Origin: an uncultured Nitrososphaeraceae archaeon
GTDB taxonomy: Archaea > Thermoproteota > Nitrososphaeria > Nitrososphaerales > Nitrososphaeraceae
Reading direction: 5' to 3'
Length of the DNA: 42,704 bases
Assembly: GCA_963825865.1 (NCBI GenBank)
Contig: CAWGVG010000061.1
Location: 1-42,704 of the forward strand
Shown here: positions 1 to 42,704 of the stretch, piece by piece
Position numbering within the stretch: position 1 is the stretch's first letter
How the letters are laid out: each line of letters opens with the position of its first letter
Program-made: the position numbers and the translations under genes
Notes under the pieces: model-generated
Databases searched by the model: none
Seen by the model: only the letters and a program-made list of their open reading frames with translations
Told to the model about the DNA's origin: nothing

Positions 1-48
1 AAAGGACCATTGTCAGGATATACAGCAATAATGTATTCATATATATAA

Positions 49-1122
49 ATGAAAGGACCATTGTCAGGATATACAACGGATTATTCACAAGGTTGTGAGG
101 GCAATATAGGTAATAGTCAAGCAAAAGCATGCATTATAACTAATGAAGAAATAACGCGACCACCAACACCAGCCCCTATTCCTTCAAAGCCAATTATAAA
201 AACGATTACCGGATTTAATGCACCATATGGAATCATAACCATTCCTGATAATGGTTTTGTGTATGCGAGTAATTACGGTCAATTCAACACAACGGGTCAC
301 TGTCACAGTAATAAACAGCTCTACTAACTTCATAACAGATTCTGTGGATGTAGACAAAAATCCTCAACTATTGCATATGATTCAGCAAATGGCTTTGTAT
401 ATACAGCCAACCTTTTGTCTAATAATATATCGGTAATAAATGCATCCAATAATGCAGTTGTTGATACGATACCTATTGGCAATTCTCCAGGCGGTAGTTT
501 CGAAGGTATGGCGATTAATCCTACGAATAATACTATTTACGTTGCAAATAGCGGGCTCAAATACAATATCAGTAATAAATGGCACAACTAATACTGTCGT
601 TAGAGATCTTCTAGGTTTCCACACTCCATCTGGTATTGCATATAATACGGATAATGAAGCTCTATATGTAACGAATAGAGGATCAAATACTGTTTCTGTT
701 ATTAATGGTTCAACAAATAATTTGCTAAGAATAATTCCTGTAGGTGCTGCGCCAACAGGAACTATCTATAATGCTGCAAATGGATATATTTACGTTGCAA
801 ATAGCGGTTCAAATACAATATCAGTAATAAATGGCACAACTAATACTGTCGTAGCAACAGTTCATGTCGGAACAGGTCCTAATGGAATTACATACAATTC
901 TAATAATGGTGAGATATACACAGCAAATTCTATCTCTGGTACAGATTTCTGTTATAGATGGTTTGTCTAACACATGTCTCTCAAACAATAAGTCTTGCAA
1001 CAAGTCCTAATGCAATAACATACAATTCTAGTGATGACAGCATTTATGTAACAAATATGGGTTCAGATACCGTTTCTGCAATCAGTAATATTAGCAGGCA
1101 GGCAGCAAATAAGAATCATAAA
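49..1122 (+). CDS. YVTN/YncE-type beta-propeller repeat surface protein (frameshifted, probably 5'-incomplete)
   Basis: Repeats YVTNRGSNTVSVING and YVANSGSNTISVINGTTNTVV in ORF 440..970 continue across frameshifts in both directions; Pro-rich linker PPTPAPIP and a Cys-pair domain lie upstream. Confidence 0.8.
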
Positions 1123-1138
1123 TAAAATAGAGAAAGCT

Positions 1139-1590
1139 TAAATCAATCTCCCTTACTTTGCAGAATAAGAACATGAGACATGCGTGACATCTAAATGTGA
1201 ATGTTCCAGCCTTGTCATCTACAAAATCTAGCGTTTGTTGGGTGATTGTATCCTTCTATGCCAAAGCCATGTCCGTTGTATAGTTCGACTTCATCTTGTG
1301 CTGTGGTGAACAATAATCTTACTAGATCACCTTTGTTAACTTCAATAGTACCCGGAGTGAACTTCCACGATTGAACCTTTACTGGAATTACTTTTACGTG
1401 AGCACCCTTTGATAAGACAGCAGAAGCTGGTCCAACTACCATGACTGGAAGACTTACCTCCTTGATCACCTTTGGTTCAATTATAAAGTTAGGAGAGCCC
1501 GTCTGCTGACCAAATATTACATCAACATTATAAACTCCTGCTGATGGAAAATTGTATTCAAACTACACACTTTGACAACTACTCTGATAG
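1139..1590 (-). pseudogene. Cupredoxin-domain protein fragment
   Basis: WKFTPGTIEVNKGDLVRL...HGFGIEGY, and in another frame LDFVDDKAGTFTFRC; downstream His/Met copper ligands are not evident. Confidence 0.65.
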
Positions 1591-1797
1591 ACTTATATAT
1601 ACCAGTTAACAAAAGTTCGCTAACAACTATCGATATATTTCAACTCAAAATATTAGCAAACCGTCAGCGAAATAATGTTAATTGGTATAATCTGTTTCAA
1701 TAACGTCATTATGTCATCCATGAGTTGCTGAGGACATTGTATTACGCTCTTGAAACTAGTATATACTAGTGATCGTAAGGCGGAGACTTGACAGAAA

Positions 1798-2100
1798 ATG
1801 GTGGCAATATCGATATACAAAAATACGAAAAAAGAAGGATCGCTTATAATAATAGACTCTGTAAAAGCATACTTTGGTCTTGGTAACGACACAGATCTGG
1901 ATAAATTTATTCAGAATCAGGTAAAAAGAGCACAAAATCTTGGTAAGAATGGAGTTTCTGTAATCACCGATGTAGGATCATTCCTGTGTATATAATCAAA
2001 ACAACTTTGATGAGCTCACAGAACAGAAGAAGCAAGCGTTGCTTTCACATCATAGCAAAAGTTTCATAGTTACTACTAATCTGACTACATAAGTAAAATA
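1798..2100 (+). pseudogene. MEDS/DcmR-like sensory domain fragment
   Basis: EGSLIIIDSVKAYF...GKNGVSVITDVGSF resembles Nitrososphaeraceae MEDS-domain proteins. Confidence 0.45.
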
Positions 2101-2199
2101 ATCTGGTTAACAACACAATAGTAACCTTTATGACTATACCTACTATATGACTCATTGTTTCGCTGGGGAATAAAAAGGAGAATGTAAGAGCACCTTTTA

Positions 2200-2952
2200 C
2201 AAATAACGAGTCAGATTGACACGAACCTATTTCTATTGAATTCATCTTATCTACTGTAAGATGATTTTTCTATACCATCATAACCCTCTTTGACTTATTC
2301 CGTGAACTACTTTTGCAAATTTTGGAATGTCATCATCGATAGATATGCCGTATGCTCCGAGCTGTTCTTTCAGGTCTGAATACGATTTTAGCTCGACTGT
2401 AGTCATATTCTCTTCACATAAAGCAGATGGTACGGCGAAGCCTCGCTATTTGATTTTTCCTCCTTCAGGATTTTGATTTGTTCCTTTAACTTTTGGATTT
2501 GTTCCTCTAATTTCTTTTTCTCATCTGCCTTTTGCTGAATGTATTCCGATATCTGAGACAACGGTAAAGTCTTTGTAAAACTCAATCAAGTTTGTCAAGT
2601 AAGAAGCAATGCTTTCTGGTGTTAGCCCCAGATTGTTGCAACGCTTGTAAATATCAGACATAAATGATTCAAAGTCTATCCTCTCTTACTCCCAATCTAT
2701 TCATAATCATTGCAGACTCTAAAACCATCAGCGCATTGAGGCAGCGGATATACCAATTTTCTTTAAGGTAACAGCCAGCTCCCTTAATTCGTCTGCTGCA
2801 GAAAGACCTAGGGCTTGTCTCCATTCGTTGACTATGTTTGTTACAGCTCCAGCACTAAGGCCACTATCACCTGCGATTTTATCTCTTTGTGCACCAGCTA
2901 TCCACTGTTGTATCACTAGCGACCTAAGATTATCAGGAAGTTTGAAAGGCAT
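2200..2952 (-). pseudogene. N-terminal HTH-like plus coiled-coil hypothetical protein (frameshifted)
   Basis: ORFs 2728..2952 (VIQQWIAGAQRDKIAGDSGLSAGAVTNIVNEWR) and 2403..2585 (EKKKLEEQIQKLKEQ) look like pieces of one gene; the 3' end is approximate. Confidence 0.55.
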
Positions 2953-3374
2953 TATATTATATAATTATAGAACAAGCATCTATTAAAATTTTCGTCAAAT
3001 GCGTCGTCAAACAAGTCATATTGGGCGACTGTGCTTATCTGTTCGTTTTTACACCTCCAGTAAATATAAAAATTCGACTAAAGGCTGGTCGAGCTTTTTT
3101 ATCCACAACTAAACCGCTTACTCCCTCCAAATTAATCGTAGGTCCGAATCCGGTGGAATGCGAACCAAAATTGACTCATTTTTGCCACCCATGTCGACTT
3201 CTCCGATTGAAGCTCCATAGGTTAATCAGAATGCTACTATCTATCTATAGGTAATAAATTTCGGATTTATCTTAGGGATTAGATTCCTACATGTAATCGG
3301 GGTTCTATTGACTAAGCTTTAAGGTTATCTGCAAAGTACTCCACTTCTAGCAAAAGAAATCAAAAAAAATATTA

Positions 3375-4415
3375 GATCTCTTGTGTAATTAGCAGCTATA
3401 GTCTAACACCCTACTTGTTTTAGCCGTCTTCTTAGATTGAAATGCTGTCAGACTGTATAACTCTGAAGTTCAGGAGACCGGATATTATATCATATATGTT
3501 ATTCTATTCCTTAATCTGTTTCTAAATTTAGTACCCATTATTCCAAACTTTTTGATTTACATATGGTATGTTCTACTATGATCCTTAGCCTAGAATGATT
3601 CTTGTTGTAAGTTCTTTCATCACATGAAAGCAATGTACCCTTTTTCTTTTTGATACCAAGTACAGACTTTACATGGGAAAGTCCTTTTCAATGCCAAGAT
3701 AACCAATATTAACTATGTTTTCAACTTGTGATGGAGTTATAGAATGATTGTGTTTGTAAATGTCATAATCATGTTTTCTTCCACTTCTGTGACCTGTCTT
3801 ATGCAGTATCAATCCTTCATGGTTTACCATCAATTGTGTCTTGACAGTATGTTTCTTCTTTCTACCTGAATAGTAACTCTTCCTTCTTCTTTTGTTCTTA
3901 GGTCTTGGAATTTCTTGTTCTGTAGAGTCTATGAAAGCCTTGAATCCAGGAAAGTACTCTTCTACTTCATCTATAGTTCTTAATCTCCTATAACGTTTGT
4001 ATATCTTCTTTGGCAATGGAATACACTCCTTGATAAGTGGTTCCATCATTGATATATCTCTACAAACATTGCTTTGATCAAGGTCAAACAGAAATCCTGA
4101 TAATGTATATGTAATGTATAATCTGTAGTATACTAGAAGCATAACGAATCTTTCTTTAACTTTAAGCTTAAATGGTCTACCAGCACCTATATCCCGTATT
4201 CTCGTCCTTGATAGAAGACGTCTTCTTTCGTGCTCTTCGTAGTTATGTTCAATTTCGTTACAAATGGATTCAAATTCAGATACAGTTACTCCGGTAAATG
4301 ACCTGAATATCAAAGGTTTCTTACATAATTTGCTATAGGACATCAAAGAGCTTGTCAGATAGATATCCTATGTGAAGAGGAATATAGCTCTAAGCTTCTA
4401 ATTACACAAGAGATC
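3375..4415 (-). mobile_element. IS5-family (ISL2-like) insertion sequence, copy 1
   Basis: TIRs GATCTCTTGTGTAATTAG / CTAATTACACAAGAGATC, flanked by TA on both sides; near-identical to the copy at 19935-20975. Confidence 0.9.
3445..4346 (-). CDS. DDE transposase (HTH_Tnp_4 + DDE_Tnp_4 type), disrupted at 3' end
   Basis: FIDSTEQEIPRPK...YYSGRKKKHTVKTQ, HDYDIY, GYLG; premature stop at 3669 relative to copy 2. Confidence 0.85.
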
Positions 4416-4485
4416 TAGTATAAAAGAATTAGAATATGGATATGGCTAAGAATTAGAATATAGCTTTAATCAAATAGGCTAGGGT

Positions 4486-5986
4486 TCAGGACCCAAGGTA
4501 TTTAGTCTCTATGTAGGTCACAAAGTAATCCGGGTTATAGCCTTCATTGAAGGTATTATTAAGAAGCATTTTGGGGGCATAGACAGATCCATGCTGATGT
4601 ATTTTTAATCTTAACCATTCTCTGATAGGCTTGAAATTACCCCTCTTGATGTCTTCCTCGTAACCCTCCAGGTCTTTGCGCATCTTTGAAGCAATGATCG
4701 CTGAAACCAAGTTTCCCAAAGTGTAAGTTGGGAAATAGCCAAAGAGGCCACTGCTCCAATGAGTATCTTGAAGCACTCCCTGTGAATCCTTAGTTGGTCT
4801 CACTCCAAGCAGTTGCTCCATTCTATCGTTCCAGAATTCAGGAATTTCAGAGACGCGGAGCTCATCTCCAAATATTTTTTTCTCTATCTCATATCTTATT
4901 GCTATATGGAGATTGTATGTAACTTCGTCGGCGTCAACTCGTATATAATCAGCCTTGACGTTATTGAAATACAGGTACAACTCATCATCTGTTGCTTGGT
5001 TTGCGAAACTTACTTGCTTTCTAATCAAGGGAGCTATCAATTGAACAAAAGGCAGGCTTCTGCCCACAATATTCTCCCAGAACCTTGACTGAGATTCATG
5101 GAGCGCAAGCGAAGATCCGCCTTCAAGAGGAGTAACAGACAATGACTGATCGCATTGCAGATTATACAAGGCATGACCAGCTTCATGAATAGTACGAGAT
5201 ATCGACTTTTTGAAATCGGTCCCTTCATACCGAGTAGTTATTCTTACGTCGTTGAGGCCCATAGCCTCAGTGAAAGGATGAGTAGATACATCCATTCTGA
5301 AACGTTCCATGTCGTATTGCAAGAGAGTCAAAATGTCATGATTGAGCTCGTCAACTTTTTGGATATCATACTTTGATTTTCCAAGTTTGCTCTCTTTGCA
5401 AAACGGGCTGCCTGAATCTACGAGTTTTTTCAGAATCTTCTGAATACGCGGAGTCAACGCACCGAATACTTTATCCAAATCATCTACTGTAAGCTCTTCT
5501 TCGAACTTATCCAAAAGCGCATCATACGGATGCTTTTCATAACCTATCTTCTCAGCGATTTGCTTCTTTATTTCTATCATTTTCTTCAAGTGGGGTGCAT
5601 ACATCATGAAAACAGATTTTTCTCTCGCCTCCCTCCATGCCATGTTGCCCCTTATTCTTTCCAGAGATTCTGCTTCAGTCAACTCTTTGGGTATCTTGAT
5701 CTGCTTGGTTATTTCCCTGTTGAGGACCTTGTACAATGCCCTTCTCTAAATCGCTAGGGCTCACCAGTTTCTTCGCTGACTCAACAAGACCAACAAAATC
5801 TTTGTTTAGCAGAAGATCCTTATGTAGCATGTGAAGTTGAGAATCGGCCACTCCTCTTTCTTCCGTGCCTTTCCTAGGCATATAAGTCTCAAAGTCCCAA
5901 CCCATTAGAGAAATGGCATGATTTAGCGACCACATTGGTTTGTAAGCATTGAGGATCTGATTCATGACAGGGTTCTCGCATCTCAT
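4486..5986 (-). CDS. Carboxypeptidase M32 (Taq-type), one frameshift near 5740
   Basis: HEAGH zinc motif, HPF, HESQSRFWEN, IRVDADE, QDTHW, GYFPTYTLGN; N-terminal part in ORF 5675..5986. Confidence 0.93.
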
Positions 5987-6030
5987 GTCGTCACACTTTT
6001 TATGAACTCAATCACATCGGTCTATTAATC

Positions 6031-6591
6031 ATTGCTAGCCAGATTTTCATCTCCCACAGTGCAAAAGACAAAGAGTCGGTCGATTTTTTTGTTGAAAAAC
6101 TTAATGACACAAGTGTTAAACCTATTCGCATGGAATATGAAAAATGGTCAAGAAATGGTAACCCTGATTGGAGGTGGATAAAAGACGAAATTCAGAAATC
6201 TAGGGCTCTTTTTCTTATATTAGCAAAGAATATAGTTAAAAAGGAATATACCCAGAATTGGGTTGCCTTTGAAATAGGAGTAGCTTCGACATGCAATCCT
6301 CCGATACCTGTTTTTGTATTCAAGGAAGAAAATATTGATTTTCCGGTACCTTATCTTAATCATTATTTTGACCAACCGTTGTCAAATACAACTCGTTTAT
6401 TCTCAAAAGACCTATCGTTAGCTTTTCTAAACGTGCATCCGCTAAAAAAAGTTACCAAAGATATTTGCGACAAGTGCTTTAATGAAATTAAACCAAACGC
6501 TACAGACAGAATAAGGCGATATAACAAGGCACAGACAATACTTGATGGCGAAGATAGAACTGGAATAGTTGAATCTAGAGAAGGAATGTAA
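6031..6591 (+). CDS. TIR-domain protein (TIR_2/ThsB-like)
   Basis: The frame stays open upstream of ATG 6130, giving QIFISHSAKDK; later IKDEIQKSRALFLIL and NWVAFEIGVA (putative catalytic Glu). Start codon uncertain. Confidence 0.75.
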   Translation: MASQIFISHSAKDKESVDFFVEKLNDTSVKPIRMEYEKWSRNGNPDWRWIKDEIQKSRALFLILAKNIVKKEYTQNWVAFEIGVASTCNPPIPVFVFKEENIDFPVPYLNHYFDQPLSNTTRLFSKDLSLAFLNVHPLKKVTKDICDKCFNEIKPNATDRIRRYNKAQTILDGEDRTGIVESREGM

Positions 6592-8941
6592 TGATAACAA
6601 TGAGTGCAGAACATTATAGTAATCAAAATAATCAAAACCACACTATATTATGGAAGGATGAAACTAAAACCGGTATTATTCATAGGCGAGTTGTGCAGCA
6701 CCTTGGCTCGGTGTGACCAAAATAAGTATAACCTTTCGGTTTATTATTATTCATATACTGATTAATTCGCCCTCATACAATCAAATCATCTAGATAGAGT
6801 ATTGCTAATTTTGGTGAAAAAGATGTGGAAATTTTAGAGAAATATAACAAAAAAAGAGACTTTACAAAGACACCTGAACCAGTAGGAAGGAGGGATACGA
6901 GGCAGTATAATAATACTATTACTACTACAACCAATAAAGTAGGTAAAGAACTTAGATTTGTGGTGCAGAAACATGATGCAACAAAATTGCACTACGATTT
7001 TAGATTAGAGACAAAAAAGGAAAGTGTATTAAAATCTTGGGCAATACCCAAAGGTGTTTCGCTGGATCCAAAAGTAAAGAGGCTAGCAGTATTAACTGAA
7101 GATCATCCTTTAGATTATTTGCTTTTTGAATGGATAATTCCTGAAGGAAGTTATGGAGCAGGAACTGTGATTGTTTGGGATACAGGAACATATACTTCAG
7201 AACAAGAAATTTCCGACCAATTTAAAAATGGCAAAATTACGTTTATCCTATTTGGCCAGAAATTAAAAGGAAGATTTTCGTTATTAAAAACAGCAAGAGA
7301 AAATCAATGGCTTTTGATTAAAGGAAATGATGAGTTTGCATTACTAAAGATGATTTAACTATCACACGACCTGAGTCAGTTCTAACTGGAAGAACTAATC
7401 AAGACTTGGAAAATGGCAAAGGAGATAAAGCAAAGTCAAGCAAGAATAAGATCGCCATTAGAGACTCTAAAAGCAAACACCACGATGCTAATATTAATGA
7501 CGACAACTACAAAAGAAAAGATAAATCTGCAATAATTTCAACAGGAGTCAATCTAAAAGAAAAAGGACTCGGTGTTAATGAAGAATTTACAACAAAAATA
7601 AAACCAATGTTAGCCACAGTGTGTAGATGAGCCGTTCAATGACAAAGACTGGGTTTTTGAAGTAAAATGGGATGGGGTACCATTCTATGTTCTTTTTACA
7701 CAAGACAAAAGCAATATTTGAAATAAAATCTAGAAGTGACAAAACCATTACACACCGATATCCAGAACTAATAGAGCCACTAAACTCCGCAATAAAATGC
7801 AAAGAGTCAATCATACTAGACGGAGAGATTGTAGTATTGGATAAAGTCGGCATGCCCAGTTTTCAGAGCCATCAGAGGAGAATGAATGTAGATTATAAAG
7901 CAGATATTGGGAAGTTGTCTCGGAAAATACCTGCAACATATTACATTTTTGACATTCTTTATTTGGATGGGAAAAACTTGCAGAATTTAGACTTTATTCA
8001 AAGAAGGGGTATCCTTTCCAAGGTTATAAATAAAAGCAACAAAGTACAAATTTCAGAATTCTTTGAAGAAAGAGGTAAAGAGATCTTTGATAATGTCAAA
8101 ACCATGAATTTAGAAGGAATAGTGGCAAAAAACAAATCTAGTAGATACATGCAAAGTACAAGAATCAGGAGATTGGCTAAAAATTAAGACTATAAAAACT
8201 CAAGATTGCGCAGTAATAGGATATACAAAGGGAGAGGGAAACAGAGAAAATTACTTTGGTTCTCTTCTCCTAGCGGTGTATTATGGTAACAAATTAAGGT
8301 TTGTTGGTCATACTGGAAGTGGATTTGACTTTGCCCAGCTCAATGAAGTATACAATAAACTTCAACAGATGAAGATAGAAATATGTCCTGTTGACTATAT
8401 ACCATACACTAATCGAGCTCCTGTTTGGATTGAACCTAAACTTGTAGCAGAGGTAAAGTTCAGTGACTGGACACAGGAAAAAATTATGAGAGTCCCTATA
8501 TTTCTTGGATTCGGGGAAGATAAAAAGCCAGAAGAATGTGTTCTTGAAGAAGAAAAGAGCACCGAAGAATTGATTTCAAATGGTGATGAAAAGGAGGCAG
8601 CGACGAGAACGACCCACTACCTACGAAGCTTCTGAAATATCTACATCTAACGGTCCTAGGACCACTATTACACCGTCATCTTCTTCTTTTTCTCACCTTG
8701 ATAAGGTATTCTGGGATAAAAAGTGAAAACCATCTACAACTGACAAAAAAGGATTTGATTGAATACTACAACAAAATTAGCGAATATCTTCTGCCTTATC
8801 TTAAAGATAGACCGTTATCTTTGACAGGAGCCTGACAGAATTGAAGGAAAGTATTTTTATCATAAGAATTGGAATAAGGAAAAACCCGATTTTGTACAAA
8901 CTGTAAAGGTGCATTCCAAATCTAAAGATGGTATCATTAAC

Positions 8942-9969
8942 TGTTGTACTTACAAACATAGGTAACAATATAGCTTACAGACATAGGTAACACTTCTGCT
9001 AGGAAGTGGAAATCTCTATAGAAATTAGAACAAAATTCAATCTCATTCATGAACATGAATGGACTGGTAATAGTATTAGCGATATTTGCAATAAATACGA
9101 AATATCTAGGAAGACATATTACAAGTGGAAAAATAGATACATAGAGCACGGAATAGACGGGTTGAAAGACCTATCTAGAAGGCCTCATAGCATCAAAACC
9201 AAAGTATCTAAAGAAATAGAAGAAACAATACTTGATTTAAGATTAAAGACCTTTGGTACTAGTAGAATCAGGTTCAGATTAAAAAGACTTGGAGTATCAT
9301 TGAGCAGTAGAACCATATACAAGACATTGAAAAAACATACTCTCAACGTTCTAAACTGTAAGGTAAAGAATAATAGAAAGTATAAGCGATTTGCAATGAA
9401 ACATCCAAATGACATGCTTCAAATGGATATACTTGGACCATTTTACTGTACCTGTTCTAGCACAAGAAATTACATGATAAGCTGTATAGATGACTGTTCA
9501 AGAAAAGTTGCTAGCAAGTGGTCTGAAAGAAAGAGGAGCATTGATGTTTTGAATGTACTAGAGGAGTGGATTATGGATAACGGAAAGCCCAGGAAAGTTA
9601 TGCATGACAACGGTAAGCAGTTTACATCTAAACTATTCAAACACTTTCTATATAAGAATAACATAAAGGATAAACCAATTCCAAATTCATATCCACAGTT
9701 ACAAGGAAAGATAGAAGCATATAACAAGATTGTAAAGAATGAGTTCTTGACAGTTGAAGAAATAACAAGTATTGATGACGGAAAACTAAGGTATGATATG
9801 TTTGTCAAAGCATATAATGAAACTAGGGAACATGGTGGAATAAATGGTCTTACTCCTTCTGAAAGGTTGTACAAAGGTTAATTAAATCTAAGACATATAC
9901 AAAAAGGAAGCAAGAAAGTGTAACCTATGTAGGTAATCAAAATTGTTACCCATCTGTGTAGGTACAACA
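8942..9969 (+). mobile_element. IS481-family insertion sequence
   Basis: TGT...ACA ends; 28-bp imperfect TIR TGTTGTACTTACAAACATAGGTAACAAT vs TGTTGTACCTACACAGATGGGTAACAAT; 6-bp TSD ATTAAC at 8936-8941 and 9970-9975. Confidence 0.93.
9006..9881 (+). CDS. IS481-family transposase (HTH + rve integrase core), intact
   Basis: ISRKTYYKWKNRY...GLKDLSRRP; LQMD, IDDCSR, HDNGKQF, PQLQGKIEAYN, YNETREH. Confidence 0.93.
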   Translation: MEISIEIRTKFNLIHEHEWTGNSISDICNKYEISRKTYYKWKNRYIEHGIDGLKDLSRRPHSIKTKVSKEIEETILDLRLKTFGTSRIRFRLKRLGVSLSSRTIYKTLKKHTLNVLNCKVKNNRKYKRFAMKHPNDMLQMDILGPFYCTCSSTRNYMISCIDDCSRKVASKWSERKRSIDVLNVLEEWIMDNGKPRKVMHDNGKQFTSKLFKHFLYKNNIKDKPIPNSYPQLQGKIEAYNKIVKNEFLTVEEITSIDDGKLRYDMFVKAYNETREHGGINGLTPSERLYKG

Positions 9970-10774
9970 ATTAACTATATCATGTGCAATAACAAAGATA
10001 CCCTTCTATGGCTAGCAAACCTAGCATGCATAGAGATGCATCCATGGTATAGTAGAGTCAATGACCTTGACGCATGCAAAAAAAATAATACAGATGATGA
10101 AGAAAAATGCGGCTTGAACACACCTGATTTCATGGTCTTTGATTCGGATCCTTACATTTACTCAGGCAAGGAAAAAAAGGGGAAAAGGAGCCAGAATATA
10201 ATATAGACGCATTTAGAGCTACAGTTGAGGTTGCATATGACCTAAAAGAATCTATTTGACGAATTAAAGATAGAGATCCTATGTAAAGACATCTGGAAAA
10301 ACAGGATTGCATATATTTGTCCCCGTTGTTCTATCGTATACATGATCAGACAAAAGCATTTGCTGAAATTATTGGGAAAATATTGAGCGCAAGACACCCA
10401 CAAAAAATAACAATGGATTGGAACACTAATAAAAGAATTGGAAAAGTTTTCTTCGACCATAATCAAAATGCAATGGGAAAAACAATAGCATCTGTCTTTT
10501 CTGCAAGACCTACAACTTCAGCTGCCTATATCTATGCCCGTCAAATGGAATGACTTGTCAAGTATATTTCCAACAGATTTTACAATCTTAAATGCTTTTG
10601 AGATTGTAAAAAAATCAGGTGATGCTTGGAAGGAGATATTACAAAAGAAGCAAGACATAAATAAAATACTTGAAGGTGTATCAAAAATACATAGACTGTA
10701 GTTTCAAAATAACCTTGGGAAGGATATGCATTTTTGGGGGACAATATCTGGAGATACCTGCCCCTGCATCATTG

Positions 10775-10990
10775 TTATTTAGAGTTACTTGTAGGACTAT
10801 AACACTTTTCTACTCCAGTAACTCTATTCTGTGGATGTTTACAGCGACAGATAGTAGAACCGTGTTCTGAAAATTTATGATGGCATCTATAGTATTTGCA
10901 TGTGGGTTCTGACTTTTTACCAAAAACGTCTACAATTGCTTGTTTTTGTTTGGTCAGATCTCTTAGCGGTTTACTAGGGACAGTATTCAT
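10775..10990 (-). CDS. Small Cys/His-rich hypothetical protein
   Basis: CKYYRCHHKFSEHGSTICRCKHPQN. Confidence 0.45.
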   Translation of the reverse strand: MNTVPSKPLRDLTKQKQAIVDVFGKKSEPTCKYYRCHHKFSEHGSTICRCKHPQNRVTGVEKCYSPTSNSK

Positions 10991-11102
10991 TGCATTTCGT
11001 GGTATCTAAATAGAAGAATAAACGAAGTGTTGCAATTATCTTTGAAATTATTAATTCATGGGAGGATTTTGTTTTTTTTTGAAGTTGTTTCAGGTTTTGA
11101 TT

Positions 11103-11411
11103 CTATGTAAATACATACGTATCTGTCTTTTTTTTCTCATTTAGTGCAATAACAGCTAGATATACTGTGTTGCCAAGGTCTACTAAACTAGAGTGAAAAA
11201 TGTTGTTGTTGTGAATAGTGTCATGTGAATAATCCTCCTGCTCCCTTATCGCCGGAATTAAATAATGCAAATAAAAAATACTTGATTTAATCAAAGTGTT
11301 ACTATTTTTAAAAGACCTAGACTTGTTGAATTCTCCCGCAAGCATTTTTCCGTTATTATCTACTACGCTACAAATCCTACATTTTTGTCTACAGATAATG
11401 CATTCAAACAA
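11103..11411 (-). CDS. Hypothetical protein, roadblock/profilin-like (DUF6659-like)
   Basis: RICSVVDNNGKMLAGEF resembles the N-terminus of thaumarchaeal roadblock-like proteins. Confidence 0.35.
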   Translation of the reverse strand: MFECIICRQKCRICSVVDNNGKMLAGEFNKSRSFKNSNTLIKSSIFYLHYLIPAIREQEDYSHDTIHNNNIFHSSLVDLGNTVYLAVIALNEKKKTDTYVFT

Positions 11412-11769
11412 ATTTTCTTTAAGAAATTATGTTCGTTTTCAGTCAATATAACTAACATAAAAATTAAGTATATATTAAATGGCTTTATTTGTACTAAAAA
11501 TTACCGTAGTTTGTTTTCAATAAGACTTTCTACTAGTATATGGATCATTTTCAATTATTGTTATTTAACTGACATTTTGTAGATGTTATGGACGCATTTG
11601 TTTTTATTACATTCTTTTTAAACATGTTTTTTCTAACTTTCTGCTTTGTTGCACGAATCTGATATTGGTCGACTATGTTCAGAAACCTAGACCAAAAGTG
11701 ATTACTTCGCATCCAAATCATTCATAGTTTATGCTGTAAACACTTAACAATAACGATTTTTCTGAATCA

Positions 11770-13123
11770 TGCAGTTTTTATAAAGATCAATGGAGAGGAA
11801 TGGGGGATTGGTTAGGTCCTAATTTTATTGCCACCTATAACAGGCAATATCGATCATTTGAAGAGGCTAAAGCATTTGTACATAGCCTTGGATTAAAGAA
11901 TAGCGCAGAGTGGACAAAATATGCCAAATCAACTGACAAGGCTGATGATATACCTGCCAGTCCGAGCGCAGTATATGAAGATCAATGGAAAAGCTGGGGA
12001 GATTGGTTAGGTACAAGTACTGTTGCATGGCAAGATAGAGTCTATAGACCATTTGAAGAGGCTAAAAGGTATATACACGCGTTCCAGTTTAGCAACAGAG
12101 AAAATTATGCGAAATGGTGTAAGTCTGGCAATAAGCCTGATGATATACCTGCCAGTCCGAGCGCAGTATATAAAGATCAATGGAAAAGCTGGGGAGATTG
12201 GTTAGGTACAGACTATATCATTCCTGCTAATAGCAGATATAGGCCCTTTGAAGAAGCTCGGGAATACATACACACTCTCCATCTCACTAAGAGAAATGAA
12301 TGGTTAGAATACTGTAGATCAGATAAGAAACCGATTGATATTCCTAGAAACCCAACTGCAGTATATGAAGATAAATGGATCAGTTGGCTTGATTGGCTTG
12401 GTTACAAGAAATTCAGAGATTTTGAGGAAGCTAAAAAGTATACTCATTCGCTAGCTCTAAAATCTTATAGTCCAGTGGCAAGTCTATTGCAGATCTGGAA
12501 AAAAGCCTGATGATATACCCAGTACCCCTAATCAAGTTTATAAAACGGAATGGAAAGCCTGGGGAGATTGGCTTGGTGCCTATAACGTTGCACCAAAAGA
12601 CAAATCAATTCGTCCCTGGTTTCAAGCAAGGGAATACATTCGTGGACAGGGATTAAAGAATGTAAGAGAATGGGATAGCTATTGCAGATCTGGAAAAAAG
12701 CCTGATGATATACCACATAATCCAGATACTGCATATAAGAAAGAATGGAAGGGATATCGAGATTTCCTTGGAAATGAAAAACCACAATATCGTCCATGGT
12801 CTGAGGCAAGGGATTTTGTTCGTAAATTAGGAATCACAAGTCAGGATGAATGGAATAACTATTGTAAAGCGGGAAGATTACCTGCTGACATACCAAAAAG
12901 TCCAGATGACTTTTATAAAAAAGAATGGAGTGGTTTGAAAGATTGGCTTGGATATGACTATCGCCCATGGCCTGAAGTTAGAGAATGGGCGCAGAAACAA
13001 GGATTGAAAAGTCAAAAAGAATTTAAAAACTATTGTAACGCAGGAAAATTACCTGCTGACATACCCAGACGCCCAGAGGCAGTTTATAAAGATGAATGGA
13101 AGAGCTGGGGAGATTTCCTTGGT
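11770..13123 (+). repeat. Tandem protein-repeat array, 7 full units of ~57-65 aa plus a partial first unit
   Basis: Consensus YRPF/WxEA+.....L....EW..YC.SG..P.DIP..P...Y...W..WGDWLG; DNA near-identity 11942-12015 vs 12137-12210 and 12484-12519 vs 12679-12714. Confidence 0.9.
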
Positions 13124-15680
13124 ACTGGGAGAATTGCAGATCAGGAAACAGGATGGTCAATAAGCAAAATAAAGGAATTATTAAAACATTTAATCGAAGG
13201 CAAAGTAATTTATGAGTGGGATGAAGCTGTTCTTTATTCACTTTTACTACGAAGAGGATTATTGAATTTAGATCACAAAAATCGACACTTTGGTTTTTTC
13301 AAAAACCTAATTGAAGCAAGTAGAACAGAAGAAGGTCGAAAAGCTATCGAGGAATATGCAAATTCAGATTCGGAGACACCGCCTGATTTATCGACATTAT
13401 CATCAGTTTCTGAAGATGATTCAGAACAAGAGATACAATCAGCATCATCACAAGAACTTTGCTAAACTAGTAGAAAACCAAGAGCCATTGGATTATGGCG
13501 AAATTGAGACAGCAGAACAAATTCTAGCCAATACAAATGTCTTGAATCAATCAATGTAGATGAAGAGGCCATGCAATTCTACCTTACATTATTCTATAGA
13601 TGAATTATGGAAAAGTGCATTCAGAGATAAAGAGAAGACTATTGCAGTACTGTTAAACAGGAAGGCAAGAATGGAAACAAATATCCATGACGCAGTAGTA
13701 GAGACATTTCTTTCAGATTATGAAGGAACACAAAACATCAAAACTCCAGATGGCTATGCATTTCCATCAGAATCCTACTCTAATGCAGTTATATGTAGCA
13801 TACAAAGTTAAGACACTTCCTTTCTTTGGAAATTTTTCTGGAACTGGTGCAGGTAAAACACTTTCAGCTGTATTAGCAAGTCGAGTAATAGACAGTAAAA
13901 TGACATTAATAGTATGTCCAAATGATGTTGTAGACCAATGGGCAAAAAATATTGTAGAGATATTTCCTAATTCTAAAGTTATAACAGGAAAGGAAGCATT
14001 TTATGCAAAATATGATGAAAGTAAATATCAATATCTGGTTTTAAACTATGATAAATTTAGTCAGGAAGAATCACCAAATCTTATCTTAAGACTTGTTAAA
14101 CAAAAAGTGGATTTTGTTGTTTTAGATGAAATTCACTTTGTAAAGAAAAGAGATGAGGATGCAAGTCAGAGGCGAAGAAATCTAGATGGTTTGATGACAG
14201 CTGTTAGAAAGAAAAATACCAACGTGAAGGTTCTTGGACTTTCAGCAACTCCTGTAGTAAACAACTTGATGGAAGGAGGTCTTTGTTGGAGTTGATAACA
14301 GGTAAAGATATATGATGATGTTTCCACCAAACCAACAATTCCAAATGCAGTTACACTATATGAAAAATTATCTACTATATCAATTAGAGAATTACCAAAA
14401 TATGATATCGATGTCACTTACACAAGACATACGATGTTGAAGCACAAGACCAGAAAATATTAGCATAAAACAACTAAAAAGAAATCCATCTAATCAATTG
14501 AACAATTTTTAACAGATGCTAAAATACCTGAGATAATTAAGACATATAGAAGGTCAGACAATTATCTATACAGAATATGTTACAGATGTAATTGAAAAAA
14601 TATCAAAAGCTGTAGAAAGTGCAGGATATTCATTATGCATTATATACTGGTTCAGACCATTCTGGACTAAAGAGATTTTTAGACAAAAAGGTTCAAGTTT
14701 TGATTGCTTCACGGCCTATTTCAACAGGAGTGGATGGACTACAGCATATCTGCAATAGATTAATTATCAATACGCTTCCATGGACCAATGCTCAATATCA
14801 ACAACTTCTTGGAAGATTGGTTAGAAAGGGACAGATTAGAGATGTGGTTCATGTATACATTATCAAAGCTAATATAAGTGGATATGCAATATGATCATCT
14901 GAAATGGAATAGAATTCAATTCAAACGTACATTAGCAGATTGTGCGTAGATGGCAGATTACCAGAAAAGAATCTTGTTACTCCACAACAAGCAGCAATGG
15001 AAGCAGTAAAATGGTTAGAAAGATTAGAACGTGGTGAAATATCTACTATTACAAGAAGAGACCTTGAAGTAGAATTAACTCCTAGTACAAATAGAACAAA
15101 GAATAAGAAAATATGGTGATTTTACAAAGACTAAATAACCAAATAAACAATGAAAATTCAGAAACAACTCATGAAAGAATGCTAAAAGATCCGAAGGAGT
15201 GGGAAGAATATCATAGACAATATAGAGAAGCACGAAAGACATGGACTATTATTCCGTATGAAGAAATAATTAAAAGAATTAAACAATTATCTCCAAGGCA
15301 TGCAAATAGGAGACTTTGGTTGTGGTGAAGCCAAAATTATGGAAGCAATTGGAGAGAAAGAGTTTATAGTTTTGACCATGTTGCAATAAATGACAAAGTA
15401 ACAGCATGTGATATGAAAAAAGTTCCATTAGCTGATGAAGCACTTAGATGTTGCTGTTTTCTCTTTATCTCTAATGGGTAAGAATTGGCATGACTATATT
15501 ATCAGAAGCAAAAAGATGTCTTGTCACAAATGGTATATTTGACTAATTGCAGAAACAACAAAATCTTTGAAAGAAGGAAGACTATCAAATATTAGAGAGG
15601 TAATTAAAGAGAAAGGTTTTGAAATATATACAGATGAAGAAAGAGGAGACTTTACATTTATTGAAGCAAGAGAATTGTAG
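11770..15680 (+). CDS. Fusion: tandem 'integrase-repeat' array + SF2 helicase + Rrp8/NML-like SAM methyltransferase (multiple frameshifts)
   Basis: Seven repeats ending WxDW/FLG; helicase motifs GTGAGKT, CP, LDEIH, SATP, TGVDGLQ, QLLGRLVRKGQ; methyltransferase WEEYHRQYR, GDFGCGEAKI, SFDHVA, ACDMKKVPL, DVAVFSLSLMG; stop TAG at 15678-15680. Confidence 0.85.
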
Positions 15681-15837
15681 TTACATATTCTATATTTACA
15701 AGGTGAAAGCACAGGTTGTTGTCAGAAAGATCTACTGTAATAATGACCATAATAAGTCAAAAATGGTAAGACGCTCTTTTCATAATTATCCATCTTAACC
15801 ATCACCTTAGTATTGATTCACACTTTGGCTTGACACC

Positions 15838-15950
15838 GTTTCCGTCTTCTCATCTAATTAAGAGTCATTGAAAGAAACAAAGGCATGGTATTGGCCGCAA
15901 GGGTGAAACCAGTATTTCCGTCTTCTCATCTAATTACGAGTCATTGAAAG
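15838..15950 (+). CRISPR. CRISPR mini-array: two 37-bp repeats, one 39-bp spacer
   Basis: GTTTCCGTCTTCTCATCTAATTAAGAGTCATTGAAAG (15838-15874) and ATTTCCGTCTTCTCATCTAATTACGAGTCATTGAAAG (15914-15950); canonical GTTT...ATTGAAAG ends; directly adjacent to a cas-type gene. Confidence 0.85.
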
Positions 15951-15953
15951 AGG

Positions 15954-16572
15954 ATGCAATTTTTCCTTATTTTGTTCAGAAAGTATCTGGAAGATCTTAG
16001 GACAGAACATAACCGTAACGCTCCTAAACTTTCTTCACAATATACCAATCTAAAGGGCAACGTACCAAGCACATACATTATCACAGATGTCTTTCAGAAT
16101 GCTAGAAGAAGATCATCAGAAGGAAATTATGACGATGCTGTCGCCAGACTATATAGATGCCTAGAAATGGTTGTACCAGTATGTACTGCTCTTGGAATAT
16201 AATTTATCTTCTTCTAATATTGACTTGAAGATACTAGAAGAAAAAAAGATACCCGATATTTTATTTCAGAAACTATCCAGTAAAAGGAATGGAAAACAAA
16301 ACATTGAAGTGGGTCTGGTTGAAGGCTTTGAACTTCTTTCCCCCTAAACAAAGAACATCCCGTTGTAATTGAATACTTGACTCAAAGAGAAATCCTTAAG
16401 AAGAACCTAGATTATAAAAATAGCTCAATTCTGGCACATGGCGTGACTCCTGTAGATAAGGAAAAATATATAAAAATGGAATATTAGAAAATTTATTGTC
16501 AAACTCATACCAGATATTGATGACAGGCTGAAGCAATTGGAAGATCTTTTTTTAAGAATGATGTTAACATAG
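15954..16572 (+). pseudogene. C-terminal half of CRISPR-associated Cas02710/TIGR02710-type (Csm6/Csx1-like) HEPN protein
   Basis: DVFQNARRRSSEGNYDDAVARLYRCLEM, IEVGLVEGFELL, and KNSSILAHG (HEPN RxxxxxxH-like) at 16416-16442; the N-terminal CARF region is absent. Confidence 0.75.
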
Positions 16573-16674
16573 GGTTCAGTTGTGTTAGTCAAAGACACTG
16601 AAGTATCACTTCTCAGCAATTAAGCAGTCAAGTCAGTCAACCTTCGAAAATCTAGCAATTCTTAACTCTACTCT

Positions 16675-18192
16675 TCAATTTTTATGATTGCCTTGGTATT
16701 CACTCAATCTGTAGAAATGCAACGCTAACCTAAACGCATCAAACACATCGTCATATGACGTAGCTTCTTTATCCAACACACCATCATTTTCCACTGCCGT
16801 CCTTAGCGACGTTATCAACTTGTCAAACTTTGGATTTATTGCGATATATCCTCCTTCTCTTTCCAAAAACATCTTGCAATTTCCCAGCATTGACTTATGC
16901 TCGGTTGAGAAATTTACGGGAACAACATCCATGCTAAACTCATAATTTCTCTTTCTGCTCTTTGCTTCCTTTTATCTCCTCATATTCTTCGTCTTCTCCT
17001 ATCTGTATCTTCAGAGCCCGTATGAATGAGGGGTTGGAGCCATCAATGTATATCTTGTTTATTTTGCCAAATCTCCTGAAGAGGTCCCATACGACAGATA
17101 GCATCTGGTTAAAGTCAGGCCTCTGGTATTCCTCTGCATGCATTACCTGTATCTGGTTGTCAACACGCTGAGTAACTACAATTCCAAAGGCAGATGATCC
17201 AAAAGCTGGATCTATGCCCATTGATTTTTGGGAGTAGTCGTTTATCCCAGATGGGCTGTATCCCGTGCATTTCTGTATCGCAACTTCAATATCTTTGGTA
17301 TGGAAGACGTTTCCAATAAGCCCGAGGTATTTTAAATTATACTCCCTTTCAAATGACGGTGAGGCTTTGGCCTTATCTATCTCCCCTTGAGTGTATATCT
17401 TGCCAAGGCCATAAGTATAATCTAAGAGCAGCCTTTTGTATAGGCAAGTTTGTTCATCTTCTTTCTCTATATGTTCAAATAATCCATCAGGAGCATTTGG
17501 AGTTGAGACCATCACAATGTAAGGGTCTGACTTTGCAATGTAACGCTCGGAAACATGCCTGACATCTTCCTGTTCTCCTTTCCTGAAAAAGTCAGCTTCG
17601 TCTAGCAGTATGAACTTGGGGTTATCCAGCGCTCTATAAGCATCTATGTGATTTGAAGGATAAGCTTCAATTCTGCCAGCCATTCAGCTCCAATACTGTT
17701 TCCTTGTTTGCAAAAGTCAACCCTAGCTTTCGCTCAAATAACGACTTCATCCTCTTAATTAGCTTGATGGCAATGTCTATGTTAGGGCCTGTAACTATGC
17801 ACATCTGTGAATTTCTATAATTATTATCCCTCAGACAAAGCCATGCCATAAACCGCAGAAAGAATTCCGTTACTCCTAGTCCTGTCGCCTTCTTTATCCA
17901 CAGGTGCTTGTCTTTGAAGCCATGATTTAGTGGATTGCAAATGTCCGGCGAGAGCAGAGCCTCATACAATAGTTCCTGATAATCGAAAATGGGTTTCTCT
18001 AATCCCTCTTTTGTAGGTAAGCCAATTATGTGATTAAAACAGCATTCTCCTTTTGTCCTGATATCTTTTTGCTTGTGCTCTTCTATGTTCCAGATCCAGA
18101 ATGGTTTGTTCTGTAATTTGTCAAATGAGTGTGTTTGTTGTTGTTGATGGGAGCTGCTTGCTTATCTTCTTCCTCAGGTCCTTGAATGTCAT
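16675..18192 (-). CDS. Terminase large subunit-like protein (ATPase + RNase H-fold nuclease), frameshifted
   Basis: Starts MTFKDLRKK at 18192; IKKATGLGVTE (deviant Walker A), ILLDEADF (Walker B), VSTP, GIDPAF, YIDGSN, DDVFDAFRLA. Confidence 0.8.
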
Positions 18193-18362
18193 TGGTGTGA
18201 TTCTTATCTACAGTAACAGTATCATCAACTTTATGTTTTTCTAATTTGGGTTTGATAGATGATGATTTGTCATACAGCTCTTCCATACTCCTGTAAAAGA
18301 ATATAAAAATAAAAAAAGTTTTTATTTATTTATCTATTATCTTCTTCTCCTTGTTGTTGTTT

Positions 18363-19734
18363 TCAATCAACACCCTTCTTGAAGAATATGTCAAAGTTAC
18401 CTGGTGTATTGTCTTGCCATACTACATAGATGTTGCCGCCACTTGAGATAATCTGCGGAACAGATGATTCTCCATTATTGTTGCTTAGGTTTTTAGTACT
18501 TCCAAATGTATCTCCTTCATTACCACTTGCTTTGAAGAATATGTCAAAGTTTCCTAGTTCCCCGTTGTCTTGCCATACAATACGTACTGCATCTGAAACT
18601 GAAGATATTTGTGCATTCCTTGAGTCTCCATCATTGTTGCTTAGGTTTTTAGTACTTGCAAATGTAGAGCCGTTATTGGTACTAACTCTGAAGAGTATGT
18701 CAAGGTTTCCTGGTGTCCTGTCTTGCCATACAATATACACATTGCTTCCATGCAGATCCATCTGTGGATTAAATGAATCTCCATCATTGTTGCTTAGGTT
18801 ACTTATACTTCCAAAATGAGCTCCATTATCATGTACTTTTTACAAATAGTATGTCATTGCATTGTAAGTTAATATCGCAAGCAGTTTCAAAAGGACGATC
18901 GTTCCATACCAAGTATACATTGCTGCCTGTTGCCTCTAAATCCAAACCCGCTCGTCGTTGGTCGCATAGAAGATTATCATTTATCCTATTAAAACCTCCA
19001 AAGCTACTACCGCTATTTGTACTCCTTACAAACTCTAAATCTGCATCGTCAGGACATTCACCATGGTCACCTGCTCCACCAATCCAGGCTACATATACGT
19101 TATTTCCTGTTGCAGCTATACGAATACTAAATATAGTTTCATCGGACCGCGGAGCACTGAGATTCTTTACATCTCCAAAGCTTGCTCCTTCATTTGTACT
19201 TCTCTTAAAGAATACCTGATTTCCATCCTGCTGTGAGACGAATTCAACCCACGCTACATATACGTTATTTCCAACTGCAGCTATTTGTGGAGTACGCGAC
19301 TTATCTTCATCATTGCTAAGATTTATAGTACTTTTAAAATGAGCTCCATTATCAGTACTTCTTTTAAAGAACACATCGCCATTTTCGCTCCATACAACGT
19401 ATACATTATTTCCTATCTTGGTAACCTTTTGATCGGTTGCTTCTCCAGCTACATTATTGCTTAAATCTACAATACTATGAAAGCTATTACCAGCACCACT
19501 GCTTCTTCTAAAGAATGTATCACCGTCTCCTTTAGTCTTATCTTCCCATACTGCATATACATTACTAGAAGATACCTCTACTCGTGGATTTAGCGAACCG
19601 CCATCATCATTGTTACTAAGATTCTTTGTATTTTCAAAAGTTATTGCAAATGCTGGTTGGAGTATTTGATTTGGGGCAATAGCAACTGTGCCAGATATCA
19701 TCAACAATACTACTACTATTGGTATTAGCAGCAT
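18363..19734 (-). CDS. Secreted BNR/Asp-box (sialidase-like) beta-propeller protein, frameshift near 18815
   Basis: Signal peptide; repeated NVYVVW...DIFFKRSTDNGAxF...NLSNN. Confidence 0.85.
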
Positions 19735-19775
19735 CTTTGTTATTCTTGTTTTATCTACTTAATAAGCTCCATGAA

Positions 19776-19805
19776 AACAATGTTGAACAATGTTGAACAA
19801 TGTTC
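19776..19805. repeat. 10-bp tandem repeat x3 (AACAATGTTG)
   Basis: aacaatgttg aacaatgttg aacaatgttc between divergent genes. Confidence 0.7.
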
Positions 19806-19856
19806 TCACCATATTTATTTTGATGCCAATACATATCATATATGTTTATCAGAAAT

Positions 19857-21246
19857 ATGTTTCGCAACATAGAACGTCGTTATGTTAAGGGCAATCTTAC
19901 TATCATCATCTTTGCAACAACGATTCTTTTATTAGATCTCTTGTGTAATTAGAAGCTTAGAGCTATATTCCTCTTCACATAGGATATCTATCTGACAAGC
20001 TCTTTGATGTCCTATAGCAAATTATGTAAGAAACCTTTGATATTCAGGTCATTTACCGGAGTAACTGTATCTGAATTTGAATCCATTTGTAACGAAATTG
20101 AACATAACTACGAAGAGCACGAAAGAAGACGTCTTCTATCAAGGACGAGAATACGGGATATAGGTGCTGGTAGACCATTTAAGCTTAAAGTTAAAGAAAG
20201 ATTCGTTATGCTTCTAGTATACTACAGATTATACATTACATATACATTATCAGGATTTCTGTTTGACCTTGATCAAAGCAATGTTTGTAGAGATATATCA
20301 ATGATGGAACCACTTATCAAGGAGTGTATTCCATTGCCAAAGAAGATATACAAACGTACTAGGAGATTAAGAACTATAGATGAAGTAGAAGAGTACTTCC
20401 TGGATTCAAGGCTTTCATAGACTCTACAGAACAAGAAATTCCAAGACCTAAGAACAAAAGAAGAAGGAAGAGTTACTATTCAGGTAGAAAGAAGAAACAT
20501 ACTGTCAAGACACAATTGATGGTAAACAGTGAAGGATTGATACTGCATAAGACAGGTCACAGAAGTGGAAGAAAACATGATTATGACATTTACAAACACA
20601 ATCATTCTATAACTCCATCACAAGTTGAAAACATAGTTGATCTTGGTTATCTTGGCATTGAAAAGGACTTTCCCACTGTAAAGTCTGTACTTGGTATCAA
20701 AAAGAAAAAGGGTACATTGCTTTCATGTGATGAAAGAACTTACAACAAGAATCATTCTAGGCTAAGGATCATAGTAGAACATACCATATGTAAGATCAAA
20801 AAGTTTGGAATAATGGGTACTAAATTTAGAAACAGATTAAGGAATACAATAACGTATCTGATATAATATCCGGTCTCCTGAACTTCAGAGTTATACAGTC
20901 TGACAGCATTTCAATCTAAGAAGACGGCTAAAACAAGTAGGGTGTTAGACTATAGTCCTAATTACGCAAGAGATCTATTATTATCATCGTCATCGCTTTT
21001 AGTAGGAAATCTACAAATCCCCACAACATCATTGAAAAAGGCTGATGCTCAACTAACGACTACTACTGCTGCAGCCAACACCTGCACTAACCTAGCAATT
21101 GCTAATGTCATAGCTCAGTGGTAATGATGGTAATGTACCATCTAATACTATAGACAACAACCTTAACACCAGGTGGTCAAACCTTGATATTGGTTCATGG
21201 ATAAGGCTTGACCTGGGCATACAGAAGGTTATCTGCAGCGTAGATA
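19857..21246 (+). pseudogene. Secreted F5/8 type C (discoidin) domain protein disrupted by two IS elements
   Basis: MFRNIERRYVKGNLTIIIFATTILLL | IS | LLSSSSLLVG...; then GNDGNVPSNTIDNNLNTRWSNLDIGSWIRLDLG, cut by the IS at 21247. Confidence 0.75.
19935..20975 (+). mobile_element. IS5-family (ISL2-like) insertion sequence, copy 2, transposase about 20004-20900 (frameshifted)
   Basis: Same TIRs as copy 1 and TA flanks; ORFs 20004..20420 and 20516..20866 are near-identical to the copy 1 transposase. Confidence 0.9.
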
Positions 21247-22362
21247 GGGGTTGTTGCCTAATTTGATATCGCATATGGTGTCACCTTTATTCCCAGTTTG
21301 TTTGCACATTGTAGTCTGTTAAGGACTTCTAGGTTCCAGCCTATTGATTTAATTAATCCAAATCTTTTCTGATTGTTCTTTAATCTGAATGTGCAGTATA
21401 GCTGATGATGATGATGTTTAGTTTCTTCAGCTCCAAATATTCCTTCTATCAATCCTCTATAACGATATATTGATGCATTGAATATCTTTGCAGCCTTCTT
21501 TCTGTATTTGTTCTTCTTACTACTGCTATTCTTGTTCTTGGAGTTTTTTCTCTGCTTGATATTTGGAAGCATGTTCATGTTAAACACTGACTGGAAGTTC
21601 TTGTTGCCATCATAACCTCTGTTACCATTGAATGTTGAACCTGCAAAGTCTAATCTATATTTCTTCAATCTGTTTAGCATTGTTCGGAGTACTGGAGAAT
21701 CGTGTGTTTTCTTACTGGTAAGTCGTGTATTAAGTATTATGAGATGATCAAGTATCCCTGTGATATGCCATTTCAGATACTGTTTTACCCTTATCTTTTC
21801 GAATTTCTTACTACTATTTTTGATAAATCGTAATTCGTATCCTGTACCTGTTTGTCTCTACACCGGTGCTATCTGATGCGAGAATACCCTTCTTCCAGCC
21901 TGATTCTTTCAAACATAGATAAGCTGACCATATTCAGTACACGTTCAAGATATATCAGCGGTATCTTCTTGAATGTACGTGATATCCACGTATGATCTGG
22001 ATATGGCTCGTTATTCCATGGCAAATTAAGAGAGGGTACTATATTCTGTATATCTCTGTACGTTGAACCGAAAACAACCATCAATATACAAATACAGACA
22101 AGTTTTTCCCAAGAATGAATTGGTTTCCTTCCTCTATTACTGTTCTTCTTTGAAGTAGGAGGAGGATTTTCTTTGACCAGAGAAACTATATTTTCGATAA
22201 GCATATCTCGTTCTAGGGTATGTGCTAGATGGTAACACAACCAGTAACCATCTTTCCTCTTGTGCTTGCAAGTCAATAAGAGGGTGCATACCCTTTCTAA
22301 GCTAAATCGAAAACCGTGAAATCATATTTACAGTCAATTAAAACGAATTAGGCAACAACCCC
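21247..22362 (-). mobile_element. IS5-family (DDE_Tnp_1 type) insertion sequence, transposase 21258-22276 (frameshifted)
   Basis: Perfect 17-bp TIR GGGGTTGTTGCCTAATT / AATTAGGCAACAACCCC; PDHTWISR, RGYD, YRYRGLIEGIFG; no TSD. Confidence 0.85.
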
Positions 22363-22510
22363 GGTTCAAGGCTTTATCCGCCATTTCCGAGCCATCATGC
22401 GGCACCAATATTGTGTTATATTGGGGATTAGTATCAGAAGAAGCCTGAGGAGGAGAAGGCGTACTTGAAGTTGTTATTGGATGTTCTGATTCTGTTTTTC
22501 CTATATGCAT
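22363..22510 (-). pseudogene. UspA N-terminal fragment truncated by IS
   Basis: Reverse strand reads YNTILVPHDGSEMADKALN and ends at the IS TIR. Confidence 0.7.
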
Positions 22511-22724
22511 GCATAAATTAATGAGAATCTAAGTATTAATAAACCATTAAACTATAATAATACCCCTTCTTTCACTTAACGTATAAAAATATTTTACAAA
22601 TGGTTGATAATCCTGCGATTTTGAAAATATAACTTATCAAATATTAATTACAAAGAAATATAATTGTCATTTGTTCAGCATTTACTCCAACAGCCTTATA
22701 TCTTTCAAATATATCAGGGAAAAT

Positions 22725-22868
22725 ATGTTAGAAAATATAGCATACGTAGGTCTTGGCTTTACAACAGTCTTCTTCGCATTGGAAACAGCATGGCACTTCA
22801 CAGCGTGCAAGATACATGATAAATCAATAAAGCCTTGCTTCTACAAGCAAGTTGGATTATTGAAATAA
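22725..22868 (+). CDS. Small membrane protein
   Basis: MLENIAYVGLGFTTVFFALETAWHFTACK; one TM segment and a Cys pair. Confidence 0.5.
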   Translation: MLENIAYVGLGFTTVFFALETAWHFTACKIHDKSIKPCFYKQVGLLK

Positions 22869-23226
22869 AGAGAGAGAGGTTACTGACTGTGGCAAGTATT
22901 GAAAGCAGTAATAGAGCTAGAAGAAGGACAAAATCGCTAAAGACGAAGACAACTTCATTAACAGACAAGATTCCTATAATATCGTCTTCATTCAATGCTA
23001 TTGAATACAAAGAATCATAACTCGTGATGGTTTTGGTTACTTTTCAACGACTAATGACTAAATAAAGAACTTACGGTGGCAAGGTTTGCGCGCAAAGCAA
23101 TACTGATCCTAGAGATGCTAAAACATTTCCATTTACAATATCGTAAAATAGTGGTTTAGAAAATGGTTATCCGCGCTGTATTATTATTACCTTTCAACAC
23201 CTTAGATAAAATTTCCGATGAGTTAA

Positions 23227-23586
23227 ATGACAATCTATATTGTTAGAGCCAAGCCAAAGAAAAATCTAATTAAAGATCTGCATAAACAGTTAGAATCAGG
23301 TCAAATATCACAGCTCAAACCATTTGGAAAAGCCCTTAATCATGGTTTACAGAATGCAAAGATGGACGACAGCGATGGATATCATATTGGATAGAAGAAT
23401 ACTATTGCTCTCCTCCACTTGCTATGGAACGAGAGGCAGTATTAGACAAATACTTTGATGATTTAAGTGTAGAAAAAGTAGAAGAACCTCAAACAGGATG
23501 GGAAAGAATGAGATAAACCATTGCTTTGGGCAGGCAGCAGTAGTAGTAGCAGTAGCAACAAATATAACAAATTATTCCTTAGATAA
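23227..23586 (+). CDS. Conserved archaeal hypothetical protein (frameshifted)
   Basis: MTIYIVRAKPK...ISQLKPFGKAL...WIEEYYCSPPLAMEREAVLDKYFDDL...GWE. Confidence 0.55.
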
Positions 23587-23612
23587 AACCGCAACCTAAC
23601 CCGGAATAGCCA

Positions 23613-24053
23613 ATGACCGAAGCTGAGATTAGAGAAATTATCGATAGGGAAACTCGCGCTTGGGATAATCAAAATCTTGACATGCTTATGAGCATATTTC
23701 ATCAAGATATGGTATGGCCATGGCCAAGAACTACCCATTCTCACGACCCAATGGATTGGTTTTTTGAAGTAGGTCGCTTCAATTATGAAAGATGGCGAAA
23801 AGGATGGCAAGAACTTTTTCATTCACATAGATTGGTACATAACATTCGCTCAATTCAAAAGATTGTAATTTCACCTGAAGGAGATGGTGCCTTTGCGGTA
23901 GTTGATGTTGATACACTATGGCATAGGAAAGATAACGGAAATGACTTTCATTAGAAAGGACGGGCTTGCAAAGTCTATACAAAAGTAAATGATCAATGGA
24001 AAATGATATATCAGGAAGGATTGTTAGATTATTCAGATACAGGTGCAAATTAA
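23613..24053 (+). CDS. NTF2-like/SnoaL-like protein with internal TAG at 23952
   Basis: ETRAWDNQNLDML...GDGAFAVVDVDTLW; the frame continues KGRACKVYTKVNDQWKMI after the stop. Confidence 0.7.
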
Positions 24054-24229
24054 ACAAACCCATATTATTAATAATGGAAGTAAGACTTGCTCGCAAAACA
24101 ATTCTGATGATAGATCACAGCTATACACAAAACAAAAAGGTTAAGTTATCCCGTTATGGAGGCCATATGGTAGGTTAGAACAATTTTCCCTATTATCTTA
24201 TATCTATTAATCTATCAGTAAAAGAATGG

Positions 24230-24810
24230 ATTCATTCCTTGGCAAAGAACGAACTAACTCAGGTGCATTATGGCACTCAAAATGTTTTGGATACAGAACT
24301 ACAATTCTTATCTAATTCCACTGAAAAGATAGATTCCTGGGCTTGGCTGATATTGAAGTTATTCCAAGCTCAGCAAGAGCACAGGATTTGTATTTGGATA
24401 TTGTAAAATCAGCTGCAGAGGAAATATTATGGATATTCCCGACCCCAAATTCTTTTATTCGTCAAGATAAGATTGGAACGATACAACTAGCAAAAGAGGC
24501 AGCAAAAGAAAGAAATGTTAAAGTTAGAACATTGGTGCCTGAAAACAGAGTAATTGAACAAAAAATACATCAGCTGAAAGAATATTGTCCTGACCACATA
24601 ATAGATGTCAGACATATTGAGCAAATGACAGAGACCAAAGCCACAATTCTAGTAGTTGATAGAAAAGCGTCTTTGGTGATGGAATTAAGAGATGATTCAA
24701 AGACAACTTTTGTTGAAGCAATAGGATTATCAACATACTCTAATAGCAGAGCAGGTGTTTTATCTTATGTAGCAATATTCGAGAATTTATGGATAAATAA
24801 ATGTATTTAA
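24230..24810 (+). pseudogene. Histidine kinase N-terminal sensory fragment (no kinase domain)
   Basis: IVKSAAEEILWIFPT...TILVVDRKASLVMELRDDSK...AIGLSTYSNSRAGVLSYVAIFENLW is typical of Nitrososphaeraceae HKs; HisKA/HATPase is absent. Confidence 0.65.
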
Positions 24811-25700
24811 CAGAACCTTGAGCCAGTTGGAAAGATTTTCTTTAATATCATCTTTTACTAGGGAACTTGAAGGAGAAGTCGCATTTGTATTCAATGAACT
24901 TGTATCTGCTCCTATAGTTGAGTCAGCAGTGGTAGTAGTATCATAGGAATGTAATAGACCAGACTGAGCCTCAGGCCAAGCGTAAAGATCTGCCGATGTA
25001 TATTCTTCGATAGGTCCAGCTTTCTGCAGTCTATACATGCCAGATCCAGTAAAGTAACCAATTGCAGGTGACAATTGATGGCCAAGGCCTGGGTAAGTAA
25101 TCAACATACGATCTGGATGATTTACCTCTGTCAGTCTTTGCTCCGAGCATAAAGACTTGCTGAACTGGAGTATTTGTATCAGAATTAGGATGCCCGTAGT
25201 TGAAGAAACATTTGCGATCATGTTTAGGCTATTACCCAAAGCAAAGTTCGACTTCATATATGGAGGACATTCCTCTAAGCCAAGACAATTTGGATTCTCA
25301 GTGGTAAGAGATTCAATTCTTTTTTCCAGCAGAGGTTTAAGCTCTTTATCGATACTAATGTAATTCTGTTTATTTGTGCTATTTCTTTCGCCTTGCAGCT
25401 GTTCTGTTGTTCTACTGTTATTGATGTTCTTAGCGCTATGAATTACATTACCAGTGTACCTAGTGTTAGAAATAACTTTGTCAATAATAATTTGTAACGT
25501 AGGATCCTTAGATGCCTTGTAATGATACTAATCTATTATGTTTGTGATCTAACACCTTTTCAGCATAAAGGATTGGCAAGTATGCATACTGGAGATACAA
25601 GCTATCACGAAGGTTCAGAGCTTGTGCACCAATAAGTACTATATTACGGACCTTTGTTGGATTATCGACTGCAACTCTTGGTGCAGATGGGTAATAAAAG
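24787..25700 (-). pseudogene. Alpha/beta hydrolase C-terminal fragment
   Basis: PRVAVDNPTKVRNIVLIGA ... EQRLTEVNHPDRMLITYPGLGH ... GPIEEY..ADLYAW. Confidence 0.55.
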
Positions 25701-25854
25701 TATGGTAACTTAGCATATGTTATTATGGTACATGTAATAATCACAGTAGTCTATGACTAATATATTAAAATTTGTCGTTATTGCAGCATCATCTTTGGTT
25801 GCAGCATCGTTGGTGAGTTCATTGATTGGGATTTTTGCAAGATAAACGTAGGAA

Positions 25855-26346
25855 GTGGAAAAACTTGAAGAGGTTTCGCAAAGAGTGTACAAGAATACAA
25901 TATTGACCACGACATTAGGATTCCTCATTATTTACTTTCTCTTTCCATATGTTCAAGGACAAACACTAAAACAAAACTATAAAAGTATTACAATATTTAC
26001 TGGACCAATACATCTAGGTAATGGCCATACCTATTGGATAAACCTCCGTATTCCTCAGAACATTACAGACTCATATTTGAAAGGCCATGTTAGCGCATCT
26101 GGAAGCATACTTAATACTGTGACTGTGAAATTATATGATGCTGGCAAATGTCCTTCTCCTGATTCTAAAGGCAATATTGAGTTTAGTAAATGCAGTTCGC
26201 CTTTGTTATCTGGCGAATATTTGCAAGCACAAGAAATTCTGAAATATATTAATCATCCTGGGAACTTCTATCTTGTTTTGAAAAACAATTCTCCCTTTTT
26301 TGACAAAACCGTATCTGGAAATCTCCTCTTAAAGTACTTAAGATAA
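25855..26346 (+). CDS. Exported hypothetical protein (beta-sandwich-like)
   Basis: N-terminal hydrophobic segment; PGNFYLVLKNNSPFFDKTV. Confidence 0.5.
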   Translation: MEKLEEVSQRVYKNTILTTTLGFLIIYFLFPYVQGQTLKQNYKSITIFTGPIHLGNGHTYWINLRIPQNITDSYLKGHVSASGSILNTVTVKLYDAGKCPSPDSKGNIEFSKCSSPLLSGEYLQAQEILKYINHPGNFYLVLKNNSPFFDKTVSGNLLLKYLR

Positions 26347-27006
26347 CCTAGAAAAAAGCGCCAGTAAAGTCCAGGAGTTGAGCAGCCAGGGATATAGCCA
26401 GAGCGAAATAGCACAGATATTGCAGGTATCTTCTTACTCTTCTACTCCTTTCGTCTATGTACGTATGAAATGTCTTGTTGGTTTGACTACAATTCTAATA
26501 GAAGCATGGAATACTTCGCAGCAGACAGGAGATAGAAGCCACTAGATAGGGAGAAGATACAAGCTTGTCTTTGGCTAAGGAATGCTATTCGATGAAGAGA
26601 GTATGAGTTAAGTTACACCTACGTATTGTAACTAGTTCATAGAAAATTATACATTTTCTACTACTGCTCGCTATCATAGCTTATACCAAAGAGTAGTTTA
26701 AATTTTTCAATGAAAATGCATGAATGCATTTAGAAATGGATCAATGTTTGAATCCTAATGTAATAACGGATGGCAACAGGAGATCAAGATCCAAGAGATC
26801 GAGTCAGATGAGTAAAGATATGGTACTGAAGCATAAATGGTATGATAGTGAAGCAACCAACCGAGTATAAAATAATAGGCAATTTGAAGATAGAACACTT
26901 GCAAGAATGGTAAAAATACTTGGTTCTCTTTCTTGCTCTCCTATAAACTAGATTGGTGCCATGCGTTCAAACTGAGGCTGTAGGCGAGTTGATATCGGTA
27001 TCCCCC

Positions 27007-27925
27007 TTACTGACGCTCCAATGCATGCCGATCCCACTTGGCACTTATTGCCGCTGCTTCATAGGTGCTTTGCACGAAAGACAACAAGACCTCATCAGGT
27101 GACTTCGCGGTACGGACCACATCGTAGGGCAGCAAGAATTCTCCCATACCTGTATGGTAGGATGCCTCCTGCGGGCTGGACCGGGTAGTCCTTGAAACCC
27201 TGAGGCTCAGGATAGGCATAGGAGTAGAAAGCATGGTTCATCGACAGGACCACCGCCAGGCCAGAAACCGCAACTACTCACTTCGTGCGAATAGGCCTCT
27301 ACCGCCACAAAACGGGCCATGTTCGGTGCACCTGGATGACAAGGCGCAGTACGTCCTGAAAAGCGGGTGACAGCCAAATCAAAGGCTCCCCAAAAAAAAT
27401 GTACCGGGCTCACCTTGCCAATGAACCGGGAACGAAACTCCGTAAGCACCCTGCTGGCCTCAGCTAGAATGCGCCAGACCCGTTGTGCATATTCGGGATT
27501 ATAGGTCGCATGTTTCTGATCCTCCTCAAATGGGGTTCGATCCTGCACCTCGACAGGCGTGGTCCAGACAGTTACAGGCATCCCAAGCGATCCCAAGGCG
27601 GCCATCGTTTCTTGATAAAAATCAGCTACTGAGCGTGATCGTAGAGCAATTGACTTGGTAATACCGTCGGTCGTTTGGATGAGTAGGAGGTGAGCAATGA
27701 AATCGAAGTCTATCTGAAGGTATCGACCTTTGTAGGTCATTATGTTTGTGGTGAGTCCGCGAGGTGTGACATACAGGGTAGTATTCCACCAGTGATTCGC
27801 CCGCGGAGTGAGCGCTGAGCCGGATCTTGCCGATGATTTGTGTCCACCTGTGCAGCGTCTCATAGGTGTCTTTCCACTCGGCTAACAGGCAGTGGTGGCC
27901 ATGGGTTTGTAGTCATCGGTTTCAT
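27007..27925 (-). CDS. DUF5996 (Ava_C0101-like) protein, frameshifted
   Basis: WKDTYETLHRWTQIIGKIR, NHWWNTTLYVTPRGLTT, FIGKVSPVHFFWGAFDLAVTRFSGR, EAYSHEVSSCGFWPG, QSTYEAAA; GGAGG RBS upstream. Confidence 0.8.
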
Positions 27926-28489
27926 TCAATCCTCCGCTCAACGGGCGAATTATACATGCGACAGTAATGATTTTCGATGCCGGGCGCTCGGCTAACATAC
28001 GCGGTAAGTATGATCTTGTATTGGATGAGCATGGAGGCTAAGAGAAGTTCGTATAGTCGGGGTTCTGGAAGATGCATTGTATGAATATGTGACAGAGTCA
28101 ACTATCTAATATTTTCTCATAACCACGAATACTGCTAGCAAATCAGACAGCGTTGGTATTTCATGGCAGGGAAAATCATGTTAAATGGACCTTCTCAGAT
28201 GCATCGAGACAACTCCCTAGAGGTAAGTGGACACAGGGCTTAAGCTTGACACAAAAAACGTCAAATGCATATCAGTGTGGATAAAAAACTGCTACAACTT
28301 TAGATATCATCATCATTTTTTTCAACTTCTATTTTAACGGTTTTTAACCTGTGTAAAGGATCATATATCTCATAACATCTTTTGCATAGGTTCAAGATAT
28401 TTCCGAAGTCTGTGTATACTTTCAGTTCTGCTTTGCGTCCACAGAGCCAGTAACAATAGCAATAAGAAAAAATATTGTAGTTGTCGTTA

Positions 28490-28590
28490 ATATTATTATC
28501 GTTATTATTATTATTATTATTATTAGTATGCTCAGGCATTTTCTTAATTTATCTATTTATTATTTTCATTATTATTATTATTATTGTAGG
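28490..28590. repeat. ATT trinucleotide microsatellites
   Basis: Two (ATT)n runs, one encoding poly-Asn in ORF 28300..28539. Confidence 0.7.
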
Positions 28591-28742
28591 ATCAGAGTAA
28601 TTTTTCGCGATCAACGGTGTCAACGACCAGCATTTCTATTACTGGTTTTGGAATATTTGGTAACCTCTGTGTTCTTGATATGTAACGCTTACCTTAATTC
28701 TCTTTCATCTCAAAAAAAGGATTGACATACAAAATTACCAGA

Positions 28743-30044
28743 TCAAGCGTCTTTCTTTTTCAATAGTCGAAAAGACATGACAAAGACAACCAATATTACT
28801 CCAGCGCTAATTAGAAAAGTAGCTCCTCCAATTGAATTATACAAAAATCCACCCAAAGATAACCCAACGATACTCGCCAGGCCTCCAAAACTACCTGCAA
28901 CGCCCTGTACTGCTCCTTGAAGTTTTGATCCTGCGCGTCTTGACATTATGGACATGAAAGAGGGCCACATAAGACCGTTACCAACTGCAAATAATATTAT
29001 AGCCCCTCCGACTGAAATAATATTATTTGATACAAATAATATAAAATTTGTACCTAAAATCATGCTACCAATGATGACTAATTTTTCCTCTGAGAATTTT
29101 TTTAATGCTTTACGTAAGACAGGACCTTGGATCAAAACCATTATTCCACTTAATACTGCATAAAATATTCCCAACTGTGTTACTGACCAATTTAGATCAT
29201 TCGCTGCATGAGTAGGAAAGGCAGCATAGTATATATTAAATCCAAGAAATATCAAAAAATATAATATTAGTAAAAAAGAAATATGTTTTAGTTTGAAAAC
29301 ATCTCGCAATCTAGGTTTTTTAGTGTTTACCGTCGAATAGGGCTCTCTGCATTCCTGCGAAAAAACTTTTCTGATGGTTCCTTCCTCGTCCGGAACCAAT
29401 ATTTCTTCTGACGGGGGCTTGGAATCTCTTAACAGAAAACCTATTACGATTAACGTAACTAAAGATAGAATTAATGCTGCTAGAACTGGCAATATTCCTC
29501 CATAGATAGTTCCCCCTAAAATTCCAGCTAGTGCAGGACCTAGAATAAACCCAAGGTTGGAAGATATCGCCATTTTTCCAAAGTTTTTACTCCTTGTTCT
29601 ATCTGATGAAAGGTCTGCAAGATAAGCATTGGCAATAGAGATATTCCCACCAGTAATGCCGTCAATAGCTCTAGCAAGAAATAAGATAAACAAAGGAAGA
29701 ATAATGACAAATGTTCCAAGGAAGGCGATATCAATGCTAAAAGATTTTTCAAAGGGCAAAAATAATGCAAAAAGAAATAGTATCCAACCAACTGATGTTC
29801 CAACATTACTCAATAAAAGAACTCTTTTCCTTCCAAAAATATCAGACCATCTTCCTAATATTGGAGCTCCAATAAGTTGGAAAGCCGGATAAGTGGCGGC
29901 GAGTAGACCATAAACTATAGCATTACCTCCAAATTTCATGACTAAAAAAATTAGGAAAGGCAAAACAATACTAAAGCCAAGAGTACCTACAAAATTAACC
30001 AATAATAGTGGAAAAAGCGGAGGCTGTTTTACTAGACTAGTCAT
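28743..30044 (-). CDS. MFS transporter, DHA1/TetA-like
   Basis: GRWSDIFGRKRVLL (motif A), ARAIDGITGGNISIANAYLAD, GFILGPALAG; about 12 TM segments. Confidence 0.92.
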   Translation of the reverse strand: MTSLVKQPPLFPLLLVNFVGTLGFSIVLPFLIFLVMKFGGNAIVYGLLAATYPAFQLIGAPILGRWSDIFGRKRVLLLSNVGTSVGWILFLFALFLPFEKSFSIDIAFLGTFVIILPLFILFLARAIDGITGGNISIANAYLADLSSDRTRSKNFGKMAISSNLGFILGPALAGILGGTIYGGILPVLAALILSLVTLIVIGFLLRDSKPPSEEILVPDEEGTIRKVFSQECREPYSTVNTKKPRLRDVFKLKHISFLLILYFLIFLGFNIYYAAFPTHAANDLNWSVTQLGIFYAVLSGIMVLIQGPVLRKALKKFSEEKLVIIGSMILGTNFILFVSNNIISVGGAIILFAVGNGLMWPSFMSIMSRRAGSKLQGAVQGVAGSFGGLASIVGLSLGGFLYNSIGGATFLISAGVILVVFVMSFRLLKKKDA

Positions 30045-30789
30045 TATTTAGGTAACCATAGGGTTCCATTTAAAAATTAGGGACACAATCTGTGCCATTA
30101 TCATAAGTCTTTACAACTTTTCTGCCCGTCACTATATCCGATGATGGTCCTATAGTTTGGTTTATTTTTTAAATCTGCGGAATAAGCGAGATTCACGTAG
30201 AATTTGATTAATAAGAGGCCGAAGGCAGCATTAGTTCTTAAAGGTACGATTCACTATTTTGCTTAATTCCATATTTTGTAACTCTTGCAATCGGTTTCCT
30301 TCTATTTTTTCTCTTCTCTCTACCCGTAGTATTTTTGATAGATTATCATAACGATATGTTTTGACTTTGTATAGATTTCCATTTTTATCATGCCGCAACT
30401 TTTGGCATTGTGCTTTGGATATTAATTTTCGACATAGTGGACAATATAACAGCCTATGCATGCCGTTTTTAGATTCCATAACATGACCGTTATTGTCTTT
30501 GAACCATGTCATTTCTTTAATGTTTTTAGCTCTGCCGGCTAAAAAATATTTGTATCTGGCGTTAGTAGTTGAATGCTTTTGTACTATGTTCTGGATTTAC
30601 ACGTCTTCCTACTTCTATGTCTTCCTCTCACTCTTCTTCTTCCTCCAACTCTACCACTAAATAACTAAATAAAATAATCTCTATCTCATATTATTTAACC
30701 TCTAAAAAACTTGGTTTGTAGTAGTCTTCAATGGCTTGGCGTAGAGTGAGGAAGAGATTGAGCAGCTCAAGACGATTCTTGTATCCACC

Positions 30790-30916
30790 GCGCCGCTGGG
30801 CAGGATGGGAAGTCCTGACGAAGTCGCGAAAGTCGCCTTATTCTTTCGCGTCGGATGACAGCAGTTATGTCACGGGTATCGAACTGTTCGTAGATGGGGG
30901 TATGGCTCAAATCTAA
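30790..30916 (+). pseudogene. SDR oxidoreductase C-terminal fragment
   Basis: PLGRMGSPDEVAKVA..FASDDSSYVTGIELFVDGGMAQI. Confidence 0.75.
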
Positions 30917-31026
30917 GTGATCTTTTGTACAAATAATAATATCCTACTACTACCTGTACTTTACTTAATAGTGCTTCTAAAGAATTTGAATAGATGGTCT
31001 ATATGCTTATAGATGAATAACAGGTT

Positions 31027-32025
31027 ATGATGATGCAGGCTTTAAATAACATATTTGCTAGCAGCAAGATATGTATGCCTCTAAAAGATGATGATGATAA
31101 AACGGACCATACTGCTACAATAATAAACAAAAGGATTATCTCAATTGTAATTGCATTGTCTCTGTCTGGACTGATTGTCATTGCAGGTGGATTAGCCCCT
31201 ATTATAGTTTCAGCGCAATCAATTCCAAGCAACGGCAGTACACCAATGTTATCAAGCCAAAGTGTACCATCTTTTTCTCGGCCACCTCCTACACCATTCT
31301 CACCACCACCATCTTCCGAACTATCTGCAGCTCAAATCAGCGCTTCAACAAACAAGACATGCACACTGACACCCTCGTCGTTAATCAAACTCCAAGGCAA
31401 GCCGCAACAAACCGAAGGCCCGTACTTTGTCGAAGGGATTCCTAACCGCTCTGATATAAGGTCAGATCCCTCAGACAGTTCAGTGCAACCAGGAATTCCA
31501 TTGCATCTAGTAATTCGCGTCTATGATGTGAATAATGGTGGTTCATGTACTCCTCTTAAAGGAGCACGGGTAGACATCTGGCATGCCAATTCTCTGGGCG
31601 TCTATTCGAGTGTTAAAGATCAGGGCACTACCGGAAAGAAGTTTCTTCGAGGATACCAAGTAACAGACGATAATGGGACTGTCCGATTCACTACTATATA
31701 TCCTGGATGGTATCAGGGCAGAGCCATTCACATACACGACAAGGTCCGCACATTTGAGGGATCAGAGAAAACTTTAGAATGGACATCACAGCTTTACTTC
31801 AACAATTCTATCAACGAACTGGTGCATACCCAATCTCCCTATAGTAAGCATGGACTTCCAGACATAACTAATGAACAGGATGGCATCTATGCAGGACCCT
31901 CAAGTGATAACCTAGTGCAAAGTAATTCTGGAAAGCATCTGATGCTCAATCTGACTAAACAAGGGCAACAATCTTACCTTGGTACATTCAATATCGTGCT
32001 AAACTCGGAACAATCTATGCAGTAG
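31027..32025 (+). CDS. Membrane-anchored/secreted intradiol ring-cleavage dioxygenase-like protein
   Basis: TEGPYF, VDIWHANSLGVYS, FLRGYQVTD, TIYPGWYQGRAIHIH; TM segment and Pro/Ser linker at the N-terminus. Confidence 0.85.
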   Translation: MMMQALNNIFASSKICMPLKDDDDKTDHTATIINKRIISIVIALSLSGLIVIAGGLAPIIVSAQSIPSNGSTPMLSSQSVPSFSRPPPTPFSPPPSSELSAAQISASTNKTCTLTPSSLIKLQGKPQQTEGPYFVEGIPNRSDIRSDPSDSSVQPGIPLHLVIRVYDVNNGGSCTPLKGARVDIWHANSLGVYSSVKDQGTTGKKFLRGYQVTDDNGTVRFTTIYPGWYQGRAIHIHDKVRTFEGSEKTLEWTSQLYFNNSINELVHTQSPYSKHGLPDITNEQDGIYAGPSSDNLVQSNSGKHLMLNLTKQGQQSYLGTFNIVLNSEQSMQ

Positions 32026-32102
32026 TGCTATATCCGTTTTTTCTTCCTCTGCATCTCCCTCTCTCCTAAAACAGTGCTTGCAACAACCAAAATCCCGATA
32101 GA

Positions 32103-32814
32103 CTACATATCCCCATTATTCATCGCAAGGACAGACAAAAGCCAGTCTTTTGCTTTTCTAATTTCTTCTAAAATCAAATTATGTCCACTCTTTTGCCAAT
32201 TTATTGATAGATCTGCTCCTGCTTTTTGCAGTATATTGAAAAGATTCTTAGTTTCTTGGTTCGAAACTATTGGATCATGCAAGCCAGCCGATAGTAATAC
32301 ACGTTTGGAACTAAGATCTGGCAGTGGCTCTGGTAGAAGTGGCACCATAGGACGGAAGAGAATAGCATAGGAGAGAATACTTGGACGAAGTAACAGTGCA
32401 CTTGCTGCCTATATTTGCACCGTTTGAATAACCTACTGCTACTAGGCGTTGTAAATCAAATCTATAAACCTTAGATGCCTCTTCAACAAAATCTGCCAGT
32501 TCATGAGTACGAAATTTCAGGTCCTCTATATCAAAAACTCCTTCAGCCAGTCGTCGAAAGAATCGAGGCAATCCATCCTCCAAGGCTTTGCCTCGAGGAC
32601 TAAGAATAGCTGCTTCTGGATCTATTTCATGCCCCAGAGAAATCAAATCTTCTTCATTTCCTCCAGTACCATGAAGCAATAGGAGAGTGACATGAGGAGT
32701 TTTTCCCTTTGCTCTTCCTCCTCTTCCTACTTCTCCTCCTCCAGCTCTCGCTACTTTTTTATTTGGAGGAATAAAACGATGAATAAATCCAAGATGTTGA
32801 GTTTTCTTGTCCAT
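32103..32814 (-). CDS. mhqD: MhqD-like carboxylesterase (alpha/beta hydrolase), frameshifted
   Basis: LLLHGTGGNEEDL, RFFRRLAEGVFD, GYSNGANI, GLHDPIV, SGH. Confidence 0.8.
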
Positions 32815-32821
32815 TTTCTTT

Positions 32822-33880
32822 TTAGTTCTCCTCCTCATTATTGAATTGCTTCTTCACTACTTGTTCCTCTTTTTTCTTCTCGGGTAAATCTACCTTAGGC
32901 AAGATTTTCTCAAGATCCTTACGCATAGATTCAAGCCAAGGAGGAAGCACTAGATGTGTACCGAGGACCTCAGCTTTCTCGTCTATCATAAAGCCTGGTG
33001 GATTAGTAGCGATTTCGAAAAGTACACCTCCTGGTTCACGGAAATATACAGAATGAAAGTAGAATCGATCTATCACAGGAGTAGCATTTAATCCAGCTCT
33101 GACTATTTTATCACGTAAAACCTTTTGTTGTTCATCAGTAGGCGTACGCCATGCCACGTGATGAACTGACCCAATTCCTATAATTGCCTGTTGTGTATAT
33201 GGTATACAAAGAACATCAACAATATTAGCTCTTCCTCCTCTTGCTTCTTCTTCCCCGCCCTGAGTAACAGCAGATGCTGCTGTAGTAGTAGTAAGAATTT
33301 CATAACGGAAGCGGCTGCCATCCTGACGCGTGGGAATGAATCCCAATTCATCAGTCAAAACAGAAGCAGTGCGTTCGTATCCTTCTTCTGATAGGGTCAC
33401 AGAATAAAAGCCTCGTATGGCATGCTCAATGGGAATGGGACCTTGCTTCCATACATTATCACTTCTATCTTGTGCAGATTTATGTGCTACAAGTTCTAAT
33501 TCTAGCCCGTCTGGGTCATATAGCGTTATTACTTGCTCATCGTCAAAGCGTTTGTAAGGTCCATGAAACTGCGTTTGTTTGCTCTTAAATCTATCTATCC
33601 AATAGTTTATGGAATTCTCAGGAACCAGAAAAGACGTGGCAACTACTTCACTAGTTCCTCGACGTCCTTTAGGTGCATCCGGCCAGTGAAAGAAAGTAAG
33701 AATGGTACCTGGACGCCCTAACTCATCACCATAATAAAGATGGTACGAAGTTGGGTCGTCTTGATTGACTGTTAGTTTTACAAACCGAAGTCCCAAATTA
33801 TTAGCATAAAAATCTATGTTTTTCTGTGCATCGCCAGTTATTGCTGTAACATGATGTATTCCAAAAACACCCTTGCTCAT
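32822..33880 (-). CDS. Ring-cleaving dioxygenase (VOC, MhqO/A/E family)
   Basis: GIHHVTAI, KLTVNQDDPTSYHLYYGD, GSVHHVAWR, DRFYFHSVYFREPGGVLFEIAT. Confidence 0.92.
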   Translation of the reverse strand: MSKGVFGIHHVTAITGDAQKNIDFYANNLGLRFVKLTVNQDDPTSYHLYYGDELGRPGTILTFFHWPDAPKGRRGTSEVVATSFLVPENSINYWIDRFKSKQTQFHGPYKRFDDEQVITLYDPDGLELELVAHKSAQDRSDNVWKQGPIPIEHAIRGFYSVTLSEEGYERTASVLTDELGFIPTRQDGSRFRYEILTTTTAASAVTQGGEEEARGGRANIVDVLCIPYTQQAIIGIGSVHHVAWRTPTDEQQKVLRDKIVRAGLNATPVIDRFYFHSVYFREPGGVLFEIATNPPGFMIDEKAEVLGTHLVLPPWLESMRKDLEKILPKVDLPEKKKEEQVVKKQFNNEEEN

Positions 33881-34059
33881 TTTATTACGATTACTCTTTG
33901 CTTTTACTTTTCGCATTCCTTCTGAGTGAGTTCTGGCAAATATTGTATATATGGAATTAGAAAAGCATAAAGTCTTTTTGTTGATAATTTTTCATTTTTT
34001 GTACTATGACCATTTGAACAAGTAACTACTAGTAAAAATATACTTCTGAATTTTCAATA

Positions 34060-34280
34060 GATTTTGAATTATTCTATTTAAAGGATGGATTATGAGCAGG
34101 ATCTTTTTTGTTATTAGTAAAAATGATTTCAGCAAATTTTAAGAATTCATTTGATGGTTCCGCCGATATTTTGGTTAAATCTGTAATTAGTTCATGTGGT
34201 CTGATATCTAAAACAATATAGATATGATAACTATTGCCAGTCCAAAGGACCGTAGGGTTAAATCCATTTAACTTCTTTTT
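34060..34280 (-). pseudogene. AEP primase-polymerase-like fragment
   Basis: Reverse strand NPTVLWTGNSYHIYI...PSNEFLKFAEIIFTNNKKDPAHNPSFK. Confidence 0.55.
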
Positions 34281-34511
34281 ATAATGGCAAAAATCCTGGC
34301 TAGTTGCTTTAATCCTTCTTGTTGGCTAGCAAGAGTGTTATGACGACGAAATACCAGCAGCAACAGCAACTACATTATCAAAAAAAGAAGAAGTGAATAA
34401 TAACTATAACAACAACAATAAAAACATCGGGTTTATTGAAATTGATCGAAAGAAAGGATAAAAGGGCGCAACCATACTGCTTTAGAAGGGATATTATCTA
34501 TATATATTCGC

Positions 34512-34720
34512 CAGTATGCGGTATCAAAAAAGAATATGGTTTCACTTTTCCAACAACAACCTTTAACGTTATTATCTATATATGATCGACTTAAGGAAAT
34601 TGCAGATACTATAGGCTCCGGTTCTGGTAAAGATAAGACTATTAAGATTAGTAAGACTACTTATCGACAGCTCACCGCTTGAAGCAAAATATCTGATAAA
34701 AATCATAAACGGAGAATGAG
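34512..34720 (+). pseudogene. ATP-dependent DNA ligase N-terminal domain fragment
   Basis: SLFQQQPLTLLSIYDRLKEIADTIGSGSGKDK...SSPLEAKYLIKIINGE. Confidence 0.65.
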
Positions 34721-34826
34721 TATTGTGCCAATTAGAAGATACATCGACGAAACGCTAGGTCTTCCTTAAAGCCTTCACGAACTCTATTTTCAAAACATGA
34801 AGATAAATTATCGAGCTTTATTTTCA

Positions 34827-35054
34827 TTAACCCTTTTGTATCTTACTTTTTCTTCCAATCCTTTTGGTAGTTCTTGCTGTAATAGATCTTGAAAGTTGAA
34901 ACTCAATGCATTGACAATAATCAAAATCTTCATCGCCTTCATCATGTTGAGTCGTCATCAAACATCTTCCTTCATGCCAGAATCTTGTATGTCCGCATTT
35001 GCACATCTGGAAATCTCTTGCTTTTAGTTTTTCTAAAAAGCTACTAGAGACCAT
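34827..35054 (-). CDS. Small Zn-binding hypothetical protein
   Basis: CKCGHTRFWHEGRC...CQC. Confidence 0.45.
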   Translation of the reverse strand: MVSSSFLEKLKARDFQMCKCGHTRFWHEGRCLMTTQHDEGDEDFDYCQCIEFQLSRSITARTTKRIGRKSKIQKG

Positions 35055-35588
35055 GAGTAGTCAATTGTGTTAGGTTATGCTTAAAATATATTGCCTCTTA
35101 CTTTTTTTTCTCTCGTATGACAAGAATAAACTGTCTTCTGTTGTTGGTGTACCTGTAATAATATCATAACGCTTCTCGCAAAGTCCATAAATAATAATCA
35201 CAGACAGATTATATTAAAGTTAGGTGGGACAAGAACAATAGCAAATAAGATTTGTCATTATTAGTAAGTGAAAAATGGGACCATATAAAATATTAATCAG
35301 CTTCTATAAAATTACGTCATCTAATCAGCAATTACCTTAAATCCATGTAAAAAGGTATTGTGTGATGTTTCATAATATATTTTAAAGAATGCAATTTGGA
35401 ATTGACAAGGATAACCAGCAGGACAAGAAAATTGCCTTTTGCTGCCAGTCACTTAAGAGAGCTAAAGATGGGAATTGGAAAAGAAGTGGCACTGATGTGA
35501 TCTAATTTATTTGCTATTGCTTCTACCAATTGACTCATCAAGCTGATTATGTACAACAAAAGAAATGATGTCGTTAGCTAGCTAGCTT

Positions 35589-36038
35589 TCAAGTATCAAA
35601 TTTCATAACAAAGGTATCATCGGCTAATTTATATCCCAATTTTTCATATAATGGTCTATTCTTTTCTGAGCAATATAACAATATTTTTTTGCATCGTTCT
35701 TCCGATACAGCATGTTTAGTAGCATATGTTACAAGTTTAGAACCTATTCCCAATCCCTCGTGTCCTTGTCTCACTGATACATCTTCTATATAACCAACTC
35801 GCATGCCTTTATTGATAAACTTTGGTTCTATGAATAATGTAGTTGTTCCAACTATTTTCTTGCCACCATCCTGGTGTTCTTCTTCTGCAACAAATATCTT
35901 GTGTAATGGATTTGATTTTATCTTTTGCAATATTTCTTTGGCCTGTTTTTTATCTATATCTGCAGGAACCAAGTTCTTCAATACTTCTAAAAATCCTTTT
36001 TCTATATCTTCAAATTCTATTGGTCGTATAATTACCAA
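35589..36038 (-). CDS. GNAT acetyltransferase (glucosamine-6-phosphate N-acetyltransferase-like)
   Basis: TLFIEPKFINKGMRVGYIEDVSV...GLGIGSKL, KKILLYC..KNRPLYEKLGY. Confidence 0.85.
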   Translation of the reverse strand: MVIIRPIEFEDIEKGFLEVLKNLVPADIDKKQAKEILQKIKSNPLHKIFVAEEEHQDGGKKIVGTTTLFIEPKFINKGMRVGYIEDVSVRQGHEGLGIGSKLVTYATKHAVSEERCKKILLYCSEKNRPLYEKLGYKLADDTFVMKFDT

Positions 36039-36453
36039 ATGTTTTCAGCGTGACTATGTATTTAGAAATTAAAATTCGTTTTCCCTATTCGTTTTATCCA
36101 TGTAGGTCTGCATATATATTTTTTATCCTGATGACTATAATAAGAATAAGATTTGATATCTTTCTGATGCGTGCAAAGAGAATATTTTGCAACTTATTGC
36201 ATATATGCCTTAAATATGAAACATTAACGTAAATAGTTAGCCGACCATTGGGGGTCGGATTCTAAGTCTAATGTCGGTAAGAATTTGAAGAGTTAGTTCA
36301 TGTAGTTTGTAGTTCGAGTTATTTTTTTAGTATAACTCTACTTTCATATATTATTCATTTAAAGATCCAATTCAGTTTGCCTATATTGACTAGAGTAAGA
36401 AAAAAAGTCAGCATATTACATAAAATACTATCTCCTTTTTTTATTGTGACGAG

Positions 36454-37197
36454 ATGATAGATCGCAAATTAGCAATTGTAACAATCCATGATGTAAATCC
36501 GTTACATTCAGAGGAAATACTAAAAACATCATCGGAACTCAAAAAATACAACCTGAGTATTGTGCCATATTATAGAAAGAAATACAATCTTAAAGACTAC
36601 GCTGCTTTTTGCGACGAGATTTCTTCATTATTGCAGTCTGGTAATGTTGAACTTTGCATGGTTTATATCACCAAACAGACGGAAAGTTTGAAGATTTTGA
36701 TACAGAATCAAAACAAGAAGAAAAGGAAGAAATTCAAAAGGCCTAGATATTTTAATGGCTGCCAAGCTACCAAGGCCTTCGATGTTTATACCACCAGCAT
36801 GGCATTTGAGCCGTCAATGTATAGAAGCATTAAAGGAATTGAACTTTAAAATATCTGAATCTATGACAGAATTGAATTAATTCAAAAGGGCAAAAAATAC
36901 ATACTTCATCCTGTTATGAATTGGGATCAACAAGGAGACAAAGAAAAGAATAAACAAACAATTGAGCAAAACAAGCAGATGTTTTATAACAGATTATTCA
37001 ATATCAACGGCGAAACTAACGGGTTATTTAGAATGGCTATCCATCCTCCATATGATCCTAATGGAGCATTAGAAGATCAAATTGAAATGATTAAATATGT
37101 AAAAGAAGAAGAAGGTTATGAATTAATAAAATATTCAGATTTACTTAGTTTAGATGAGGAGGAGAGCTCTCACAAACTTTGGCTGAGAAATGTTTAG
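36454..37197 (+). CDS. DUF2334/polysaccharide deacetylase-like protein, frameshifted
   Basis: IVTIHDVNP, HGLYH, FIPPAW, FRMAIHP. Confidence 0.7.
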
Positions 37198-37980
37198 TCA
37201 AACGCTTTTATCAATATAGACAAAAGAAATCTCAAATTTGATGCACTGAAAGAATGGGGAATCGTTGATAACGTAGCAAGACTTTGTGTAATGAATCTCT
37301 ATCTAGACGGTTTGGTGGCGAGGAAAGTCCAATTATGGTAGGTAATACTCTTATTTCTGATCCTGGTACGCGCTTTGACATGGTGCTTATAAACCTCTTA
37401 GCATTACCATAGTTAACGAAGGAGGAAGGTATGATATAACATTCTCAATAAAGTCATTCTTCTCTTCATACGCTGATTCTATCACTATGCTTGGCAAATA
37501 TCAACACACGAATGCTCAATTTACTATTTTCGTATTTAGGACGTCTGTACCGACTTTCTTTTTACCAGTATCAAAAAGAATCTTCCCTTCGTTATCATCT
37601 CCTTCTTTTTCTTGTCAGAGTCCGGTCAAATTGTTTCTATAATATCATCTGCAGCATAGGGACTACTAAGTTTGTGGAAACTACCAAACACAATGCCATT
37701 TAGAAAAAGTTATGAGAAGTACACACATAACATTAATAGTGGCAAAGTTGTAACTTATCGTCAGTAATATTAACCACGTTTTTTATGTTTATATCTGGGT
37801 TGTTACCTAATTTGATATCATTGTATCAGATTTCCTAATTTGATAATTTTAGCTTGCTCTTTAAATCCTTCAATCTGTTCCTGAGAATCACTCTCTTACT
37901 CCTGTCGCATGAGAAAATGTCAATTTGTGTCTTATTCTCTCAAGACACGACAAGTAAAGAATAGATTTGATGTCAGACAA

Positions 37981-38451
37981 TTATTTTACTACCAATACAG
38001 GACATTGTGCATAAGTTATAACATGTGTTGCAACACTTCCAAGTAATAGTTTCTTGAAACCCGATAGCCCCCTTGTTCCAATTACAATTAGGTTAATATC
38101 ATTTTCTTCAGCATAATCTACTATACCTCCTGCTATATTTATAGAAGCAATAATTTCTGTTTTTATTTGAATATTTTTTTCAGTTGCTTTATGTCTAACT
38201 TTATCCAAATATTTTTCACCTTCATTTCTCATTTTTGTCATAAACTCTGATGTTTCATGTGGACCGAATAAATCGACATCAGCGCGTATAACATGTAAAG
38301 CAAAAAGTTCTGCATTATGTTCTTTAGATATAAATATAGCATAATTTGCTGCATCCATTGACGCATCAGAGCCATCTATTGCAACTAACATTTTGGATAT
38401 TATTGTCGTTTGACTAGCAGTAGTACTAGGTGTTGTAGTTGTAGTTGACAT
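37981..38451 (-). CDS. Universal stress protein UspA
   Basis: LVAIDGS, LIVIGTRGLSGFKKLLLGSVA, CPVLVVK. Confidence 0.92.
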   Translation of the reverse strand: MSTTTTTPSTTASQTTIISKMLVAIDGSDASMDAANYAIFISKEHNAELFALHVIRADVDLFGPHETSEFMTKMRNEGEKYLDKVRHKATEKNIQIKTEIIASINIAGGIVDYAEENDINLIVIGTRGLSGFKKLLLGSVATHVITYAQCPVLVVK

Positions 38452-38609
38452 ATGTTTATTTTTTAGTTAAAAAGAAGCCCTATTAAAATTCATATCCTAG
38501 AATGGTCATAGATCGAGAACCTAGTTGATAGTTGATTAAGACATATGCTGTTGTTGGCATGCCATGAACATACTGCTTTTTTACATATATTATTAAAGAC
38601 CTACTACAT

Positions 38610-38996
38610 CAACATCTTAGGTTATAACAAGATTAATTGATGTAAGATCAACTTTTGTCCCTAAAGTATCAAGATATTTATCAGACAGTAATTTGTGAGC
38701 TTTTTCTAATAATAACAGTTCATTTTGTTGTTCTAATTCTTTACCTCCTATTATCGAAGCCTTTCCTTAAATCGTTTGCTCTTTTTAGCTTTTCAGGCCT
38801 AGATTGCTTAGTCACATTAGTATAAAGTAACAATCGTTATAAAATACAAATACAACTGCTATCAAATGTGGCTTACATTCTGTATCAACTGTTAAAGCTA
38901 GCCTAGCTACTCTAGCTTTATCGATTATCGTCTTAAAATATGTATCATTAATTACAAATATATCATCATCATTATTTATACGGATTAGAATCGTCA
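38610..38996 (-). pseudogene. Pyridoxamine 5'-phosphate oxidase-family (PPOX/F420-type) remnant
   Basis: IIDKARVARLA.TVDTECKPHLIAVVFV; downstream part disrupted; boundaries approximate. Confidence 0.55.
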
Positions 38997-39173
38997 TAAA
39001 ATTACCATATAGAAGAGGTTTTTCCTGCTTTAGTTTGTATGAGCCAATATCCACCAATCAACCCCGCGTTTAGAGATTTAGTGTAATATCAGAACTAAAC
39101 GTATAGTCCAAGGTTACAGCAAATAACCGTTATAAACAAAGCATAGTATAGCGAGTCTGCTTCATAGGAGATA

Positions 39174-39698
39174 TTGCCTATTGAAGACTTTTCAAAATTC
39201 CAGACTGACAGAATAAGCTTCAAACTTTATGCCTGCCGACTACATTTGAAGATCCTTAAAGATATTGAACTGAAATATAATGATCTTACCTCAAGCGAAG
39301 TTCGAACAAGTGTAGAAATAGAAATAGATTCATTCCTTTCTCAAATGATTGGAACGGTTGAATCTCTTCTCTTTAAAATTAACAACAAATTACTATTGAA
39401 TATCCCAGCCGATAGCATTGAAATAGACAAAGTCCAAAGTGCATTATCAGCTGAAACTAAGAGCATTGATCTGCTAAATGATTTGAATAATGCAAATCAG
39501 TATGGTAATTGGTATTGCACTATAAAGCAACTAAGAAATTATTCATTAGATAATTCCTTGATTTCGCAAGATACTTTTGAATTACTAGCAAAATATATAA
39601 AAACCAATATGAAGCTAATTCCATATTTTGAGCAATCTCTGAATCATCTTGAGAAATTAATCGAAAATATTAGAATAAAAGAACCGATATTACAATAA
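39174..39698 (+). CDS. Helical hypothetical protein, possible degenerate HEPN-like fold
   Basis: EIDSFLSQMIGTVESLL...IKQLRNYSLD, with no His in the Rx4-6H position. Confidence 0.45.
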   Translation: MPIEDFSKFQTDRISFKLYACRLHLKILKDIELKYNDLTSSEVRTSVEIEIDSFLSQMIGTVESLLFKINNKLLLNIPADSIEIDKVQSALSAETKSIDLLNDLNNANQYGNWYCTIKQLRNYSLDNSLISQDTFELLAKYIKTNMKLIPYFEQSLNHLEKLIENIRIKEPILQ

Positions 39699-40149
39699 TA
39701 AGAACGAAGCACATTAACGGATGAATAAATTTAATTAATTTTTTGGGACTGATACCACATAATGTAATCATAGGACCGCAATACGGATATAGTAGATGTA
39801 ATTCCTCTTTTATTGTGTACTACCAAATGCCATCTAATGATTATAAACAAGTTAGTATTAAAAGGCTAAACAGCCATTAAGCAAATAAATATAGATATCA
39901 TCCATCGTAAAACATGACTTAGTAGCTGTTGATGGAATTTATAAAATGATCAAGTGGTAACTCATCACAAATAACACGGAATTGTCTGGCCCGGAACTCA
40001 TAACGGCGTAGATCTGTAAATAACTGCAAATGATAACAAAACAGTATATTTGCAATAAGCAATATTGGCTTTCAACTTCTCAACAACTCAAAAGGAATGA
40101 CCCCCAATTATTACCCTATTTTGTTATATATTAAATCCATCATCAAATA

Positions 40150-40503
40150 CTATTTACCACCAGTTTTTGTCTTATCCTCAACTAATTTGAATTTGGATAA
40201 TTGCTTATATGCTAAAAACACTATGAAAGCAATTATTAGAAAATCGATTATATTTGAAATCAAATCACCCCACATAAATTTTGATTTTCCTATAGTAAGT
40301 GACATTGCCTTTAAGTCCCCTGCTGGTAAGAATAGCCCTATAAGAGGAGTTATGATATCATCTACAAAAGCAGTAACCAGTTTAGAAGCTGCTTGCCCTA
40401 TGACAAATGCAATAGCCAAACCAATTATGCCAAATGTTTTAAGAAAGTCAAAGAACTCTTGAGCAAGTGTTCTCTTTAGTTCTGGCGAGATTTCGTCTAC
40501 CAT
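40150..40503 (-). CDS. mscL: Large-conductance mechanosensitive channel
   Basis: EFFDFL...IGLAIAFVIG.AASKLVTAFVDDIITPLIG, WGDLISNIIDFLIIAF. Confidence 0.9.
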   Translation of the reverse strand: MVDEISPELKRTLAQEFFDFLKTFGIIGLAIAFVIGQAASKLVTAFVDDIITPLIGLFLPAGDLKAMSLTIGKSKFMWGDLISNIIDFLIIAFIVFLAYKQLSKFKLVEDKTKTGGK

Positions 40504-40846
40504 ATAATTGATATAACATCATATACTCTTTTAATTAATTTAACCCAATAGTAGGCAATATGGATTTTGATAGCGATAATAACATACTGAAGTCAAAATC
40601 ATGTCAGAAGATTATATTGCAAAAGATCATTATAATTTTAATATCAAACAGCAAATATAATGGAACTCCTTATTACGCTCACCATGCAATGCTGTAGAGA
40701 TATGTGGTAAAGGTAAATTTGTAGACGATAATGCGATACCACTTAAGTTTCAAATCAGGCTTAGAAGGCTATTATCATCGTAATGATGAAAGTAATGACA
40801 ATAACAACAAGATTTATGGTATGTACATACAATAACCTTCTTCTAT

Positions 40847-41176
40847 CTAAATTGCCTGTTCATTTTCCGCACCTGATTCAATATCAATAGCACGTGTAAT
40901 TGGAGAGATAAAGATCTTTCCGATTTTAGAATTTGCTCTGATAATTTCAATGGCATCTTTTTCTTTATAGTCGTCTACAACAACCTGCAGAGTATATTTA
41001 TCGCTAAACTCTGGTGTGAACATTTCTGTTCCCTTTGAAGCATGAATTTTAGGGGCAGCGCTCTTACCTCTGCCTTTGACTTTTAGAATAGTAATGCCAC
41101 CAACTTTGATTTTTTTTAAGCCTTCACTTATTGCTTCTATGTCATTTTGGGGAATTACTACATCTATTTTAATCAT
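40847..41176 (-). CDS. P-II nitrogen regulatory protein (GlnB/GlnK family)
   Basis: GITILKVKGRGK, T-loop, GKIFISPI..AIDIESG; divergent from amt. Confidence 0.9.
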   Translation of the reverse strand: MIKIDVVIPQNDIEAISEGLKKIKVGGITILKVKGRGKSAAPKIHASKGTEMFTPEFSDKYTLQVVVDDYKEKDAIEIIRANSKIGKIFISPITRAIDIESGAENEQAI

Positions 41177-41293
41177 GGAATAGATATGATGACATGTTAT
41201 CTTACGTTAAAAAACATTTCTCGAATTTCCTTAGCAATATTAGCATTTATTATAAGAACAATTATATTTATAATACAAATATTTAAAAAACTC

Positions 41294-42542
41294 GTGCCAA
41301 TAAACTCTGGCGATACTGCTTGGATGCTTATAGCTTCCAGCCTTGTATTATTGATGATTCCTGCTCTTGGATTATTTGAAGCAGGATTGCTGCGGAGAAA
41401 GAATACAGTTTCCATCTTTATGCAGATCTTTTTTGGAATGGCACTTTTGAGTGTCATGTGGTTTATATTTGGGTTCAGTCTGACGTTTGGACCTGATACT
41501 GCCGGTCTTGTTGGCAATCTAGATTGGACATTTCTTAAAGGTGTGCCTTTTGATAGTTCGCTTAAATATGCACCAACTATTCCGGGAGTTCTGTTTGTAA
41601 AATTCGAAATGATGTTTGCAGTAATTACTCCATTATTGTTAACTGGAGCAATAGCGGAACGAATGAAGTTTAGTGCATATGTTCTTTTCATTGCAGACTT
41701 GGAGTTTTCTAATATACTATCCGCTCGTCCACTGGATATGGGGTGGCGGCTGGCTTGGTAAATTAGGAGTTTTTGACTTTGCAGGTGGAATTGTAATTCA
41801 CACAAGTGCAGGAATGGGAGCGCTTGCTCCAGCTCTGGTTTTGGGAAGAAGATCAAATTATGGTCCATCGATCATGGTTCCACATAGTATACCAATTGCT
41901 GTTCTGGGATCTTCGCTTTTATGGTTGGGTTGGTTTGGATTTAACGCTGGAAGTGCATTGGCTTCTGGTGGAGTAGCTGGAAATACTGTAATTGTTACAC
42001 ATATGGCTTCGGCGGTCTCTGCTCTGGTATGGGTTGCACTTTCTTGGATGAGAACCCACAAACCAAGTGTGATTGCTGCAATAAATGGTGCTATAGCAGG
42101 TCTTGCTGGAATAACTCCTGCATCAGGATACGTAAGCGTAGAACATGCCTTTGCAATTGGATTGGCTATCGGTGTTGCGTCATATATGGGAGTAATCTTT
42201 TTAAAAGAAAGGCTAAGGATAGATGATGCACTAGATGTAAGCTCAGTACATGGCATTGCTGGAATTATCGGATCTCTTGCAATTGGCATTTTTGCAAGCT
42301 CCCTAATAAACCCTGCAGGCCCAAACGGATTATTATTCGGTAACGCACATCAGCTTCTGGTTCAAGCTATAGGAGTTGGTGTCGCAGGAACATTGGGTTT
42401 TGGAGGAACTTTCATAATAATGAAAGTCATAGACGTCTTGATAGGCGTTAGAGTTTCACATGAGACAGAAGAAAGGGGTCTTGACATTGAAGAACATGCT
42501 GAGCGTGCCTATACTGATGAAGGTGACTTTGAAAAGATCTAG
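41294..42542 (+). CDS. amt: Ammonium transporter (frameshift near 41695)
   Basis: NSGDTAW, GAIAERMKF, HWIWGGGWL, DFAGGIVIH, LLWLGWFGFNAGS, DDALDVSSVHG, GLDIEEH. Confidence 0.95.
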
Positions 42543-42704
42543 ATTCAAAAGAAAGAATAAAAAAGTCCAGGAGACCATACTTTGTAGACCTTGGATAACA
42601 CATGTGAACTGACATATTTTTCTGGAATCCACTTTGAATAAATGAATCCTCAGGCATTGTCTAATTTCTCTCTAAATGTATCAGTCTCAGCACGTTCCAG
42701 TATG

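Follow-up and report, generated by a model that had tools for sequence, protein, structure and literature searches.

A mobile family of single-chain enzymes joining an integrase-type repeat array, a Snf2-like ATPase and an Rrp8-type methyltransferase

The window (the whole 42,704-nt stretch of DNA analysed here, from an uncultured Nitrososphaeraceae archaeon) contains one reading unit on the forward strand, running from 11775 to 15677 with a stop codon at 15678-15680, as placed by three-frame translation and frameshift-aware alignment. An earlier note on this DNA had proposed such a unit, joined across 1-nt indels and encoding a single chain in which repeats are followed by an SF2 helicase and an Rrp8-like methyltransferase. 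The joining holds, with 907 of 1283 aligned codons identical to those of an intact 1357-aa homologue (P0005), but the frame is broken 23 times, beyond the few 1-nt indels implied. The domain fusion itself is borne out by intact homologues of 1150-1410 aa. All of the named motifs were recovered in the translation (GTGAGKT, DEIH, SAT, QQLLGRLVRKG, WEEYHRQYR, GDFGCGEA, SFDH, CDM and VFSLSLMG), and the Pfam families expected from them, INT_rpt, SNF2-rel_dom/ResIII, Helicase_C and Methyltransf_8, all matched window fragments, with ResIII at 46.1, DEAD at 39.7, SNF2-rel_dom at 29.1 and Helicase_C at 27.8 bits (Table 1). IS elements surround the fusion gene in the window.

Table 1. Features of the fusion gene and its upstream junction, in window coordinates
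Feature	Coordinates	Strand	Basis or remark
Upstream segment, 136 nt	11638..11773	.	Ends exactly at the onset of family similarity; junction, gene begins mid-repeat
INT_rpt array: tail of one repeat and 7 full repeats	11775..13144	+	Pfam, translation, alignment
Helical adaptor domain (WSISKIKELL...EGRKAIEEYANSDSE), start of the conserved core	13145..13375	+	Translation, alignment
Acidic Ser/Asp/Glu-rich linker	13376..13469	+	Translation; AF2 model
Pre-helicase helical domain (ESINVDEEAMQFY..., NGNKYHD...)	13470..13833	+	Contains 6 of the frame breaks
Swi2/Snf2-like SF2 ATPase, two RecA lobes	13834..14867	+	Pfam, motifs, Foldseek PDB
Conserved helical connector (RIQFKRTLADCAVDGRLPEKNLVTPQQA...WLERLERGE), motor to methyltransferase	14868..15114	+	Model helices 612-658
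Rrp8/nucleomethylin-type class I SAM methyltransferase (Pfam Methyltransf_8)	15115..15680	+	Pfam, 2zfu match

The reading unit starts within a repeat, i.e. the copy is 5'-truncated, and the first in-frame ATG of the fusion gene is at 11800. In a blastn search of the genome, the upstream segment was 99.3% identical to C46:17614-17479 and 80 nt of it were 96% identical on contig C59, while contigs from sequencing runs X1 and X2 part from the window at 11773. No hairpin or palindrome was found in this segment (z = -0.28). Downstream of the repeats, the helical adaptor matches helices 26-91 in the AF2 model for a core protein (P0107; mean pLDDT 76.7) and is conserved across 22 core-only proteins, and the equivalent of the acidic linker (model residues 105-135) has a pLDDT below 50. 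Residues 563-904 of P0005, which span the pre-helicase domain and extend into ATPase lobe 1, match phrog_62 'DNA helicase' (E = 1.9e-41). For core residues 1-250, the ESM Atlas returned hypothetical proteins with Uroviricota labels at feature scores of at most 0.84 and TM of at most 0.39, which serve as leads only.

The N-terminal array contains seven full Trp-rich repeats of ~65 aa (195 nt) and, at the 5' end, the last part of an eighth, in line with the count of at least seven in the earlier note. Their likeness to the Pfam integrase repeat was likewise confirmed, INT_rpt (PF14882) scoring 39.8 bits in a window fragment and 90.2 bits in P0005 against a cut-off of 26.5. The repeats are basic, and the repeat regions of homologues have a pI of 9.4-10.1, compared with 5.5-6.6 for the remaining protein. 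Since the repeats share only 37-40% mutual identity, we consider a TALE-like code unlikely. In six distant members scanned, the repeats are replaced by other modules, namely DUF4379 zinc fingers in five, Sigma70_r4 above cut-off in two and HHH_6 in one; one distant member has an alpha-CTD match below threshold. Such exchanges of the repeats for zinc-finger, sigma region 4 or helix-hairpin-helix modules make it probable that the N-terminus anchors the protein to DNA. The INT_rpt fold itself had no Foldseek match in the PDB at E <= 0.001 (all E > 3) and a best Z of 2.7 in the wide VIA-align search, so the two lines that suggest DNA binding by the repeats are their charge and the domain swaps. 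In the accessible parts of two papers with PF14882 its name appears only in lists, and in that of one paper PF14882 matches were counted as integrases (PMC11502894); the annotation 'integrase repeat-containing protein' is misleading.

In the motor, GTGAGKT lies at 13840-13860, DEIH at 14125-14136, SAT at 14242-14250 and QQLLGRLVRKG (motif VI) at 14799-14831, and thirteen residues were invariant in 16 homologues (G750, G752, K753, T754, D843, E844, S882, A883, T884, Q1069, G1072, R1073 and R1076). Sequence profiles do not separate the possible families, as the same stretch of P0005 scores 35.5 bits with SNF2-rel_dom (cut-off 24.9), 36.1 with ResIII and 33.7 with DEAD, and a profile search of the PDB gave only weak Hel308 and XPB matches. 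With the AF2 core model as the query, the helicase-level Foldseek PDB matches listed were all of the Snf2 family (Mot1, SMARCAD1, INO80, ISWI, Chd1, CHD4, ALC1, CSB/Rad26, RapA and SsoRad54), with E of 6e-14 to 6e-11 and a target-normalised TM of at most 0.63. The ATPase is predicted from this model to fold like the Swi2/Snf2 dsDNA translocases.

The C-terminal domain is of the Rrp8/nucleomethylin type and not a classical DNA methyltransferase, an assignment made in the earlier note and now upheld by both its Pfam and its structural matches. Methyltransf_8 (PF05148) scores 142.6 bits in P0005 (cut-off 27); in the window it scores 23.4 bits on a 71-aa piece, and 51.1 and 41.5 bits on longer pieces in the genome-wide family search. 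A profile search matched the family methyltransferase to nucleomethylin (2zfu) at E = 6e-28 with 33-34% identity, and Foldseek aligned 2zfu to the core model at TM 0.80-0.81 and rmsd 1.7-1.8 Å. The SAM motif I, GDFGCGEA, is located at 15309-15332; the corresponding D1238-F-G-C-G1242 is invariant in 16 homologues and aligns with ADFGCGD of 2zfu, and the role of the motif I glycine (Rrp8 G209 class) is covered by the available part of an Rrp8 study (PMC3553958). The methyltransferase families matched in the homologue scan were only Methyltransf_8, Methyltransf_11 and Methyltransf_25. An N1-methyladenine would break the pairing of bases within a DNA duplex, which is a point against DNA as the substrate. 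According to the same part of that study, Rrp8 makes m1A645 of 25S rRNA, archaeal 23S rRNA has m1A628, and those relatives of the domain that have been characterised act on rRNA, making m1A (PMC3553958). Rrp8/nucleomethylin has the methyltransferase domain and the conserved SAM motif I in common with the family; however, Rrp8 is a eukaryotic nucleolar protein without helicase or repeats, whereas the family, found in prokaryotes and phages, joins the domain to a Snf2 motor.

The gene is one of a large family, as yet unnamed and spread by horizontal transfer, whose single-chain enzymes are widespread in bacteria, phages and the ammonia-oxidising archaea of soil. Walker A and methyltransferase motif I occur together in one chain in 90 of the 120 best database relatives, and 64 of these 90 have at least three INT-like repeats, while 23 have one or none. 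The conserved core forms 551 clusters at 50% identity (E <= 1e-30), with members in Nitrososphaeria, in bacteria (Corallococcus and a Planctomycetota MAG) and on a tailed-phage contig; the Corallococcus member, COCOR_02281, is from a cultured myxobacterium. Full-length copies were present in 3 of 300 other Nitrososphaeria genomes, and in 201 genomes Methyltransf_8 above 100 bits occurred only in fusion genes, with no strong stand-alone Methyltransf_8 gene found. The source genome has two near-full copies and two fragments (on C62 and C2). IMG/VR contains six loci of the family, one of which (L042) lies with terminase, portal, protease and endolysin genes, and an integrase or integrase fragment was near the gene in two of five loci examined. 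Among the cultured phages of INPHARED there was no family member and one weak, helicase-only match (Tenacibaculum phage Larrie). No tRNA genes were found in the window or adjoining the gene in four other loci (L043, L044, L008 and L011). The fusion family is not mentioned in the accessible part of a thaumarchaeal mobile-element survey (PMC6563490), and literature searches returned nothing on integrase repeat, helicase and methyltransferase together, nothing on Methyltransf_8 with helicase, and, among the papers listed, nothing relevant on an Rrp8-SNF2 fusion in archaea.

Taken jointly, these data are best explained by a mobile single-chain enzyme in which a DNA-anchored Snf2 motor delivers Rrp8-type methylation, and by frame breaks that are assembly errors; we give this combined reading a probability of about one half. 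In the mechanism we propose, the N-terminal modules would keep the enzyme on double-stranded DNA, the motor would track the duplex with ATP, and the tethered methyltransferase would modify the nucleic acid encountered en route, most likely element or host DNA, with nascent RNA as the main alternative. Its role may be marking or anti-restriction, by analogy with the DarB-type dyad that pairs a methylase with SNF2 in phages and plasmids. The recognise-translocate-modify scheme of the earlier note gains indirect support from the Snf2-translocase-like fold and from the exchange of the N-terminus for known DNA-binding modules.

The first alternative, which we consider unlikely, is an RNA-directed enzyme that has kept the Rrp8 activity (m1A on rRNA or other RNA), its ATPase remodelling an RNP or, like RapA, riding RNA polymerase, which would let the enzyme methylate nascent RNA during transcription. 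The match to nucleomethylin and the m1A of 25S and archaeal 23S rRNA described above are consistent with this, RapA is among both the structural and the NCBIfam matches, and sigma region 4 with the sub-threshold alpha-CTD in distant members hints at promoter or RNA-polymerase contacts. However, the gene is not a housekeeping one, given its full-length occurrence and the missing stand-alone form in the genome counts above, the nearest motor folds are dsDNA translocases and not DEAD/DEAH RNA helicases, and the swapped-in N-terminal modules are DNA binders.

The frame breaks comprise 14 shifts of +1, three of +2 and six of -1 in the alignment to P0005. The window copy could be a dead pseudogene, a mobile gene short of its 5' part whose frameshifts reflect genuine decay, but we regard this as quite improbable. 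The density of the breaks, 5.9 per kb overall and ~10 per kb over the last 2.2 kb at the 3' end, exceeds that in rpoB (4.5) and rpoA' (1.1) and in the C3 paralogue (sparser, at least three breaks in 3.5 kb), the gene begins inside a repeat, where it abuts the 136-nt segment that recurs in the genome, the C62 and C2 loci contain only fragments, and the contig also has other ORFs of 1.25-1.3 kb whose frames are uninterrupted. Against this, there is not one in-frame stop among the 1283 aligned codons despite 23 indels, the catalytic motifs are all intact, and the changes are mainly insertions of one base outside homopolymers. The same signature and clustering is present in the essential rpoB, where comparison with an intact orthologue gave 14 frameshifts and one stop in 3.37 kb; rpoA' had four frameshifts in 3.8 kb by the same comparison. 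Insertions predominate in all three genes (17 of 23 shifts in the fusion gene, 12 of 14 in rpoB and 4 of 4 in rpoA'), and the genome has one ORF of at least 1000 aa in 4.98 Mb at 81.8% completeness. The inserted base is absent from relatives' contigs at 12475, 14490, 14494, 15084, 15126, 15300 and 15442, and a metagenome contig 98% alike lacks the insertion at 12475, the one break in the repeat array. Across runs X1, X2, X8 and X9, near-identical contigs, from X8 and X9, cover only 11700-12228, a stretch without breaks, and among the 13 sequencing runs listed, none of them an RNA run, the share of the window's sampled words was at most 0.08 each. The clustered, insertion-biased shifts of rpoB and rpoA' support the view that the indels are errors, and the 23 breaks are most simply those of an insertion-prone assembly; for this reason the organism itself probably has an unbroken fusion gene, albeit one starting inside a repeat. 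Some real decay is possible, since the break density is higher than in the comparators and the copy is 5'-truncated. The breaks are also a warning that pseudogene calls are unsafe for this assembly.

The earlier note had placed the gene in an island with TIR, CRISPR/HEPN and terminase genes. A Csm6-type HEPN fragment and a TerL homologue do lie just downstream, but no TIR domain was found by Pfam among 30 flanking window ORFs. As conserved partners both genes were rejected: the HEPN fragment matches nothing elsewhere in the genome or in the other loci examined, and no TerL-like match occurs in the loci examined from other genomes. A host anti-phage enzyme, nuclease-less and type ISP/III-like, that would mark self DNA or disable invading nucleic acid by methylation, is also quite doubtful, and the claim of a defence system was not supported. 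It would fit the patchy distribution, the position beside the HEPN fragment among IS elements, and the top PADLOC and NCBIfam matches to the defence helicases DrmD, HmaA, DpdE and BrxH. These matches, however, reach at most 39.6 bits (PADLOC, partial stretches) and cover generic helicase lobes only, against NCBIfam equivalog cut-offs of 500-1100 (DrmD_b 38.6 vs 950, DrmD 32.1 vs 610, DpdE 30.3 vs 500). Moreover, no conserved partner gene was found in five other loci, where 0 of 20 neighbour ORFs matched defence families and two matched integrase domains, no effector domain was found, and full-length relatives are encoded on a tailed-phage contig. In line with the earlier note, which saw no evident nuclease motif, no nuclease family was found in P0005 or P0043 at E <= 0.01.

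Comparison with known systems distinguishes the family as follows: First, type ISP enzymes (LlaGI/LlaBIII) combine an SF2 translocase, a methyltransferase and a target-recognition part in a single chain. The family resembles them in joining an SF2 translocase and a methyltransferase in one chain, but an Mrr or PD-(D/E)xK nuclease, an N6-adenine methyltransferase and a TRD were not found in the homologues scanned, nor was any N6-adenine, N4 or C5 DNA methyltransferase of the type ISP/III kind. Second, DISARM DrmD, Hma HmaA and Dpd DpdE are the best PADLOC/NCBIfam matches at the helicase level, over parts of the lobes only, and none of the partner genes of these systems was seen among the neighbour ORFs scanned. 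Third, DNMT5 is a eukaryotic SNF2 ATPase fused to a C5-cytosine methyltransferase, and a Snf2 motor gating a fused methyltransferase on DNA may offer an analogy, although DNMT5 differs in methyltransferase family, domain order and eukaryotic origin. At last, the suggestion that no named architecture of this kind exists was half right. The available part of one study describes a phage and plasmid methylase-SWI2/SNF2 dyad of the DarB type, which likewise unites a SNF2-type ATPase and a methyltransferase in one protein of phages and mobile elements (PMC5512222). In the dyad, an EcoKI/TaqI-like N6-adenine methyltransferase precedes the helicase and an LPD36 domain is present, whereas in the window family the methyltransferase is Rrp8-like and C-terminal and INT_rpt repeats precede the motor; 'Rrp8' has no occurrence in that study (Iyer et al. 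2017, PMC5512222). BFVD fold matches to phage helicase-methylase giants were at 11-13% identity. The fusion is best read as a novel form of the phage/plasmid SNF2-methylase dyad and not as a named defence system.

If the substrate is DNA, the family would enrich the chemistry of phage, plasmid and host conflict with a methyltransferase fold new to it and perhaps also with a new mark; if it is RNA, the enzyme would be a DNA-guided RNA modifier. In its widest and least probable form, the idea is that archaeal and bacterial mobile elements and phages use a DNA-tracking Snf2 motor to deliver an Rrp8-type (RNA m1A-type) methyltransferase, which would place a mark made by no classical DNA methyltransferase family, either on DNA or on nascent RNA where DNA defines the site, with INT_rpt, zinc-finger or HTH arrays setting the place, and that the family may be the source of eukaryotic Rrp8/nucleomethylin. 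The family ties a eukaryotic nucleolar enzyme to prokaryotic mobile elements, and it comprises hundreds of unstudied clusters, including those of ecologically important ammonia oxidisers, a cultured myxobacterium and phages.

Three-frame translation of window 11775-15680 (+) yielded one protein that is read jointly from the three forward frames and carries Trp-rich INT_rpt repeats, an SF2 ATPase and a class I methyltransferase (see table). By frameshift-aware alignment, this unit covers residues 43-1357 of P0005, an intact homologue of 1357 aa, with 907 of 1283 aligned codons identical, and its fragments matched the Pfam profiles INT_rpt, ResIII/DEAD/SNF2-rel_dom, Helicase_C and Methyltransf_8. 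Since all of the motifs could be read and both the P0005 alignment and the Pfam matches agree, the earlier note was correct in describing a single repeat/helicase/methyltransferase unit, and also in likening its repeats to the Pfam 'integrase repeat'.

Features of the fusion gene, its surroundings and the loci compared with it (window coordinates unless a contig or locus is named)
Feature	Location	Strand	Remarks
DDE transposase, M32 peptidase, LigD gene in pieces	upstream in window
LigD-type gene	6825-10700	+	several frames: phosphoesterase, ligase core, ligase C-terminal part, polymerase end (by eye)
IS481-like transposase (rve, HTH)	9006-9881		interrupts LigD-type gene
INT_rpt array	N-terminal part of 11775-15680	+	one repeat's tail and seven full Trp-rich repeats, ~65 residues each
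Helical segment	after repeats	+	translation
Acidic Ser/Asp/Glu linker	after helical segment	+	translation
SF2 ATPase	after acidic linker	+	GTGAGKT, DEIH, SAT, QQLLGRLVRKG
Conserved connector FKRTLADCAVDGRLP	between ATPase and methyltransferase	+	translation
Class I methyltransferase	C-terminal in 11775-15680	+	WEEYHRQYR, GDFGCGEA, SFDH, CDM, VFSLSLMG
Csm6-type HEPN fragment (Cas_Cas02710)	15948-16570	+	E = 3.2e-12, 46.9 bits; directly downstream of methyltransferase
TerL homologue (large terminase of Nitrososphaera phage Pro-Nvie1)	16940-18116	-	49-51% identical; stand-alone, after HEPN
More transposases, MFS transporter, dioxygenases, Usp, P-II, Amt	farther downstream in window
136-nt segment copy	C46:17479-17614		99.3% identical to window 11638-11773
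Partial copy of 136-nt segment	C59:6243-6321		match to window 11638-11773
rpoB-rpoA' stretch	C44 about 20500-29500		clustered insertion-type frameshifts; rpoB at about 24950-28200
Tandem INT_rpt genes before core-only helicase-methyltransferase	L010:6719-10933; L040:9995-12504		210-375 aa each

The fusion of helicase and methyltransferase is genuine and defines a conserved family. When the paralogue encoded on contig C3 of the same assembly served as the query, 1358 of 7999 scored candidates matched; in 90 of the best 120 of these matches a single chain has both Walker A and methyltransferase motif I, and among those 90 fusion chains 64 carry at least three INT-like repeats and 23 carry one or none. 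An exhaustive search with P0107, a core-only homologue (875 aa), found, at E <= 1e-30, 551 clusters (50% identity). In the best 150 of these, a single stretch of alignment spans both helicase and methyltransferase; the proteins reach 1802 aa. When 16 full-length proteins were aligned, every ATPase and SAM-binding motif proved invariant. Members from Nitrosotenuis, Nitrosarchaeum and Nitrososphaeraceae are annotated at source as 'integrase repeat-containing protein' or 'DEAD/DEAH box helicase family protein', and our literature search found no publication on an INT_rpt/Snf2-type/Rrp8-type fusion. The spread of the family is patchy and, in the handful of loci inspected, linked to viruses and mobile elements. 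In a sample of 300 other genomes of the class, P0005 had full-length matches in three (G050, G115 and G211), the other matches being repeat-only proteins or scraps. The assembly under study holds two near-full copies, the window's and one on C3 that has three or more breaks, as well as two fragments (on C62 and C2). Six IMG/VR loci have full-length relatives at 33-42% identity; one of them, L042, belongs to a tailed phage with a bacterial host, as judged from its large terminase, portal, protease, endolysin and DNA methyltransferase genes assigned by PHROGs. Named bacterial members include the protein COCOR_02281 of Corallococcus coralloides DSM 2259 and a protein of a Planctomycetota MAG.

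The methyltransferase is of the Rrp8/nucleomethylin type, as the earlier note had proposed: Methyltransf_8 matched intact P0005 with 142.6 bits (cut-off 27), and the domain structure solved for human nucleomethylin/RRP8 (2zfu) was matched both by sequence (E = 6e-28) and by the AF2 model (TM 0.80-0.81, rmsd 1.7-1.8 Å, 33-34% identity). The product of yeast Rrp8 is described as m1A645 of 25S rRNA (PMC3553958). Strong Methyltransf_8 matches (>100 bits) among 201 genomes were confined to fusion genes, so the fusion methyltransferase does not serve these archaea as a housekeeping rRNA enzyme; the remaining matches (<=33.5 bits) look generic and are also given by control genomes. Sequence profiles did not tell SNF2, ResIII and DEAD apart on the motor, and the solved structures nearest to its AF2 model are all Swi2/Snf2 (Mot1, SMARCAD1, INO80, ISWI, Chd1, CSB/Rad26, RapA and SsoRad54), the nearest viral models being phage SNF2 helicases. 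A three-repeat model of the array (pLDDT 87.5) has four short helices per unit, and structure searches with it found no structural relative. The repeats lie in a basic region (pI 9.4-10.1), the remainder of the protein being acidic. Six distant members have other modules instead of the repeats, namely DUF4379 treble-clef zinc fingers (five of the six), sigma-70 region 4 (two above and a further two below the cut-off) and a helix-hairpin-helix module (one). Mainly because of this module swap and the Snf2 fold, we consider the N-terminus a likely DNA anchor of the enzyme. The repeats also occur as tandem separate genes before a core of 874-879 aa (L010 and L040), and several sister-family genomes (Nitrosopumilaceae-type; L021-L027) have a stand-alone protein with three repeats (~195 aa).

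Alignment of the window unit with P0005 required 23 frame changes (14 of +1, 3 of +2 and 6 of -1), and no in-frame stop was met across the 1283 aligned codons. The assembly comprises 62 contigs and 4.98 Mb, with a marker completeness of 81.8%, and the window is the entire contig C61. As a control, the assembly was aligned with RpoB and RpoA' from G120, a complete genome within the family, where both are intact; in a family search, Rpb2_6 matches in the assembly were confined to contig C44. The rpoB gene showed 14 frameshifts and one stop in 3.37 kb, and rpoA' 4 frameshifts in 3.8 kb; since no organism would be viable with such an rpoB, its changes are artefacts. Insertions make up 17 of the 23 frame changes in the window gene, 12 of 14 in rpoB and 4 of 4 in rpoA', and the changes in the window gene have the same signature as these artefacts, being clustered, mostly single-base insertions outside homopolymers. 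Relatives' contigs from two soil metagenome runs lack the extra base at seven break sites, and one metagenome contig that is 98% alike across the break site at 12475 is without the extra base there. The frame breaks of the window gene are thus most simply assembly errors. Some real decay of this copy is improbable but conceivable, because the breaks are denser than in the rpoB and rpoA' controls. As essential rpoB and rpoA' are themselves frameshifted and only a single open frame in the 4.98 Mb reaches at least 1000 aa, pseudogene calls are unsafe anywhere in this assembly.

The window copy begins inside a repeat, and its first in-frame ATG lies at 11800. Directly upstream is a 136-nt AT-rich segment (11638-11773), which is common to contigs C46 and C59 at 96-99% identity. 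The recurrence of these 136 nt on C46, and partly on C59, indicates that a rearrangement took away the original 5' end of the gene. The genes behind the copies are unrelated, the C46 copy preceding a small zinc-ribbon ORF with the same frame across the junction, and no palindrome was found in the segment. The truncation need not inactivate the gene, since the repeat number among homologues varies from 0 to 8 and, in a comparison of metagenome contigs, a close relative is shorter by precisely one unit of 195 nt.

No conserved partner gene was found across the examined loci of other genomes, where each locus has neighbours of its own: L043 has an integrase N-terminal fragment together with a tRNA-intron endonuclease, L011 a tyrosine integrase at a distance of 6 kb from the fusion gene, L044 TrkH/CBS, a BFN domain and PurP, and L008 a nucleotide cyclase, the other neighbours having no Pfam match. 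In the window, the HEPN and terminase genes previously noticed near the fusion are indeed present. The HEPN gene, of which the assembly has no second copy, is split into frame-shifted pieces and is not preceded by a CARF part; a 37-nt direct repeat (15839-15875 and 15915-15951, 97% identical, spacing 76 nt) lies between it and the methyltransferase stop. The other 20 Pro-Nvie1 proteins tested had no match in the window (E <= 1e-3) or the assembly (E <= 1e-5). The assembly has 25 TerL-like loci on 22 contigs, of which one lies 1.3 kb from the INT_rpt/helicase locus on C61, one 7.1 kb from that on C3 and one 5.5 kb from that on C62. Here, many terminase copies occur without virion genes; one case of this kind has been termed 'enigmatic' (PMC6563490). 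Two further ORFs (132 and 301 aa; 18363-19734, -) with repeated 'NLSNN...VYVVWQD' units and an N-terminal hydrophobic segment look like a secreted repeat protein, and matched nothing in Pfam or PHROG at E <= 0.001.

Among described concepts, the methylase-SWI2/SNF2 dyad (phage P1 DarB and related 'polyvalent' proteins) comes closest; it has been proposed to methylate incoming DNA ATP-dependently and thereby escape restriction (PMC5512222). The present family differs from it in its Rrp8-like rather than EcoKI/TaqI-like methyltransferase, in the C-terminal position of this domain and in its N-terminal arrays. The earlier note had seen no nuclease motif, and we likewise found no nuclease; as an N6-adenine methyltransferase and a TRD were also not found, the enzyme is not type ISP or type III. 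Identity with DrmD, HmaA or DpdE was rejected, since the scores were far below the cut-offs.

In a family with this architecture, two conserved catalytic centres, a Snf2-like and an Rrp8-like fold and a modular, exchangeable N-terminus, the N-terminal array would bind duplex DNA, the Snf2-like motor would track along the duplex, and the tethered methyltransferase would modify what the motor meets. The N1-adenine chemistry of Rrp8 is ill-suited to duplex DNA, so the substrate may be RNA made at DNA, or the specificity may have shifted; that the fusion enzyme has an RNA target is unlikely in our estimate. A role in host defence, as first suggested, seems to us somewhat less likely still. With a probability of about 0.5, the fusion enzyme would serve DNA-linked marking in genome conflicts.
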